Origin: Alphaproteobacteria bacterium
GTDB lineage: Bacteria; Pseudomonadota; Alphaproteobacteria; UBA828
Direction: 5' to 3'
Length of the DNA: 64,000 nt
NCBI GenBank assembly: GCA_965214705.1
Contig: CBDCCI010000002.1
Location: 2,784,001 to 2,848,000 of the forward strand
Below are positions 1 through 64,000 of this stretch, in pieces. The position numbers were made by a program, and so were the translations under genes. The notes beneath the pieces were generated by a model. It did not search any database, had not been told where the DNA came from, and worked only from the letters and a program-made list of their open reading frames with translations. Every line of letters begins with the position of its first letter. Position 1 is the first letter of the stretch.

Positions 1-2062
1 ACATGCCGCGCGCGAGGTCGCGCTCCAGGCTCGACGCCGTCGGCCGCCGGCCAAGCTGCCAGCGATAAACTTGCGTTCCTTCCAGAACCCGCTGCACGTA
101 GTTGCGGGTTTCCGAGAGCGGGATCATTTCGATCCAGTCGATGATGTCCACATCCGGGTCGTGCCGGGGATCGCCGTTCGCTGCGATCCAGCGGGAAACG
201 TTTCGCGGCCCGCCATTATAGGCGGCGACGGCCAGCAGGTACGAACCATCGAAGCGCGCGAGCATGTCGCTCAAGTAGCGGCTGCCGAGCGCGACATTGT
301 GCGCGCGATTGGAGGTGAGGCGTCTGCTGGACTGGCTCAGGCCCATCTTGCGGGCGACGCTCTTTGCGGTCCGGGGCATCAGCTGCATCAAACCGAGCGC
401 GCCTGAGCCGCTCCGTGCCAGTCGGTCGAAGCGGCTCTCCTGGCGGATCAGCGCGAGCACCAGGGCATGTTCGAGAGCGCCGTCCTCCCGTGCGAACGGC
501 ACGTTCACGAGCGGAAATAGCCGGTCGATGGAGACGTACCCGTCCCGCGCGGCGTGCTGGGCCGCACGAATCGCCTGCTCGGGCTGACCGACGGAAAGCG
601 CAAACGCCGAAATCATGGCGTAATCCGCCTCGTTGCGCGCGAGCGTGCTCAGGCGCTTGTAGAAAGAATCCACAAGATAGTCGCGGCCGAGAAACGTCAG
701 GAAGCGAACGGCCGCGAACAGCGCATGGTCGTTGAGCGTCGCAGCACCGGCGGCGCCGGAACCGGCGCCGATCAGCGGCGCGTCGGATGCGGCAATCCGG
801 GCCATTGCGACTTGGCCATAGAAGGTGGCCGGGTACGCCGCGGCCTTGCCGTACCAGAGAGCGGCCCCCTCCGGATCGCCGGACGTGTCTGCGGCCAGGC
901 CCGTCCAATAGGCCGCGCGTGCCCGGCTGATCGGCATGGTCACCGCGCCGTGCATACGCTCGAAATGGAGAAACGCACCGCGCGCATCGTCCAGGAAACG
1001 AAGCGCGATCCACCCGGCGAGCCATTCGGCTTCGGAATACGTCGAGGCCGCGGTCTGTCGGTGCTCGGCGGCGAGCGCGTAGGCCTCATCGACCAGCCCG
1101 TCCTCCAGGGCGTGGCGCGCCAGAGTGGCCCGCTCTCGCCACCAGAGCTTGGGCCTGGGGCCGAGATCCTGCGGTGGAGTCTCCAAGAGGGCCCGGGCAT
1201 CCTCGTCGCGACCCTTCTTTCGCCGCCAGCGCAGCCGCTCGTAGACAAGACCTGGATGATTGCGAAGCGACTGCGGCACGCGTGCAATCGCCCGATCCAC
1301 GCCACCGGCGTAGGCGCGCAGCGTCAGCCGCGCCTCCGCCAGCCGCTGCTGCCCCTCGTCGACATAGCGGTACATGCGCCGTGCCGCGCGGGCGTAATTG
1401 GCCCACACCAGGCGATCCAAGCGGGCGACATGATCCTCGGGCCGCAGGTGCGCGCGGTAGCGGCGGTAGGTCTCGCGCAGCTTCCGCCCGGTGAACCACC
1501 CCTCGACCCAAGCCTTGCGGACCAGTGCAGCCGCGCGATGTTCCTGGCCGATGCCGAACAGGGCGTCGGCATAGCGCAGTCGGCCCTCACGGCTGATGGG
1601 ATCGCGCCAGCGGTACCAGGCCAGGACCTCCGCATCGGAGACTCCCTTCGCCATGGCAGACTCAGCATTGATCTGGAGCAGTCTCTGATCCGGCCAATCC
1701 GGATACTCGTCCATGAAATGCGCGATGTCGGCGAAGGAAGCGCGGGTGCCCGGGCTGCTGTAGTCCCACCAGCGCAGGATCGTGGCGCCGAGGGGGTCGC
1801 TCGCTCTGCGGGCGAGGCGATGGGCACGGCTCCAGTTGTTGCGCGCCCCCGCTCTGAAGGCGTCGACATAAAGCGCGATGTCGGCCCGCGCCACGGCCGG
1901 CGGCATGGGCGGCGCCGGCTCCTCCTTGGCATAAGTCGGTGAGCCGAAGACGATCGGCAGAAGCACCGCCAGGGTAACGAGCACTGTCCAAATCGGCAGC
2001 GCGACGCGAGCGCGTACACGGTCCAGGAAAGCGGCGACTCGACGCGGCCTTGTTCCCAACAT
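1..2062 (-). CDS. slt: Soluble lytic murein transglycosylase (Slt family), runs off window start
   Basis: Not in the ORF track because there is no stop in the window. Manual translation from ATG 2062 gives a signal-like N-terminus ([36 protein letters not shown]) and the C-terminal SLT motifs [10 protein letters not shown] and [17 protein letters not shown]. Divergent from dapA, as is usual in alphaproteobacteria. Confidence 0.9.
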
Positions 2063-2114
2063 GCTGCCAACCTATTCTCGCCGAAGCCGCAATGCACGAC
2101 CGTGGGAGCGTGTC

Positions 2115-2990
2115 ATGTTCCAGGGATATCTGACGGCCCTGATCACGCCGTTCCGCAATGGCGAAGTGGATGAAGACGCCTACCGTGATTTCGTCGACTG
2201 GCAAATCGAGGAGGGTGCCGCCGGGCTCGTGCCCTGCGGAACCACGGGTGAATCGCCGACCCTCAGCCACGAGGAACACCACCGGGTGACCGAGATCTGC
2301 ATCGAGGTCGCGGCGGGACGGGTTCCGGTCGTGGCCGGCACGGGCTCGAACTCGACCGAAGAGGCGATCAGCCTCACCCGCCACGCCAAGGACGCCGGCG
2401 CAGACGGCGCGCTGCTCGTCATGCCCTATTACAACAAGCCGACGCAAGAGGGGATGTACGCCCACTACAAGGCGGTCAACGACGCCGTGGACATCCCGCA
2501 GATCATCTACAACATCCCCGGCCGGAGCGTGGTGGACATGTCGGTCGAGACCATGGCCCGCCTCGCCGAGCTTCCCAACGTGGTGGGCGTCAAGGATGCG
2601 ACCGCCGACTTGGGCCGGCCCACGCGCACCAGGAACACCATCGGCGAAGAGTTCTGCCAGCTCTCGGGCGAGGACGGGACGATCCTGGGTTTCCTGGCAC
2701 AAGGCGGCGACGGCTGCATCTCGGTGACCGCGAACGTGGCACCGCGCCAGTGCGCGGGCTTCTTCGCCGCGTGGGATCGTGGCGATGCCGCCGAGGCGCT
2801 GGATCGGCACAGCCAGCTGATGCCGCTCCACGACACGTTGTTCGTCGAGAGCAACCCGATCCCGGTCAAGTACGCCGCGTCGCTGCTCGGCAAGTGCGAG
2901 CCGGAGGTGAGGCTGCCGCTGACCTCGCCCAGCGAGGCGAACCGCGAGCGGATCGAATCGGCGATGCGCCGGGTCGGCCTCCTCAACTGA
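2115..2990 (+). CDS. dapA: 4-hydroxy-tetrahydrodipicolinate synthase
   Basis: [33 protein letters not shown] and VKDAT motifs; start placed at MFQG. Confidence 0.97.
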
Positions 2991-3030
2991 GTACGGCACC
3001 GGGGCGGCGCCCCGCGACCAGCCTCTTACG

Positions 3031-3504
3031 GTGAGCGACAAATCCGCCCCCGGCGGCAAACGAATTGCGCAAAATCGCAAGGCGCGCCGCGACTATCATC
3101 TCGAACGCCCCTTCGAGGTCGGCATCCGGCTCACCGGGACCGAGGTCAAGTCGCTCCGGGCAGGACGGGCCAACATCAACGATGCCTACGCCACCGAACG
3201 TGGCGGCGAGGTGTTTCTCATCAACGCCCACATCGCCCAATACGACGGCGCCGGCCCGTTCAATCACGACCCACTACGGCCGCGAAAGCTGCTGCTGCAC
3301 AAGCGGGAGATACGCAAGCTGGTGGGGGCGCTGCGCCGTGGCGGCGTGACCCTGGTCCCGCTCGCCCTCTACTTCAACGAGCGCGGTATCGCCAAGGTGG
3401 CGCTCGCCATGGCCTCGGGAAAACGCAAGTACGACAAGCGCGCCGCGGAGAAGGCGCGGGACTGGCAGCGCCAGAAGGAACGGCTGGTCCGCGAACGCGG
3501 ATAG
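3031..3504 (+). CDS. smpB: SsrA-binding protein
   Basis: IAQNRKARRDY, GTEVKSLR, RKLLLHKREI and GKRKYDKR motifs. Confidence 0.97.
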   Translation: MSDKSAPGGKRIAQNRKARRDYHLERPFEVGIRLTGTEVKSLRAGRANINDAYATERGGEVFLINAHIAQYDGAGPFNHDPLRPRKLLLHKREIRKLVGALRRGGVTLVPLALYFNERGIAKVALAMASGKRKYDKRAAEKARDWQRQKERLVRERG

Positions 3505-3509
3505 AAGGA

Positions 3510-3523
3510 TTGAACGAAGCCGC
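3510..3523. repeat. Left 14-bp inverted repeat TTGAACGAAGCCGC
   Basis: Exact reverse complement of 6116-6129. Confidence 0.85.
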
Positions 3524-3740
3524 TACGCGGAGTTAGCGGCGTAGAGTTCATTCATTTCCGAGGCGTCGCGGGTGCCGTTTGTTCTGTGCGTTCGCTTCCC
3601 GGTTGCGTCAGTGGCGCTCCGCCCGTCGGGTGGCGGATCCCCAGCAGCCTCCCGATCACCAGTGGTTAGCATCGACCCCTGCGACGGACCGTCGCCGGAT
3701 CGGTCCGGCGGCGCGCCGTCGCGATCCAGGGAGATCGATA

Positions 3741-4619
3741 ATGACCGGGACCGCGTGCGACACGAACACCGTCACCCCTCTTCGCCAGCGCATGGAGGAG
3801 CAGCTCCGCATCGCCAATCTGGCCGCGAGCACGTCCAAGGCCTACATCTGCGAGATCAAGAACCTGGCCAGGTACTACGACGCCTCGCCGGACGAGCTCG
3901 ACGCCGAGCAGGTGCGCCAGTGGTACCTGGGGCGGATCGACAAGGGGCTCAGTCCGGGCACGACCAACGTCTCCTTCGCCGCGCTGAACTTCCTCTACAT
4001 CGACACACTCGGCTGGCCTGACCATGTCGCCGGCCTGCGCTCCCGCAAGAAGCCCGGCAAGCTGCCGCGCTACATGTCGGAGCAGGAGGTCGAGCACCTC
4101 ATCCTTGCGACACCCGACCTCCGCCACCGTGCTGCCATTGTCACCGGCTATGGCGGCGGGCTCCGCATCTCCGAGACCTTGGCCATCAAGGTCGGCGACA
4201 TCCTGTCGGAGAAGAAGCTGCTGCACATCCCCTCCGGCAAAGGCGGCACCGAGAGAATGGCACCGTTGCCGGACATCGTCATCCACTACTTGCGCGTCTA
4301 CTACAGGAACATCTGGCCGCGTCCGACGAGCTGGCTCTTCTACGGCGTCTCGCTCGACAGGCCCATCGCAACGGAGACCTTGCAGGCCGCCTTCAGGAGG
4401 GCGCGCGACATTGCCGAGCTCGACCGCAGCTACACCTTCCATTGCCTGCGCCATTCGGCGGCGACCCATCTCCTCGAGCGCGGCGGCGATATCGAGGTGA
4501 TCCGGGACATGCTCGGCCATCGAAGCGCGAACACGACCCGTCACTACGCCCGCGTCACCGGCAAGATGTTCGAGGGCCTCGACCACCCGATCTCAGGCTT
4601 CGCAGCGTTGCGCAACTGA
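3741..4619 (+). CDS. Tyrosine recombinase/integrase with N-terminal SAM-like domain
   Basis: GGGLRISE, GKGG, HCLRHSAATH, LGH and TRHY provide the catalytic R-K-H-R-H-Y set; GGGAG upstream of ATG 3741. Confidence 0.92.
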   Translation: MTGTACDTNTVTPLRQRMEEQLRIANLAASTSKAYICEIKNLARYYDASPDELDAEQVRQWYLGRIDKGLSPGTTNVSFAALNFLYIDTLGWPDHVAGLRSRKKPGKLPRYMSEQEVEHLILATPDLRHRAAIVTGYGGGLRISETLAIKVGDILSEKKLLHIPSGKGGTERMAPLPDIVIHYLRVYYRNIWPRPTSWLFYGVSLDRPIATETLQAAFRRARDIAELDRSYTFHCLRHSAATHLLERGGDIEVIRDMLGHRSANTTRHYARVTGKMFEGLDHPISGFAALRN

Positions 4620-4625
4620 CGGCGC

Positions 4626-5867
4626 GTGGAGGCCGAACGCGCGGGCGTGGCGGAGATCTTCCGCCGCGCCGGCGCCGCTTTCCGTGAGCGCCACAAAGGG
4701 CGCATCGACGCCGCCCGGCTCAAGGTCATGGGCGCCATCGAGGCGTGCCGCACCGCCGTGCTCGGCGGCCACATGTACGCCTGCGAGGGCTGCGGGCGCG
4801 AGCATCCGCTCTTCAACTCCTGCCGCAACCGCCACTGCCCCACCTGCCAGGGTCTCGCCGCCAACCTCTGGAGCGAGGAGCGCGCCGGGGACATCCTGCC
4901 GGTGCCCTACTTCCATGTGGTCTTCACCCTGCCCAAGGAGGTTGCCGCCATTGCCTTCTGCAACCGCAGGGTGGTGTTCGACATCCTCTTCCGGGCCGTC
5001 GCCGAGACCCTGCGCACCATCGCCGCCGATCCCCGCCACGGCGGCATGCGCATCGGCGGCACCGCGGTCCTCCATACCTGGGATCAGAAGCTCCGCTTCC
5101 ACCCGCACCTGCACGTGGTCGTGCCCAACGCGGGCTTCGACGTAGACAGTGGCGAGTGGAAGACGGGGAGCACCACCTTCCTCGCCCCCGTCAAGGTCCT
5201 CGGCAGCCTGTTCCGCCGCCTCTTCCTCGAGGAGCTCGCCCGCGCCCACGGCCGGGGGGACCTGGAGTTCCACGGCACCCTCGCCCACCTCGCCAATCCC
5301 GGCGAGTTCCACGCCACGCTTGCCGCCGCCCGGGCCAGGGACTGGGTGGTCTACGCCAAGCGGCCCTTCCGCGGGCCTGAGCAGGTCTTCCGGTACCTGT
5401 CGCACTACACGCACAGGATCGCCATCTCCGACAGCCGCATCGTCTCCTTCGACGGCGAGACGGTCTCCTTCCGCCACCGAAAGCCCAAGGCGCCGGGGCA
5501 GAGAAAGCCGCGCTACGGCATCGCCACCGTGAGCGCCGACGAGTTCATCCGCCGCTTCCTGAGGCACGTCCTGCCGGACGGCATGCACCGCATTCGCTAC
5601 TTCGGCATCCTCGCCAACGGCTGCCGCGCCAGCACGCTGGAGAGAGCACGCCAGGCTCTCGGCGCCCTCGGCTGCGCCGCCCCCGAGGGAAGCGTGGACG
5701 GCGCTCGGGCCGAGCCCGACGAAGAGCCCGAGATCGGCACCGCGCCCGTGGCCTGCCCCCACTGCGGCGGCGTCATGCGCCTCGTCCGCGAAATCCGCCG
5801 CCGCCATGAGCCCCGCTCGACGCGCGGCCCGCCGGCGCTGCCGCCGACCCACAGGGGGAAACCGTGA
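4626..5867 (+). CDS. IS91-family (Y2/HUH) transposase
   Basis: Zn-binding NSCRNRHCPTCQ, HVVFTLP, HUH motif HPHLHVV, Y2 motif YLSHY, HRIRYFG and C-terminal CPHCG. Confidence 0.93.
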   Translation: MEAERAGVAEIFRRAGAAFRERHKGRIDAARLKVMGAIEACRTAVLGGHMYACEGCGREHPLFNSCRNRHCPTCQGLAANLWSEERAGDILPVPYFHVVFTLPKEVAAIAFCNRRVVFDILFRAVAETLRTIAADPRHGGMRIGGTAVLHTWDQKLRFHPHLHVVVPNAGFDVDSGEWKTGSTTFLAPVKVLGSLFRRLFLEELARAHGRGDLEFHGTLAHLANPGEFHATLAAARARDWVVYAKRPFRGPEQVFRYLSHYTHRIAISDSRIVSFDGETVSFRHRKPKAPGQRKPRYGIATVSADEFIRRFLRHVLPDGMHRIRYFGILANGCRASTLERARQALGALGCAAPEGSVDGARAEPDEEPEIGTAPVACPHCGGVMRLVREIRRRHEPRSTRGPPALPPTHRGKP

Positions 5868-6115
5868 GACGCCCGCTCGCTTCGGCCCCGCGCAACGGCG
5901 CCAAAGCGCCGACGCACGACCGAACCTGTCTCCGCTTGAGCCGGGCTGACAGCCCTCGGCTCACACCCCGCTCAGTCCTCGCAGCGTGCGCCCGCATGCC
6001 TGCCGAAAGACCGGCGCGAGCGTCGATTTTATGCGCAACTCTGCTGCCGGTGGATGCCGCCTGACGCTGACATCAGCGCACTTTCCACATAGCTCAACTT
6101 CGCCTCTCGTGGCCC

Positions 6116-6171
6116 GCGGCTTCGTTCAAAAGGGTTGGGCAGGCTCTCGAGAGAGAGCCTGCCCAACCCTT
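6116..6171. repeat. Right inverted repeat plus 19-bp perfect hairpin
   Basis: GCGGCTTCGTTCAA followed by AAGGGTTGGGCAGGCTCTC-gaga-GAGAGCCTGCCCAACCCTT. Confidence 0.85.
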
Positions 6172-6184
6172 AACCTTTGCCGGC

Positions 6185-6847
6185 TCAGGCGCGGGCCTCG
6201 TCCAACACATCCCGAATCGCGGCGAAGACATCGGCAAACATCGCCGGCGTGAGACGGCCCGTGTTCGTGTTGAGGCGAGAACAGTGGTAGCTATCGAACA
6301 GTAGGCGCCCGTCTTCCAAAGAATGGACCGCGCCGTGGACGAAGCGATGGCTGCCGGCGCGGAACCCCAGCGACCTCAGCACCGCGCCGTGAGCGACCAG
6401 GCCCAGCGCGAGGATCGCCCGAAGCCGTGTCATCGCCGCGATCTCGGCCGTGAGGAACTGACGGCACGCCGCGATTTCCGCTCCCTTCGGCTGGTTCTGC
6501 GGAGGGACACAGCGAACCGCATTGGTGATCCGGCAATCGTGCAGGGTGAGGCCATCGGCGGCGTGGGCGCCGTAGGCACCGTGGGCGAAGCCGAAATCGC
6601 CGAGAGTGGCGTAAAGCAGGTCGCCGGCAAAATCGCCTGTGAAGGGCCGGCCTGTGCGATTGGCGCCGCGCAGGCCGGGCGCGAGACCGACGATCAACAG
6701 TCGCGCATCAAGTCCACCGAAGCTCGTCACCGGTGCATTGTGCCAGTCCGGCTCGGCAGCCCTATGACCTTCACGAAAGGCGGCGAGTCGTGGGCACAGG
6801 TCGCAGTCCCGGTCCGGTGCGCGCGGAGCCGGCGCCGGCGTGCTCAC
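6185..6847 (-). CDS. Uracil-DNA glycosylase (family 4/5, Fe-S type)
   Basis: CDLCPRL, VGLAPGLRGANRTGRPFTGD, NAVRCVPPQN and SYHCSRLNTNTG. Confidence 0.92.
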   Translation of the reverse strand: MSTPAPAPRAPDRDCDLCPRLAAFREGHRAAEPDWHNAPVTSFGGLDARLLIVGLAPGLRGANRTGRPFTGDFAGDLLYATLGDFGFAHGAYGAHAADGLTLHDCRITNAVRCVPPQNQPKGAEIAACRQFLTAEIAAMTRLRAILALGLVAHGAVLRSLGFRAGSHRFVHGAVHSLEDGRLLFDSYHCSRLNTNTGRLTPAMFADVFAAIRDVLDEARA

Positions 6848-7491
6848 GCCGTGTGCGCGACCTCGTCGGCCATCTCGTCCTCCTCACCCTCGTCGCCGTA
6901 CCCCTCGTACTCGTCCTCCATCGGCTCCCTCAGAGTCCGGGCACGTTCGTGCCGCCACTTCGGCTCGCGCGCGATCACGGGCTCGAGCTCCTGCAGCTCA
7001 ATGAAGGTGTCGGCTTGTCGGCGGAGTTCGTCGGCAATCATCGGGGGCTGCGAGCGGATCGTGCTGACAACCGATACCCGCACACCCTTGCGCTGGACGG
7101 CCTCGGTCACACGGCGAAAATCGCCATCGCCCGAGAACAGCACGATGTGGTCGAGGACGTCGGCCAACTCCATCATGTCGACCGCGATTTCGATATCCAT
7201 GTCGCCCTTGACCTTGCGGCGACCCAAGGAATCGGTGAACTCCTTGGTCGGCTTCGTGATCAAGGTGTAGCCGTTGTAGTCGAGCCAATCGACCAGCGGC
7301 CGGATCGGCGAATACTCCTGATCCTCGATGAGAGCCGTGTAATAGAGAGCACGGATGAGCCGGGCCTTGCCCGCGAACTCCTCCCTCAAGCGCTTGTAGT
7401 CAATGTCGAATCCGAGCGAACGGGCTGCGGCGTAGAGATTTGCGCCGTCGATAAAGAGGCCGATCCGCTCTTGCGGGTTGAAATCCATCAA
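6844..7491 (-). CDS. NYN domain (LabA/DUF88) protein
   Basis: FIDGANLY, KGDMDIEIAVD, LFSGDGDF and LRRQAD motifs. Confidence 0.93.
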   Translation of the reverse strand: MMDFNPQERIGLFIDGANLYAAARSLGFDIDYKRLREEFAGKARLIRALYYTALIEDQEYSPIRPLVDWLDYNGYTLITKPTKEFTDSLGRRKVKGDMDIEIAVDMMELADVLDHIVLFSGDGDFRRVTEAVQRKGVRVSVVSTIRSQPPMIADELRRQADTFIELQELEPVIAREPKWRHERARTLREPMEDEYEGYGDEGEEDEMADEVAHTA

Positions 7492-7651
7492 GTTCTATCC
7501 TTCTCGGTCAGGTAAGGCAGAATACCGGAGAGCATGCCGTTGCTGCGTGGCGCATCTCTCCGTCGCCCACGAGGTCGCGGGCGCTTGGCACGCGCGCCAT
7601 AACTAGGGATTATCGGAGAGCGGGACAAGTGCAAGAGCGCGTTTCGTCACA

Positions 7652-8179
7652 ATGATTTTGGTCGCACTCGGTGCGAACCTCGCAAGCGCGCGTCATGGCA
7701 CGCCAGCCGAGGGGCTGGACGCAGCGCTCGCTGCGCTTGCCGAGCACGGAATCCTGCCCGTCGCGCGGTCGCGGTGGTACCGCAGCGCGCCGGTTCCACC
7801 CGCGCAAGGCCCCTGGTTCGTCAACGGCGTGGTCCGGGTCGAGACGACGCTCTCCCCCGTCCCGCTCATGGCGCACCTCCTTGCCGTCGAAGCGGCGTTC
7901 GGACGACGGCGGAGCATTGCCGGCGCGGACCGTCCCCTCGACCTCGATCTCCTGGACTACGATGGCCAGGTCGTCCACCACGCCGCCAGCGACGACGGAC
8001 CGGCACTCAGCCTCCCTCACCCCAGGCTTGCGGAACGCGCGTTCGTGCTGGCACCGCTCATTGAGGTGGCCCCCGACTGGCGGCATCCGGTGAGCGGCGC
8101 CACCGCCGCATCTCTGCTCGCGGTGGTGGCGGGGGATCAGACCATCGAGCCGCTTTCGCCTGCCCCAACCGGCGCGTGA
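7652..8179 (+). CDS. folK: 2-amino-4-hydroxy-6-hydroxymethyldihydropteridine diphosphokinase
   Basis: VALGANL, FVNGV, RPLDLDLL and LPHPRLAERAFVLAPL. Confidence 0.93.
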   Translation: MILVALGANLASARHGTPAEGLDAALAALAEHGILPVARSRWYRSAPVPPAQGPWFVNGVVRVETTLSPVPLMAHLLAVEAAFGRRRSIAGADRPLDLDLLDYDGQVVHHAASDDGPALSLPHPRLAERAFVLAPLIEVAPDWRHPVSGATAASLLAVVAGDQTIEPLSPAPTGA

Positions 8180-8396
8180 CTGCGCCGGCGCTCCGGTAGC
8201 GAACCGCCCACAATCGGACGCTTGCGAGCGCCCGATCGCAAAATCGCATATTGATTTGATCATTTTCGATAGCGAGAGATATCATGGCCCGGCCGCGGAC
8301 GGCGGCCCGGTAGGGCGGAGGCGGCGGCTTCCGACGAGGGCTCTGCAATCGCGTCGGCTACACGCTCGGCAGCCGGCGCCACGGTCGAAGGACGGA

Positions 8397-9701
8397 ATGC
8401 GAAGACTACTGGCAGCCGGCATTGCCGGCTTGATGATGATTTCCCTCCCGGCGATTACGCTCGCCGACGAGGACCAGGAAACCTATGAGCAGCTCGATCT
8501 GTTCGGCGACATTCTCGAACGAATACGGGACGAGTATGTCGAGGAAGTAAGCACGTCCGACCTGATCGATGCCGCCATCGAGGGCATGATCGGCTCGCTC
8601 GATCCGCATTCGAAGTACCATAACCCCAAGAGCTACAAGGAAGTCCAGGTTCAGGCGCGGGGTGAGTTCGGCGGCCTCGGCATCGAAGTGACGATGGAGA
8701 ACGGCCTCGTCAAGGTGATCGCGCCGATCGACGACACGCCCGCGCAGCGTGCCGGGATCGAGGCGGGGGACCTGGTGACCCATCTCGACGACGAGCCGGT
8801 GCTCGGTCTCACCCTCCAGCAGGCGGTCGACAGGATGCGCGGCCCCGCCAACTCCGAGATCACGCTCACCGTCCGCCGCAGAGGGGTGGAGGAGGATCTG
8901 ACGTTTCCGATCACCCGCGCGATCATCAAAATTCGTTCGGTGCGCGCGCGGGTGGTGGATGACGAGATCATCCTCGCGCGGATCTCGACGTTCTCCGAGC
9001 ACACGTCCGACGATCTCGAGGGAACACTGGGCGACCTGTGGGACGAGCGGGGCGATCAGGTGCTCGGCGCCGTACTTGACCTCCGCAACAATCCCGGAGG
9101 CCTTCTCGATCAGGCGATTGCGGTCTCGGATGCGTTCCTGGAACGGGGTGAAATCGTATCGACCAGGGGTCGGGACCCCGACAGCATTCTGCGCTTCAAC
9201 GCGCGCCAAGGAGACATCATCGACGGCCTGCCGCTGGTCGTGCTGATCAACAGCGGGACGGCCTCGGCCTCCGAGATCGTGGCCGGTGCGCTACAGGATC
9301 ACGGGCGGGCACTACTCCTCGGCACCCGCTCGTTCGGCAAGGGCTCGGTGCAGACGGTGCTTCCGCTCAGCGGGCGCGGCGCACTGCGGCTTACCACGGC
9401 GCGCTACTTCACGCCGTCCGGCCGCTCGATCCAGGAACAGGGGATCGACCCCGATATCGTCGTGGAGCAGATTCGGCCCGAGCCCGAGCCAGAGGCTGAC
9501 GCGGTGCCTGAACGGCGGGAAGAGGACCTGCGGGGCCATCTCGACAATGACGGGTCCGGTGTCGAGGACGAAGTTGACCCGGTGACGGAGGAGGCTGTCC
9601 AGGTTGAGGACGACCCGGCGGATGGCGACTATCAACTGGCCCGCGCGATCGAGCAGCTGCGCGGCTTCCACGTCCTCTCGGGCAGAGCGATCGTAAACTG
9701 A
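8397..9701 (+). CDS. ctpA: Carboxy-terminal processing protease (S41, PDZ)
   Basis: Signal peptide, [32 protein letters not shown] and FGKGSVQ. Confidence 0.93.
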
Positions 9702-9735
9702 GCCGGCACGCGCGTCGGCCCCACCTCCGGGTGAC

Positions 9736-10248
9736 ATGAATAGTCTCGACGGGCTCCCCTATCGGCCCTGTGTCGGCGTGCTGTTGTTCAATGCACGGCG
9801 GCAGGTCTTCGTCGGGCAGCGCATCGACATGGTGCAGGAAGCCTGGCAGATGCCGCAGGGCGGCATCGACCGGGGCGAAGGCCCGCGTGATACGGCGCTA
9901 AGGGAGCTTGAGGAAGAGACCGGCGTCAGACCCGACAAGGTGGAACTCGTCGCGGAAACGCGGGAGTGGCTGCGCTACGACTTGCCGCCCAACCTGGTAA
10001 ACCGCGTCTGGCGCGGGCGCTACCGGGGCCAGGAGCAGAAGTGGTTCGCTGCGCGCTTCCTCGGTACCGATGCCGACATCGACATCGACACCCCGCATCC
10101 CGAGTTCAGCGGCTGGCGCTGGTCGCCGGTCGACGAAATCGCCACGAACGCCGTTTCCTTCAAGCGGGCGCTCTACGAAGCGGTGATTGCTGAGTTTCGC
10201 CCGTTTCTTTATCCCGCAACCGCACCAGACGGCGGACATAAAGCCTGA
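9736..10248 (+). CDS. rppH: RNA pyrophosphohydrolase (Nudix)
   Basis: [23 protein letters not shown] and YRGQEQKWF. Confidence 0.93.
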
Positions 10249-11023
10249 GCGCAAGCCAAGTCAGCGCCGCGATAATTCTTCCCAGCCGTCCCTGCGGCTT
10301 GATGCCGACCGCCTTCAAGGTCATGCCAACGCCGCGCTGAACGTGATCCCGCCGGTAAAGCGGGAGCGTGCGCGCCGCATAAGCGAGGGTGGCGCGTCGG
10401 CGAACGTAGGGATCGGGCTCGCCGGCACCGGAGTGATAGGCGTAGGAGAGCTCGTCGTCGGTCGACTCGAATAGACGGCCGAGCGCCACCTTGGCCCGCG
10501 CAATCCGGCCGACTCCCTCGATATCCCGATAGCGCTTCATGGTGGTGTAGAAGAGCTTGTAATGGCGGAACTCGTCGCCTGCGATCCGCTTGCAGATCGC
10601 CTTGAAGACTGGTTCTTCGGCGGCATCGCGCAGCGCGCTGTAGTAGGTGGACGTGCCGACCTCGACGATACAGCGCGCCACCATCTCGGCGCAGCGGGAA
10701 CCCCGGATCGATTCGCTCGCCTCCACGTCGATGGGATGGCCCGCGACGAAGCGGGCGAAGGTCGCGTCGAAGTCAAACGTGGGGTCCGCGAGCTCGGCAT
10801 AGCGGCGCAGGGCCGCGCCGTGCTGGACCTCCTCCTCCGCCCAGGCGAGAGCATCGGCGCAAAAGCCGGGATCGTCGTGAAACACGCCGCAGAGGTACTT
10901 GCCGTAATCGGCGCTGTGGTGCTCGACCATGCACGCCGCCTTGGCAATCTTGACCATTTCCGGGTCGATCTTCGACCGGTCGAACTGGTCCCACGGAATG
11001 TCGTCAAGGCTCCAGTGGCCCAC
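10160..11023 (-). CDS. Ferritin-like di-iron domain protein
   Basis: WSLDDIPW start with two ExxH motifs (EEVQH, DEFRH); the 3' end overlaps rppH. Confidence 0.8.
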
Positions 11024-11129
11024 GGTCCGCTTCCTGGATTAAGACGATTCGACGAGCCCGCACTATAGCACGCTGGACCCGCACGACGCTAAGGGCGGAA
11101 ACAGGTCCACATCCTGCTTGACGGCTCAT

Positions 11130-11152
11130 AACCTTTATTCAAAATACATCTT
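11130..11152. promoter_or_regulatory. Candidate NsrR box upstream of nirK
   Basis: AACCTTTATTCAAAATACATCTT; the right half matches the NsrR consensus AAGATGYATTTnAAATRCATCTT exactly, and an nsrR-like gene is adjacent. Confidence 0.6.
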
Positions 11153-11266
11153 TAAGCGCCCAAGGGTCGTCTCAGCGGCCCATCGAATGGGTTGGGGCAG
11201 GGCCGATCCGCATCCGGGCGCATTGAATACATGCGATGAGGCAACAGCGGATAGGAGGGTACAGCC

Positions 11267-12376
11267 ATGCTACACGTGAACAGACGTGACGTTCTGAAGA
11301 TGGGTGGCGCGCTAGGTGCTGCCTCGGCCGCAACCCCGGTCATGGTGGCGTCGGCCAGCGACGCGGACGTAAGCGGCCTCCCCAGGGTCAAGCAGGAGCT
11401 CGTCGCTCCGCCCTTCGTTCCGGCCCATGAGCAGGTTGCCACGGACGGACCGAAGATCATCGAGGTGGAGCTCACCGCCACCGAGGACAAGCGCGAGATC
11501 GACGACGACGGCACCATGCTCAACACGCTGTCGTTCAACGGCTCTATTCCGGGGCCGCTGATGATCTGCCACGAGGGCGACTACATCGAGCTCACGCTGA
11601 AGAACCCGGCGAGCAACACTTTCGAGCACAACATCGACTTCCACGCGTCGACCGGTGCGCTCGGCGGCGGCGGGCTCACGCTCATCTCGCCCGGCGAGCA
11701 GGTCAAGCTGCGCTGGAAGGCAACCAAGGCCGGCACCTACATCTACCACTGCGCGCCGGGGGGAACGATGATCCCCTTCCACGTCGTCTCCGGCATGAAC
11801 GGGGCGGTCATGGTGCTGCCGCGCGACGGCCTCAAGGACCGTCACGGCAACCCGCTCCGCTACGACCGGGCCTATTACATCGGCGAGCAGGACTTCTACG
11901 TGCCCCGCGACGCCGATGGCGAATTTATCGACTACGCCGACCACACCGAGGGCATGGCCGACATGTTCGACGTGATGCAGACGCTTACGCCAAGCCACGT
12001 TGTGCTGAACGGCCGGGTCGGCGCGCTCACCGGCGACAACGCGATGACGGCGAACGTCGGCGAGTCGGTGCTGTTCATCCACTCCCAGGCGAACCGAGAC
12101 TCCAGGCCGCACTTGATCGGCGGCCACGGCGATTATGTCTGGGAGCAGGGCTCGTTCGTCGATCCGCCGGCGGAAGGCTTGGAGACCTGGTTCATCCGGG
12201 GCGGCTCCGCCGGAGCGGCGCTCTATACCTTCAGGCAGTCAGGGGCCTACGTGTATCTCTCCCACAACCTGATCGAGGCGGTCCAACTCGGCTGTCTCGG
12301 CGTCGTCGTCGTCGAGGGCGAGTGGGACCACGATCTGATGACGCAGGTCCAGCCGCCGACCGTGATGACGGCCTAG
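11267..12376 (+). CDS. nirK: Copper-containing nitrite reductase
   Basis: Tat signal RRDVLK; copper-ligand motifs [30 protein letters not shown] and YLSHNLIEA. Confidence 0.96.
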
Positions 12377-12494
12377 ATCCTCCCGCACACTGGCTGCTCC
12401 CGGTTCTCCGGGAGCGGCCCATTTCTTCGTCGGTTAGTTTGAGCTTTCGTAGCACGGGATTCGTAACGGGGCTCGCGGCTCGCGAACGGTCCCC

Positions 12495-12977
12495 CTATCT
12501 CCCGGCCGCACCCGCTCCTTGCGACACGAGTCTGCGCTCTTCCCTGGCCGCGAATATGCGCCGGAACACCGGCGCCGGCTTCAGCATGTCTTCCAACGTG
12601 TACTGATCGAGCACGCTGAAAAAGGCTTGCAGGCCCTCCTCGAGAACCCCGGTCAAGCGACAGGGCCCGGCGATCGGGCACGTGTTCTTCTCCCGACCGG
12701 CGAAGCACTCGACCAGCTGGAAGTTCCCTTCGGTGGCACGGATGATCTCGCCCAGATTGATCTCGCTCGCCGGCATCGCGAGCTCCAGGCCGCCGTTCTT
12801 GCCGCGGGTCGTCGTGATGTATCCCTCCTGACCCAGCTGATGGATCAGCTTCATCAGATGGTTCTCGGAAATGCCGTAGGCATCGGAGATTTCCCGGATC
12901 GTGCAGCGCCGGTGGCGGTTGAGACCCAGATAGATGAGGGCTCTCAAGCAATAGTCGCTGTATTTTGTCAGCTGCAT
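12495..12977 (-). CDS. nsrR: Rrf2-family NO-responsive repressor
   Basis: MQLTKYSDYCLRALIYL, ISENHLMK, RGKNGG and three Cys in VECF-x7-CPIAGPCRL; convergent with nirK. Confidence 0.88.
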   Translation of the reverse strand: MQLTKYSDYCLRALIYLGLNRHRRCTIREISDAYGISENHLMKLIHQLGQEGYITTTRGKNGGLELAMPASEINLGEIIRATEGNFQLVECFAGREKNTCPIAGPCRLTGVLEEGLQAFFSVLDQYTLEDMLKPAPVFRRIFAAREERRLVSQGAGAAGR

Positions 12978-13008
12978 GTAACCGACCTCGTCGATGCCAG
13001 CATCGATC

Positions 13009-13938
13009 TTAGCCGTTGAGCCGTGCTTTGTCCGCCATGTGCTTGGTGTGGCTGGGCCACTCCCGGTAGAGGTCCGCGCGCCGCCGGCGGTCCCGGAATG
13101 TCGGCGCGGCGCCGTTCTCGCGATTCTCGTGGATCCTGTCGAGATCGACCACGCCGCGCACCACGGTCTCGATGTTGGGTTCCGGCGCTTCCGCGACGAC
13201 GCCGTTCGGGGCATCCCACGGGGTGTCACAGGGGCTCAGGATCGAGCTGCGTCCCTAAGGGGACGGCAGCGGCCCGCCCGGCGGGAGCACGGCGCTCCCC
13301 CCGCAGTGAACGACGTACACCTGGTTTTCGATCGCGCGCGCCTGGGCACTGTGGCGGACGCGCCAGAAGCCGTGCTCCGTGAAGGTGAGCGATGGGCACA
13401 GAATGATCTCGGCGCCCTGCTCGGCAAGGCTCGCGGCGCACTCCGGAATCTCGGCCTCGTAGCACACGTTGAATCCGACCTTGGCAAAAGGCAGCTCGAC
13501 CATCTCGATGGTATCGCCCTCTTCGGTCGACCACTGCGCTTCGGCCGGAAAGATATGCGTCTTGTCGTGGCAGTGAATCAGTCCGTCGGGACCGTAGAGG
13601 TAGGCGACGTTGAGGTATCTGCCGTCCTTCCTTTCCAGGTGAGAGCCGGCGACGATGTGCTGCCCCCGCTCCCTGGCCTCGCTTTCGAAGAACCGGCGAT
13701 AGTCCTCCGTATAGTTGGTGTTCCCGTATTCATGAATGCGGGTCAGCTCGGAAACTGGCAGCTCCATCCAGTCCGGAAAGGTCGTGAATAGTTCGATGGT
13801 GAAGAGCTCCGGGAAGAGCACGAGATCGGCGCCCTCTGCCCGGTCCAGCAGCCCGCGTGCGTGCGCCGCGAATTCGTCGAAGCTGCCGATGGGCCTGACA
13901 ACGAACTGGCACGCCGCGATCGATACGCTCCTGGGCAT
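13009..13938 (-). pseudogene. Carbon-nitrogen hydrolase (nitrilase family) with internal in-frame TAG at 13255-13257
   Basis: FPE, K and VCYEAEIPE catalytic motifs. The frame continues after the TAG as GRSSILSPCDTPW...ADLYREW to TAA at 13009. Confidence 0.82.
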
Positions 13939-14085
13939 GGCTCAATCTCCTGGGGGGCCCGGCGGTCCGGGTGCCAGTACGGCTAAGGCACGAATTTATG
14001 ATGTAAAAACAGTACTTAACGCGAAATTGGCTTCGTTTTGCAAAAACGTGCTCGCGCACGCGCCGGAGGCCACGCCTCCGGCGGC

Positions 14086-14487
14086 TCAGCCGGCGTTGGC
14101 AGCCAGAAGCTCCGCGAGTTCGACCTCGCGCTCGAACTTCTCGCGTTCCTCATCGCCCTCGGCATCGCGCAAGCGTAGCTGGGCCTGCTCCAGCCGCGCA
14201 TCGGCCTGGGCGCGGTCGATGGCGCCGGCCTCGAACGCCCCGGTGGAGAGCACCGTGCAGCGCTCGCCCGTCACCTCGGCGAAGCCTTCGGCGACCACGT
14301 AGCGGTCCTTGGGCTTCTCGTTCTCGTAGATCTCGATCACGCCGGGCCGGAGCGTGGAGAGCAGCAGCGAATGGCCCGGCAGCACGCCGAAGTCGCCTTC
14401 GGCGCCCGGCACCACCACCATCTCGACGTCGCCGGAGAAGATCAGCCGCTCCGGCGCGACGAGCTCGAACTGCAGGGTGTCGGCCAT
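14086..14487 (-). CDS. atpC: ATP synthase F1 epsilon subunit
   Basis: FELVAPER and GAEGDFGVLPGH; operon position. Confidence 0.96.
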   Translation of the reverse strand: MADTLQFELVAPERLIFSGDVEMVVVPGAEGDFGVLPGHSLLLSTLRPGVIEIYENEKPKDRYVVAEGFAEVTGERCTVLSTGAFEAGAIDRAQADARLEQAQLRLRDAEGDEEREKFEREVELAELLAANAG

Positions 14488-14514
14488 GGCCGTTCCTCGG
14501 GCTCCCGTGCTTGC

Positions 14515-16905
<2,391 letters not shown>

Positions 16906-18435
16906 TTAGGCGAACTTCTTCGAAAACTCGTCGAGGATCGCGGTGAGCGCCTTGTCGCTCTCGTCGCTCATCTCCTGCGAAGCGCGGATCTCCTCTAGGA
17001 GCGTCCCGTGGTTGGCCCGCACCTCGCCCAGGAACTCGCGCTCGAAGCGGTTGACCTCGGTCACCTCGATGCCGTCGAGATAGCCGCGCACGCCGGCGAA
17101 GATGGAGACCACCTGGTCCTCCACCGCCATCGGCGCGAACTGGTCCTGCTTGAGCAGCTCGGTTAGCCGCGCGCCGCGATTGAGCAGCCGCTGTGTCGCC
17201 GCGTCGAGATCGGAGCCGAACTGTGCGAAGGCCGCCATCTCGCGGTACTGGGCCAGCTCCAGCTTGATCCGGCCGGCCACCTGCCGCATCGCCTTCACTT
17301 GGGCCGCGGAGCCCACCCGGCTCACCGAGAGGCCGACGTTAATCGCAGGCCGAATGCCCTGATAGAACAGGTCGGTCTCCAGGAAGATCTGCCCGTCGGT
17401 GATGGAGATGACGTTGGTCGGGATGTAGGCCGAGACGTCGTTGGCCTGGGTCTCGATCACCGGCATCGCGGTGAGCGAGCCCGAGCCGTTGCCCTCGTTC
17501 ATCTTGGCCGCGCGCTCGAGCAGGCGCGAATGCAGGTAGAAGACGTCGCCGGGATAGGCCTCGCGCCCCGGCGGGCGGCGGAGCAGCAGCGACATCTGGC
17601 GGTAGGCCACGGCCTGCTTCGAGAGATCGTCGTAGAAGATCACCGCGTGCATGCCGTTGTCGCGGAAATACTCGCCCATGGTGCAGCCGGCATAGGGGGC
17701 GAGGAACTGCAGCGGCGCGGGCTCCGACGCGGACGCGGAGACGACGATGGAATACTCGAGCGCGTTGTACTCTTCGAGGGTCTTGACGATCTGCGCCACG
17801 GTCGAACGCTTCTGCCCCACGGCGACGTAGATGCAGTAGAGCTTGCGCGACTCGTCGTCGCCGGCGTTCACGTCCTTCTGATTGATGATTGTGTCGATCG
17901 CGACGGCGGTCTTGCCGGTCTGGCGGTCGCCGATGATGAGCTCGCGCTGGCCGCGCCCGATGGGCACCAGCGCGTCGAGCGCCTTGAGCCCGGTCTGCAC
18001 CGGCTCGTGCACCGAGCGGCGCGGGATGATGCTGGGTGCCTTGACCTCGACCCGGCGGCGATCCGCGCCCTCGATCGGGCCCTTGCCGTCGAGCGGATTG
18101 CCGAGCGGGTCCACCACGCGCCCCAGCAGCCCCTTGCCCACCGGCACGTCCACGATGGTGCCGGTGCGCTTGACGATGTCGCCTTCCTTGATGTCGCGGT
18201 CTTCGCCGAAGATCACGATACCGACGTTGTCGGTCTCAAGATTCAGCGCCATCCCCCTGATTCCACCGGGGAATTCGACCATCTCGCCGGCCTGGACGTT
18301 GTCCAGACCGTAGACCCGGGCCACGCCGTCGCCGACCGAGAGTACCTGGCCAACCTCGGCGACATCGGCCTCGGAGCCGAAATTGGCGATCTGTTCCTTC
18401 AGGATTGCCGAAATTTCGGCGGCGCCGATATCCAT
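16906..18435 (-). CDS. atpA: ATP synthase F1 alpha subunit
   Basis: GDRQTGKT and [21 protein letters not shown]. Confidence 0.99.
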
Positions 18436-18436
18436 C

Positions 18437-18994
18437 TCAGATTCCCTTCATCGCCAATTCGAGATTCTGCAACTTTGTCCTGAGCGAGTTGTCGAGCATG
18501 CGCGAGCCGACGCGCACCGTGAGCCCGCCGATCAACGAGGGATCGACGCGGGTCTCGAGCGCCACGTCGCGGCCGACGATGGTGCGGAGCGCGTCCCTGA
18601 CCGCATCCAGATGATTGGGCTTGAGCGGCACGGCGGAGGTGACTTCCGCCGACACCTCGCCCCGGTGGTCGGAGAGCTTCGCCTGAAACGCCGCGATCAT
18701 GTCGGTCAGCAGGAAGACCCGCCGGTTGCGCGCGAGCAGCGCGACGAAGTTCCGGACGTACTGGCTGGTGCCGAGCCGCTCCAGCACCGCGTCCAGGGCC
18801 TTGGCCTGCTCGGCGCGGGAGAGCGTCAGGCTGCGGACGACGCGCTTCAGGTCGTCGCTGCCTTCCACCAGCTCGCGGATGGCCTCGAGGTCGCGCTCGA
18901 TCTCCTCGATCGCGTTGCGCTCCAGGGCGAACTCGAACAACGCGGTCGCGTAACGATCCGCGAGACCGGCTCCGCCGACCGATTGACCAGCCAC
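18437..18994 (-). CDS. atpH: ATP synthase F1 delta subunit
   Basis: ADRYATALF and [22 protein letters not shown]. Confidence 0.96.
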
Positions 18995-19255
18995 CGCTAC
19001 TCCCTAGGTTCGCTTCGGATGCGCCGCGGCGCCCGTTGCCGCCTGCGGCGCGGCCGCAAAAAAAGCCTCGCGGGCGCCCGTCCCGGACAAGGCCGCGGAG
19101 TGGTATCACACTCACCGGGCCCGCGCAACCGCGCGGGGCGCCGGCGGCAGGGTGCTGCCTGCTCCATCGGACTCTGGACTCAACCGCCGAATTACTGCTT
19201 GAAGGGGCGCCGACAACACGACGTATTCAAAGGGAATTCGAGGGAGATCGAGCAC

Positions 19256-19906
19256 ATGTCACTGAAGGACGAGTTGGACAAGCTGCGGGCCGCTTCCGTG
19301 GAGAGGTTTCCACCCGAGACCCTCGCCACCATGCAGGGGGCCACGAAAGACCTCATCGCCTCCGGCATTGCCGAGCAGAGTGCCAAAGAGGGCAGCGCTG
19401 CCCCGGATTTCGCGCTGCCCAACGCCCAGGGCGAGCCGGTGGCCTCCGAGGCGCTGTGGGGGGACGGGCCCGTCGTGGTCTCCTTCTATCGCGGCGGCTG
19501 GTGCCCCTATTGCAACATCGAGCTGAAGGCGCTGCAGGATCGGCTGCCTGAGATCGAAGCGCTCGGCGCGCGCCTGGTCGCGATCTCCCCGGAGACGCCG
19601 GACAACGCGCTCACCACCCAGGAGAAAAACGAGATCGGCTTCGAGGTGTTGAGCGACGATGGCAACCAGGTGGCGAGCGCCTTCGGCCTCACCTTCCGCC
19701 TGCCGGATCAGGTCAACGACCTCTACAAGGGGTTCGGTATCGACCTGGAGACCTCCAACGGCGAGGCGAGCCAGACCCTGCCGGTGCCGGCGACCTTCGT
19801 GATCGGCAAGGGCGGCAAGGTGCTCAAGGCCTTCGTCGATGCCGATTACACCAGGCGGGCCGAGCCGGACGAGGTCATCGCGGCGTTGAAGGGAGCGGAC
19901 GAGTAG
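19256..19906 (+). CDS. Peroxiredoxin-like (AhpC/TSA) protein
   Basis: [17 protein letters not shown] and LPVPATFV; start placed at MSLKDEL. Confidence 0.88.
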
Positions 19907-19931
19907 CCCGGACTTGCGACAGGAGGTCACC

Positions 19932-20318
19932 GTGTTGAAGACGTACAACCCGTCCGATATCGCGCCGCCATTCGGCCACTACGACCACGGCGTCGAAGCC
20001 GTCAACGTCTCGCGCCTGCTGCACGTCTCGGGGCAGATCGGTGTCGAGCCGGACGGCACCGTGCCCGAAGACGTGGCGGCGCAGATCGAATGCGTCTGGC
20101 GCAACATCGAGGCCGTGCTCGCCGAAGCGGGCATGACCACCGGCAACATCGTGCGGACCATCACATACATGCTGGACGCCGACTACGTGCCGCTGCTCGC
20201 TGCCGCGAGAAAGCAGCACCTCGGCGCCGACCACAAGGCCGCATCGAGCACCATCGTCGTGGCCGGTCTGGTGCGGCCCGAATGGAAGGTGGAGATCGAC
20301 GCTGTCGCCGTGGCCTGA
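19932..20318 (+). CDS. RidA/YjgF family protein
   Basis: LHVSGQIG and VEIDAVA; AGGAGG precedes GTG 19932. Confidence 0.88.
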   Translation: MLKTYNPSDIAPPFGHYDHGVEAVNVSRLLHVSGQIGVEPDGTVPEDVAAQIECVWRNIEAVLAEAGMTTGNIVRTITYMLDADYVPLLAAARKQHLGADHKAASSTIVVAGLVRPEWKVEIDAVAVA

Positions 20319-20345
20319 ACGCTAGACCGCGCCCGCCCGCCCCGC

Positions 20346-21107
20346 TCACGTCCTGATGATGTAGTGGAGCACGATATAGGGCGGCATGTTGTCGTGGGCC
20401 TGGCCGCCGCCCACGGCGGCGCTGCGGCCGAGGGTGGCGTCCAGGCTGCTGCCCTGCAGGCTGTACTTCTCGTCGAAGGCCTGCTGCGGCGAGTAGTCGG
20501 CGGCAACCTGCTCGGTTGCCGTCACCAGCGGGCCGATGCCGACGTTCTCGTCGGCCGCCAGGTGGTGGAAGTGCTCGGGCAGTTCGTCGACCGTGAGCGT
20601 GTGCTCTGCCGCGCCGCCGGTATCGCCAAAGGCATAGACATTGCCGGACGAAAGCACGAAGCGGTCGCGCAGGTCGGGAATGTTGAAGGTGGTCACGCCG
20701 TCGCCGGTACCGTAGCGGGTGCCGATGGCGGCGAACAGATTGGCGAAGGTGGTGCGGCTGATGGCGCTGCCGGTGCACCGGAACCAGCCGCTGGGCGAGC
20801 TCGCACCGGCGTTCAGCATGATCGTGCCGGGCGGCACGCCGGCCACCGGCGCCGGTTGCGGCGGAAGCTGCGCGCTCGGCACACGGCCGGAGCCGTCGAG
20901 CGAGGCGACGCCGCCTGCGACGCCACGGCCGAGCTCGGAATCCGGCACGCGGCGGCGGGAATCGAGCGCGGCCACGCCATCGACGTTGCCGCGCGCCTGA
21001 ATCATGGTCCTGATGTGCTGGAACACCTTGAAGAACTCCGCACGGGGCGGGCGGTCCTGATCCGAGTTGACGCCGGCAGTCGAAATATCGTCCGGGGGCC
21101 AGGGCAT
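20346..21107 (-). CDS. Tail fibre / tail-collar domain protein
   Basis: GVASLD repeats; collar motif PSGWFRCTG..LFAAIGTRYGTGDGVTTFNIPDLR; terminal HDNMPPYIVLHYII. Confidence 0.88.
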   Translation of the reverse strand: MPWPPDDISTAGVNSDQDRPPRAEFFKVFQHIRTMIQARGNVDGVAALDSRRRVPDSELGRGVAGGVASLDGSGRVPSAQLPPQPAPVAGVPPGTIMLNAGASSPSGWFRCTGSAISRTTFANLFAAIGTRYGTGDGVTTFNIPDLRDRFVLSSGNVYAFGDTGGAAEHTLTVDELPEHFHHLAADENVGIGPLVTATEQVAADYSPQQAFDEKYSLQGSSLDATLGRSAAVGGGQAHDNMPPYIVLHYIIRT

Positions 21108-21115
21108 GATGCCTC

Positions 21116-24100
21116 CTATGCTTCGACGCCGCGCACGACGACATCGACCACGGCGTCGGCCGGGTTGCCGGCGCCGTCATAGATGCGGATGCGCGTCGGG
21201 TTGTTCTTGCTCACGAGGGTCCAGGTCCAGCCGGCGCCCACCGATTGCAGGGTGATGTCGAGGTCGGTCACGAGGCCGAGATCGTGCGGCACGATGCGTC
21301 CGTCCGCCGCCGTGCCCTGCCAGGCCGAGGTATCGCGGTCGAGCAGCTTGCGCTCGGCCGCCGGCGCGTGCACCGACCAGCACACGTGATCGAGGCTGAG
21401 CACGATCGAGCCGTCGCCGGTGATCCGCCAGCGCACCTGCAGCCAGCGCGCGGCGACGGTGGTGCCGGCGGGATAGGCGGCCCATGCGGCGGCCCGGAGC
21501 GCGGCCTCCGTCGCGCCGGCGCGGACCTCGAAGACGCGATCGCCTGCGGTCTCGCCGGACCAGCGCAGTGCCACGTCGAAGGGGCCGCCAAGGTCAATCG
21601 GGTCTTCGGTGTAGATCAACTCCGTTCCCGCGTCCGCGCCGTTGCCGGCGCCCCACGACTGCCAGTCGGCCCAGGTGGTGAGATCGGCCCAGGTGTAGTC
21701 GCCGATGCCCTCAAGCGCGTCGGCGCCGTCTTGCGAGCGGCCTGCGCCGGCGATGGTGCCGGGCCAGCCGGTGGCGGCGGGGCAGCGCCAGAGCAGGGCG
21801 TCGCCGAGCCGCTGCGGGCCGAGCTCGGCCAGGATGCGCACCTCGTCCGATAGCCGCCCGCCCGCGTCGATCGCGCGGGCCGAGAATATCCACTCCCCCG
21901 GCGGCGGCTCGACGGTCTCAAGCGGAGACGCGGTGAGGTGGCCCCGGTGCAAGGGCATCATGGCCTGCCAAGTCGGTACCGCGGGCGTTCCGCCCGACGT
22001 CACCTGCGCGCCGGCGCTGGCCGGGGCGAAGCGGATCAGCACGCCGGCGAGGTCGATATCGTCCGGCGGGGTCCAGCGCAGGCGCCGGGTGCCGTCGCCG
22101 AGCACGTCGATCAGGAAGTTGGTGGGCGTGCCGGGGGGCGCGAGGGAGCCTGTGATCTCATGGCTTGCGGTGAACGGCGCGCCGGACGGCGCGGCCTCGG
22201 TGCCGGGCGTGACGGTGACGGTGAGCGAGCCGGTGGGCGGCGCCAGCCAATAGGCCGCCGTCTCGCCGTCGACCAGGCGGGCCACGACGCGCGGCGGCTC
22301 GCCGTTCACGGAAGCGCGCACCGCGCCGCCGCGCCAGTCGCCGGCGACGGTGAGCGCCGCCTCGATCTCGACCGCGAAGCCGGCGCCGACGCGCACCAGG
22401 GTCTCGGCAAGGGCGATATCGAGGACGCGGGGCGGGCGCGGGGTCAGGCCCGGGAAGGGCGCCGAGAGATCGGCGGTGGCGGCGTCGTAGTAGGCCGCCA
22501 CCTCGTCGATCGCGACGAAGCGGACGTGCCGATCGCCGCTCGGGCGCACGGCGATGATGCGCGCACGCGCCGGCAGCAGCGTGTCGTCGTAGAGCCGCCA
22601 CAGGATATCGCGCGCATTCGCGCCGTCGGCGCCGGGCGCGGCCGGCAAGGGCGTCGCCAGCACCAGCTCGGCCACGTCGCCGGCTTCTCCCGGCGGGCGC
22701 GAGACCGCCGAATGATGCAGCGTGCCGTCGAGCAGGCGCAGGAGCAGTGTCGCGCCTGCTCCGGTGCCGAGATCGACCGCGCGATCGAGGCGGACGCGAT
22801 CGGCGCTGCCCCCGGCGAGCCGGCCGGCGGCGCCGCCGTCGATCAGCGAATGCGTGATCGTCACCACGTCGCCGCGCGCGAGCGAAAGCCCCTCGGCCGC
22901 CATCTCCCATGTGAGCCGGCGGCGGTGGTAGACCTGGCGGGCGGCCTGGAGGTTGCAGGCCATCGCCGCCTGCGCGCGATCGGTGACGCCCAAGAGCGTG
23001 ATCGTCGCCGTGCTCGCGGGATGCGCGCCTACGTTCGGCACGGTGCGCCGCAGCGTGTTGTACTGCCAGTCGAGGCCGGGCTCGATATAGCGCACCGCGA
23101 CCTCCTCGGCCGCCGCGCCAGTGGCGTACTCCACACGGAACGAGCCGGCGACGATGTTGCCCGGCGTCACCAGCGCCGTCGCAGGCCGCCCGGCCTGATC
23201 CCAGATCACGCCGAGCCTGCCGGTCTGCCAGGTCACGGCAGCGCGCCCGCAGCGGACGATCAGAGTCAGCACCTCGGCATGGGAAAGCGCGCGGTCGAGC
23301 ACGAAGTCGCAGCGCAGCCCTTGCGCCTGGCACCAGGCGCCCCATTCGATCAGGGCCTCGTCGTCGATCCGGCCGGGCGCGAGGCCGAGGCCGGCGGCCA
23401 GGCGGCCGGCGATGCGCACGCCCCGCGCATACCAGCGGAACAGGTAAGCCGGATTGGACGAGGGCAGCGGCGCGGTCCAGCGCATACCATCCCACGTCGG
23501 CACCCTTTGGCGCACGATGGCGGAAAGGCGATCGAGGCGGCCGGTGAGCTGCCCGGAGGCGCGGATGCGCACGCCGAGCCGGGTCTGCCCCTCATAGTCG
23601 GCCTCGTCCGGCTGATAGGAGCGCAACGCCGTCCAGGCGAGATCGTCGAAAGTGCGCTCGTCGGTGCTGGGGTCGTTCGTGCGGCGCACGCGCACGGTCC
23701 AGTCTCGGGCGCTGCCCAGGTCATAGGCGAGGGTGCGCCTGAGCAGGGTTTGGCGATCGTGCGTGAGCGTGAGCGTGCGCCGCTCGACCGCCAGACCCGG
23801 CGCGTCCCACTCGATCTCGATCTCGACGCTATGGCCCTGAATCGCGCCGTCACGCTCGTTCACGCGAAAGAGGCGCCCGCCAAGGTCGATTCCGATGCGG
23901 TGCGTGCCGGGGGCGGTGGCGCGCTCGACGAAGGCGGTATCGTCCAGCGCCGCGCCGGCCTCGGTGTCCACATTGCCGGCGACCAGCGCGATGCGGCCTT
24001 GCGCGTCGCCGAACTCGGTTTGCACCTCCTCGAAGGCGTCGAGCGTCGTGTCGCCGATCTTGAGCGCGTCCACGTCGAGCGCGCCGAGGCCGAAGTTGAA

Positions 24101-24793
24101 TATCTGGTGCAAGAACTGATCGTCGCCGACGATCTCGGTGTATTCGGCCGCGCCGAGATCGGGAAAGACGCGGTGCTCGCCGAGCACAAGGAGCAAGGGC
24201 TCATAGGGGCGCGCGCGGTTGGCGCCGCCGGTGAGGCTGTAGACCGGCTCGGCGCGCGCGGCCTGCGCCTGGTCGGGCGTGGGCAGCGGCGCGAGGGCGT
24301 TGATGATGAGCCCGCCGACGATCGAGATGGCGGCGCCGATCGCAGCCTGGCCGAGCAGGCTTGAGGTAATCAGCGGCGGCACGAAGACGGAGGCGACGAT
24401 CACGGCGAGCTGGAGCAGGATGCGCAGCGGGTTCTTGTCGCCGCCGCCGTCGCCCGCTGTGGCGCGGAGTGTCACGATCTGCCCGTCGCCCAGCCGCGTG
24501 CTCGACCACGCCGCGCGCGGCACGGGCCGGCCGTCGATCGCGGTCTCTATAGAGGCGTCCGCGCTCAAGCAGCGAAGCGGTAGCGCGGACGCCCCAAGCG
24601 TGCACGCGCCGGGTAGCGCGTCCGCCACGAGATCGGCGAGGGTGGCGCCCGGCAGCACCACGGCCGGGTGCGTCTCGCGGCCTTCCGCCGTGAGCGGGTG
24701 CGGCCACATGTCGGTGGTTATCTTGGGCGCGCTCAAGCAGCGAAGCGGTAGCGCGCCAGAAGAGTCTGCGCCCGGCGACTGAGGGAACTTCAT
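21116..24793 (-). CDS. Tail tip/host-specificity protein (gpI+gpJ/TipJ-like)
   Basis: Ubiquitin-like N-terminal part, a hydrophobic stretch, GGANRARPYEP, SSNPA and FN3-like C-terminal region; 1225 aa; start uncertain. Confidence 0.85.
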   Translation of the reverse strand: MKFPQSPGADSSGALPLRCLSAPKITTDMWPHPLTAEGRETHPAVVLPGATLADLVADALPGACTLGASALPLRCLSADASIETAIDGRPVPRAAWSSTRLGDGQIVTLRATAGDGGGDKNPLRILLQLAVIVASVFVPPLITSSLLGQAAIGAAISIVGGLIINALAPLPTPDQAQAARAEPVYSLTGGANRARPYEPLLLVLGEHRVFPDLGAAEYTEIVGDDQFLHQIFNFGLGALDVDALKIGDTTLDAFEEVQTEFGDAQGRIALVAGNVDTEAGAALDDTAFVERATAPGTHRIGIDLGGRLFRVNERDGAIQGHSVEIEIEWDAPGLAVERRTLTLTHDRQTLLRRTLAYDLGSARDWTVRVRRTNDPSTDERTFDDLAWTALRSYQPDEADYEGQTRLGVRIRASGQLTGRLDRLSAIVRQRVPTWDGMRWTAPLPSSNPAYLFRWYARGVRIAGRLAAGLGLAPGRIDDEALIEWGAWCQAQGLRCDFVLDRALSHAEVLTLIVRCGRAAVTWQTGRLGVIWDQAGRPATALVTPGNIVAGSFRVEYATGAAAEEVAVRYIEPGLDWQYNTLRRTVPNVGAHPASTATITLLGVTDRAQAAMACNLQAARQVYHRRRLTWEMAAEGLSLARGDVVTITHSLIDGGAAGRLAGGSADRVRLDRAVDLGTGAGATLLLRLLDGTLHHSAVSRPPGEAGDVAELVLATPLPAAPGADGANARDILWRLYDDTLLPARARIIAVRPSGDRHVRFVAIDEVAAYYDAATADLSAPFPGLTPRPPRVLDIALAETLVRVGAGFAVEIEAALTVAGDWRGGAVRASVNGEPPRVVARLVDGETAAYWLAPPTGSLTVTVTPGTEAAPSGAPFTASHEITGSLAPPGTPTNFLIDVLGDGTRRLRWTPPDDIDLAGVLIRFAPASAGAQVTSGGTPAVPTWQAMMPLHRGHLTASPLETVEPPPGEWIFSARAIDAGGRLSDEVRILAELGPQRLGDALLWRCPAATGWPGTIAGAGRSQDGADALEGIGDYTWADLTTWADWQSWGAGNGADAGTELIYTEDPIDLGGPFDVALRWSGETAGDRVFEVRAGATEAALRAAAWAAYPAGTTVAARWLQVRWRITGDGSIVLSLDHVCWSVHAPAAERKLLDRDTSAWQGTAADGRIVPHDLGLVTDLDITLQSVGAGWTWTLVSKNNPTRIRIYDGAGNPADAVVDVVVRGVEA
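24554..24593. repeat. Short palindromic repeat, copy 1 (12-bp stem)
   Basis: GGCGTCCGCGCT-CAAGCAGCGAAGCGGT-AGCGCGGACGCC. Related copies lie at 24726-24757, 24795-24826 (inverted) and 27108-27133 (inverted). Confidence 0.8.
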
Positions 24794-25251
24794 GTCCGCC
24801 CTATCGCTTCGCTACTTGAGGGCGGAAGCCACCGATAAACCCCCTCAAGCTCAAGTGCGCGGAGCGCGAGGTCGCGGATGGGATGCAGGATCGAGCCGGC
24901 GCCGTCCTGGCAATGTAGGACGTGCGCCTCGCCGCCCACGTCGGCCTATAGCCCGAGGTGATAGCGGCGCAGCCGCCGCGCCCCGCGCGCGTACATGAGC
25001 ACGCCGTCGCCGTCCTGCGGCGCGTCCGTCGGCTCGGCATAGTCGGCGCGCAGGGCGGCGATCTGCCGGTCCCACGCGCGCACGCTTGTCGCGCGGGCAC
25101 GCGCGCCGTCGTCGGGTTCGTGCGCCGGGAGCGCGAGCTCGCGCCCGAACTGTTGGCGCAGCACCGCCACAACGAAGTCGGCGCAGTCGTGCTCGCCGGC
25201 AATCCAGGGCCGCCCGATGTAGGCCTCGGCCCAATGTTGAAGTCCCGTCAT
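24790..25251 (-). pseudogene. NlpC/P60-like tail assembly protein (gpK-like) with in-frame TAG at 24946-24948
   Basis: YIGRPW..HDCADFV, then HLGL*ADVGGEAHVLH...EGVYRW in the same frame, ending at a TGA that overlaps the next ATG. Confidence 0.78.
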
Positions 25252-25290
25252 GGCGCCAGTCCAGCGCCGGGCGCGCGGACTCTATTCATT

Positions 25291-25377
25291 TCCCTCAATC
25301 GCCGGGCGCTCGCTCCGCTCGCTTGGCTCCGCGCCTGCGGCGCGCGGCGCTGGCGCGCCGTCCGGGCCTGCGGCCCG
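25291..25377. repeat. Structured intergenic repeat with an inverted copy at 27565-27635
   Basis: Shared exact blocks TCCCTCAATCGC (12 bp) and CGCGCCGTCCGGGCCTGCGGCCCG (24 bp). Confidence 0.8.
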
Positions 25378-25411
25378 GCATCGGTGATCCAAAGACGTGC
25401 GGCTGCCGCGC

Positions 25412-27082
25412 TCAAAACAACCCCGGCGAGGTTTGGGGATCGTGGCGCATGACCACGGCGGCGCGACCGAGCAGCGGGTCGAAGCCGAGCCGCGCGGTCA
25501 CGCGCTCGGCGTCCACTTGCACGCCGGCCACGTCCATCGTGAGCTCCCATTCGACCTCGGGGGCCGAGATGTCGAGCACCTGCATGACGCGCACCGTGGC
25601 GCCGGCGCCGCCGCCCGCCGCTTCCACCCATTGCGTGAGCGCGCGGCCCACGTTGTCGATCGCAAGCTCGGCCTGCGGCGCCTGTCCTTCCACGTCATCG
25701 GCGAGGCGCGCGTCGAAGCGGAGCGCGACGTAGCGGTTGCCTTCGATCGTGCGGTCCTCGGTATCGTTGACGACGCGCACCGGGTCCGGCACCGCCGGGT
25801 GGCGTATCTCAAGCGCGGTGAGCACGCGGCGCTCGGGCGCGCTTTCGCGGATCGTGCGGGCGAAGTGTTCGGAGGCCGGTGGCACGCGGTGGACACGGGC
25901 CGAGACCTGCGGCACGCCGCTTTCGGCAAGGCCACGCACGCGCAGGTGTGCGATGCGCCTGAGCCGGGCGAAGGCCAGCGGCCCGCCGGCGTCGGCCCGG
26001 CCGGCGATGGCATGGGCGTCGATGCGGCGCACGCGGGCGCTCGCCTCGGGCGGGCCTGCGGCGGCGACGCCGCCCGGCGTGTGGATCGTGGGCGTGACGC
26101 GCGCCACCGTGGCGGCGACCTCGGCTGCGCCGGCGGCAGCACTGCCCCGCACTGCGATCGCGGTGATAGCCGGGCGCGCGAACGCCAGGATGAAGCTCTG
26201 CCCATTGTCGATGTCGTTGACGATCGTCAGATCGTCGCCGCCGATCGGGCCGAACTGGACGAAGTGGCCGCCCGCATTCGAGAACGTCGAGGCGGGAAAG
26301 CTGCCGAGGCCGTCGACGGTCTGGACATAGACCGTGAGATCGGCGCCGGCGCCGGCGCTGCCGAAGTGGTCGGCGAGCACGAGCGGCGCGTTGTCGTTAA
26401 TCATGAGGAACGCGCCGTTGCGCCGCCTGATCCGGGTGATGGCGGCCTCGCTCGCGCCGATGCCGAGCTCGCCGTCGAGCAGCGCGCCCACGGTGCCGCG
26501 CGGCGGAACGGCGAAGATGGTGCCGCCCGAGCCGGAGCCGGCGCGGATCAGCGCGAGCAGGTCGAGCTCAAGCCCGGCCGCGTCGAAGTCCGCGAGCGTG
26601 AGCTGCGGCACCCGCGCCACCGTGGCGGCGGCCTCCGCCGCGCCGGCCTCGGCCACGCCCGTTATCGCGGTGGAGGGCTCCACGCCGTCGTCGATGGTGA
26701 AGGTGAAGTTGCCCGCCCGCTCGGCAAACCACGCGGTCATCGCGGTGTTGTTGTCCGGCGTCCAGAAGTAGGGCTCGCTCGGGTCCGCGAAGTCGTTGTC
26801 CGCGTGGCCGGGGCCTTTCAACGTGAAGGTGGCACCGTCGGTGCCGGCGAAGGTGAAGGCCTCGTCGGCGGTTTCGAGCGCGCCGGTGAACTCGGGCCGG
26901 GCGTCGAGCGGCTCGTCGGTCTCGGTCGCCGAAAGCCGAATGCGAACGCTGATGCCGACGCGCTGGATATGGCGCAAATAGGCGACGCCCCCGCCCACGA
27001 CGAAGGCAGGGTCGATCAGGACGGCGCCCTGCCATCCGGTTTCGACCTGAAGGCCGGCAAGTTGGAGGACCTGCCGCGTCAT
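25412..27082 (-). CDS. DUF1833-like tail hub protein with long N-terminal extension
   Basis: C-terminal LEIRHP..PVRVVND..AELAIDNVGRALTQWVE..PQTSPGLF; lies between the Dit-like and NlpC genes. Confidence 0.75.
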   Translation of the reverse strand: MTRQVLQLAGLQVETGWQGAVLIDPAFVVGGGVAYLRHIQRVGISVRIRLSATETDEPLDARPEFTGALETADEAFTFAGTDGATFTLKGPGHADNDFADPSEPYFWTPDNNTAMTAWFAERAGNFTFTIDDGVEPSTAITGVAEAGAAEAAATVARVPQLTLADFDAAGLELDLLALIRAGSGSGGTIFAVPPRGTVGALLDGELGIGASEAAITRIRRRNGAFLMINDNAPLVLADHFGSAGAGADLTVYVQTVDGLGSFPASTFSNAGGHFVQFGPIGGDDLTIVNDIDNGQSFILAFARPAITAIAVRGSAAAGAAEVAATVARVTPTIHTPGGVAAAGPPEASARVRRIDAHAIAGRADAGGPLAFARLRRIAHLRVRGLAESGVPQVSARVHRVPPASEHFARTIRESAPERRVLTALEIRHPAVPDPVRVVNDTEDRTIEGNRYVALRFDARLADDVEGQAPQAELAIDNVGRALTQWVEAAGGGAGATVRVMQVLDISAPEVEWELTMDVAGVQVDAERVTARLGFDPLLGRAAVVMRHDPQTSPGLF

Positions 27083-27132
27083 GCGCCGCCCCGCCGCCCT
27101 CGTTCGCGCCCTACCGCTGCGCTACTTGAGGG

Positions 27133-27528
27133 CTAGATCGTGCCGGCGGGAATGCGCACGACGACGGCGCCCGCCGCCACGCGCAGGATGTCGTCGGTGG
27201 TCTGTTGCGAGATCGTGGCCGGGTTGTTGGCCGCGTCGAGAAGCGGACCCCAGGCGCGCACGGTGCCGCCGGCGGCGGCCGACATGATGGCGAAGTGCGT
27301 GGCGTTCTGGACCAGGCCGGTCGGCGCGAAGTCCACCGCCGCGAGGTTCTTCACCTCGCCGGCCGGGTCGGCGTTCACGCGGCCGAGGTTGATGGCGACC
27401 CGGCCGGCGGCCGCGATCAGGTTGTTGCCCGCCGACGTGGGATCGGCCGTGGCGAGCGCGAGATAATCGTCGCCGGCATTCGCGATGGCGAGCGCCGCCC
27501 GGTTCTGTTCCGCCGCAGAGATAGGCAT
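27133..27528 (-). CDS. Small phage tail-associated protein
   Basis: YLALATADP..N..VDF..THFAIM.AAAGG pattern resembling small virion proteins; tail-module context. Confidence 0.6.
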   Translation of the reverse strand: MPISAAEQNRAALAIANAGDDYLALATADPTSAGNNLIAAAGRVAINLGRVNADPAGEVKNLAAVDFAPTGLVQNATHFAIMSAAAGGTVRAWGPLLDAANNPATISQQTTDDILRVAAGAVVVRIPAGTI

Positions 27529-27647
27529 GGTATCTGGACTCCTTCCGTTGAACATGAGCGGGATCGGGCCGCAGGCCCGGACGGCGCGACTGCGTCGCGC
27601 GGCCACGCGCGCAGGCGCGCGATGCGATTGAGGGAGATGAAGAGTCT

Positions 27648-28022
27648 TCACAGTCTGACGCCCTCAAGGGTGAGCGTGGCGTCCCACGAGCGCCGGCCGT
27701 CGCCGCCGACGTGCGCGGTGTACTCGATCCCGCCGGCGCCGCCGCGCACGCGGGCTTGATGCAGGGCGCCGGTCTCGGGCGCGGTCCAGGCGAACCAGCC
27801 GTGCGCGCAGTCGCCGGCCCACGTGCGGAAGCGCTCATAGTCGTCGTCGTTCGCGATCAGCACGGTAAGGCGCAGCGCGGTGAGCGCGGATGCAAAGCGC
27901 CGCTCCTGGCGGACGAAGCCGTCGTCGAAGGGCGTGCGCGCGACGTTGGGATCGTCGGCGACGCCGTAGCCGTCCGCCTCGACTGCGACGTAATCGGGCC
28001 ACACCAGGCCGCCAGCACTCAT
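27648..28022 (-). CDS. Distal tail protein (Dit/gpM-like)
   Basis: WP....GY..RTPFDDG..RQERRF..WFAW pattern; directly after the tape measure gene. Confidence 0.7.
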   Translation of the reverse strand: MSAGGLVWPDYVAVEADGYGVADDPNVARTPFDDGFVRQERRFASALTALRLTVLIANDDDYERFRTWAGDCAHGWFAWTAPETGALHQARVRGGAGGIEYTAHVGGDGRRSWDATLTLEGVRL

Positions 28023-28828
28023 GCCACTGCGTCCCTCAGTCCGAAGCGGCGCGCGATCGCCTGCGACGCCGGCCCGCCGGCGTCGAGGTCTTGGGTAACG
28101 ATGGTGACGATCAGGCCGCGCGGATCGAGCCGCACCTCGCGGCCCACCTCGCGCTGCGGCGTGCCGCGATTCTCGAAATTGATCTCGATCGAGGGCGCCC
28201 CGCGCGGCACGGTCGCGCCGGAGGCGCGCGGCAAGATAACCTCGCCGCGCTCTGCGATGATCGGCACCTCGCCCGGCCTGAGCCCCGCAATCCCGCCGCC
28301 ATGAAAGCGGGGCGCGAGGGCGAAGACACCGGCCGGCACGGTGCGCGAGACGCCGCCCGAGGCGCCGACCAAGCCGCCCTGGTGGCCGACGCCGGCCTGC
28401 AAGCGGCCAAACAGGTCGGCATCGGGAGCGCTCCCCCCGCCGAAGGCGCCAAACAGGGAATTGGCGAGCGGCTGAACGATAAAGCGGCGCGTCGCGATTC
28501 GGGTGAGATCGGCGATCACGGAATCGACGAAGCCGGAAAACGAGAGCTTGCCCGTGGTGACGAAGCGCGTGAGCGCGGACTCCATTGCGCCGAAGGCGCT
28601 CTCGGCCGCGGTCCTGGCCTGTTCCAGGGTGCTCTCGCTCTCTCGACCCAGGCTGCCGAGCGCCACCGCAAACGTCTGTGTCGAGCCCGCGGCGCCTGAC
28701 AGCGCGGCACCGGCCTTGTCGCCCCGTTGCGCGGTATCCCCGAGGGACCGATTGAGCGCGCCGATCCCCTGCAGCGCCTCTTGCATGTCTGCGCGGACAC
28801 GGAGCGCGAGCTCGAGATCACCGGGCAT
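28019..28828 (-). CDS. Very short tape measure protein
   Basis: N-terminal DLELALRVRAD; lambda-type C-terminal FVTTGKLSF..SVIADL; PRFHGGG..EVPII..GEVIL; follows the tail chaperone. Confidence 0.82.
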   Translation of the reverse strand: MPGDLELALRVRADMQEALQGIGALNRSLGDTAQRGDKAGAALSGAAGSTQTFAVALGSLGRESESTLEQARTAAESAFGAMESALTRFVTTGKLSFSGFVDSVIADLTRIATRRFIVQPLANSLFGAFGGGSAPDADLFGRLQAGVGHQGGLVGASGGVSRTVPAGVFALAPRFHGGGIAGLRPGEVPIIAERGEVILPRASGATVPRGAPSIEINFENRGTPQREVGREVRLDPRGLIVTIVTQDLDAGGPASQAIARRFGLRDAVA

Positions 28829-28899
28829 TAATTGTATCCCTCAATCACCGGACAAAATTTCCGTCGCCGCGCGGAAGAAGAGGACGATCTGCCGCCACG

Positions 28900-29397
28900 T
28901 CAGACGCTCGCTGAGATCGAAGTGGCCGCGTCCGTGGCCGGCGCGGACGAGGGCGTCGAGCACGCGGTAGAGCGGCACGGGCTCTCCGCCCGTGCTTTCG
29001 CCCGTGCTGCTGACTGGGCCACCACGCGGCGCAAAAAAAATCCGCCGTTTGCCGCCCACATCGCGTCCGAGAGGGCGCGGCCGTCGGCATCGCTCAGGCG
29101 GGCAAGCCACGCCGCATCCCGGCTGCTGGCACGAGCGGCAAGCTCCAGCCAGAGAGCGGCGTGGGATGCAAGCGCACTCTCGATCGCCAGGGCGTCCGGT
29201 CCCTCGTCCTCGGCCGCGTCGGGCACCAGCCCCGCCAACGCCGCGATCAACGGCCGCGCAATAGCCGTCGCCTCCAGCCCTTCGCGGAAGCGGTACTCAC
29301 GCACGGTGAGCGAAACTTGCTCGCCCGTATCCGGGTCGTGCACCGTCACATCACGATCCGGGAACAGCACCGCGAGCTCGTCGCCCACTCCCGTCAT
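28900..29397 (-). CDS. Tail assembly chaperone (G); -1 frameshift extension (GT) to 28841
   Basis: LAVLFPDR..LTVREYRF.EGL..WAANGGFFLRR; sits between the tail tube and tape measure genes. Confidence 0.78.
   Translation of the reverse strand: MTGVGDELAVLFPDRDVTVHDPDTGEQVSLTVREYRFREGLEATAIARPLIAALAGLVPDAAEDEGPDALAIESALASHAALWLELAARASSRDAAWLARLSDADGRALSDAMWAANGGFFLRRVVAQSAARAKARAESPCRSTACSTPSSAPATDAATSISASV
29032..29040 (-). other. Programmed -1 frameshift slippery site T TTT TTG
   Basis: GGA TTT TTT TTG on the minus strand; the -1 frame gives LYRVLDALVRAGH..LTWRQIVLFFRAA and ends just before the tape measure RBS. Confidence 0.65.
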
Positions 29398-30284
29398 GTG
29401 GACTGCCCGTCGATGTAGAGCGCGGGCTGCCCGCCGCCTGACTCCAGCATCGAGACGGCGAGGCGGATCTGCTGCTCGGACGAGCGCCCGTCGAGCAGGG
29501 TCAGCCCGCCGGCGGGCTGGATCGAGCAGCGCGGCGCGTAGATGTTCCGCCCCCGGCCCTCGGCGGCATCCTCGATGTAGCGAAACGCGCCGATGACCTG
29601 GCCGAGCGCGCCCTGCACCTGGTCCCGCGCCGTATCGTCCGGCGTATAGTCGATCCCGACCCCGGTACCATCCGCGATGCCGGCCTTCGGCTCATGCAGC
29701 GCGTGGTCTGCCGGCAGCCAGAAGATGCGGGCGCGGGCGTAGTCCACGATGTACTGGCCGGTCTGCTCGGTCTCGCTGGCACCGTCGCCGAAGCGCTCGG
29801 CCGCGATCGCCTGCGCCGCCGTCACCGGTGTCTGTGCCGTCGATGCGACGGTCACGGCACTGATCGCCGCCGCCTTGTTAACTGGCGTATCCAGCCTGAG
29901 AATGCCGGCGGGCCGCGCGGCGCCGCCAAGCTGATACCAGCGGCCAGGCTGGAAGGTCGCAGGCTCGCCCGAGACCTGCGCGGCGGCTCCGAGCCGCCTC
30001 ACCGCGCCAACCGCGAAGAGAGCCAGGTTCTCCAGGCTGATGTCGTGGAGGGTGAGCGTTACCGTGCGGCTGACGCTGCGGGCGATGCGCGCGAGCTCCC
30101 GCGCGACCGGCCCCGAGCCGGAGAAGACCGTGGTCTCCTCGGTGGTGATCTCCAGCGCGGCCCCTACGGCGTCGCCGAGATAGCGCTCGCCCGTCGGTAC
30201 GCCGCCCTCGTGGAGGTCCAGATAGACCTCACCCGCCCCGATCACGATGTTGTCGGTGCGCTTGTCGATGTTTCGCGCGGTCAT
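29394..30284 (-). CDS. Major tail tube protein (non-contractile)
   Basis: IGAGEVYL..ERYLGD..LTLHDISLENLALF; no sheath gene in the operon. Confidence 0.78.
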   Translation of the reverse strand: MTARNIDKRTDNIVIGAGEVYLDLHEGGVPTGERYLGDAVGAALEITTEETTVFSGSGPVARELARIARSVSRTVTLTLHDISLENLALFAVGAVRRLGAAAQVSGEPATFQPGRWYQLGGAARPAGILRLDTPVNKAAAISAVTVASTAQTPVTAAQAIAAERFGDGASETEQTGQYIVDYARARIFWLPADHALHEPKAGIADGTGVGIDYTPDDTARDQVQGALGQVIGAFRYIEDAAEGRGRNIYAPRCSIQPAGGLTLLDGRSSEQQIRLAVSMLESGGGQPALYIDGQST

Positions 30285-30296
30285 TCGCGTATCCCC

Positions 30297-30773
30297 CTAT
30301 TCCGCTTCCACCACGCCGGCGCGGGCGATGCGGCGGATTTCGTATTCGTCGAGCCATTGCAGGCGCCCGTCCTCCAGCGAGACCAACCGCCCGCGGCGGA
30401 AGGACAGCACCTCCCGCTGGCCAGGCGGTGTCCAGCCGGCGAGCGCCTGCCTGGCCTGCGCAAGCAGGGCAGAGAGGCGCCCGCGCCCGCGCGCGCCGCT
30501 GCGGTCGTTGGGTGCCGCCACCATGATCGAGACGCCGATGCGGACGACGTGCTGCACCGGCGGGTTCTCGACCCGGCGCGTCGTGCTCTCCTCCGCTTCG
30601 TCGGAGATGGGCAGGACCAGCGCCGCCGGCGTCTTGGGCCAGGCGGTGAGCGCGGCCGTATCCAGGGCGCTGAGCACGGCGGCGAAGACGGGCGCACGGT
30701 CGTCGGCCACGAGCGCGGTGAGGCGTTCGGCCATGGCGTCGGCGAGGTGCATTTCCAGCGCGGCGAGGGTCAT
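30297..30773 (-). CDS. Tail terminator-like protein (Mu gp37-like position)
   Basis: TPAALV..ARQALAGWTP..G.L......LQWLDEY pattern; position in the operon. Confidence 0.65.
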   Translation of the reverse strand: MTLAALEMHLADAMAERLTALVADDRAPVFAAVLSALDTAALTAWPKTPAALVLPISDEAEESTTRRVENPPVQHVVRIGVSIMVAAPNDRSGARGRGRLSALLAQARQALAGWTPPGQREVLSFRRGRLVSLEDGRLQWLDEYEIRRIARAGVVEAE

Positions 30774-31261
30774 GTCCCCGCCCTCTCAAGCGCGCGCGAG
30801 ACGATGCCCAGGATGTTGGTCCGGTCGTGCTCGTCGATGCCGAGATAGGCGCGCGCCGGGAGCGTCACCCTGCGGCCCCTGCCCGCGCGCCCGCCGAACT
30901 GGTGGATGGCGGCGTAGACGACGTTCGAGCCGACTTCGACCGCGTGGCCGCCGTCGGTGACCGTGTGTGCGATGGAGCCTCGCAGCTGGCCAGTATCGGT
31001 GAGGGTGCGGCCGCCGTCCGCGATGGCGCGGGCGCTTTTCAGCCAGGGCTTGCCGTCGGGCCCGCGCTCACGCTCGAAGCGTCGCAGCGTTGAGGCGACG
31101 AGGTAGCGCCCGATCTGGTCCATGGCAGCGGAAGGGTTGGCAAGCGCCGCTGCCACACGCTCGAGCCCTGCGTCGAGCGCCGCGCCCTCGACTTCCACGC
31201 TGATCCGTTGGGCCACCATCATCGAGCCCTCATGCAGCGAAGCGGTAGGGCCATCATTCAA
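30770..31261 (-). CDS. Phage virion morphogenesis protein (Mu gpG / tail completion S family)
   Basis: RFERERGPDGKPW, LTDTGQLRGSI, VGSNVVYAAIHQFGG and LPARAYLGI; true start may be slightly downstream. Confidence 0.9.
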   Translation of the reverse strand: MNDGPTASLHEGSMMVAQRISVEVEGAALDAGLERVAAALANPSAAMDQIGRYLVASTLRRFERERGPDGKPWLKSARAIADGGRTLTDTGQLRGSIAHTVTDGGHAVEVGSNVVYAAIHQFGGRAGRGRRVTLPARAYLGIDEHDRTNILGIVSRALERAGT

Positions 31262-31659
31262 AGCCCCGCCAGGGTGTCGGGTGTCAGGGACGGCGTGGGG
31301 CCGCCGCGCGCCGCCCTGTCGTGCCGGGGCACCGGGTCGCCGGCGGCGTCGAGAAGTGCCTCCTCACCGGACGCGAGGCGGACAAGGGCCGCCTGCGCCC
31401 GCTCGGCTCTCGCGGTCACCTCCCCCGGCGAGACGTCGTCGTAGAGTGCGCGCCGGGCGAGATCGCAGGCGATTGCCGCGAGCCGCGGCCAGGAGCCCCC
31501 GCCTAGGGGCAGGCGATAGGCGGAGGCGAGCGCGCCGTCGATCTCGGCCGCCGCATCCGCGAGCGCGGCCTCGATCCGCCCGGTCTGCATCCCGGCAAGA
31601 TCCAGCGCCTCCTCCGCTCCGAAGCGCGCCTCCATGTCCGCGCGGGTGGCGTAGGTCAT
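31258..31659 (-). CDS. Mu gp36-like (DUF1320) head-tail adaptor
   Basis: MTYATRADMEARFG, ALADAAAEIDG.L...YRLPL and ACDLARRALY. Confidence 0.88.
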   Translation of the reverse strand: MTYATRADMEARFGAEEALDLAGMQTGRIEAALADAAAEIDGALASAYRLPLGGGSWPRLAAIACDLARRALYDDVSPGEVTARAERAQAALVRLASGEEALLDAAGDPVPRHDRAARGGPTPSLTPDTLAGL

Positions 31660-32648
31660 GTTTCCGCGCGCCTCCCGGCGCGACCCCGCATCTCCCGCAC
31701 TTGGGTGGGAGTGAGAGAGACCTCGAAACGATCTCGGCGGCGATGAACCAAGCGGACGGAGACGCCGTTGATGGTCTCGCGCCGGCCGTCCAGCGCGGGC
31801 TCGCCGAACGCGCGCAGCGTGCCACCACGCCTGCCGCAATCCACGAGGACGAGCCGGCGGACGAACGCCGGTGCGGTCTCGGGCGTCGGCTCCAGGAATG
31901 TCTTTCCAAAGCGGCGCCGCATTTCCCGCCAGGCGACGGTCAGGCCCGCCTCGGGTACCGGCCGAGCCGTCGCTTCGTCCCCCTCTTCCTCCACCTCACC
32001 GTCGGGGCCGAGTCCGGCCCCGGTCAGTGCGCGACGACGCTCGCGCTCATAGACCGCGATGCGTGCCTCCAGCGCGGCCCTCGCCCGTTTGGCCTCCTCC
32101 GGCGTCTCGGTCACGCCGGCGTCGGCCATGGCCTGTTGGCGCCGCGTTTCCTCCGCCCGCTCGCGCTCGATCGCCTGCGTCATGCGGGCGGCGTATTCGC
32201 GGGCGCTGGCCTGGCGGGCGGCAAGCGCGGCCTGCTCGGCGGCCGCGCTCATTCGCTCGCACGCCTCCCGCACCGCCTCCGAGACAGGCGGCTGCGGATA
32301 GTCGATGGTCTCGCGTGGCGTGTAGGCCGGCACCGCCTTGCGCGCGCGGGCGGCGTAGTCGAGCACCGCGAGCAGGGTGACGCTCGGTGTGCCGATGACG
32401 CGCCGCTCGGCGCCCTGCAGCGCGCGCATCTCGGGCACGATCCGCTCGTAGAGGGTGCGGCTCATGGCGTCGCCACGTAGCCACCCGGTCCACGAATCGC
32501 GGATTTGGCAATAGGTGTGGACCATGTTCAGCAGGCGCTCGGCATGCCAGCAGACCTTGCGCTCAGCGTCCGACTGGCGCGGGTCCGCTGGCGAATAGCC
32601 GAGGCCGCACAGGTGGTCCGGTGGGCGAGCGGAAGGGGGTCGCGCCAT
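31656..32648 (-). CDS. Hypothetical coiled-coil-rich protein (alternative start 32465)
   Basis: Fills the gap between capsid and adaptor genes; its stop overlaps the adaptor ATG; no motif recognised. Confidence 0.6.
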   Translation of the reverse strand: MARPPSARPPDHLCGLGYSPADPRQSDAERKVCWHAERLLNMVHTYCQIRDSWTGWLRGDAMSRTLYERIVPEMRALQGAERRVIGTPSVTLLAVLDYAARARKAVPAYTPRETIDYPQPPVSEAVREACERMSAAAEQAALAARQASAREYAARMTQAIERERAEETRRQQAMADAGVTETPEEAKRARAALEARIAVYERERRRALTGAGLGPDGEVEEEGDEATARPVPEAGLTVAWREMRRRFGKTFLEPTPETAPAFVRRLVLVDCGRRGGTLRAFGEPALDGRRETINGVSVRLVHRRRDRFEVSLTPTQVREMRGRAGRRAET

Positions 32649-32651
32649 CGG

Positions 32652-33626
32652 CTAGGACACCGCGTTGCGCCAGAGGTAGCCGGCGCGGCTGTAGGCCACC
32701 AGCTCCTTGACGCACTCGCTGACCTTGACGACGGTCGAGCCACGGTTGACGCCGCGCGCCGGCTCCTCGTAGGTGCCGACCTGCAACCCGCCGAGGGCAT
32801 CGGCGGTCCAGCAGAACTTGGGCATCCGGTCGCGGGACGACGCTATGTCGCGGCGCACGTGGATGGCGCAGGCGTGCTTGCCCCAGAGGCGGGCGAAGCT
32901 GTCCTCCTGGCCGCGCTTGGCGCTCTGATACCAGGCCATGCCGACCAGCACGCGGTCGACCTCGAAGAGCTCGGCCACCGCCTCCTTCACGACGATGCCG
33001 GAGGCCTGGTCGCCGGCGCCGGTGGCAGCCACCGCTTCCACGATCTTCGGATGCTGGCGGAGCGCGGTCCACACCTTTTGGCCGAAAACCAGCACGTTGG
33101 GGCGGACGAGAGGCACGTCGAGAGCCTCCAGGATCGCCTTTCGCGGGTTCGAGCTGGCGTGGCTCCACTGGGCGTTGCCGTTGAGCGTGGCGGAGTGGCC
33201 CGCCGCGTAGCTGGACGCGGTTGTCACCAAGTCGGCCACGCGCCGCTCGCGCGCGAGCTTCACCAGTTCGGCGGTGGAGATTGCGGCCTGCTCCAGCGGG
33301 TCGTAGGCGACCTCCTGAGCGCGCGCTTCCTCGATGTCGCGGGAGGGGACCGGATCTTCCAGGCCGTAATCGACGACGCTCGCGGTGGTGTTTGTGGCTC
33401 CGAACTCGACCTGATTGAGGCGCCCGGCTCGGGAGGCCCGCACGTCCGGGATGGTGAGCAGGTCCTCCTCGGTGAGCGTGGTGTAGGTGAACTTGTAGCC
33501 GGTGCGGACGCGCGGGCAGACCTCGTCGGCGATCAGGCCGGACGGCATCGCCGCCTGCGCGATCTGCGTGAGCCGGGTCTGGACCTCGTAGGGGCCAGAA
33601 GCGAGCTGGGTGGTGTGCAGATCCAT
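32652..33626 (-). CDS. Major capsid protein
   Basis: 324 aa after the protease and decoration genes; LIADEVCPRV, RPNVLVFGQKVW..LRQHPKI and WGKH motifs; GAGGGA RBS. Confidence 0.85.
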   Translation of the reverse strand: MDLHTTQLASGPYEVQTRLTQIAQAAMPSGLIADEVCPRVRTGYKFTYTTLTEEDLLTIPDVRASRAGRLNQVEFGATNTTASVVDYGLEDPVPSRDIEEARAQEVAYDPLEQAAISTAELVKLARERRVADLVTTASSYAAGHSATLNGNAQWSHASSNPRKAILEALDVPLVRPNVLVFGQKVWTALRQHPKIVEAVAATGAGDQASGIVVKEAVAELFEVDRVLVGMAWYQSAKRGQEDSFARLWGKHACAIHVRRDIASSRDRMPKFCWTADALGGLQVGTYEEPARGVNRGSTVVKVSECVKELVAYSRAGYLWRNAVS

Positions 33627-33636
33627 GGTGATTCCC

Positions 33637-33993
33637 TCAGTGAAGGCCGGGGGCGAGCAGCACCTGGCCGATGTCGCCGGCGGCGCCGGAAACCTCGGCA
33701 ATGCCGATGACGCGGTTGCCGTCGGCGGCGGTTACCGCCTTGCCGTCGGAGTCCGCCGTGAGCAGCGCGCCCCGCGCGACGTTGGCGCCGTATTCGATGT
33801 CGGCGATACCGGTGCGGGCGATCTCGACACGCCCACCCGAGGCCGCCGACGCCCGGCCGGAGACCCCGACGTGGGCGTCTGCAGCGGCGGCGGACTGCAC
33901 CACCTTGCCGTCGCCGTCGCCGTACTTGACGATTCGGTGGGGGGCCACGGCACCGCCGGCGTCCACCGCCCGCCACATCAGCACATGACTCAT
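33637..33993 (-). CDS. Capsid decoration/cement protein (DUF2190-like)
   Basis: Gly/Ala-rich 118 aa with GIADIEYG..V.RG.LLTAD.DGKAV..VIG.A. Confidence 0.8.
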   Translation of the reverse strand: MSHVLMWRAVDAGGAVAPHRIVKYGDGDGKVVQSAAAADAHVGVSGRASAASGGRVEIARTGIADIEYGANVARGALLTADSDGKAVTAADGNRVIGIAEVSGAAGDIGQVLLAPGLH

Positions 33994-35072
33994 TGGGTTC
34001 CTCCTTCGATGCCGAGCCCGCGCTTGGCGCGCGCCCGGTCAACGGCCTCGGCGGGGGTGAGCGACATGCCCCTCCCCGCTTCCGCCGCCATCAGCGCGCG
34101 GGCCTCGGCAGCGATCCGCTCGCTGTCGTTTCCCGCATCCTCGTGAGTGCCCGCTTGACCCGACGCGCCCGGCACCAGGCCACCCGCGAGCGTCCGGTAA
34201 TCCACGCGCCTGGGCAGGCCCTCGATGAACCGTTCCAGAATGGCGGCGGGCCGCATCCGCTCCTCGCCGCCGGAAGCCGACGCGAAGGCGATGGTGGCGT
34301 GCCCGCCTGCGGCGCCCTCGTCGTCGGTGTTCTGTTCGTCGCCGAGCGCGGCGAGCAGCGCAACAAGCGCCGCCCGTTCCGCAGGTAGGACCCGCCCCGC
34401 TTCCACATGGGGCACGATCGCCGCCTCGGCCGCCCGCCGCCTGTCATCGGCCGCTGCTGCCGCCTCGCGCGCGAGCAACGCGGTCTCTCGTGCAGCCAGC
34501 GCGGCTTCGCGGTCGGCCAACTCCACGCGATCACCGTCCTCCTCGTCGCACTCGGGCGCAGAGAGGGCGCGATCTCGGTCGTCTACCTCGTCCTCTTCCG
34601 CCTCGGCAGCAAGGGGAGAATCGGGGTGTGCGTCGGATGATTGCTGCGAAGCCTCGGCGGCGCTGTCGACGAAGGCGATCACCGTCTCCGGCGCGGAGGC
34701 AAAACACGTCGGTACGAGCCCCGGCACCGCTGGCGCACGGCCACCGAGGAAGCCGAGATGGCGCAGCGTGTCGCCCTGGAGCGCGATCGAGCGGCCGGCG
34801 TAGTGCCCGGCCTCGACCGCCTCGCGGAAGGCAGGCGCGATGTCGCGCAGCGTCGCCTGCAGCCGGTCGCCGACGCGGCGCAGGCTCTCGATCCAGGCGT
34901 AGGCTGGCGCGTCGGCTTCCGGGTGACCCACGACGACGGGCGCAGGGTCGGCGGCGGCGTGCTCGGCGACGATGCGATCGAGGCGGGCCTCGTCGATCGC
35001 CACCTCGCGGCCGGCGATGTCGCGCCAAGTGCCGGCACGGCAGACGTCGATCCAGCCGTCGAGGGCGCTCAT
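33990..35072 (-). CDS. Mu-like head protease/scaffold
   Basis: WIDVCRAGTW.D..G, APVVVGHP..DAPAYAWI and LRHLGFLG...PAVPGL, followed by an acidic/coiled scaffold region. Confidence 0.85.
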   Translation of the reverse strand: MSALDGWIDVCRAGTWRDIAGREVAIDEARLDRIVAEHAAADPAPVVVGHPEADAPAYAWIESLRRVGDRLQATLRDIAPAFREAVEAGHYAGRSIALQGDTLRHLGFLGGRAPAVPGLVPTCFASAPETVIAFVDSAAEASQQSSDAHPDSPLAAEAEEDEVDDRDRALSAPECDEEDGDRVELADREAALAARETALLAREAAAAADDRRRAAEAAIVPHVEAGRVLPAERAALVALLAALGDEQNTDDEGAAGGHATIAFASASGGEERMRPAAILERFIEGLPRRVDYRTLAGGLVPGASGQAGTHEDAGNDSERIAAEARALMAAEAGRGMSLTPAEAVDRARAKRGLGIEGGTQ

Positions 35073-35467
35073 CGCGCGCCTCCGGTCGCGCCCAAGGCTC
35101 GCGGGATTGAAAGAGTGTCGAAGGAGCGCGGGAGCGAGAGAGTGTCGCAGGTGCGCGGTTTCAGGACCCGGGGGTCAGAGGGTGAGTGAGCGTTCATGGC
35201 GCGGACAATGCCGCATGCCGGCGGCCCCGTGCACCGCACCATGGTCCGAAGTGTTAGATTCTTTTCCCCTCACTCGCAGAGCGCTCGAAACCGCCAGCTG
35301 CGCACGATTTAACGGTGGCCTTCCCAGACAAAAACAGTGCTGCTGTCGATCGTTGTAAGACGTGCGCAACCGGCCTTATGACCGAGCGCGGGACAAGATT
35401 GAGACGCTTCGAGCCGCCCTGTTTTCCAGCCCAGCGGCCCCGTAAAACGGGCCCCGCCTGTGCCCTT

Positions 35468-35758
35468 CTACGTCCTCACGGGCTCGACAATAACGCGATT
35501 ACGCCCGCGCCGGATCAAGTAGCCGCCTCGCGGAATTGCCAGCGCACCGTCCCGGACAAGCGGCCAGAGTGTATCGACAATCAATTCGGCGTCGAGATCC
35601 CTTTCGATCACCACCGGTTTCGGTTGTGTGGCGATCCATGCGGCAAACGCGCGCTCACCGATCTCGTCGCCTACAGATCTGCGCAGCGTTTCGAGCTTGC
35701 GAAGTTGCCCTTTTGTCAACGTGCTCTCGTCGATCTTGGTGAAAGATCGTCTGGCCAT
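35468..35758 (-). CDS. Small basic hypothetical protein
   Basis: 96-aa ORF with GGAG RBS and protein-like composition; co-directional upstream of the head genes. Confidence 0.7.
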   Translation of the reverse strand: MARRSFTKIDESTLTKGQLRKLETLRRSVGDEIGERAFAAWIATQPKPVVIERDLDAELIVDTLWPLVRDGALAIPRGGYLIRRGRNRVIVEPVRT

Positions 35759-35937
35759 AAATTTATCTCCGTGAAACCGGCGGATTGTATGTGCTCGTCA
35801 TATATCAAAAAATATGCACGATTGAAAATACCCCGTTTGGTGTAACTGCCCAGGTCTGATTCCGCCGAGCACTCACGCGTGATGGACTGATGCCTCTGGC
35901 CTGGTGCCGCTGACGTGGAGCGGAGCGGCGGGGGATT

Positions 35938-37532
35938 TCAGAAGCGCAGTACCGGGATTAGCTGCATGGGATCGGGGTGCGCCAGGGTTTCGAGGACATT
36001 CCAGCGCTGTTTTCGAGCGGTGGCGATGACGGACCGCAGGTTGGCGAAGTCGCAGGCACCTTGCATCGAGCGGAAGCCGCCTGAGATTTTCTGACGCAGC
36101 TTGCCCATTCGCAGATCGCGCTCCGCCTCATTGTTCGAGAACGGGGTTCGCGGGTCGGTGAGGAAGCGCAGGCACCCCTCCTTGTACTTCTGGAGCCGGA
36201 GCGCGAGGTTGTGACCGATGCGGCGCTTTTGTCGTCCGCGCTTTCCGGTCTGGAGCGGCGGCATCTCTTCGTGAGCGGCGATGGCACGTTCGAGGATGCG
36301 GTCCCAGGCTCGCGAGATGCGGGCGACCAGTGATGCGGGCACGTCGCGATCATTCTTGCGGGCGAAGCGGGCAGGCCATGGGCGAACAGACAGCCGAAGC
36401 GGGCGGCTCTGTTGGCACGGGAGAGCAGCTGGTGCGTGCTCGTTGCCCAGTCTTCCTTCTCGATCTCGATCAGGGCCTGGAGCTCACGCAGGTGATGGGC
36501 GTTGCAGGCCCCGTGGCGCACGCCCTCGAGAGCGAAGTAGGTGGCATAGTCGTCATGGATGACGATGCCGTTGAGCTTCTCGTCGAAATGGCCGCGCCCG
36601 CTGGCGACGCGCAGGATGGTCAGCAACGGGGTGCACAGCACGTGGAGCCAATGGGTCCGGGCGGCGATGCGGATGCCGGTCTCGTCGAGGTGTTTGACCG
36701 GGGCTTCGGTGCGGATGATCTCTGCGACACGATCGAGGAAGCCCTCGAAGCGCCGGGCGGTGCGCCGGCCCATGGCGGCGATGGTGGCCGTTGAGATCTT
36801 GACCGCGAAGAGATCGCTCATGACCTCGGCGACGCGCTTCTCCGGAATGAACTGAGCGTGCAGCAGGTAGGTCACCCACGCGGTGATGCGCGGCCCGTAC
36901 TGGACCGGGGCGCTCACGCCGTTCGGGAAGGCGGCTGTTGTCATGGTACCGCAGGCGGCGCAGAGGCAGCGATGGCCGCGATGCTCGGTGGCCTCGAGGG
37001 GCTGCGGCTCGGGCACATCGAAGACCTGCCGGCAGACGGGGGCTCCGTGACGGTCGGCGTCCGACAGCGGCGCGCCGCAGCCCTCACAGGCGGACGGATC
37101 ATGATCCACGACGTGGTCCGGGTTCTCGGTCCGCTCCAGGGTGGTTCCCTTGTGGCCCGGCTGACCGCCGCTGGGCCTGTCGGATTTGCCGCGCCGGCTC
37201 CGGGTGCGCTTCTCCTGGTCTCCGCTCTTCTTCTCCTGGTCTCCGCTCTTCTTCTTCAGGCCGTCGCTGGCCGGCGGCTTGGAGCTGGTGGTGCTGTCGA
37301 GCGCGGCGCTGCGCTCAAGTTCGGCGATCCGCTCGCGCAAGCGGGCGTTCTCCCGCTCCAGCGCGTCGTTCTCCTTGACCAGCGCCGCGCTCAGGCGAAG
37401 CAGCCCCTGGCCCCATTCCCGGATGGCTTTGACGGCGGTCATCGCGAAGGATTGTGGGGTGAAAAGGTCCTGCAGGCACGCGAAAGCCTCGTCGTGAGCG
37501 GCGAGGTCCGCGTGCCAGCGCGACACTGTCAC
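35938..37532 (-). pseudogene. tnpC: IS66 transposase TnpC, frameshifted by a 32-bp insertion
   Basis: SSKPPASD, GGQPGHKG, Zn ribbon, HLDETG and CNAHHLREL; the C-terminal NNEAERDLR..KISGGFRS lies in another frame after about 36370. Confidence 0.88.
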
Positions 37533-38197
37533 AAACCCTCGTCAGCCTCGACGGCCATGATCGCGGCCAGCACCGCCAGGCGTTCGCCCGCCGGCATGGC
37601 CTCGTAGCGCCGGCCCCAGTTGGCCGCCTTGCGCTTGATGCGCTGGCGGTCGGTGAAGTTGCGGCCCGCGCAGCTCGCCCAGTGCACCCGGTCGGGCGCG
37701 AAGTTGAACCACACCACCTCGGTCCGCACCTGGGCCTGGGTCGTCACCTGCAGCGCCAGCCGGCGCCAGCCCGCCAGCAACTCGTCATAGAGCGCAGACG
37801 GGTGGCCCGAGACCATCACCTGGCAGGGCAGACCCTTGAGCAGTTCGAGGAGCGCGACGTGGTCGGCCTCCTCGTACTCGAAGCGGTAGCGCTGCGACGA
37901 ACGCCGGGTCGCGTGCAGATAGGGCGGATCGCTGTAGACCAGCTCCGGGCCCAGGAACGGGAACGAGGCCAGAAAGGAGTGGGCGCAGCCGTGCACCAAC
38001 TCCACCGGGTAGCCACAGTCGAAGGACTCAAGCGCCCGCTCGTCGCGGTCAATCCCGATCGAGCGCACGGCCGCAGGCTTGCGCTTCATCAGCGCCCCGC
38101 CCCCCAAGTGGCTCTCGATATAGACAGAGTGCGGGGGCATCAGCGCAATCAGCGCCTGGCTCAGACCGGTCGTCGCCTTCGATCCGAAATACCCCAC
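37529..38197 (-). CDS. Dam/D12-like DNA adenine methyltransferase
   Basis: YFGSK, YIESHLGGGA (motif I-like) and VYSDPPY; stop overlaps the tnpC start. Confidence 0.82.
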   Translation of the reverse strand: MGYFGSKATTGLSQALIALMPPHSVYIESHLGGGALMKRKPAAVRSIGIDRDERALESFDCGYPVELVHGCAHSFLASFPFLGPELVYSDPPYLHATRRSSQRYRFEYEEADHVALLELLKGLPCQVMVSGHPSALYDELLAGWRRLALQVTTQAQVRTEVVWFNFAPDRVHWASCAGRNFTDRQRIKRKAANWGRRYEAMPAGERLAVLAAIMAVEADEGL

Positions 38198-38505
38198 CGG
38201 CTGCTCCTCTCATGCGAGAGAGCAACCCATAGGCGAGCGCGCCTATACAGTCAAGGGGCAGATCATCGATGCGCCGACGGCCAAACGGCACCGGCGGCGA
38301 CCAACATCAGCACGCACTCAGATCTGGCGGCGGGGTACCTGGGTAGTTACCGTTTGGTTGATATTACCAAAAAGTATACCCGTGGATTTAGGAGGCATAC
38401 AGCAAGACGAATTGCTGAACAACTCACCGAAATTACGGAGGAATTTGCGCCATCAATGCGGTGACCTCGCCTCAACTTCAATAACATATAGTGATTAATA
38501 TAACC

Positions 38506-39291
38506 TTATTGTGCGGTCCAACCTCCATCAATTAACAGGCTCGCGCCCGTTATCAGGCTAGCAGCGTCACTCGCCAGAAACACAACTGCCCCCATCACGT
38601 CGGAAATCTCGCCGAGTCGACCGAGCGCAATACGGTTCAGCGTGTCTTCCTTGAACGCCGGATCTTCGAGGAACGGACGAGTCATCGGAGTCGAAATAAA
38701 GGTTGGACCAATGGCATTAACCCGGATGTTATATGGCGCCAAATCCATCGCCATCGCCTTGGTCATGCCCTCGATGGCATGCTTGGTGGCGCAGTAGACC
38801 GTGCGCCGCGGCCCGCCGACATGGCCCATCTGGGAGGACATGTTGATGATGACACCGCCCCGATTCGCGGTGACCATCTCTCGCGCCACAGCCTGGGCAC
38901 AGAAATAGGCGCCGCGCACGTTGATGCCCATCACGGCGTCGAAGTCTTCCACCGTCACATCGAGCAGCGGCGCCGGGCGGTTGCCGCCGGCGTTGTTGAC
39001 GAGAATGTCGACCGTCCCAAGCGTCGTGAGCGCTTCCGCGGCCCGCTCGACGTCCGCAATGTCGAGCGCGAGCGTCTCCGTCCTCCCGCCCGTAACCGCG
39101 ATTTCGTCCGCCACTCGCTCCAGCGCGTCTTGGCCCCGCGCCGCGAGCACGACATGGGCACCGGCCTCGGCGAGCGCGGCGGCGCAGGCGCGGCCGAGGC
39201 CGCGGCTCGCGCCGGTGACGAGCGCGCGCTTTCCGTCCAGCCGGAAGGACGGCGTCTTCGGCAGCGCGTCGTCTGCTGCGGAATCAGGCAA
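38506..39291 (-). CDS. Short-chain dehydrogenase/reductase
   Basis: [17 protein letters not shown] and DGGW. Confidence 0.93.
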
Positions 39292-40573
39292 TGTTTATGC
39301 CGCCGTAACGGCGCACGCGGATGTCCGCCTGCTCCTTGTGCCCGGCAAAGCCTTCGAGGGCGCAGAGGCGCGAACAGTATTCGCCCACAATGGTCGAGGC
39401 CTCGTCGGTCAGAACCCGCTGATAGGTGCAGGTCTTGAGGAACTTGCCGACCCAGAGGCCACCGGTGTAGCGCGCGGCCTTGCGTGTCGGCAGCGTGTGG
39501 TTCGTGCCGATCACCTTGTCGCCGTAAGAGACGTTGGTGCGCGGGCCAAGGAAGAGCGCACCGTAATTGGTCATACGCTCGAGGAACCAGTCCGCGTCCT
39601 CGGTCATCACCTGTACGTGCTCGGCGGCGATCTCGTCCGCCACCGCCACCATCTCGTCCAACGTGTCACAGACGATCACCTGGCCGTAGTCGCGCCACGC
39701 CTGGCCCGCGATCTCCGCCGTCGGCAGGATGGTGAGCTGGCGCTCGACCTCGGCCATGGTCTGACGGGCGAGGGTTTCGGAGTTGGTCAGCAGGGTTGCC
39801 GGTGAGGTCGGCCCGTGCTCCGCCTGGCCCAGGAGGTCGGCGGCGCAGAGCTCGCCGTCCACGGTTTCGTCGGCGATCACCAGGGTCTCGGTGGGCCCGG
39901 CCAGCAGGTCGATACCCACGCGGCCGAAGAGCTGGCGCTTGGCCTCCGCCACGAAGGCGTTGCCGGGGCCCACCAGCATGTCGACTTGCTCGATGCTGCC
40001 GGTGCCGAGCGCCATGGCGCCCACCGCCTGAATGCCGCCCAGCACGTAGATCTCGTCGGCGCCCGCGAGATGCTGGGCCGCGACGATCGCCGGCGCGGGC
40101 ATGCCCTCGAAGGGCGGGGCGCAGGTCGCGATGCGCTCGACACCCGCCACCTTTGCCGTCACTACCGACATATGGGCGGACGCCACCATCGGGTACTTGC
40201 CGCCCGGAACGTAGCAGCCGACCGCGTTGACCGGGATGTTCCTGTGGCCGAGCACCACACCGGGCAGGGTCTCGACCTCGACATCCTGCAACGCGTCGCG
40301 CTGGGCCTGCGCGAAATTGCGAATCTGCTCCTGGGCAAAGAGGATGTCCCCGCGGTCCTGCTCCGGCACCCGGTCCAGGCATGCTTCGATCTCCGCCTCG
40401 CTGAGCCGGAAGTCCTCGCGCTCCCAGCGATCGAACTTGAGCGACATCTCGCGCACGGCCACATCGCCCCGCTTCGCGATGTCGTTCAACGCGTCTTCCA
40501 CAACGCGGCGGACCTTCTCGTCGGCCTCCGCCGCTTCGGCATCGCTGATTCCGGTCTTTAGATATCGAGGCAT
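39284..40573 (-). CDS. Histidinol dehydrogenase-family oxidoreductase (HpsN-like paralogue)
   Basis: [29 protein letters not shown] and AAEH; WRDYG and [14 protein letters not shown] differ from canonical HisD; not in a his operon. Confidence 0.82.
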
Positions 40574-40643
40574 CGGCGTTCCTGCTTTCTATTGCGCGCG
40601 TCACCGCGCGAGAGCGCGTGCGCAGCCGGATTGCGGCCTGGAC

Positions 40644-40928
40644 TCAGGTCTCGACGGTGACACCCCGCCAGAAGGCGACATGGTTGCGGATATTCTCGGC
40701 CGCCGGCTTGGGGTCGGGGTAATACCACGCCGCATCGGCGTTTCGCGCGCCGTCAACTTCGACCGTGTAGTAATGGGCCGTGCCCTTCCAGCCGCAAACG
40801 GTGGTCGTCTCACTCGGCGCAAGGAACGCGCGGTTCACGGCCTCCGGCGGGAAGTAGACGTTGCCCTCCACGCTCTCCCACGTCTCGGACTCTGCGATGA
40901 CCTGCCCCTGCAAGAGTGCGCGCGCCAT
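40644..40928 (-). CDS. DUF427 protein
   Basis: VEGNVYFPP, C.WKG.A.YY and AAWYYPDP. Confidence 0.88.
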   Translation of the reverse strand: MARALLQGQVIAESETWESVEGNVYFPPEAVNRAFLAPSETTTVCGWKGTAHYYTVEVDGARNADAAWYYPDPKPAAENIRNHVAFWRGVTVET

Positions 40929-40955
40929 ATCCGGTCTCCCTCGTTCGCTGGTCGC

Positions 40956-41393
40956 CTACGCCTGCGGCACCCACTTGATGATGTGCTGCGCCACGGCAAC
41001 GGTCTCGCCCCGCTGGTTGACCACCTCGATGTCGGATAGCGCGCGGCGGCGCTCCTCGTCGATCTCGGCGACTGTATAGGTCACGCTCACCGTATCGTTG
41101 ATGTAGACCGGGGCGGTGAAGCGGATGCGATCGTAGCCGAGCGAGACGGGAGTCTCGTCGCTTCCCCGCTCATCGCAGCGGGCAATCATCATGGTGGACG
41201 TCGTCGACATGAACCCGACCAGCAGCGCCCCGTGGGCGATGCGATGCCCGTAGGACGTCTCGGACATGTACTGCTCGTTCACGTGCAGGCCGTTCAGATC
41301 GCCGGTGATGCCCGCGAACAGGTAGACGTCGCTTTCGCCGACGGTCTTGGAAAACGTGACCTGCTCGCCGACGCTGACGTGGAAGTCGGACAT
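40956..41393 (-). CDS. MaoC-family dehydratase
   Basis: FAGITGD.N.LH, RIAHG and RFTAPVYIND. Confidence 0.88.
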   Translation of the reverse strand: MSDFHVSVGEQVTFSKTVGESDVYLFAGITGDLNGLHVNEQYMSETSYGHRIAHGALLVGFMSTTSTMMIARCDERGSDETPVSLGYDRIRFTAPVYINDTVSVTYTVAEIDEERRRALSDIEVVNQRGETVAVAQHIIKWVPQA

Positions 41394-41461
41394 CCCTCGC
41401 TCCGAGATCGATCAGCCGGTCTTCGCGCAGGTAGCGCGCGTGCCCGTCCAGGCAGGAACCG

Positions 41462-42058
41462 TCAATAGCCGGCGGGCTGGCCCCAGCGGTCGGCGAAAAT
41501 GTACTCGTTGAAGGGGCGCCGCGTGCGCGCGCCCAACTCCATCTCGCGGAGGTCTTCGGGGAGGGTATCCGGGTCACCGGGATAGCCGACGGCGATCCCG
41601 GTCACAGGGTCGTAGCCCTCCGGCACACCATAGACCTCCCGGATCTTGTCCGCCTCGATGCCGGCCATCTGATGGGTCGCGTAGCCGAGCTCCGTGGCCT
41701 GCAGGACGAGTTGGCAGGCGGCGAGGCCGATGTCGTGGACGCAGCAGCTGTTGGGCGAATTGTTGTGGTCGAAGGTGCGCTTGGTCACGGTGAGGATGAG
41801 CAGCGACGCGTTCCGCGCCCACACCTGGTTGCCGGGCACCAGGCAGTCCAGTAGCTGCGCGAACCGTTCCTCCTGGTCCCTGGTCGCAACCAGGAAGTGC
41901 CAGGGCTGCTGGTTGAAGCTCGACGCTGCCCAGCGCGCGGCCTCCAGCAGTATGAGGATGTCCGCGCGGGGCATGGGACGCGGGTCGAACGCGCGCGGGC
42001 TCCAGCGTCGCTTCATTGCCTCGTTGATAGGGTGTTCGGCCTGCGCCGGCTTCTCCAT
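41462..42058 (-). CDS. Nitroreductase family protein
   Basis: RRWSPRAF, ARWAASSFNQQPW and HQMAG. Confidence 0.9.
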   Translation of the reverse strand: MEKPAQAEHPINEAMKRRWSPRAFDPRPMPRADILILLEAARWAASSFNQQPWHFLVATRDQEERFAQLLDCLVPGNQVWARNASLLILTVTKRTFDHNNSPNSCCVHDIGLAACQLVLQATELGYATHQMAGIEADKIREVYGVPEGYDPVTGIAVGYPGDPDTLPEDLREMELGARTRRPFNEYIFADRWGQPAGY

Positions 42059-42085
42059 GTCCCTACTCTCCCGCGTCGATAACGA

Positions 42086-43486
42086 TTATTCGTCCGACCA
42101 CAGCCACCCTCCGGGGCTCCCGCGCACGCTCCGATAATGCTCTTCAGGGTCGTACAAGTCGACCGGAAGCCCAAGCTGCCGTGCGGTCAGCGCGCCGATC
42201 GCCGACCTTACCTGATAGGCGGCGACGATCTCTTCCCGCTTCGCCCGGACCAGGTTGATCTGCGCCCTGAAGTGCTCCTGTTCGGCGTCCAGCACATCGA
42301 GCGTGGTGCGCAAGCCGACCTGCGTCTCCTGCTCGACGCCGTCCAGCGCGACGGCCGCCGCGGCCACCTGCGATTCGAATGCGGTAATCTGGGCCCGCGC
42401 CGACGTGAGCGCTCTCCAGGCCTGAGCGACCTGCTCCTGCACCGTGCGCCGGGACTGATCGAGCTCGAGCAGCCGCTGCGCCGCGATCTGCTTCGACTGG
42501 CGGATGCGTGCGCTCGCGGCGCCACCCTGATAGAGCGGCACACGCACGCTGGCCCTGATCGAGGCATCGGTGGTCTGCTCGATGAGGTCCGAGGTGTCGA
42601 AGCGCTGGCGCACATCGCCGACGATGGAAACCTGCGGCCTGAGCGCCGCGGCGGCCGTCTCGATATCCGACTGCGCCGCTTGGGCGATGTACGAGGCCGC
42701 CCGGATCGACGGGTTGGCGTCGTTTGCGGCTGTCAGGGCGTCTTCCTCCGTCTCCGGCAGACCCATGGGAACGGGCGGCCACGAGAGCGTGCCGGGCGGG
42801 CGGCCGGTCACCTGCTGGTACATGGCGCGGGCGGACATCATGCCGCCCTCGGCCGCCACACGCTCCGCGCCCGCCTGCGCCAGCCGGGCCTCGGCCTGCG
42901 CCACATCGGTGCGCGTCACCTCGCCGACCTCGAGCCGGTCCCTCGCCGCCTGCAGCTGGCGGCCCACCACCCGCTCGCTGCTGCGGCTGAGCTCGATCTC
43001 GGCGTCGTAGCGGAGCACGTCCATGTAGGCGGTCACCGTGCTGAACAGGATCGACTGCTCCACCGCCTGAAGCTGCGCGCGGCCTGCGTTGACCCGGTTC
43101 TCGGCCGAATCGATCTGGGCGGAAACCCGCCCGCCCTGGTAGAGGGGGGCCGTCGCCGTAAGCCCGACCCCGTGGGGGGCAACGCTATGGCTACCGGCGT
43201 TGGGAACCATGCCGTCTGTCTTGCTGTACGAGGCACCGATGTCGCCGGCGAGCTCCACCGTGGGTTGCCAGCCGGCCAGCGCCGCAGGCACCTCCTCATC
43301 CACCGCCCGGAGCCGGGCACGCTCGGCCTGCAGGGTCGGGTTGTTCTGGTAGGCGAGGACCAGCGCCTCCTCCAGGGTCTGCGCGACGGCGCCGTGGGTA
43401 AACGCCGACGCGCCGGCGAAGAGTGTGCCTACCAATGCGCCGAGCGCGAGTCTTCCGATCGAGGAGTGCCGTGGAGTGTGGGTCAT
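42086..43486 (-). CDS. tolC: TolC-family outer membrane channel
   Basis: Signal peptide, AYQNNPTL, GEVTRTDVAQAEAR and GLRTTLDVLDAEQE; downstream of pcm. Confidence 0.9.
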   Translation of the reverse strand: MTHTPRHSSIGRLALGALVGTLFAGASAFTHGAVAQTLEEALVLAYQNNPTLQAERARLRAVDEEVPAALAGWQPTVELAGDIGASYSKTDGMVPNAGSHSVAPHGVGLTATAPLYQGGRVSAQIDSAENRVNAGRAQLQAVEQSILFSTVTAYMDVLRYDAEIELSRSSERVVGRQLQAARDRLEVGEVTRTDVAQAEARLAQAGAERVAAEGGMMSARAMYQQVTGRPPGTLSWPPVPMGLPETEEDALTAANDANPSIRAASYIAQAAQSDIETAAAALRPQVSIVGDVRQRFDTSDLIEQTTDASIRASVRVPLYQGGAASARIRQSKQIAAQRLLELDQSRRTVQEQVAQAWRALTSARAQITAFESQVAAAAVALDGVEQETQVGLRTTLDVLDAEQEHFRAQINLVRAKREEIVAAYQVRSAIGALTARQLGLPVDLYDPEEHYRSVRGSPGGWLWSDE

Positions 43487-43498
43487 GGGCCGCTCCTT

Positions 43499-43828
43499 TC
43501 AGTAGGTCGGCATGGCGGGGTCCACCGTGCGCGACCACGCGTCGATGCCGCCGTCCAGATTGACCGCATTGTCGTAACCGCGCCTGTGGAGCCAGGCGGT
43601 GACCTGGGCGCTGCGCTGGCCGTGGTGGCAGAGCACCACCAGCGGGCGGTCCGCAGGCAGAGCGTCGAGCCGGTCGGGCAGCGCGTTCATGGGGATGGTC
43701 AACGCCTCCGGCAGCGCGCCGAGCGCCACCTCCCAGGGCTCCCGCACGTCGAGCAGCGTGTAAGGCCCCTCGCCCGCACGCAGCGCCGCGAATTCCCCGA
43801 CCGAGAGCGCGGGCACCTCGCCGTCCAC
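43499..43828 (-). CDS. Rhodanese-like sulfurtransferase
   Basis: LDVREPWE, CHHGQRS and NLDGGIDAW. Confidence 0.9.
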   Translation of the reverse strand: MDGEVPALSVGEFAALRAGEGPYTLLDVREPWEVALGALPEALTIPMNALPDRLDALPADRPLVVLCHHGQRSAQVTAWLHRRGYDNAVNLDGGIDAWSRTVDPAMPTY

Positions 43829-43831
43829 GAT

Positions 43832-44488
43832 CTAGAACTCGAAACTTATGGGCCGGGCGATACCGGGAAGCGACGGAAGCGTCGCCTCGAACAGGCTGCG
43901 GCTTGAGAGCGCACCCCGGTGCCGCGCCCAGAGGGTTGCCTGCCCGAGCCCGCCGGGCTCGCGCACGACGCCCACGATCCTGCCCGCCTCTGCCAATTGA
44001 TCCGCAAGCGCCTGCGGCAGGTGATCCACCGCGCCGCCCACCAGGATCACGTCGTAGGGCGCCTGTTGGTCATAACCCTCGGCGAGCGGGCCGGTCACCA
44101 CGATCGCGTTGTCGGCACCGACGGCGCTCAATGCACTCTCGGCCTCGGCAGCAAGAGCCTCGTCGACATCCAAAGCGATGACGGTGGCGGCGAGGCGGGC
44201 CATGACCGCCGACGCGTAGCCCGTGCCGCAGCCGACATCGAGGACCATGTCGTTCGCCGTTATGTCGGCTTCCTGCAACAGGCGCGCGAGCACCATGGGC
44301 TCCATCAGGTAACGACCGGACGCGATTTCGACGTCCTCATCCACGTAGGCGACGTCCCGCTTTGCGTGCGGAACGAAGCACTCGCGCGGGATTTCCGCCA
44401 TCGCATCGATCAGCCGCTCGTCGGTGACGCGGTTGGTCATGATTTGGCCCGTGACCATATTGCGGCGCGCGGCAGCGTGGTCGATCAT
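43832..44488 (-). CDS. pcm: Protein-L-isoaspartate O-methyltransferase
   Basis: ARRNMV..Q, LDVGCGTGY and APYDVI. Confidence 0.9.
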   Translation of the reverse strand: MIDHAAARRNMVTGQIMTNRVTDERLIDAMAEIPRECFVPHAKRDVAYVDEDVEIASGRYLMEPMVLARLLQEADITANDMVLDVGCGTGYASAVMARLAATVIALDVDEALAAEAESALSAVGADNAIVVTGPLAEGYDQQAPYDVILVGGAVDHLPQALADQLAEAGRIVGVVREPGGLGQATLWARHRGALSSRSLFEATLPSLPGIARPISFEF

Positions 44489-44618
44489 CTGAGGGAAAAT
44501 TCTTTAGGGGCAGGCGTTTCTGCTTCATTCTAGTGCGGACGACGCATGAATGGCAACGAGGCCGCTCGCCCCGCACAATGAATCACTGATGGCGGCATGT
44601 TTCGGCCGCCATCAATAC

Positions 44619-44665
44619 TTACAACATATCGTCGTTATGTTCTAATCTGTCTCTATATATTGGGG
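44619..44665. promoter_or_regulatory. Tandem NrdR-box-like motifs
   Basis: TTACAACATATCGTCG (44619) and TCTCTATATATTGGGG (44650), 31 bp apart, resemble acaCwAtATaTwGtg. Confidence 0.35.
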
Positions 44666-44764
44666 TATTTGTGTTCTATTGTGGGATCGCCAGCGAGAAA
44701 TACTGCGGCAAAACAGCGAACCAAGCCTCACAACGAAGACGGGTGCGAAGCTCCGACTCGCCTC

Positions 44765-45748
44765 TCACCGCCGGCGGGAGCGGCGCTTCGGTTTCGGCTT
44801 CGGCGGCGGCCCGGAGGGACCCGCCACCAGATGTCCCCGCTCGTTGAACAGGTAGCAGTGCTCTGGCGGATAGCCCGCCGTCTCGCCCTCGCGGTCGATG
44901 TGCTCCGGCCAGATGGCCAGCGTGGCGCGCTCGCCGGCGGCCGCCTCAACGCTCTCGCAGGGGAGCGTGAGGACGGTCCCGTCCTTGAGGCTGACCGTGA
45001 CCGCGTCCATCTCCGTGTCCTCCACGCGCGCGGCGCGGAGCCTCGCGCCGAAGAGCTTTGCCACCCTGCGCGAGGCCGGCCATTTGACGAGCCTCTCCGG
45101 ACTCCCCATCTGCAGCCTGCGGCCTTCGTGGAGGACGACGACCCAATCTGCGATATCCTGCGCCTCTTCGGCGGTCCCGGCGGCATAGACCACGGTGCGG
45201 CCGAACTCATCCCTGAGCCGCTGCATCTCGGAGATGGCGAGCTCGCGGATGTCCGGCTCCTCCTCCGTCGGCAGCTCGAAAAGGTAAACCCCGGGGTCGC
45301 GCACCAGCGCGCGGGCGAGACCGACCTGGTAGCACTGAACATCGGTGAGCTTCTTGGGACGCTGCGCGAGTATGTCGGTGATCCCGAAGTGTTCGCCCAC
45401 GGCGAGCACGCGGGCCTCAATGGTCTCGCGGTCGAAGCGGGCGATCCTGAGCGGATAGGCGATGTTCTCGAGGGCCGTCTTGTGGGGCATCAGTGCCGCT
45501 GAGCGGAAGACCGTCGCCGCTTCCCGAATTCCCTCCCGCTGCCCGAGCACCTCCTCCCCGTCGATCAGGATGGAACCGCCTTGCGGCTTCTCGATCCCGG
45601 CGATGACCTTGAGTGCCGTAAGGCGGCCCGACTCCTCATCGCCCAGGATCGCGGTAATGCGAGCCGACGGCGCCTTCATGCTCAGTTCGTCGAGAATGAC
45701 GCGCCTGTGATGCCAGCGATCGACTTTACGCAGTTCAAGCTCAGCCAT
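44765..45748 (-). CDS. MalK-like ABC ATP-binding protein with degenerate catalytic motifs
   Basis: IAGIE...G.I.IDG, ENIAYPL and LARALVRDP; Walker A reads GDEESGRLT. Confidence 0.78.
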   Translation of the reverse strand: MAELELRKVDRWHHRRVILDELSMKAPSARITAILGDEESGRLTALKVIAGIEKPQGGSILIDGEEVLGQREGIREAATVFRSAALMPHKTALENIAYPLRIARFDRETIEARVLAVGEHFGITDILAQRPKKLTDVQCYQVGLARALVRDPGVYLFELPTEEEPDIRELAISEMQRLRDEFGRTVVYAAGTAEEAQDIADWVVVLHEGRRLQMGSPERLVKWPASRRVAKLFGARLRAARVEDTEMDAVTVSLKDGTVLTLPCESVEAAAGERATLAIWPEHIDREGETAGYPPEHCYLFNERGHLVAGPSGPPPKPKPKRRSRRR

Positions 45749-45759
45749 TGCTCGCCCCG

Positions 45760-46806
45760 TTAAACTTCGAGCACGATCTTGCCAAAGACTGCGCGCGCGG
45801 CAAGTCGCTCGTGAGCGGCGCGCATCTCGGCCAGCGGCAGGACCTGGCCGATAACCGGCCTGAGCGTGCCCTGCTCCATCAGGCGAAGGACCTCGTGGTT
45901 GGTCGACTTCGGCGCGAAGTGGCAGCTCGTCATGGTGATCTGCTTGCGGAAAAACTCGATCATGTCGATCTCGACCTTCTCGCCCGCGTGCGCGCCGCAG
46001 GTCGCCAGGCGCCCGTTGAGCGCAAGCGCGTCGAGGCTTTGCTGTAGCACCGAACCGCCCACCATCTCGATACAGACATCGACGCCGCGGCCATCGGTGA
46101 GGTCGCGCACGGCATCGCCGATTGCCGGCGTCTCGTTGTAGTTGATGACCTCGTCCGCACCAAGCTGCCGAGCACGCGCGAGCTTCTCGTCGGAGCCGGC
46201 GGTGGCGATGATTCGCGCGCCGGCAACACGGGCACACTGGATCGCCGCCGAGCCGACGCCGCTGCCGGCGGCGTTGATGAGCACGTCCTCGCCCTGGCGC
46301 ACCTGCGCCTTCTTCACCACCAGCTCCCAGGCCGTGGCAAAGGCGACCTGCCCCGCCGCCGCGTCCAGCGCCGAGACGCCGTCGGGAATGCGGAGCACGT
46401 TGTGGTGGGAGACCTTCACGTACTCGGCGTAGGTGCCCCAGCAGGTCACGCCCAGCTTCTCGAAATCGAGGCAGATGTTGTCCATGCCGAGCGCGCAGTT
46501 GCACACCCTATGCCGGCAGAGGCCAGACGTGATGGTGAGGAAGGGCATGACCCGGTCGCCGGGGCGGAAGGCGCTCACCGCGACGCCGGTCTCCGCGACC
46601 GTGCCGGCACCTTCCACACCGAGAATGTGCGGCATGTCGAGGCTGAGATAGCCCGAGATGCCGTCGCAGACGTCGAGGTCGAAGTGGTTGAGGCCCACCG
46701 TCTCCAGATTGATGAGCACGTCCTCGGGTCCGACTTCAGGCGTCTCGATATCCTCGTAGACGAGCTCCTCCGGCCCGCCGTGACGGTGGATGACGACCGC
46801 CTTCAT
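45760..46806 (-). CDS. Zinc-binding (MDR) dehydrogenase
   Basis: MKAVV...GGPEEL, PHILGVEGAG, Cys cluster, AAGSGVG and GKIVL. Confidence 0.9.
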   Translation of the reverse strand: MKAVVIHRHGGPEELVYEDIETPEVGPEDVLINLETVGLNHFDLDVCDGISGYLSLDMPHILGVEGAGTVAETGVAVSAFRPGDRVMPFLTITSGLCRHRVCNCALGMDNICLDFEKLGVTCWGTYAEYVKVSHHNVLRIPDGVSALDAAAGQVAFATAWELVVKKAQVRQGEDVLINAAGSGVGSAAIQCARVAGARIIATAGSDEKLARARQLGADEVINYNETPAIGDAVRDLTDGRGVDVCIEMVGGSVLQQSLDALALNGRLATCGAHAGEKVEIDMIEFFRKQITMTSCHFAPKSTNHEVLRLMEQGTLRPVIGQVLPLAEMRAAHERLAARAVFGKIVLEV

Positions 46807-47315
46807 GCCTGCGCACTCCGTTTGACTGCGGCCCGCCTGCGCCTGCGGGCCGGATACTCGGCGGTGGCCACTCTCTCGGTCTGGTCCGCATCGGGCGGCC
46901 CCTTGAGCTCCACCGTGTTGCCGTCCGGGTCGGTGAGGTAGAGCGAGGGGCCGTGGCCGTCGGCGCCGTAGCGCCGCGCGGTCTCGCCCGCCTCGACACC
47001 GCGTCTCTTGAGATAGCGGCGGAGCTTCTTCTCGTCGAAGGCGGCGAGTTTGAGGGCGAAGTGCTCCATGTTGCGCCGCGTCTTGCCCGGCGCGCCGCCG
47101 CCAGGCTTGCCGGCCTTGCTCGCGACGGGAACCAGGTCGATCAGGTTCGCGCCCGCACGCAGCTGGTAGAGCCCGAAGCTCTCGATGCGCCGCTCGACGG
47201 TGCAGCCAAGCACCCGCTTGTACCAATCGAGCGAGGCGTCGATGTCCGCCACCCGGAGCACGACATGGTCCAATCCAAGCACTTCGACGGGACTGGGACG
47301 CGCAGCGGCAGGCAC
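46803..47315 (-). CDS. VOC/glyoxalase family protein
   Basis: LDHVVLRV, HFAL and SLYLTDPDGNTVELK; start uncertain. Confidence 0.85.
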   Translation of the reverse strand: MPAAARPSPVEVLGLDHVVLRVADIDASLDWYKRVLGCTVERRIESFGLYQLRAGANLIDLVPVASKAGKPGGGAPGKTRRNMEHFALKLAAFDEKKLRRYLKRRGVEAGETARRYGADGHGPSLYLTDPDGNTVELKGPPDADQTERVATAEYPARRRRRAAVKRSAQA

Positions 47316-47347
47316 GATCGGAGGTCTCGGTACTGACGACGCGGCGC

Positions 47348-48178
47348 TCAGGCCGCGATCAGCCGTGCGCTCTGGCGCTCGCGCGGGGTCTCCCGCATCA
47401 CCGCGGCCATGTCGGGTGCGTCGTCCGGTCCGACCGGCGTGAGATGGCGGCCGGTGAACGACACCTCCAGGCCATCGTCGCGGAAGGGATAGGGATCGAG
47501 GCTGTAGACGCCGTCGCCCAGCGCCCGGACCTCGATATCGACATCGTCGCCGACACCGCGCGGCACGTTGGCGAAGGTGCTCTCGCCGCGCCCTTCCGGA
47601 TGCACGCAGTTGAAGTAGAGGGCGAACGTGTCGAAGAACTGCAGCGCCTTGTAGTTGGCGAAGAGCCGTTCGTGCTCGACCCAGGGTGCGGTCTCGGGAT
47701 CGTCCTGGAGCACGGCGGTGAGCCGCTCCTGGCGCTGGCGCTCGGTGTTCAGCATGGTCTGGGCGGCGAGCTTGTGCTGCTCCGGCACGATATCGATCAG
47801 CACCTTGTCCGACATGCCGTAGCGCCCGTTGTAGAGGCCCCAGATGTGCATGCTGTCCAGCAGCCCGCAGTAGGCGTGGTGCGCCTCGTTGTACTCGGGC
47901 GAGCGGCAGCCGGTCAGCGTGATGATGGGGATCGGCGTCTCCACCAGGTTGTAGGGAAGACCGGTGGCGGGATCGAGGGGCGGGTTGTCGTCCAGGTCCT
48001 TCCAGCCCTTGTCGTGCCAACGGCAGGCGTAGCGGAAGTAATCGCGCGGCTGGGGTTCCGCGAAGTCGTCGTTCCCGAAATTCTCGGCGAACTGGCCCAC
48101 GAGCTGCAGATGCTCGTCGAGGGTGATGGCGAAGCGGGCGCCGTCCGGCCGCTCTTCTGCCTGGGTCTGGATGATCAT
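47348..48178 (-). CDS. DUF3891-like protein
   Basis: H..L.GQFA..FGN..F, HDKGW, LL.SMH and LDPYPF. Confidence 0.7.
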   Translation of the reverse strand: MIIQTQAEERPDGARFAITLDEHLQLVGQFAENFGNDDFAEPQPRDYFRYACRWHDKGWKDLDDNPPLDPATGLPYNLVETPIPIITLTGCRSPEYNEAHHAYCGLLDSMHIWGLYNGRYGMSDKVLIDIVPEQHKLAAQTMLNTERQRQERLTAVLQDDPETAPWVEHERLFANYKALQFFDTFALYFNCVHPEGRGESTFANVPRGVGDDVDIEVRALGDGVYSLDPYPFRDDGLEVSFTGRHLTPVGPDDAPDMAAVMRETPRERQSARLIAA

Positions 48179-48282
48179 GGCGTCCCCCCTGCGTTCCCGT
48201 CGATCGCAACGGCGGCAAAGCCTGCGCGACCCTATCAAACGCGAGGGAGCGAGTCACGGCGGGCCAAAGGGCGGTGGACGCA

Positions 48283-50508
48283 TCACATGAAGCTGTGGGG
48301 GTCGATGTCCACCTGGAGGCGGGCGCGGGCGCGTCGGTCGAGCGCCGCGAGCCACCGCCGCATGTGAGGTTGGATCAGCGTGCCGCGCGCGGCCTTGAAG
48401 AGAAGGCGGAAGCGGTGGCGGCCGCGCAGGAGCCTGAGCGGTGCCGGCGCGGGGCCCAGCACCTGGATGCCGAGAGTCTTCTCTTCGGCGCGTGCGGTGC
48501 GCGCGAGGGCCGAAGCCGCGCGTAGAGTTTCTGACTCGCTCGGGCCGGACGCGATGACCGCCACAAGGCGGCCGAAGGGCGGCAGGCCATGGGCCGCACG
48601 CGCCGCCGCCTCCTTCTCCATGAAGGAATCGCGGTCGCCGGCGGCGAGCGCTTCGATGACCGGGTGCTCGGCCGCGTAGGTCTGGAGCACCACACGGCCG
48701 GGGCGCCCGCCGCGCCCGGCACGCCCGCCAACCTGGTGGAGCAGCTGATAGGTGCGCTCGGCCGCGCGCATGTCGCCGCCCGCAAGGCCCAGGTCGGCAT
48801 CGACCACGCCCACCAGGGTGAGCTGGGGGAAGTGGTGCCCCTTGGCCACCATCTGCGTGCCGATCAGCACGTCGACCTCGTGAGCCACGATGGCGTCGAC
48901 CAGGTCCTGCACCTGGCTGGGGCCGCGCACCGTGTCGCTGGTAAGCACCGCCCAGCGGGCACCGGGGAAGGCCTCGTCCACCTCCTCGGCGAGCCGCTCG
49001 ACCCCCGGCCCGCAGGCGGCGAAGCTCCCCTCCGCCTCGCAGGCCGGGCAGGCCTCGGGCTGCGCCCGCTGGAAGCCGCAATGATGGCAGTCCAGCGTGC
49101 CGGCGAAGCGGTGCTCCACCAGCCAGGCGCTGCAGTTGGGGCAGTGGAAGCGGTGACCGCAGGCGCGGCAGAGCGTGAGCGGCGCGTAGCCTCGCCGGTT
49201 GAGGAAGAGCAGCGCCTGCTCGCCGGCGTCCAGGGTCTCGGCAAGGGCCGTGCGCAACGCCGGTGCGAGCCAGGTGCCGCGTGCCGGCGGTGTCTCGCGC
49301 AGGTCGACGGTCTCGATCGCCGGCAGTTGCGCACCGCCGTGGCGGTCCGGCAGGCGCTCGCGCTCATAGCGGCCGTTCTCGACGTTGACCATGGTCTCCA
49401 ACGACGGCGTGGCCGACACCAGGACGATCGGACAGCCTTCGAAGCGCGCGCGCACCACCGCCATGTCACGGGCGTGATAGATGACGCCGTCCTCCTGCTT
49501 GAAGGCGGCGTCGTGCTCCTCGTCGACCACGATGAGGCCGAGGGTGCGGAAGGGTAGCCACAGCGCAGACCGTGCGCCGACCACCACCTGCGCCCGGCCC
49601 TCGGCGACGGCGCGCCAGGTCTCGCGCCGCTGGCGCGTGCCGAGCTCGGAATGCCAGACGGCGGGTTCCACACCGAAGCGCGCGCGAAAGCGTGCGAGCC
49701 ATTGGGCGCTCAGCGCGATCTCGGGCAGCATCACCAGCACCTGATGACCCTGATCGAGCGCGGCCGAGACGGCCTCGAAGTAGACCTCGGTCTTGCCGGA
49801 GCCGGTCACGCCGTCGAGAACGGCGACCGAGAACGCCTGGGCGGCAACCTGCCGCCGCAACGCCTCGGCGGCGGCTCCCTGCGCCTGGGACAAGATGGGA
49901 CCCACCCGAGACGTGTCGGGGCGGCCAAAGCTCGCGACCTCGCGCATCGTGATTGCCTCGAGCACACCGAGGGCGGCGAGCCCGCGCACCACCCCGGCAC
50001 TGACGCCGGCCTCGCGCGCGATCTCGGTGGCGGTGCGCGGCGGCCCCTCCCGCAGCAGCGCGACGACGCGCTCCCGCGCGGCGGTCATGCGGGGCGCCTC
50101 GCCGGGCCCCAGCCGGTAGGCGGTGCGTACTGCTGGCGGCTCCAGCGCGCCCGGCACGCTCATCGCCATGCGTAGAACGGACCCTGGGTTGGTCAGCGTG
50201 TAATCGGCCGTCCAGTCGACCAGGCGGCGGAGCGGCTCGGTCATCGGCGGGACCTCCAGCACCGCCGTCACCGGCTTGAGGCGGGCGGGCTCGACGTCGC
50301 CTTCGCCCTCGCCCCAGACCACGCCGATACGCTCCACCCTGCCGAGCGGCACGCGCACGAAGGCGCCGGGCGCGATGGCGGATGTGAGTTCGGCGGGCAC
50401 GGCATAGTCATACGCGCGCTCCAGCGGCAGCGGCATGAGCACGGCGACGGTCGCAGGCGCGCGCGCGCGCTCCCCGCCCCCTCCTCTGCCGTCGGCCGCC
50501 TCGCTCAC
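48283..50508 (-). CDS. priA: Primosomal protein N'
   Basis: GVTGSGKTEVY, DEEHD, Cys-rich region and GTQMVAKGHHF. Confidence 0.97.
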   Translation of the reverse strand: MSEAADGRGGGGERARAPATVAVLMPLPLERAYDYAVPAELTSAIAPGAFVRVPLGRVERIGVVWGEGEGDVEPARLKPVTAVLEVPPMTEPLRRLVDWTADYTLTNPGSVLRMAMSVPGALEPPAVRTAYRLGPGEAPRMTAARERVVALLREGPPRTATEIAREAGVSAGVVRGLAALGVLEAITMREVASFGRPDTSRVGPILSQAQGAAAEALRRQVAAQAFSVAVLDGVTGSGKTEVYFEAVSAALDQGHQVLVMLPEIALSAQWLARFRARFGVEPAVWHSELGTRQRRETWRAVAEGRAQVVVGARSALWLPFRTLGLIVVDEEHDAAFKQEDGVIYHARDMAVVRARFEGCPIVLVSATPSLETMVNVENGRYERERLPDRHGGAQLPAIETVDLRETPPARGTWLAPALRTALAETLDAGEQALLFLNRRGYAPLTLCRACGHRFHCPNCSAWLVEHRFAGTLDCHHCGFQRAQPEACPACEAEGSFAACGPGVERLAEEVDEAFPGARWAVLTSDTVRGPSQVQDLVDAIVAHEVDVLIGTQMVAKGHHFPQLTLVGVVDADLGLAGGDMRAAERTYQLLHQVGGRAGRGGRPGRVVLQTYAAEHPVIEALAAGDRDSFMEKEAAARAAHGLPPFGRLVAVIASGPSESETLRAASALARTARAEEKTLGIQVLGPAPAPLRLLRGRHRFRLLFKAARGTLIQPHMRRWLAALDRRARARLQVDIDPHSFM

Positions 50509-50708
50509 GGCATCCCATCAGCGGCGGCGCGATGGAACCGGCGCAGCGGACGTGCTAAGAGGCCGCCCCAATTCGTCGCAGGCCCGAAGCCGAGTCGAGT
50601 CGCGGATGCTGCGGTCATACTCTCGTCCTGCATCACGCGCGCGCCTGCGTCCAGCCCGATGACGGCCGGGGCCGGCTGAGGGCAGCGGCCCGCAAAGGGA
50701 GCGGCGAC

Positions 50709-51371
50709 ATGAAGTTCTTCGTAGACACCGCGGACATCGCCGAGATCGAGGACCTCGCCGCGACCGGCCTGCTCGACGGCGTGACCACCAATCCCTCGCT
50801 CATCGCCAAGTCCGGCGGCGACTTCTTCGAGGTCATCCGGAACATCTGCGACATCGTGCCGGGGCCCGTGAGTGCCGAGGTCACCGCGACCGACGCCGAG
50901 GCCATGCTTTCCGAAGGCCGGGCGCTCGCCGCCATCGCGCCCAACGTCGCGGTCAAGGTGCCGCTCACCTGGGACGGGCTCAAGGCCTGCCGGGCGCTGA
51001 GCCAGGGCGGCACCAAGGTCAACGTCACGCTCTGCTTCTCGCCGTCCCAGGCGTTGCTGGCGGCGAAGGCCGGCGCCTCCTTCATCTCGCCCTTCGTCGG
51101 CCGTCTCGACGACATCAGCCAGGACGGCATGGGCCTGATTCGCGAGATCGCGACGATCTACGGCGCTTATCCCGACACCATTAACACCGAAATCCTGGTC
51201 GCGTCGATCCGCCACCCGCTCCACGTCGTGGAGGCCGCGAAGCTCGGTGCCGATGTGGCGACGGTGCCGCCGGCGGTGCTGCGCAAGCTCGCCAGCCACC
51301 CGCTCACAGACAAGGGGCTCGACGCCTTCCTCGCCGACTGGCAGAAGACGGGGCAATCGATTTTGCCATGA
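50709..51371 (+). CDS. fsa: Fructose-6-phosphate aldolase/transaldolase
   Basis: [15 protein letters not shown] and [10 protein letters not shown]. Confidence 0.93.
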
Positions 51372-52321
51372 GCGAGCCTCCGCCTCTGCCGGCCGCAGCC
51401 GACCTGGCCACGGCGGTGGAGACCTGGCTTAGCCGCCTCGCCGACGAGCGGCGGCGCGCCGACAACACCATCGCCGCCTACCGGCGCGACCTCGACGACT
51501 TCCTGGGGTTTCTGGCGGAGCATCGGGGCGAGGTGCCCGATCTCGCGGCGCTCGGTGCGCTCGGCGTCCGCGACGTGCGTGCCTGGCTCGCGCGCCGGGC
51601 GGCGGACGGCCTCGCCAAGACCTCCACCGCACGGGCGCTCTCCGCCGTCCGCGTCTTTTTCCGATACCTGGAACGCGAAGGCGTGCCCGTCTCCTCGGCG
51701 CTTTCCCTGGTGCGGGCGCCGAAGACACCGCGCGGCGTGCCCCGGCCGCTCACCGAGGGCCAGGCCAAGGCAGTCGTCGCGCTGAACAGAGAGGAGGGCG
51801 CGCCGCCCGATTGGACCGCCCGCCGCGATATCGCGGTGCTGCTGCTGCTCTACGGTTGCGGGCTCCGCATCGGCGAGGCGCTGGGACTCGACCGTGCCGA
51901 TGCGCCGGCCGAGGGTGGAACGCTGCGCAGCCTGATGATCACGGGCAAGGGCGGCAAGCAGCGGGTGGTGCCAGTGCTGCCCGTCGTCGCCGAGGCAATC
52001 GCCGACTACCTCGCGGCCTGCCCGCATTCGCTGGAGCCGGGCGATCCGCTCTTCGTCGGCGTGCGCGGCAAGCGGCTTCAGCCAAAGCTGGTGCAGCAGA
52101 CGATGGCGCGGCTGCGTGGCGCGCTCGGCCTGCCGGAATCGGCGACGCCGCACGCGCTCCGCCACAGCTTCGCCACCCACCTGCTCGCAGGCGGCGGGGA
52201 TCTCCGCACGATCCAGGAGCTGCTCGGCCACGCGAGCCTCTCCACCACGCAGCGCTACACCGAGGTCGACGAGGCCGGGCTCCTCGCGGCTTACGCGGCG
52301 GCCCACCCGCGCGCAGGCTGA
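51368..52321 (+). CDS. xerC: Tyrosine recombinase XerC
   Basis: [24 protein letters not shown] and [13 protein letters not shown]; fsa/priA context. Confidence 0.9.
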
Positions 52322-52369
52322 CGGTCGCTGGCCCAGGCGCCGGGCAGTGCCGGGGTCAGACGATCATGG

Positions 52370-52906
52370 TCAGGCGGCCTTGGCCTGGGCGATAGATTCC
52401 ACGTAGGCCAGCATGGTCTCTGCGTCGGAGACCTCGAAGGGGTCGCCTGCCGCGTTGTCGCAGAACCCCGGCTCCACGAACATCTTCGTGATCTCACCGT
52501 CTTCCGCCAGCATGGAGTAGCGCCAGCTGCGCAGGCCAAAGCCGAGATTGTCCTTGTCCACCAGCATGCCCATGAAGCGCGTGAAGGTGCAGGAGCCGTC
52601 CGGCAACAAGGTGACGTCTTCGACTCCCTGGTGCTTGCCCCACTGGTACATGACGAAGGCGTCGTTGACCGCGAGACAGATCACCTCGTCGATGCCGGCC
52701 TCCATGAATCGATCGTGCAGCGCCTCGTAGCCGGGCAGATGGGTGCTGCTGCAGGTCGGCGTAAAGGCGCCCGGCAGCGCGAACAGCACCACCCGGCGGC
52801 CGTTGAAGATCTCGGCGCTGGTCCGGTCCTGCCAACGGAACGGGTTCGGTCCCTCGACACTCTCGTCGCGGACGCGGGTCTTGAATGTCACCTCTGGTAC
52901 ACGCAT
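52370..52906 (-). CDS. Peroxiredoxin (Prx5-like)
   Basis: [20 protein letters not shown] and RSWRYSM. Confidence 0.92.
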
Positions 52907-52942
52907 GGCTCTTGCTCCTGATCCGGAATAGGTCCTGATATG

Positions 52943-52971
52943 CAAATAAGAACTATTATAATCTATGTCAA
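52943..52971 (-). promoter_or_regulatory. Sigma70-type promoter with Fur/PerR/Irr-like box
   Basis: Minus strand TTGACA followed by TTATAATAGTTCTTA, upstream of the peroxiredoxin gene. Confidence 0.45.
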
Positions 52972-53021
52972 GGACCAAAGTGCATGCGCTTCCGGCAGTC
53001 GCGCCGGAGGCAGCGCCGAAC

Positions 53022-53471
53022 CTACGGCGCGACCGGGTTGAGCGTCGTCAGCCCCTCGTTGGCCGCGGCTTCGCAGAGGCGCATGTCCGCACAGACGAGC
53101 GTCACCGGCTCGGGCGAGCTCTCGCGCACGACGAGACAGCCCGCAAGCTGAAGCGCGTCGTAAGCGCGGAGCGGGTGCCGGTCGATCAGCCGGGCGGCCT
53201 CCTCCATCACCGCCGATGTCAACGGCTGCACCAGGAAGAGCGCCGCAGCGTCGTCCTCGATTTGCCTCAAAATCCGCTCTGCGTCCGGACCCGAGATGTC
53301 GCCTTCACGCTCACGCCGCCGGATCGCCGAGTGGGCTTCGACCTTCGTGAGGTCCAGAATGACCACTTGGCCATCCTCGGCGTCCTCCACGATGTGCGTG
53401 ACCCGATCCGCCCCGTCTTCCTCGATGTAGAGCTTGAGCAGCGCGCTCGTGTCCAGATAGACGCTCGCCAT
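53022..53471 (-). CDS. vapC: VapC-family PIN domain toxin
   Basis: [22 protein letters not shown] and VCAD.RL..AA. Confidence 0.9.
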
Positions 53472-53480
53472 TCGACCGCC

Positions 53481-54134
53481 TCACCGTCTGTCGCTGATGA
53501 CGGTGTCTGCGATAGCACCTCCTCGTATGCGCACTCGCTGGAACCCGACTCGGCGAGGCGGCGATTCTGCGTTGAACCGCGGATGTCGACGATTGACCCG
53601 TATCGCGGTGACCGGATGAAGCGGATTGTTCGGGTTGGGGACCTGGCTGGTCAGGATCAGACGTTGCTCGGTTGCGCGACGCAGCAGAGCGCCGCTGGCT
53701 CTCGGATCGCGAGCCCAATCGTAGCCATGCGCACGCAGGTACTGGTCGCGGAACCATTTCAGGCCGACGAACTCCCGCGAGCGCTCAACCTCGGAAAGCG
53801 CATCGAGGAGCTGGTCCATGGCCGTCTCATGATCGAACGCGCCGGCACCGTCGGCCTCGGCCTCGGAGGCGTCCGGCCGGTGTGGGGCGAACTCGTCGTG
53901 CGGGTGATCGGACGGAACGAACTGGATCACCACCTCGCAGCTTTCCGGGTCGAAATAACTGGCGTCGGCGTCCCTGCGAACCTTCCGGCCTCCGTCCCGG
54001 CCCCGAATGCTCACCCGAGGTTCATGGCCGCCGAGCGGCAGATGCCTCAATCCCTCCAGCGCCGGCGGCAAGGCCGACGTTTTCAGGTTGGCGAGGCTTT
54101 GCTCGATATCGAATTGCAGGTCCCCAATTTGCAT
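53481..54134 (-). CDS. Putative antitoxin, unusually long (about 217 aa)
   Basis: Stops 9 bp before vapC; C-terminus RVRIRGGAIADTVISDRR resembles short antitoxin tails. Confidence 0.6.
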   Translation of the reverse strand: MQIGDLQFDIEQSLANLKTSALPPALEGLRHLPLGGHEPRVSIRGRDGGRKVRRDADASYFDPESCEVVIQFVPSDHPHDEFAPHRPDASEAEADGAGAFDHETAMDQLLDALSEVERSREFVGLKWFRDQYLRAHGYDWARDPRASGALLRRATEQRLILTSQVPNPNNPLHPVTAIRVNRRHPRFNAESPPRRVGFQRVRIRGGAIADTVISDRR

Positions 54135-54160
54135 CCCATCCATCCTCCATTTCCAACACA

Positions 54161-54195
54161 TAGATATTTTCTAGATAATATCGTGAAAATATCTA
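54161..54195. promoter_or_regulatory. 11-bp inverted repeat, candidate TA operator
   Basis: TAGATATTTTC-N13-GAAAATATCTA. Confidence 0.6.
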
Positions 54196-54328
54196 ATTTG
54201 ATGCGACAGTCAAGCGGGAGGGGGCTGCGCGCTAACGGGCGCGCAGTGAAGGGGGCCGCTCTCAAGGCGTGGGGTAACGGGCGGTGTCTTCGGCTATCCA
54301 GCGCCGCGATACGCTGCGACCTCCTGCC

Positions 54329-55087
54329 CTACTCCGCGGCTTCGGCGATGTCGTCGGCCGTGCCGAAGTGCTTGAACATGCCAGTGAAGCGCTTGCGCTC
54401 CGGCGGGCGGTAGGTCTTGCGCTTGCTGGTCTTGAGCCCGAGGTGCACCAGCAGCTCCGCCTGCTTGGTGGCGCAGACCACGCCGTCCAGCACCGGCACG
54501 CCGAGCTCAGCCTCAAGCTCTGCGGCGAAGCGGGCGAAGCCGGCGCAGCCGAGGCACACGGCCTCCGCATCGTCCTCTGCCACCGAACGGCGCACCTCGT
54601 CCCGAAGCTTTTCCATCGAGCCCTCTGGGTCACGCTCGATGTCCAGCACGTAGAGCGGCAGCGTGCGGATGGCGACGATGCGCTCCGCCATGCCATAGCC
54701 GTGCACCATCTCCTCGAGCAGGGTGCGCACGCGGGGAATGACCGAGACGATGGAGAAGCGCGCCGCCACCATGGAGGCGGTGTAGAACGAGGCCTCGGCG
54801 ATACCGACCACCGGCTTCTCGGTGACCTCGCGCGCGGCGTGAAGGCCGGGGTCGCCGTAGCAGGCGATGACGTAGGCGTCGACCCCTTCGCTCTCGCCCT
54901 TGCGCACTTCGTCGAGGACGCCGCAGGCCGCGACCTGCTCGTCGTAGTAGCTCTCGATCGACTCCGGCCCGAATTCGGGGCTCACCGCCACGATTTCGGT
55001 GCCCGCAGCGGCCACCGAGCGCGCGGCCTCGCCGATGCCCTCGGTCATCTCCAGCGTGGTGTTGGGATTGATCACCTTGATCTTCAT
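54329..55087 (-). CDS. Hydantoin/allantoin racemase (Asp/Glu racemase family)
   Basis: MKIKVINPNTT, IACYGDPG and LGCAG. Confidence 0.92.
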   Translation of the reverse strand: MKIKVINPNTTLEMTEGIGEAARSVAAAGTEIVAVSPEFGPESIESYYDEQVAACGVLDEVRKGESEGVDAYVIACYGDPGLHAAREVTEKPVVGIAEASFYTASMVAARFSIVSVIPRVRTLLEEMVHGYGMAERIVAIRTLPLYVLDIERDPEGSMEKLRDEVRRSVAEDDAEAVCLGCAGFARFAAELEAELGVPVLDGVVCATKQAELLVHLGLKTSKRKTYRPPERKRFTGMFKHFGTADDIAEAAE

Positions 55088-55211
55088 CGGTGGCTCTCCC
55101 CTTCTTGTCCCTCGTGCGCATGCCGTCGGCGGCAACGCCGCGCGGCGGTCCTCACCTGCCCTTCATCATTGGCCTTATCCGGTCCGGGCTCAACCTCGTA
55201 TCCGGTCCCGG

Positions 55212-56447
55212 TCAGCCGTGATCGGACATCGGCCGCGCGGATTTGACGCCGCCCTCGGCCCACCGCATGGCAGCGAGGGTGGCCAGTCCCGAGACGGCGA
55301 AGGCGCCGATCAAGGTGTACATGGTCCCGTCGAAGCCCTGGCCCACCAAGGCCCCCAACGGCACCGAGATGAAGGTCGCGAGCGAAGCGATGACCGCCGC
55401 TCCGACGCCCGCGATGTGGCCGAGAGGCTCCATCGCCAGCGCGTTCAGATTCCCGAACAGCAGGCTGACGCTCACGAACACGCTGAGGAGATAACACATG
55501 AAGAGCCAGAACGGCGGAAGACCATCGAAGGCGAAGGCAACCGGGCACGCGACAAGCGAAATCAACGCGATGGCGGCGGCGGCGCCCTTCGAGAGTCGGC
55601 GCATGCCGTACTTCATGACGAGGCGGCCGTTCACGATCGAGCCGACCCCGAACGAGAGCGCGAGCACGCCGAAATAGAGAGGAAAGAGGGCACCGGTCCC
55701 GTAGGAGTCCTGAAAGATCTGCTGGGCCGAGCCGAGATAGGCCACGAACGGCGTGAACACGAACCCCGTGGCGATCGTGTATCCGAGTGCGGTCCGAATT
55801 CGCAGTATTTCGCCCACGGCCTGGCCGATGGCCCGCGGCGAGAAGGGCCGCCGCTTGGCGACCGGCAGGGTTTCCGGCTGGCGCAGCGCGAACCATGCGA
55901 AGACGACCGCAGCGATGACGAGGAACGTGACGAAGATCGCGCGCCAGCCTCCCAGGATCAGGAGGCCCTGCCCGAGCGCCGGGGCGATCGTGGGAACCAT
56001 GATGAACACGGCCATCGCGAACGACATGAGCTTGGCCATCAGCCGCCCCTCGTATTGATCGCGCACGAGGGCCATGGTCACGATGCGGGGCCCCGCCACG
56101 CCGATGCCCTGCAGGACACGGCCCGCGATCATCACCTCGAACGTGGGCGCGAAAATGCTCACGAGGCATCCGATCATGAACAGGGCGAGGCCGGCATGGA
56201 CGGCGGGCTTGCGCCCGATGCTGTCGGAGAGGGGACCGAACAGCAGCTGGCCAATCCCGAGCCCCAGAAACAGGGACATGATGACCAACTGAACATCGTT
56301 CGGGCGCGAGACGTCGAAATCCCTGCCGATCGCGGGCAGCGCCGGCAGCATCGCGTCGATCGCCAGCGCGACCAGCGACATCAGCAGGCCGACGAGGGGC
56401 ACGAACTCGGCGGTGCGAAGGGCGTGGCCGCGCTCCGACTGGCTCAT
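55212..56447 (-). CDS. Bcr/CflA-family MFS transporter
   Basis: IDAMLPALP, GPLSDSIGRKP and about 12 hydrophobic segments. Confidence 0.9.
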   Translation of the reverse strand: MSQSERGHALRTAEFVPLVGLLMSLVALAIDAMLPALPAIGRDFDVSRPNDVQLVIMSLFLGLGIGQLLFGPLSDSIGRKPAVHAGLALFMIGCLVSIFAPTFEVMIAGRVLQGIGVAGPRIVTMALVRDQYEGRLMAKLMSFAMAVFIMVPTIAPALGQGLLILGGWRAIFVTFLVIAAVVFAWFALRQPETLPVAKRRPFSPRAIGQAVGEILRIRTALGYTIATGFVFTPFVAYLGSAQQIFQDSYGTGALFPLYFGVLALSFGVGSIVNGRLVMKYGMRRLSKGAAAAIALISLVACPVAFAFDGLPPFWLFMCYLLSVFVSVSLLFGNLNALAMEPLGHIAGVGAAVIASLATFISVPLGALVGQGFDGTMYTLIGAFAVSGLATLAAMRWAEGGVKSARPMSDHG

Positions 56448-56565
56448 TCTTCCCTCTCGCGTACCGCCGTGATGGTCCTTCCGCCGGTGACGGCATGTGG
56501 CGGTCGGACGGTGGGCTTAGCCCGAACTGGTTGCCAGGGGTGTGGTCTGCCTGGCGCCGTTCGAG

Positions 56566-58341
56566 CTAGGAGGCAGGGCTGCCGCGCCGGGCCGCGGTGG
56601 CAGCGCTGTCGAGCGCACCGTCTTCGCTGACCACGACGCCGTACATGCTCTCGGCTGACTCGCGCGATATGTAGCCGTCGCGCACGTCCTCGGCGACGGC
56701 CTCCACCGGGCGCTCGGCGGCAGAGCCGTAGCCGCCGCCGCAGGTGCCGGTGAGCGTCAGGCTCTCCCCGGCCTTGACCGCGCGGTTCGGCATCATCGAG
56801 GGGAAGTGAACATCCTCGCCGTCGGCCCGGTGATAGACGAGTGCCGCCTCGCGGCCCTCGGCACCGCCTTCGAAGCCCCAGGGGCGGAAGGCGTGGCCGT
56901 CGCCCTCGACCGAGATGAAGCTGTCGGCGAGGAAGGAGACCTCGCGGACGGACCCGATGCCGCCCCGCCAGCGTCCGGCCGCCGCCGCATCGTCGCGTAG
57001 CTCGTACCGGGCGATGCGGAGCGGCAGGTGGGACTCGATGTCCTCGATCGGGTTGTTGCGGGTGTTGGCGTAGAGGGTATCGACGGCGTCCATCGCGTCC
57101 TTGCCGGCGCGGCCGCCGTAGCTGCCTTCGTGGATGTCCATGTGCACCCAGTGGCCGCCGTCCTTGATGCCGGAAAAGGCGATCACCTTGAGGTTGCCGA
57201 CGCCGGCGGAGACCTTGTCGGGCACCGCCTGGGCCAGCGCCTTCATCAGCGTGTCGGCGACGATGTTGCCGGAGACGAAGCGCGCGATGGTGGGCGCCGG
57301 GAAGGTGGGATTGGCGATCGTGCCCTCCGGCGCCTTGATGGTGATCGGGCGGATCAGGCCCGAGTTCTGCGGGATTTCGCCGAAGACCTCGCTGTCCAGC
57401 AGGATCGAACGAACCGTCAGCCAGATCGCGCAGTCCACCGTGCCTTCGAGCGGCATGTTGATGGGCCGGTCGTCGCATTGCGCAGACGTGCCGGCGAGAT
57501 CCACCACCAGGTCGCTACCCTTGACGGTAACCGCGACGGCGACCTTGAAGTGGCGGCGGTCGGGGTCGTCGAGGAAGCCGTCCACGTAGCCCTCGGCCCG
57601 GTAGGTGCCGTCGGGCAGCGCCTCGATAGCCTGGCGCATGAGCCGCTCGGAATAGTCCATGAGCGCGTCGGCCGCCGCCTCCACGGTGGTCAGGCCGTGG
57701 CGCTCGATCAGCGCGAGGTAACGCTCGGCGCCGATCCGGCTGGCGGCCACCTGCGCCTCCATGTCGCCCACCACCATGTCGGGCGCCCGGATGTTGTCGC
57801 GCATCATGTACCAGAGCGGCTCGTTGACGGTGCCCCGGTCGTAGGCCTTGAGCGCCTTGAACTGGAGCCCCTCGGCGTAGGCGTCCATCGCATCGACGAT
57901 GCCGCAGCTGCCGGGGCTGAGCGCGCCGATATCGAGGTGGTGTGCGGTGGTGACCGCGTAGCCCACCAGCGCGCCATCGTGGAAGACCGGCACGATGAAG
58001 GCCACGTCCGGCCCATGGCTCGCGCCGTGATAGGCGGAGTTGTGGATGATGACGTCGCCTTCGTTGAGGGTCTGGCCGCGCTCTTCGAGGATCTGGTTCA
58101 TGCCCTTCACGTAACCGGGGATCGGGCCCGACTGCAGCGGCGTCGAGTGCTTCGATTCGCAGAGCTGGCGGCCGTGGCGGTCGATGATCGCCGCCCCGAA
58201 ATCCTCGGACTCGCGGATGATCGAGGAATACGACATGCGCATGAGCTTCCAGCCCATCTCGACCGCGATGTTCTCCAGCGCGCCCTGGATCACGCTGGCG
58301 GTGACCGCGTCGATGGGGCGGACGTTCGGCGTCTCTGCCAT
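56566..58341 (-). CDS. Hydantoinase B/oxoprolinase subunit
   Basis: SSIIRESEDF, HGPD, HHLDIG, EGLQ and GRWRGGIG. Confidence 0.92.
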   Translation of the reverse strand: MAETPNVRPIDAVTASVIQGALENIAVEMGWKLMRMSYSSIIRESEDFGAAIIDRHGRQLCESKHSTPLQSGPIPGYVKGMNQILEERGQTLNEGDVIIHNSAYHGASHGPDVAFIVPVFHDGALVGYAVTTAHHLDIGALSPGSCGIVDAMDAYAEGLQFKALKAYDRGTVNEPLWYMMRDNIRAPDMVVGDMEAQVAASRIGAERYLALIERHGLTTVEAAADALMDYSERLMRQAIEALPDGTYRAEGYVDGFLDDPDRRHFKVAVAVTVKGSDLVVDLAGTSAQCDDRPINMPLEGTVDCAIWLTVRSILLDSEVFGEIPQNSGLIRPITIKAPEGTIANPTFPAPTIARFVSGNIVADTLMKALAQAVPDKVSAGVGNLKVIAFSGIKDGGHWVHMDIHEGSYGGRAGKDAMDAVDTLYANTRNNPIEDIESHLPLRIARYELRDDAAAAGRWRGGIGSVREVSFLADSFISVEGDGHAFRPWGFEGGAEGREAALVYHRADGEDVHFPSMMPNRAVKAGESLTLTGTCGGGYGSAAERPVEAVAEDVRDGYISRESAESMYGVVVSEDGALDSAATAARRGSPAS

Positions 58342-58344
58342 GAT

Positions 58345-60423
58345 CTATCCCTCCTCGCCCAAGCGCAGGATGAGGTTCGCGCTTGTGTCGACGCGCACCG
58401 ACCAGCCGGGCGGCACCACGGTGGTGGCATCCGTTTGCAGGATGACGGCCGGGCCCGCGAACGGCGCCTCCACCGGCAGCGACTCGCGCCGATAGAAGGC
58501 GGTGTCGTAGCCTTCGAGCACGCCATCCACGCGGAAGACCGAGCGCGCGGTCTTCACCCGCGCCTGTTCCAGCGAGCCGCCGGCCGGCGCAGGCGGTGCC
58601 GCGATCTTGGGCATGCTGCCGACGCCAGTGATGCGGATGTTCACGATCTCGATGGGGCTCTCGGTGAAGCAGTGGCCGTATTCCTGCTCGTGCAGGGCAT
58701 GGAAGGCCCGCCAGACCTCCTCCAGCCCGGCTTCGTCCAGCTCGTCCGCCGGGAAGGCCACGCGCAGCTCGTAGCCCTGGCCGACGTAGCGCAGGTCGCC
58801 GGCGCGGCGCTCCTCCACCCGGTCCGCACCGAGGCCAGCGGCCTCGTACTGGGCCAGGAGGTCGCGACTCAGCCGCGCGAAGTCGCCGTTGATCCGCCCG
58901 ATATCGACCGCGCCCTTGACCTGGAAGGCGGTCATGATCTGGTCGTACTTGAGGTCGGTGGTGAGCAGGCCCGCCGCGGACGTGATGCCGGGATGGGGCG
59001 GCACCACGACCTCGGGCACGTCGAGCATCGCCGCGACCTCGGCGCCGTGCAGCGGGCCGGCGCCGCCGAAGGCCACCAGCGAGAAGTCGCGGGGGTCGAG
59101 ACCCTTCTGCACCGTCTTGGAGCGGATGGCGTTGGCCATGTTGCTGTTGACGATGGTGAGCACACCTTCGGCCGCCTCGTGCTTGTCGACGCCGAGGGTC
59201 TCGGCAAGCTCCGTCAGTGCGTCGTCGGACCGCTCGGGCGCGAGAGTCATCTCGCCGCCGAGGAAGTTGTCCGCATCCAGCCGGCCGAGCACCAGGTTGG
59301 CGTCGGTGACCGTGGGCGAGGCGCCGCCCCGGCCGTAGCAGGCGGGGCCCGGCTCCGAGCCCGCGCTCTCCGGCCCCACCTTGAAGGCGCCGCCGGCATC
59401 GGTGCGGGCAATGCTGCCGCCGCCGGCGCCGATGGTGGTGATGTCGATCATCGGCACGAGCACGGGATAGCCGCCGATCCAGGTGTCGCGCGCGGTGGCC
59501 TCGTTGTAGCGACCGTCAATCACGATACCGATGTCGGCGCTGGTGCCGCCCACGTCAAAAGTGATGAGGCGCCGCCGGTCGGAATGCTCCGCCGCCCAGG
59601 CGCCGCCCAGTACGCCGGCGGCCGGCCCCGACATCAGCGTGATGACCGGCACGTCCGCCACCATCGCGGCGGTGGCGACGCCGCCGTTCGAGCCCATGAT
59701 GTGGAGGTCGCCCGCGACGCCGGCTTGCTTCAGCCGGTCCTCGAAGCGGCGCACGTAGTTGCGCACCTTGGGGCCGATGAAGGCGTTCATCGCCGCCGTG
59801 GTGAAGCGCTCGAACTCGCGGAACTGCGGCGCGACCCGGGCCGAGGTGGTGACGAAGGCCTCGGGCCATTCCTCCAGCACGATGGCCCGCGCGCGCTCCT
59901 CATGCGTGGGGTCGATGTAGGCGAATAGGAAGCAGATGGCGACCGCCTCCACGCCCTTGTCGCGGAGCGTGCGGGCGGCCTGGCGCACGCCCTCCTCGTC
60001 CAGCGGCTCCAGCACGTCGCCCTGCGGCGGCACCCGCCGCTCCTTCACGGTGAGGCGGTGGCGGCGGCGCACCAGCGGGCGCGCCTGCCACGGGATGTCC
60101 TGCATGATCGAGTAGTTCTGCGGCCGCTGGTGACGGCCGATATGGATGATGTCGCGGTAGCCGGCCGAGGTAATCATGCCGGTCTCGGCACCGTCGTATT
60201 GGAGCACCGCGTTGGTCGAGATCGTGGTGCCGTGGAAGACGTGGGCGATGGCGTCGGGCGCCGTTCCGCTCCGCTCGCAGAGCGCGGCGATGCCCGCCGC
60301 GGCGCCCTCCGAGGGGTCGTCCGGCGTGGTGGGCACCTTGTGGATCGCGCTCTCGCGCGTCTCGCTGTCGGTAATGATGAGGTCGGTGAAGGTGCCGCCG
60401 ACATCGACGCCGATCAGCTTCAT
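58345..60423 (-). CDS. Hydantoinase A/oxoprolinase subunit
   Basis: GVDVGGTFTD, SGPAAG, DVGGTSAD, GAGGGS and PGPACYGRGG. Confidence 0.94.
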   Translation of the reverse strand: MKLIGVDVGGTFTDLIITDSETRESAIHKVPTTPDDPSEGAAAGIAALCERSGTAPDAIAHVFHGTTISTNAVLQYDGAETGMITSAGYRDIIHIGRHQRPQNYSIMQDIPWQARPLVRRRHRLTVKERRVPPQGDVLEPLDEEGVRQAARTLRDKGVEAVAICFLFAYIDPTHEERARAIVLEEWPEAFVTTSARVAPQFREFERFTTAAMNAFIGPKVRNYVRRFEDRLKQAGVAGDLHIMGSNGGVATAAMVADVPVITLMSGPAAGVLGGAWAAEHSDRRRLITFDVGGTSADIGIVIDGRYNEATARDTWIGGYPVLVPMIDITTIGAGGGSIARTDAGGAFKVGPESAGSEPGPACYGRGGASPTVTDANLVLGRLDADNFLGGEMTLAPERSDDALTELAETLGVDKHEAAEGVLTIVNSNMANAIRSKTVQKGLDPRDFSLVAFGGAGPLHGAEVAAMLDVPEVVVPPHPGITSAAGLLTTDLKYDQIMTAFQVKGAVDIGRINGDFARLSRDLLAQYEAAGLGADRVEERRAGDLRYVGQGYELRVAFPADELDEAGLEEVWRAFHALHEQEYGHCFTESPIEIVNIRITGVGSMPKIAAPPAPAGGSLEQARVKTARSVFRVDGVLEGYDTAFYRRESLPVEAPFAGPAVILQTDATTVVPPGWSVRVDTSANLILRLGEEG

Positions 60424-60607
60424 GGGCCGTCCGCTCGCTGTTGCGGCCCGGCGGCCGCAGGTGGTCGTTGCGCAATTGCCGCCGAGCGCTCTCGACGGCG
60501 GGGCAGTGTCTTATCCGCGCCCAAGCGGGTCAAGCGAGCCAACCCGACGGCCCATGCAAGGCGAGCGCGCCCCGCCTATACTGCGCGCCGTCACCACGGG
60601 GGCGAGG

Positions 60608-61984
60608 ATGGCGACGGAACAGGTGCCGCGCTGGAAACGGCGGGCCTACAACATCGCGACGCTTCGGGAAGAGTCCCGGCGCGTGCTGCCGCGCCCGGTC
60701 TTCGACTTCGTCGACGGCGGCGCGGGCGACGAGCACACGCTGCGCCGGAACGTCTCCGCCTTCAACGACGTGGACCTCTATCCCCGCCCGATCGGCGGCA
60801 CACGCGATCGCGACCTCTCGACCACGCTGCTCGGCCGGCGGCTCTCCATGCCGCTCATCGTCCCGCCCACAGGGCTTGCCGGGCTGCTGTGGCCCGGCGG
60901 CGAGGCCGCTTCGGCGCGGGCCGCGACCAAGGCCGGCTCCATCTACTGCCTCAGCCACGGTTCGGTCTGCAGCCTGGAAGAGCTGGCAGAGACAGGCATC
61001 GAGCCCCTTTGGTTCCAGACCTACATTTACAAGGACCGCGGCCTCACCCACGAGATGGCGGCACGCGCACAGGCCGCGGGCTACGAGGCGCTGATCGTGA
61101 CCGTCGATACCCAGCTCCTCGGCAACCGCGAGCGCGACATCCGCAACGGCTTCATCATCCCGCCCACCATGTCCGCCCGCGAGATCGCCAACATGGCGAC
61201 CAAGCTGCGCTGGCTGTTCCGGATGCGCAGCACGATCCCGAAGATCACCTTCGGCAACTACCGCAGGCCGGACGGCGGCGAGGACCTCACCGCGCTTGCC
61301 CAGCGCATGGTGGGACTGCCGGACCCCGGCATTCAGTGGCGCGACATCGCCGACCTGCGCGCCCTCTGGAAGGGGTCGCTCCTGCTCAAGGGCATCTTGC
61401 ACCCGGCCGATGCCGTCGAGGCGGTCGCCAACGGCGTGGACGGGATGTTCGTCTCCAACCACGGCGGCCGGCAGCTCGACGGCGTGGCCGGTGCCGTGGA
61501 TGCGCTGCCCGCCGTAGCGGAGGCAGTGGCGGGCCGCGCCGCGTTGATCCTCGACGGCGGCATCAGGCGGGGCGCCCACATCGTCAAGGCGCTGGCGCTG
61601 GGCGCGGACTGCTGCTCCATCGGCAGGCCGCAGTTCTGGGGCCTCTCGACCGCCGGCGAGGCGGGCGTGGCGCACGTGTTCGACATCTTCCGCCGCGAGC
61701 TCGACCTCACCATGGGGCTCTGCGGGCTCCCCAACATCGCCTCGATCGGGCCGGACGTGCTGGCGCGCGGCACGGCGACCGAGACGGCCCGGCTCACCGC
61801 CGCGAGCGAGGCGGTCGCGGCGGCGGCCGTGGCGGTGGCGGAGTCGGGGACTGCCGCCAACAACGGTGGCGGCGACGGCGCCGAAGAGCGTGTCGAACCT
61901 GTGCCCGAGGTGGGCGGCCCGGCGGGGCCGGAGCCGACGCGCTACGGCGACTGGGAGCGGAAGGGCCGCGCCATAGATTTTTGA
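60608..61984 (+). CDS. FMN-dependent alpha-hydroxy-acid oxidase/dehydrogenase with C-terminal DUF1674-like tail
   Basis: LGNRERD, LKGIL, SNHGGRQLD and LDGGIRRG, then a linker and EVGGPAGPEPTRYGDWERKGRAIDF. Confidence 0.88.
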   Translation: MATEQVPRWKRRAYNIATLREESRRVLPRPVFDFVDGGAGDEHTLRRNVSAFNDVDLYPRPIGGTRDRDLSTTLLGRRLSMPLIVPPTGLAGLLWPGGEAASARAATKAGSIYCLSHGSVCSLEELAETGIEPLWFQTYIYKDRGLTHEMAARAQAAGYEALIVTVDTQLLGNRERDIRNGFIIPPTMSAREIANMATKLRWLFRMRSTIPKITFGNYRRPDGGEDLTALAQRMVGLPDPGIQWRDIADLRALWKGSLLLKGILHPADAVEAVANGVDGMFVSNHGGRQLDGVAGAVDALPAVAEAVAGRAALILDGGIRRGAHIVKALALGADCCSIGRPQFWGLSTAGEAGVAHVFDIFRRELDLTMGLCGLPNIASIGPDVLARGTATETARLTAASEAVAAAAVAVAESGTAANNGGGDGAEERVEPVPEVGGPAGPEPTRYGDWERKGRAIDF

Positions 61985-62013
61985 GCGTTTCCGTCTCAGA
62001 CGGAAACGCTCAA
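61981..62013. terminator. 15-bp perfect hairpin between convergent genes
   Basis: TTGAGCGTTTCCGTC-tca-GACGGAAACGCTCAA overlapping the stop codon. Confidence 0.6.
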
Positions 62014-62125
62014 GCCATTTATCGCTCACGGCAGCCGGCCTACGGCCGGCGCCTCCGCGAGGGCGCCGCATGAGCGGCGGGCCGCAGTCGCGGCCTGTCG
62101 CGAGTCCGTCAAGGACGGCCTCGCT

Positions 62126-62764
62126 CTACGCCTCGTGGCGGGCGGACCAGCCCTCGGGATCGGCGAGGAAGGCGCGGACCTCGCCAAGCCCCCGCTCATC
62201 GATACGCCCGCTGGCGAGCGCCACTGCCAGCAGCGTATCGAGATCGCAGATGGCGGTGAGCGCGAGGCCCGCCTCTTCCAGCGCCTGTTGCGCCGATGCG
62301 CCGGCGCGCGAGAACAGCACGCTCACCCGGTCCACCTCCGCGCCCGCGTCGCGCAGCGCTTGCGCGAAGGCGAGGATGCTGCCGGCAGTCGAGATCAGGT
62401 CTTCGATCAGATGGACGCGCGCGCCGGCGACGCTGCCGCCCTCGATGCGGCCTGCGGTGCCATGCGTCTTGGCCTCGGCGCGGACGTAGACCATGGGCAG
62501 CGCCAGCCGGTCGGCGACTAGTGTGGCGAAGGGGACTCCTGCAGTGACTCCGCCGGCGATCACCGTGGCGCCCGGCTGCGGGACCGTCGCAGCCAGCGCC
62601 GCCGCTGCTTGCGAGCGGCCCTCGGGCCGCGAGAGGATCAGCCGGCAGTTCACGTAGAACGGCGCGTAGAGTCCCGACGTGAGGCGGAACGGCTCGGCCG
62701 GCCGCACCAGGAAGGCGCCGGTCTCAAGCAGGACCGCCGCGATCTCCTCCGCCGCTCGGCTCAT
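62126..62764 (-). CDS. pyrE: Orotate phosphoribosyltransferase
   Basis: PFRLTSG..P.YVNCR, YVR...K.HG and LIEDLISTAGS. Confidence 0.92.
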   Translation of the reverse strand: MSRAAEEIAAVLLETGAFLVRPAEPFRLTSGLYAPFYVNCRLILSRPEGRSQAAAALAATVPQPGATVIAGGVTAGVPFATLVADRLALPMVYVRAEAKTHGTAGRIEGGSVAGARVHLIEDLISTAGSILAFAQALRDAGAEVDRVSVLFSRAGASAQQALEEAGLALTAICDLDTLLAVALASGRIDERGLGEVRAFLADPEGWSARHEA

Positions 62765-62838
62765 CCGCGCCCCCTACCCTTCCGCTCTCCGGTCGTCCCG
62801 CGCCCGGTGCGAAGGTAAACTATTCGGGCCGGGACAGG

Positions 62839-63570
62839 ATGCTCATGCCGAACGTCTCTCTCTATTGCGCCCTCGACGCGCGCGACCGGCCTACGGTCGA
62901 GCGGCTGGCGAGCCTGCTGGCGCCAGCTGTCGGCGGCCTCAAGCTCGGGCTGGAGTATTTCTGCGCGCACGGGCCGGAGGGCGTGAGCGCGGTGCGCGCC
63001 GCCGGCCGGCCGCTCTTTCTCGATCTCAAGCTGCACGACATCCCGAACACGGTGGCAGGCGCCGTGCGCAGCGTGGTGGCGCTGGAGCCGCACTATCTCA
63101 CCATCCACACCACCGGTGGTGTCGCCATGATGCAGGCGGCGCGCGAGGCCGCGGAGGAAGGGGCTGCGCGCCAGGGCGTCGCGCCGCCCAACCTGCTGGG
63201 CGTGACCGTGCTGACCAGTCTCGACGCCGACGCATTGGCGCGCCAGGGCATCGCGGGCTCCACGCACGATCAGGTGCTGCGCCTCGCGGCGCTGGCCCAC
63301 GAGGCGGGATTGGCCGGCGTGATCGCGAGCCCGCACGAGATCGCGGCGTTGCGTGCCGTGCACGGCCCGGACTTCCACATCGTCGTCCCCGGCATTCGCC
63401 CGGCAGCGGGCGCCGGCAGCGGCAAGGGCGATCAAGCGCGGGTCGCGACGCCGGCCGACGCGGCGCGCGCCGGCGCAACGGCGCTGGTCGTGGGCCGCCC
63501 GATCACGCAGGCACCCGATCCGCTCGCCGCGGCCCGCGCCATCGCGGAGGAGATCGCGGCTGTATCGTGA
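62839..63570 (+). CDS. pyrF: Orotidine-5'-phosphate decarboxylase
   Basis: DLKLHDIPNTV, VTVLTS, PGIRP and VVGRPIT. Confidence 0.96.
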   Translation: MLMPNVSLYCALDARDRPTVERLASLLAPAVGGLKLGLEYFCAHGPEGVSAVRAAGRPLFLDLKLHDIPNTVAGAVRSVVALEPHYLTIHTTGGVAMMQAAREAAEEGAARQGVAPPNLLGVTVLTSLDADALARQGIAGSTHDQVLRLAALAHEAGLAGVIASPHEIAALRAVHGPDFHIVVPGIRPAAGAGSGKGDQARVATPADAARAGATALVVGRPITQAPDPLAAARAIAEEIAAVS

Positions 63571-64000
63571 CTGTGCACGGCCGGGACGCGGTGGTCGGCG
63601 CCAACCGCGTCTGCCAGCGTGGCGAAACCGTCGGCCGCGAGCAGCCGCGCGAGCCCTTGCGTGATCTCGCCGACCAGACGCGGGCCCCGATAGACCAGCG
63701 CGGTGTAGAGCTGGATCAGGCTCGCGCCCGCGCGGATGCGGGCGTAGGCGGCCTCCGCCGAATCGATCCCGCCCACCCCGATCAAGGGCAGGCGGCCACC
63801 GCTCAAGGCGTAGGCCAGGCGCAGCACTTCGAGAGCGCGGGGGGCCAGCGGCGGGCCGCTGAGGCCGCCCTCCTCCGACCGCTGGCGCGAGACCAGGCCG
63901 GGCGGGCGCGCGGTCGTCGTGTTGGCGAGGATGAGGCCGGCGATGGGCGCGTCCTCGATGGCCTCGAGCAGCGATGCCAAAGTTTCGTCGTCCATCTCCG
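63432..64000 (-). CDS. pyrD: Quinone-dependent dihydroorotate dehydrogenase (C-terminal part; starts beyond window)
   Basis: NTT, GGLSG, IGVGGI and GASLIQLYTALVY.GP. Confidence 0.92.
   Translation of the reverse strand, partial: EMDDETLASLLEAIEDAPIAGLILANTTTARPPGLVSRQRSEEGGLSGPPLAPRALEVLRLAYALSGGRLPLIGVGGIDSAEAAYARIRAGASLIQLYTALVYRGPRLVGEITQGLARLLAADGFATLADAVGADHRVPAVHSHDTAAISSAMARAAASGSGACVIGRPTTSAVAPARAASAGVATRA

Follow-up and report, generated by a model that had tools for sequence, protein, structure and literature searches.

In the window, i.e., the whole stretch of 64,000 nucleotides that was analysed, an insertion sequence of the IS91 family, from the branch that carries an integrase, lies between smpB and a UDG-family gene. 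Its two genes and its terminal features are listed below.

3510–6175, + strand: whole insertion sequence, 2666 bp (equivalent register 3512–6177)
3510–3523, + strand: left tip (IRL), which starts with TT, followed by a terIS-type tetranucleotide at 3512–3515; perfect complement of 6116–6129
3519–3540, + strand: small subterminal left hairpin (predicted fold, 7-bp stem), built like the terIS hairpin of IS1294 and IS91
3741–4619, + strand: int, encoding a 292-aa tyrosine recombinase of the Xer / integron-integrase type
4626–5867, + strand: tnpA, encoding a 413-aa IS91-family Y2 HUH transposase with an N-terminal zinc domain
6080–6093, + strand: motif resembling, by eye, the terminal oriIS of IS1294, IS91, and IS801; internal here, 22 nt before IRR
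6116–6129, + strand: IRR, a reverse-complemented copy of the left tip, in subterminal position (46 nt from the right end)
6130–6171, + strand: terminal hairpin, a perfect 19-bp stem (6130–6148 / 6153–6171) with a 4-nt loop
6172–6175, + strand: 4-nt tail, the last bases of the element, predicted to form an unpaired bulge once the ends are joined
6176–6177, + strand: target TT, host sequence, single at the empty site

The limits of the element can be read from an orthologous empty site. The original prediction had proposed to look for such a site between smpB and the UDG gene of relatives, and it was found in a genome of the same genus (L112), where 100/100 bases of the left flank of the element are identical. 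There, position 3509 is joined directly to 6176, with one TT and without the hairpin, and the inserted piece is therefore 3510–6175 or, equally, 3512–6177. The left end first proposed, 3510, is thus retained, and contigs from four public runs begin exactly at this position; no joint leading from the right end back to the left end was listed for these contigs, which speaks neither for nor against a circle. The right end had been placed at 6171 and has to be moved to 6175, since 4 more bases follow the hairpin in 86/86 right ends read in the forward direction; in the same genome, copies begin at 3510 and extend to 6175–6177. The copies do end elsewhere than predicted, by 4 nt, which corrects the coordinates and leaves the idea standing. 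An AAGG..CCTT symmetry pointed out in the flanks is due to chance, the bases of the left flank being host sequence that is present at the empty site too.

The element has spread recently through its host genome, where about 100 near-identical copies are found (about 100 left ends and 94 right ends were counted, the latter located by the pattern of the 3′ hairpin arm plus tail with at most one mismatch). No short non-autonomous derivative was seen in this genome, no right end being closer than 2600 nt to a left tip, and no known RNA family was matched within the element at E values up to 0.1. A bias in orientation relative to replication would bear on whether the targets are single-stranded. 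Against the GC skew, which is poorly defined in this IS-rich assembly, a hand tally from positions and skew extremes gave 34:15 for contig 1 and 16:17 for contig 3, and a scripted count with the 200-kb local skew gave 23:26 and 15:18, i.e., no bias.

Insertion takes place immediately 5′ of a TT, without target duplication, and the TT at the left end is carried by the element. Filled sites have one TT inside the left end and another after the right end; most of the 18 empty sites, 17 paralogous (a count that omits two self-matches at a tandem copy) and one orthologous, have a single TT. The single TT of the L112 site agrees with the early remark that no long target duplication is visible. The first dinucleotide is TT in 95/99 unique left junctions, and TT follows the element in 69/83 unique right junctions. 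The other 14 right junctions have a different target dinucleotide (AT in six, CT in five, GA in three) while their left end still starts with TT, which places the crossover 5′ of the TT. Four of the 99 left junctions start with another dinucleotide, and two of these keep the target dinucleotide on the left, which is not accounted for by one crossover 5′ of TT.

The target is more than a dinucleotide. A pattern of about 15–17 bp surrounds the insertion point, with A at −8 in 51/97 sites, a purine at −7, pyrimidines at −2 and −1, then TT, followed by G at +1 (41/78), C at +4 (57/78), and G at +5 (44/78). The right half of this pattern copies the left tip of the element. On the other side, the AA found 6 bp upstream of the TT gives the target some resemblance to two recombinase half-sites around a 6-bp spacer; the left arm shows little dyad symmetry (G at −12 in 44/97, p = 0.04). 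Most targets share with the element only the TT and three scattered bases. Folding of the target itself into a hairpin was considered and rejected, since arm complementarity per site is no higher than in shuffled sequences (eight position pairs, p 0.18–0.92).

The two ends of the element are related to each other. The left tip is kept at the left end of related loci, and the stem of the small left hairpin covaries among relatives when left-end strings are compared. At the right end, the complementarity to the left end noticed initially is fully present: the 14-nt tip matches IRR perfectly, directly 5′ of the terminal hairpin, and none of 300 shuffled right ends gave a complement of this length. 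Across families, where this complementarity was scored as mismatch counts, IRR differs from its own left tip by 0–3 positions. End-to-end covariation was found in three families (L059, L083, and L086), which changed on both sides and have no mismatch, and several families show 1–3 mismatches in the 14-bp helix. Such compensatory changes are not proof of base pairing, since any protein that binds both ends would also lead to covarying inverted repeats.

The 19-bp hairpin stands as described at first. Its stem is GC-rich, with 4 T after it on the minus strand; its 5′ arm has at most one mismatch at 94/94 right ends, and its loop is flipped in 9/94 copies. A host terminator, which had been considered as another origin for it, is discarded: each of the 94 right ends has the hairpin, and the orthologous empty site as well as many paralogous ones lack it. 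Among relatives, 7/15 pairs are altered on both sides and 81% of the cells are paired; 0/500 shuffles reach the observed score, and controls slid along the sequence are 24–47% paired. Sequence and length of the hairpin thus vary while its pairing is kept, which points to a single-stranded structure rather than to a duplex binding site. The tail is 7–8 nt long at the equivalent place in relatives. From Alphaproteobacteria to Bacteroidota, the same end plan is maintained, namely a left tip, its complement, a covarying hairpin, a short tail, and TT, and the right-hand module (tip complement, hairpin, and tail) is kept in TnpA relatives down to 36% identity.

When the right end is joined to the left end, the original prediction expected a perfect palindrome with a 33-bp stem or, if TT were shared with the target, a 2-nt bulge. 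Neither form holds: 4 further element bases follow the hairpin at every right end, so that the joined ends are predicted to fold into two helices, of 14 bp and 19 bp, with 4 nt bulging out on the 3′ side. A single natural head-to-tail junction is present in the genome (L100), and it retains the 4 tail bases. It has in addition gained the complement of the tail on the other arm, together with a flipped loop, which makes it a perfect palindrome with 37-bp arms. The whole junction must thus have paired within one strand at least once to be “corrected” in this way.

Both proteins are of known types, as the first reading of an integrase next to a rolling-circle transposase had it. TnpA matches Y2_Tnp (2.7e-54) and Zn_Tnp_IS91 (4.3e-30) in Pfam and scores 382.5 bits against NCBIfam NF033538 (cut-off 125), which places this HUH protein in the IS91 family. 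Its H159/H161, Y257/Y261, and cysteines are invariant in 59/59 relatives. Int matches Phage_integrase (4.4e-33) and Phage_int_SAM_4, and its relatives in the PDB are a XerC-like protein (4a8e), XerD (1a0p), and IntI4 (2a3v). It remains below the Xer equivalog cut-offs (XerC 134.4 vs 335, XerD 118 vs 330, XerA 143.6 vs 220) and below that of the IntI profile TIGR02249 (130.2 bits vs 265). Its match to IntI profiles comes in two stretches, profile positions 3–175 and, for NF011946, 253–328, the segment between them being missing. R142, K167, H234, R237, H260, and Y269 are invariant in 61/61 distinct relatives. With the catalytic sets of both proteins invariant, Int is thus kept as an enzyme and not only as a DNA binder. 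In 75/79 related loci, int immediately precedes tnpA on the same strand (among the other four, the upstream sequence is shorter than 510 nt in three, and the last is a 5′-truncated copy); the two genes are 6 nt apart here and overlap in two relatives (L104 and L105).

To our knowledge, the IS91 family has no terminal inverted repeats, and the tyrosine recombinase that some of its members encode has no explained role to date. In ISfinder, the integrase-carrying IS91-family entries presumably have the same gene pair in the same order as here, with the role of the integrase given as unknown; the family of the window copy differs by its expansion to about 100 copies. A full-text literature search found no paper on the role of the recombinase, and a literature search on these entries found none on their ends or mechanism. 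The precise map of the ends obtained here shows which part, i.e., the tip complement, the hairpin, and the tail, came with the recombinase.

In a comparison with IS91, the transposase is of the same type (zinc domain, HUH, two Tyr), and the left end follows the same plan, a tetranucleotide, 3 nt, and a small hairpin; in two canonical copies (L101 and L103) the hairpin has a 6-bp stem with a 4-nt loop. An ori-like motif is found downstream of tnpA in both cases, subterminal palindromes are present at both ends (here 3519–3540 and 6130–6171), and there is no target duplication, the left-terminal bases being those found after the right end, as in the IS91 rule described in PMC13181058, an in silico study of IS91 termini. 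Several features differ. The recombinase gene occupies the place of IS91 orf121. The ori motif, which is 2 nt from the end in three canonical copies (IS1294-like, IS801-like, and IS91, the integrase-less set used for comparison), is internal in integrase-bearing elements; among the 18 such families whose IRR was correctly located, the element of the window and subfamily C included, 16 have it 12–40 nt upstream of IRR. Beyond it, the right end carries the extra module, which was found only in the integrase-bearing elements examined and is absent from the three integrase-less ones. At their right end, the longest complement of the left tip measures 10 nt (subterminal) in the IS1294-like copy, 6 nt in the IS801-like one, and 5 nt in IS91, vs 14 nt here. 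The 14-bp perfect repeat 3510–3523 / 6116–6129 is in itself unlike the IS91 family, and it is no classical terminal repeat, its right copy being subterminal. The bases shared with the target are TT plus scattered ones, unlike the tetranucleotides reported for IS91, IS801, and IS1294. For IS91, PMC13181058 likewise describes a tetranucleotide as the target, in contrast to the 15–17-bp pattern.

These observations fit a possible scenario, to which we give a probability of about 0.4, in which the HUH protein makes a single-stranded circle and Int recombines its folded junction. The Y2 transposase would peel off or replicate one strand and close it into a circle, a form demonstrated for IS91 itself (PMC13181058). 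In the circle, the left tip would pair with its inverted copy, so that the joint would lie at the edge of the 14-bp helix, beside the short bulge and the hairpin. The Xer/IntI-like recombinase of the element would bind this folded junction and exchange one strand with a loosely defined target just 5′ of TT, and replication would complete the insertion. Apart from the corrected ends and the bulge in place of a perfect stem, this is the model of the original prediction. The cassette-like topology, the link between Int and the right-hand module, the 15–17-bp target pattern, and the invariant catalytic residues are all counted as fitting this idea.

As far as can be judged from the letters and their predicted folding, the topology of the ends matches that of an integron cassette, whose attC site is recombined by IntI as a folded single strand (the bottom strand only), with replication finishing the reaction. 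In both cases, the unit starts with TT and purine-rich bases, the complement of this start lies just 5′ of a hairpin that is variable in sequence and conserved in pairing, next come some unpaired bases, and the crossover takes place immediately 5′ of TT. The layout of the joint would be that of a folded attC site, two helices and an unpaired spacer being comparable to the R box, the UCS, and the L stem with its variable top (VTS) presented in PMC2727003. In the predicted fold, the outer helix is conserved mainly in sequence, with the three compensated families, the inner hairpin covaries, and no extrahelical single bases were identified. The differences are nevertheless several. Conserved AAC and GTT triplets mark the two boundaries of attC sites (PMC2727003), which the AA-N / N-TT junction of the element matches only by two-thirds, without a G:C pair beside the crossover. 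In the element, the outer helix measures 14 bp, vs about 7 bp in attC. Int belongs to the Xer/IntI neighbourhood, as indicated by its TIGR02249 score and the IntI4 structure, but it lacks the IntI-specific insertion and scores far under the cut-off. There is no attI platform, promoter, or array here; unlike a cassette, the unit has its own genes for a HUH enzyme and a recombinase, and its insertions are scattered over about 100 sites.

A HUH Rep protein is combined with Xer recombination of a folded single-stranded attP in CTX-type filamentous phages and other IMEX. If Int acts on the folded junction, the parallel would be as follows: a HUH protein supplies the single strands, an Xer-type recombinase works on a hairpin made of two inverted half-sites and exchanges one strand, and the process is completed by replication. 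These phages differ in relying on the host XerCD at a single dif site, whereas the present element has its own recombinase and a loose target choice. In helitrons, too, a few bases separate a hairpin from the 3′ end, and insertion between the host dinucleotides AT or TT leaves no duplication (PMC10288648); they differ by their RepHel helicase fusion, the lack of a tyrosine recombinase, and their eukaryotic hosts.

The same ends can be read without giving Int a part in defining the insertion, and this alternative is somewhat less likely than the first. TnpA would then perform initiation, termination, circle closure, and insertion, with the tip, its inverted copy, the hairpin, and the tail as its ori/ter signals. 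Int would have an accessory catalytic task, for instance resolving tandem copies or multimeric circles, or would take the terminus-fidelity role of IS91 Orf121, whose position it occupies directly upstream of tnpA; the catalytic residues of TnpA are invariant, and the one tandem copy in the genome is the type of product on which a resolvase would act. A geometry of hairpin, 4–8 nt, and cut is common among HUH enzymes, and the left-end plan is that of IS1294 and IS91, with a right half of the target that mimics the left tip as in the IS91 rule. In integrase-less IS91, according to PMC13181058, the left-terminal bases are those of the target, nothing is duplicated, both ends have subterminal hairpins, and the bottom strand forms a functional single-stranded circle. 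Since these properties are found in a canonical family that has no recombinase, TnpA acting alone stays a serious rival. It leaves unexplained the extra right module, which occurs only with Int, and the internal position of the canonical ori motif. Moreover, the boundary is shifted outward by 2 nt with respect to the canonical ter plan, the target pattern with its AA-N6-TT element is much longer than a tetranucleotide, and no duplex site of the resolution type was identified.

Conversely, Int might do the entire work on double-stranded DNA, excising and integrating a circle by two strand exchanges at a short core around TT, with TnpA as a mere rolling-circle replicase starting from the internal ori motif and the hairpin as an incidental or regulatory element. 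This possibility is improbable. The pair of a HUH Rep and a tyrosine integrase is usual in integrative plasmids and in ssDNA or dsDNA viruses, the ori-like motif is indeed internal, and the target resembles two half-sites with a 6-bp spacer. The two insertions that keep the target dinucleotide on the left, both into targets similar to the left tip, are also what an overlap heteroduplex would give. Yet the tip motifs at the junction are 46 bp apart in duplex form (50–90 bp in relatives), too far for one core site, and most targets lack the overlap identity that two-strand exchange normally needs. The covariation of a hairpin free to change in sequence and length has no role in a duplex site.

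Lastly, it is hardly credible that the hairpin is only a transcription barrier, insulating int-tnpA or ending the UDG transcript, and the tip complementarity an ordinary terminal inverted repeat: a perfect GC-rich stem does lie at the very end of the element, followed by 4 T on the minus strand, between two genes that converge with 14 nt between them at the empty site, but a terminator scan flags it on neither strand, in the Bradyrhizobium/Mesorhizobium branch the hairpin is long (about 70 nt), interrupted, and not accompanied by a T run, and both the fixed order of complement, hairpin, tail, and TT and the subterminal position of the repeat are left unexplained.

The preferred reading, recombination of a folded junction by Int, can be extended to a wider proposal, which we consider rather unlikely as a whole. 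Integrase-carrying IS91 elements would be self-mobilising, cassette-like single-stranded circles, for which the HUH enzyme would only make the circle, while an Xer-like recombinase without the integron insertion would paste the folded two-helix junction 5′ of TT, the target sites being only loosely defined. Should the recombinase use the folded junction as its substrate, single-strand recombination in the style of attC would have a second, independent case, outside integrons and in a very widespread transposon, and this would be a candidate for the kind of system behind the origin of attC sites and cassette capture. If, on the contrary, all steps are performed by the HUH enzyme, the element remains an example of how ends of the IS91 type can be rebuilt and of what a recombinase adds to them. 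With about 100 fresh copies, an empty site in a sister genome, and a precise map of the ends, the role of the recombinase becomes directly testable.

The distribution of such elements is broad: a single scan of species-representative genomes returned 547 related stretches. The int-tnpA pair is also carried by a Clostridium plasmid and a Myroides plasmid, and the Myroides locus L105 is of the type of ISWz1, a member of the IS91 family (PMC11322121).

The element, an integrase-carrying IS91-family insertion sequence, and its two flanking genes have the following features (window positions).

3031-3504, plus strand: smpB, flanking gene
3510-3523: left tip
3741-4619: int, 292-aa tyrosine recombinase (Int; Phage_integrase, 4.4e-33; Phage_int_SAM_4, 4.8e-12)
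4626-5867: tnpA, 413-aa IS91-family transposase (Y2_Tnp, 2.7e-54; Zn_Tnp_IS91, 4.3e-30; NF033538, 382.5 bits for a cut-off of 125)
6116-6129: complement of the left tip
6130-6171: terminal hairpin
6172-6175: tail
6176-6177: target TT
6185-6847, minus strand: UDG-family gene, flanking

The inserted piece runs from 3510 to 6175 (2666 bp) with no duplication, because the orthologous empty site of a same-genus genome (L112), whose left flank matches the window at 100 of 100 bases, joins 3509 straight to 6176. The original prediction had proposed looking for such an empty smpB-UDG site in relatives, and the one found here contains no hairpin. The left end it gave (3510) is retained, but its right end (6171) has to be moved outward, since the tail extends to 6175. 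Contigs from four public runs likewise break precisely at 3510. The two flanking genes are adjacent without the element in seven of the nine relatives examined, while the spacer of the remaining two is different and measures 141 or 249 nt. These genes are convergent, with stop codons just 14 nt apart at the empty site (window 3505-3509 plus 6176-6184; loci L112-L120). More distant relatives have 141-249 nt between them, and in one of these smpB is followed by a terminator-like hairpin.

The same limits can be read from the many copies in the assembly (7.92 Mb, three contigs). A search with the element as query returned 41 full-length matches, local BLAST 132 pieces, and pattern searches 100 left ends and 92 hairpin matches, of which 86 were forward-read and six were flipped-loop copies read on the opposite strand; a later count judged 94 right ends to be real. 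The left boundary is the base equivalent to 3510 in all copies, and the same four bases directly follow the hairpin in all 86 forward-read right ends. The dinucleotide after this tail is TT at 69 of 83 unique junctions (AT at six, CT at five, GA at three). A flank-to-flank match exists elsewhere in the genome for 19 of 66 intact copies, two of these being a tandem copy matching itself; paralogous empty sites are available for 17 copies, and most hold a single TT where the filled site shows TT on both sides. About 100 copies at 99.7-100% identity represent roughly 0.27 Mb, or 3% of the 7.9-Mb assembly. The genome also contains two sister subfamilies, about 80% identical, one with a degenerate hairpin (two copies), the other with an intact, covarying one (at least three copies).

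At 14 unique junctions, a target dinucleotide other than TT stays on the right while the left end retains TT. The left TT is thus carried by the element, and the exchange point lies directly 5' of TT in both partners. Exceptions concern 4 of 99 left junctions: two have left-tip-like targets and retain the target's own dinucleotide on the left, as confirmed by a paralogous empty site for the one at C3:1784953 (third contig); another shows AT on both sides, and the last is unexplained.

Target preferences in non-redundant flanks (97 left, 78 right)
-8: A (51/97)
-7: purine (75/97)
-2 and -1: pyrimidine (G at -1 in 5/97)
Dinucleotide: TT
+1: G (41/78)
+4: C (57/78)
+5: G (44/78)

The right half of the target is a copy of the left tip, and AA is found 6 bp upstream of TT. 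This pattern is long, in contrast to the tetranucleotide target reported for IS91 (PMC13181058). The mirror positions of +4/+5 are only weakly enriched. A target folded as a hairpin was rejected, because individual sites have no arm-to-arm complementarity. A related copy (L021, MAG chromosome OY763326.1) is embedded in a tandem array with a 12-nt repeat unit, which stops at the left junction and restarts after the right one, which indicates insertion at TT within the repeat unit.

A repeat finder detected a perfect 19-bp inverted repeat with a 4-nt loop (6130-6148/6153-6171) and showed 3510-3523 to be perfectly complementary to 6116-6129 over 14 nt, a length reached by none of 300 shuffles of the last 122 nt. 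When the end slices are joined computationally and folded with DNA parameters, a 14-bp helix and the 19-bp hairpin are predicted, with a bulge of 4 nt between them on the 3' side (-50.3 kcal/mol). Both pairings had been recognized in the original prediction; the perfect 33-bp stem that it built from them is interrupted by four element bases. The sole natural head-to-tail junction in the source genome (L100, G000:C2:646480-646780) retains the four tail bases. Its opposite arm carries, in addition, a complement of these bases, and its loop is flipped; it alone forms a perfect palindrome, each arm being 37 bp long. Nine of 94 right ends have an inverted 4-nt loop. Template switching is known to "correct" quasi-palindromes, and the L100 palindrome and the flipped loops are read here as such corrections. 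They thus imply that intrastrand pairing of the junction is possible in vivo, which does not imply a role in transposition.

ISfinder lists integrase-carrying IS91-family elements with an unexplained integrase; a full-text literature search on their ends or mechanism found no paper. Scanning species-representative genomes gave 547 stretches that code for a transposase relative, and 79 loci were retained. Int lies immediately upstream of tnpA on the same strand in 75 of these 79 loci; among the other four, the upstream sequence is shorter than 510 nt in three, and the last copy is truncated at its 5' end. The hosts are mainly Alphaproteobacteria, and also Betaproteobacteria, Gemmatimonadales, Bryobacterales, Fimbriimonas, Phycisphaera and Verrucomicrobiia; the pair also occurs on Clostridium and Myroides plasmids. 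End comparisons cover the branches with a delimitable left end, which sets aside a third branch. The left end consists of two bases (mostly TT, some AT), a ter-type tetranucleotide as in IS801/IS1294, 3 nt, and a hairpin of 5 bp with a 4-nt loop and a covarying stem. The right end has, in this order, the left tip in reverse complement, 3-6 nt, a hairpin, a 7-8-nt tail and TT; the tail has only 4 nt in the window because part of it is now paired. This end plan is retained in the Myroides element (transposase 36% identical), and loosely in the Clostridium one.

Right-end hairpins vary between families in sequence and length, with 10-bp stems at one extreme and interrupted structures spanning about 70 nt at the other. 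In an alignment of ten closer-branch right ends, 81% of cells are paired and 7 of 15 pairs have changed on both sides; this covariation was matched by none of 500 shuffles, and slid controls were 24-47% paired. Among families with a clear left tip, the outer helix has no mismatch in six, one in eight, two in seven and three in one. The original prediction had asked whether end-to-end complementarity covaries in other copies; changes of this kind occur in three loci (L059, L083, L086), in which both arms depart from the window sequence at one or two positions yet show no mismatch.

Three integrase-less elements were compared: an IS1294-like copy, an IS801-like copy and IS91 itself. Their left-end plan is that of 3512-3540 (tetranucleotide, 3 nt, small hairpin), with a 6-bp stem and a 4-nt loop in the IS1294-like copy and IS91; the observed left boundary lies 2 nt outside the position predicted from the canonical IS91 plan. 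At the right end of these three elements, the left tip has no counterpart in reverse complement. The longest complementarity between their ends is 10 nt and subterminal in the IS1294-like copy (1/300 shuffles), and 6 nt (157/300) and 5 nt (258/300) in the IS801-like copy and IS91, respectively. This 10-nt inverted repeat (L101, plasmid NZ_CP047128.1), with its left half directly internal to the left hairpin and its right half 12 nt short of the right end, has to our knowledge not been described before. The three right ends have a common motif 2 nt before the target, whereas a similar motif is internal here (6080-6093). Of the 18 integrase-bearing families with a correctly located tip complement, 16 have a motif recognizable by eye as similar, 12-40 nt upstream of this complement. 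The segment from tip complement to tail is thus an addition, and in this small sample it goes with the recombinase.

Int residues R142, K167, H234, R237, H260 and Y269 do not vary among 61 distinct Int sequences, nor do the HUH histidines, Y257/Y261 and zinc cysteines among 59 distinct transposases. Int is nearly equidistant from the XerA, XerC, integron-integrase and XerD profiles, well under every cut-off, and its closest solved structures are a XerC-like protein, XerD and IntI4. The integrated unit has the order of an integron cassette: it begins with TT and purines, the complement of this beginning is found immediately 5' of a hairpin of conserved structure, some unpaired bases come next, and the crossover lies 5' of TT. 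The two predicted helices and their unpaired spacer would correspond to the R box, central spacer and L stem of attC (PMC2727003). The integron-integrase profile, however, aligns to Int in two stretches, so that the integron-specific insertion is absent; the AAC/GTT triplets of attC are matched in part, and there is no platform at the element. Cassette-like topology, a right-end module associated with Int, invariant Int catalytic residues, a hairpin conserved in structure rather than in sequence, and a long target pattern are the grounds for proposing that the element may work like an integron cassette without being a member of the integron system.

The original prediction had the HUH enzyme produce a single-stranded circle, integrated by the recombinase in an attC-like manner. 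Modified so that Int recombines a folded, bulged junction, this scheme is given a probability of about 0.4. It is weakened by the integrase-less family, in which the HUH enzyme alone already inserts without duplication, mimics the target and uses a single-stranded circle; moreover, covarying inverted repeats are expected for any end-binding protein. A purely HUH-driven mechanism with an accessory recombinase, to which these integrase-less members lend support, comes out as only slightly less probable. Integrase action on duplex DNA seems unlikely. That the hairpin is purely a terminator is very improbable; the terminator scan did not flag it, and no Rfam family matched within the element.

The element is itself a target for other insertion sequences. 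About 20 copies are split at one same tnpA base (window-equivalent 4815) by an insert of about 1650 bp (e.g., L106, G000:C1:39426-41090), which encodes an IS110-family (DEDD) transposase (Transposase_20, 8.2e-12; DEDD_Tnp_IS110, 6.3e-08) and looks like a site-specific insertion sequence targeting the element. A 2.1-kb insertion sequence that encodes a DDE_Tnp_1 transposase and has a palindromic target of 4 bp (e.g., L107, G000:C2:692226-694420) sits in the tail (window-equivalent 6169-6175) of eight copies and of one sister-subfamily copy. These account for 9 of the 31 ends found of this sequence (roughly 16 copies), and the tail beside the hairpin is a marked hot spot for it.

Follow-up and report, generated by a model that had tools for sequence, protein, structure and literature searches.

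The window, that is, the whole stretch of 64,000 nucleotides analysed here, carries on its minus strand, between positions 20346 and 35072, an operon in which profile searches recognise a Mu/B3-type phage head joined to a short lambda-like siphovirus tail. There are 19 candidate minus-strand ORFs between these positions, with a Pfam match for 12 and a PHROGs match for 15; the four that match neither are a 330-aa ORF, the GT extension of the tail assembly chaperone and two overlapping frames. The features of the operon and its flanks are the following:

35958-38197, minus strand: IS66-family insertion of two genes (PF03050; phrog_56)
35468-35758, minus strand: 96-aa ORF upstream of the operon, a candidate member only
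33990-35072, minus strand: head maturation protease/scaffold (Mu gpI-like), 360 aa (phrog_976, E 3e-44; no Pfam match)
33637-33993, minus strand: cement/decoration protein, 118 aa (PF09956, phrog_673)
32652-33701, minus strand: major capsid (major head) protein (phrog_1005, E 9e-70)
31656-32648, minus strand: conserved 330-aa protein (no Pfam or PHROG match)
31258-31839, minus strand: head-tail adaptor, Mu gp36 (PF07030, E 7e-17)
30770-31261, minus strand: virion morphogenesis/tail completion protein of the Mu gpG type, Phage_tail_S (PF05069, E 7e-33)
30297-30773, minus strand: tail terminator (PF23840, E 4e-20)
29394-30284, minus strand: major tail (tube) protein (phrog_807, E 3e-30)
28900-29397, minus strand: tail assembly chaperone G, with a -1 frame extension, GT, to 28841 (DUF6631/phrog_1442)
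28019-28828, minus strand: short tape measure protein, 269 aa (PF09718)
27648-28022, minus strand: distal tail protein, 124 aa (phrog_384)
27133-27651, minus strand: tail-tip (small distal-tail) protein, 172 aa (PF23140, phrog_240)
25412-27082, minus strand: tail hub protein, 556 aa, with a C-terminal DUF1833 (PF08875, E 5e-26)
24790-25251, minus strand: NlpC/P60-like peptidase gene in the lambda gpK position, interrupted (weak DUF6950 match)
21116-24793, minus strand: central tail fibre/tip attachment protein J (TipJ), 1225 aa (phrog_31, E 2e-110; PF24801, PF13550)
20346-21107, minus strand: collar-domain tail fibre, 253 aa (PF07484)
19914-20318, plus strand: ridA, with atpHAGDC on its low side

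The start of the capsid gene is uncertain because its first 30 or so codons overlap the cement gene, and the real start of the gp36 adaptor, which aligns with its family from residue 63, probably lies further downstream than 31839. The 330-aa protein has invariant Cys and His residues within its N-terminal 50 residues, followed by a long coiled coil and a C-terminal beta domain, the structure being that of an AF2 model of moderate confidence (pLDDT 68.9); a search of BFVD (E <= 0.001) gave no match and the ESM Atlas no usable hit, and the gene is missing from one relative (G003). The chaperone gene contains a canonical -1 slippery heptamer, T_TTT_TTG, at 29032-29038, after which the -1 frame is open. 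The tape measure aligns only with the C-terminal parts of the 900-1500 aa tape measures in PHROGs, and its full length is kept in all 12 relatives that retain tail genes. From its position the 556-aa hub is judged to be lambda gpL-like; its C-terminal domain alone is present in G003, and the collar-domain fibre is replaced or was not found in G005 and G002.

The peptidase gene is interrupted by an in-frame TAG at 24946-24948, without which the frame would end in an ATGA on the TipJ start. The sequence-only reading that preceded this analysis took this amber codon as a sign of a truncated prophage. The codon itself is real, since contigs from four public runs of two studies cover the site with the same letters, but it is confined to the source genome (G000): the gene is intact (132-153 aa, by alignment to G000), with W at the amber site, in nine of nine relatives. 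In G000 the amber codon probably impairs the tail tip.

That reading had also described a stand-alone operon of a Mu-like head and a siphovirus tail, lacking portal and terminase and flanked by host ridA and a small unknown gene. The Pfam and PHROGs searches bear this out, with no portal or terminase among the 47 flanking ORFs scanned around the cluster; the small gene is the 96-aa ORF, for which Pfam and PHROG searches gave no match and dN/dS is 0.15. Beyond ridA, an ORF at 19259-19948 was ruled out as a gene (dN/dS 1.8). The IS66 insertion, made up of a transposase (35958-37532) and a 222-aa methyltransferase-like ORF, is not part of the particle system; in G012 this gene pair disrupts the protease gene. 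It had been counted as another sign of truncation, which does not hold: it entered later, between the 96-aa ORF and an SDR gene, and relatives without it at that place still have no portal or terminase there. The cluster has a GC content of 71.9%, against 66.8% for the genome, so that it ranks within the highest 2.1% of 1577 stretches of equal length; the values for the element as a whole are 71.9-72.7%.

The packaging genes were suspected to be elsewhere or absent, and a search of the whole 7.92 Mb genome located them. The sole match to Portal_Mu (PF06074) lies outside the window, at C3:1236980-1238218, with a Terminase_6C protein (TerL) directly upstream, and the pair (C3:1236980-1239769) is flanked by host genes, pyruvate carboxylase (pyc) and a MetE-like gene, at a distance of 1.57 Mb from the head-tail operon. 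TerL residues 26-416 and portal residues 24-401 align with those of the functional phage PM105. Nine matches to the TerS-like gp27 stand alone in G000, away from the window; the copy number across the genomes is 1-15, and the proteins retain an N-terminal region alignable with a phage TerS. A phage DUF5675 gene, whose protein has no sequence relative in the PDB, also stands alone at another place of the genome. The absence of gpF noted in the window extends to the entire genome, in which neither Phage_Mu_F (PF04233) nor the Mor family (PF08765) has a match. Neither a holin nor an endolysin was identified; at the loci of the element (the window flanks and the portal locus) there is no transposase, repressor or replication gene of its own; and GTA_TIM (PF13547), detected in a Caulobacter control, gave no hit in the genome. 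In G000 every cluster protein occurs as a single copy, without a second Mu-type portal or capsid. A tape-measure paralogue (40%) at C1:581442-582326 was rejected as a second cluster, as only three unknown small ORFs follow it, among host genes; the hits to Mu-transpos_C come from an open frame of approximately 460 aa present six times, which its size and copy number alone suggest to be IS-like.

Two further features lie ahead of the protease gene:

35190-35247, minus strand: shared leader element, with a near-palindromic core (GGACCATGGTGCGGTGCAC), a GC hairpin and an ATG
35069-35197, minus strand: upstream short reading frame of 42 codons, beginning at the leader ATG

The leader ATG sits 47 nt after the 15-nt core, and the leader is the sole conserved block in this intergenic region across species. 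In 14 of the 15 head-tail loci that were scanned, the protease gene has the core roughly 100 nt ahead of it; the core also precedes all 14 orthologous portals, lone portals included, and stands upstream of 23 of the 25 gp27 copies checked, while terL has a degenerate copy upstream (an exact one in G018). Every unit of the element bears one leader of this kind. The TGA of the upstream frame overlaps the protease ATG (ATGA), and this stop-start overlap is retained in 13 of 13 species evaluated at the protease, where the frame varies from 18 to 58 codons, and at 13 of 15 portal loci; the count admitted only loci whose main ORF has 300 aa or more, by which the protease locus of G020 was dropped, and G012 and G006 are without the protease N-terminus. 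As for structure, no Rfam family matched positions 34900-35600 at E up to 1, single sequences fold no better than shuffles (z -0.6 and +0.6), and RNAalifold gave no consensus structure for an alignment of 43 leader copies; changes in the inner hairpin look compensatory by eye only.

The core occurs 43 times in G000, the leader has 10-74 copies per genome, and the leader motif, gp27 and the phage genes co-occur in 18 genomes and are absent from G011, G015 and G016. The leader was nevertheless rejected as a marker of a phage-only regulon, because other copies precede ordinary metabolic genes: among 14 genes downstream of such copies, 11 belong to ordinary cellular, mostly metabolic, families (BKACE, aldehyde dehydrogenase and PyrB among them), two are an integrase and a DDE transposase, and one has no family match. 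Many leader copies are situated directly past the 3' end of a gene.

The distribution of the element was followed in G000 and 20 other species of its genus, together with 40 genomes outside the genus. The genomes of the genus are all metagenome bins (contamination 8.7% in G000), and 16 relatives were examined locus by locus, G010 (62% complete) being left out. A capsid orthologue (88-99% aa) is present in 16 of the 20 congeners and in none of the 40 outside genomes; a portal orthologue (84-95% aa identity) is found in 15 congeners, plus two broken copies, and TerL in 16. Most species conserve the whole set of genes from head to fibre. The sequence-only reading had named conserved synteny, a vertical phylogeny and dN/dS below 1 across relatives as the checks on a domesticated particle, and all three were observed. 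The fibre end adjoins ridA/atpH, and the protease end the 96-aa ORF, SDR and hisD, in 10 of 15 cluster loci each, and the order metE-like, terL, portal, pyc is kept in 9 of 14 portal loci. In G003, G004, G005, G008, G009 and G013, six relatives with complete or near-complete genomes, the capsid and portal genes are either on separate contigs or over 1 Mb from each other, and in G017 the distance is 110 kb; as in gene transfer agents (GTAs), the encoding genes are too far apart for joint transfer in one particle. The tree of the element holds the main clades of the host tree, namely {G000,G006,G017}, {G019,G020}, {G004,G013} and the union of the latter two with G007.

Selection was estimated by the Nei-Gojobori method, as medians of pairwise comparisons with G000 and as three-taxon estimates for terminal branches. 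The dN/dS ratio is below 1 for all 18 element genes (0.10-0.57): capsid 0.10, terminator 0.14, portal 0.145, cement 0.15, TerL 0.205, tube 0.21, distal tail protein 0.23, protease and 330-aa protein 0.30, TipJ 0.41 and collar-domain fibre 0.57. Terminal branches give 0.13-0.36, and the median dS of the element (0.26-0.65, versus 0.24-0.70 in seven host neighbours) indicates equal divergence. The element is thus vertically inherited with its host under purifying selection, as GTAs are, and the domestication interpretation is largely supported.

The ancestry can be traced to transposable siphophages, as had been supposed. The best matches are B3/D3112-like phages of Pseudomonas (vB_PaeS_PM105, JBD67), with identities of 39% for the capsid, 39% for the portal and 33% for TerL, and the cluster shares with B3-like phages the order protease, scaffold/cement, capsid, adaptor, terminator, tube, chaperone, tape measure. 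In PM105, unlike the cluster, TerS, TerL, portal, gpF and gpG stand consecutively ahead of the protease, the tape measure has 1283 aa rather than 269, and lysis and early genes are present; in the cluster gpF is absent, gpG follows the adaptor and the packaging genes are dispersed. A near-identical complete prophage with a long tape measure, which would have spoken for mere truncation, was not found. Among true prophages, the nearest one found, at C1:174-214 kb of G002, is a Mu-like myophage in rearranged form; it resembles the element in capsid (78% identity), cement (80%), portal (70%) and TerL (67%), and likewise has gp27, with a phrog_1501/DUF5675 gene upstream of TerS. It differs in possessing Gam, gpF, sheath, baseplate and a 754-aa tape measure, and in having no leader core.

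Having described the loci, the reading towards which we lean, on sequence comparison, is that the operon in the window forms part of a domesticated multi-locus GTA-like system, whose ancestor would be a Mu/B3-type transposable phage that entered the forebear of most of the genus. A common signal acting on the shared leader would switch on all the units together, with the portal gene and the protease operon both coupled in translation to the short upstream reading frame. Portal, protease/scaffold, capsid and cement proteins would build a Mu-type head, which TerL and a gp27 protein would load by a headful mechanism; with over 1.5 Mb between the loci and no replication or transposition, the packaged DNA would be that of the host. 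Adaptor, gpG, terminator, tube, G/GT chaperone and tape measure would form a short non-contractile tail with a lambda-like tip. The usual rule of thumb is 0.15 nm of tail per tape-measure residue, and 269 residues would give a tail of approximately 40 nm. The whole system would then act as a gene transfer agent. For positions 25400-35300, no RNA run is listed among the public runs that contain the sequence. Against this reading count gross deletions and single insertions in relatives, the amber codon of G000, the gpF gene missing from the genome, the failure to identify a lysis gene, the retained N-terminal region of gp27, the presence of the leader ahead of metabolic genes and the origin of the genomes as metagenome bins.

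These same losses are what an old defective prophage in slow decay would display, its pieces scattered by rearrangement and no particle made; we regard this explanation as unlikely, though serious. Gross deletions affect 6 of the 16 relatives (G004, G006, G012, G013, G020 and G018, the last reduced to terL, portal, TipJ and fibres), and single insertions two more: a transposon inside terL in G008 and a 4.4-kb insert inside the terminator gene in G009. Moreover, terL lies 2-9 kb from the protease gene in G002 and G003, as expected if a prophage were broken up stepwise. Decay would have to attribute the apparent conservation to recent losses, chance or linkage, but the constraint covers 18 of 18 genes at the dS of host genes and extends to terminal branches at dS 0.05-0.2. 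Unconstrained genes of 1 kb should by then have gathered several stops or frameshifts, and yet all 18 genes are full length in G019. Nor does decay readily account for a stop-start overlap that survives changes in frame length, or for a leader retained on lone portals.

In broken clusters the surviving genes have dN/dS values as low as in intact ones, so that selection may target single genes and not the whole particle. This favours another explanation, to which we assign a rather small probability, in which the genes are kept for other use, either as a kit that interferes with, or is completed by, Mu-like phages, or by co-option of single proteins, with portal, TerL and gp27 as candidates. 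Mu-like prophages do occur in the genus, in G002 and in G012 (three Mu-like portal copies at 52%), and could supply gpF, lysis genes and regulators; the number of gp27 copies also exceeds what a plain GTA needs. On the other hand, the G002 prophage is without the leader core, G000 has no other Mu-type portal or capsid and therefore no resident helper, and most species conserve everything from head to fibre. A complete, still mobile phage with its remaining genes missed, conceivable in that the ORFs examined are part of the genome's total, is very hard to reconcile with loci 1.57 Mb apart between host flanks common across species, single-copy proteins and a genome devoid of the Mor activator and gpF.

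Among known systems, RcGTA of Rhodobacter capsulatus is one of the closest to the domesticated system favoured here. RcGTA and the RcGTA-like clusters of Alphaproteobacteria are likewise structural head-tail clusters without replication or integration genes, with a short tape measure bearing the lambda C-terminal domain and a tail tip composed of hub, NlpC-type peptidase and a large J-like protein. RcGTA has its terminase and portal within the main cluster, and its protease and capsid are HK97-type. In the present element the portal (PF06074) is of the Mu type, protease/scaffold and capsid are of the Mu/B3 type, TerL and portal occupy a separate locus and GTA_TIM is absent from the genome; the element is not a member of the RcGTA family. 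Two further traits of RcGTA recall it nonetheless: additional genes at other loci, as described in PMC5026251, and vertical inheritance with raised GC, as described for RcGTA-type genes in PMC7360931.

The element also differs from other kinds of phage remnant. It is no tailocin, since it has genes for capsid, cement, protease, portal and terminase, all of them under constraint; it is no PICI-type satellite, having a full tail module and no integrase or replication gene beside the cluster; and, unlike a functional Mu/B3-like phage, it has no contiguous transposase A/B, repressor, Gam, late activator, lysis genes or gpF. Enterobacterial domesticated defective prophages, reportedly described by Bobay and co-workers in 2014, are said to be vertically inherited and under purifying selection; the element is set apart from them by its full head-to-fibre set across a genus, its dispersed loci and its shared leader.

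To our knowledge, only about five independent origins of GTAs are known, and all the known GTAs were discovered by experiments on cultured organisms. A search of full-text literature found no Mu-derived GTA. The origins named in PMC11841831 are RcGTA, BaGTA, Dd1 and VTA, with VSH-1 in its references, where it is described with a divided genome. VSH-1 (Brachyspira), BaGTA, Dd1 and VTA are likewise phage-derived systems without self-transfer, the present element being known from its genes; their ancestry is unrelated to it. The TerS of known GTAs is presented in PMC11841831 as being without a DNA-binding domain, whereas gp27 retains the N-terminal region common to phage TerS. In a bolder version of the reading, one that we consider improbable, the element would be a sixth independent kind of GTA, whose source was a Mu-type transposable phage and whose units form a dispersed regulon, with gp27 binding the leader core. 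TerS paralogues, TerL, portal, DUF5675 protein and head-tail operon would then share one portable leader, consisting of the palindromic core, an ATG at a fixed place and the coupled short frame, and gp27 at the core would let packaging begin at many chromosomal places.

If the favoured reading is true, a prophage would have been dismantled while its pieces stayed functional units, each with a common leader and a coupled upstream frame; the leader would offer a concrete, testable handle on the joint control of scattered phage genes, and the patchy decay across species a natural series for when such systems persist or vanish. The known GTAs would gain an origin from transposable phages, in a Rhodospirillales-like genus that is uncultured and whose genomes come from metagenomes.

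The minus-strand operon at window 20346-35072 is densely packed; of its 19 candidate ORFs, 12 have a Pfam match and 15 a PHROGs match. Its genes are, in order:

20346-35072, minus strand, head genes: Mu gpI-like protease/scaffold; cement protein; Mu/B3-type major capsid protein
20346-35072, minus strand, next after the capsid: 330-aa protein without relatives; Mu gp36 adaptor; gpG-type morphogenesis protein; tail terminator; tube protein
20346-35072, minus strand, tail end: 269-aa tape measure; two small distal-tail proteins; DUF1833 hub; NlpC-like peptidase; 1225-aa J protein; collar-domain fibre

The chaperone gene, which follows the tube gene and precedes the tape measure, carries a slip site (T_TTT_TTG) with an open -1 frame. 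The GC content is 71.9%, as against 66.8% for the genome, in which the operon proteins are single copy, the tape measure excepted. The NlpC frame is interrupted by an in-frame TAG (window 24946-24948), which stands in place of a tryptophan kept by nine of nine relatives, and contigs from four runs of two studies cover the site with the same letter in all. The spacer between the hub and NlpC genes (window 25279-25400) contains a short repeat and has a summed contig depth in public runs 20-100x that of its surroundings; it is therefore a dispersed REP-like element. The single paralogue of the tape measure (294 aa, 40% identity, PF09718) stands alone within C1:581442-584011 (L004:15443-18012), with no other phage genes there. 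It is followed by three small ORFs, none with a Pfam match and the third with a weak match to phrog_13335 (unknown function), and together they adjoin a YafQ toxin gene and host genes.

The assembly comprises 7.92 Mb in three contigs (C1-C3), and the window corresponds to C3:2784001-2848000. A whole-genome search returned one Mu-type portal (C3:1236980-1238218), directly downstream of a 470-aa large terminase, and no gpF. This terL-portal pair is located 1.57 Mb from the operon, between pyruvate carboxylase and MetE-like genes, and each of its proteins aligns nearly end to end with its counterpart in the functional B3-like phage PM105. The sequence-only reading, which had placed the packaging genes elsewhere or considered them absent, is thus borne out as to the portal and large terminase; its description of the operon was correct in all points that could be checked.

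What joins these separate loci is a leader, some 65 nt long and including a near-palindromic core, which is the sole conserved block in front of the protease gene. The 15-nt core lies about 100 nt before that gene in 14 of the 15 head-tail loci scanned, and it precedes all 14 orthologous portals, including lone portals and those behind an RTX gene; terL has a degenerate copy, exact in species G018. The source genome (G000) has 43 leader copies, and in 39 of them an ATG follows the core at a distance of 45-47 nt. In front of the protease gene, the frame that begins with this ATG runs for 18-58 codons, and its stop codon overlaps the start of the protease gene in all 13 species evaluated. In front of the portal gene, a frame of 14-20 codons terminates on the portal's own ATG (13/15 loci), the exceptions being an in-frame fusion in G002 and a broken portal in G020. 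The leader's 19-nt motif, with up to 2 mismatches allowed, was found 10-74 times per genome in all 18 that have the phage genes and not once in the three without them, and its reversed control occurs in none of the genomes; since the 18 genomes are kin, this co-occurrence amounts to one or two events and not to 18. Other copies stand before ordinary metabolic genes, and no Rfam family matches the leader.

Stand-alone gp27 genes (PF11985, phrog_426 small terminase) begin directly at the leader ATG; this family has nine matches in G000 and 1-15 in each of 17 of the 20 relatives, and the core was found upstream in 23 of 25 copies checked. The same ATG directly starts a DUF5675/phrog_1501 gene, present in 14 of the 20 relatives and in none of the three element-free species; in G002 this gene lies upstream of gp27 within a Mu-like prophage, and in G003 it precedes gp27-terL. 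G000 contains repeats of a 0.9-kb unit (leader plus gp27 TerS-like gene) that are 84-93% identical in nucleotide sequence; the host genes around them, all outside the window, differ from copy to copy:

C2:151033-151836
C1:2454797
C1:124608
C1:2967112
C1:549860
C3:2005429

In the tree, the close gp27 paralogues of G000 group with one another, so multiplication of the unit takes place within a lineage.

Among the 20 other species of the genus (G001-G020), all metagenome bins labelled Alphaproteobacteria or Rhodospirillales, a capsid orthologue is found in 16 (88-99% amino-acid identity), TerL in 16 and a portal orthologue in 15 (84-95%), with broken portals in two more; no capsid match was obtained in 40 genomes from outside the genus. 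Of the head-tail loci of 15 species, 10 have ridA or atpH beside the fibre end, and 10 have the 96-aa ORF, SDR or hisD beside the protease end. The order metE-like, terL, portal, pyc is kept in 9 of 14 orthologous portal loci; an RTX-repeat gene separates terL from portal in G005, G004 and G013, and in G003, G018 and G002 the portal is solitary, with different host genes around it, and terL lies 2-12 kb from the head-tail site, a layout that looks like an earlier stage of break-up. At the portal loci of G014, G008, G006 and G005 (L023, L025, L026 and L029) the final 26 codons of pyruvate carboxylase recur some 40 nt away from the portal stop, and some 650 nt away from the true pyc end, which suggests an insertion that copied the gene's 3' end. 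Concatenated host and element protein trees have their well-supported clades in common and differ in the placement of G008 and G012.

The operon is flanked on one side by host atpHAGDC and ridA, and on the other by the 96-aa ORF, an IS66-family element, the SDR gene, hisD and more host genes as far as priA. In G011, G015 and G016, congeners without any of these phage genes and with a more distant atpH, priA directly adjoins atpH; therefore the whole stretch of about 29 kb that separates them in G000 (window 18995-48282: the cluster with ridA, SDR, hisD, an efflux protein gene and others) was inserted or rearranged in the element-bearing lineage. Elsewhere in the window (3579-5867), smpB has as neighbours an IS91-type Y2 transposase and a tyrosine recombinase; because an ORF at C1:1440924-1441964 gives identical Pfam scores, this is a repeated mobile element.

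Pairwise Nei-Gojobori estimates against G000, which are non-independent because the comparisons share G000 or short taxon lists, gave median dN/dS values of 0.10 (capsid), 0.14-0.15 (terminator, portal, cement), about 0.2 (TerL, tube, chaperone), about 0.3 (protease, adaptor, gpG, 330-aa protein) and 0.35-0.57 (tape measure and tail tip), as against 0.06-0.18 for seven host neighbours; median dS was 0.26-0.65 in element genes and 0.24-0.70 in host genes. Three-taxon estimates for terminal branches, with the same non-independence, were 0.13-0.36 for the element and 0.04-0.13 for the host at dS 0.05-0.20, with 0.22-0.23 for the element on G000's own branch.

A locus-by-locus lesion survey of 16 relatives found seven lesion-free in the assembled part, some of their loci running off a contig (G019, with all 18 genes full length, G005, G001, G017, G014, G002 and G003, where the 330-aa gene is missing) and six with gross deletions (G004, G006, G012, G013, G020, G018). 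In G008, terL is split by a 5.2-kb transposon encoding Toprim, AAA_25 and AAA_22 proteins and an rve integrase (L025:5858-10227), the terminator gene of G009 has a 4.4-kb insert, and G007 (67% complete) has a portal without adjoining terL. In broken clusters the genes that survive are under the same degree of constraint as genes in intact clusters, which fits very recent loss and also selection on single genes. With such lesions to be weighed against intact and constrained clusters, the plain decay of an old prophage is unlikely. That the parts have been kept for another use, as selection on single genes would allow, is quite improbable, and a complete phage with its genes so dispersed is scarcely credible.

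Taken together, these observations show a gene set that is phage-derived, dispersed, vertically inherited, constrained and joined by a common leader. We lean towards regarding it as a domesticated GTA-like system, which, judging from gene content, would make particles that carry host DNA; this reading also draws on the distance of 1.5 Mb, across which the genes cannot be transferred jointly.

No GTA_TIM domain is present in the genome, so this is not an RcGTA-type system, and a full-text literature search returned no Mu-derived gene transfer agent. A near-identical complete prophage with a full-length tape measure, named in the sequence-only reading as telling against domestication, was not found; of the true prophages found in the genus, the closest is the rearranged Mu-like myophage of G002 (capsid identity 78%), which differs in having Gam, gpF, a sheath and a 754-aa tape measure and in lacking the leader core. 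The best phage capsid matches (39%) are to B3/D3112-like transposable siphophages, in which the genes follow the order TerS, TerL, portal, gpF, gpG, protease and so on, and the tape measure has 1283 aa, whereas that of the operon has 269.
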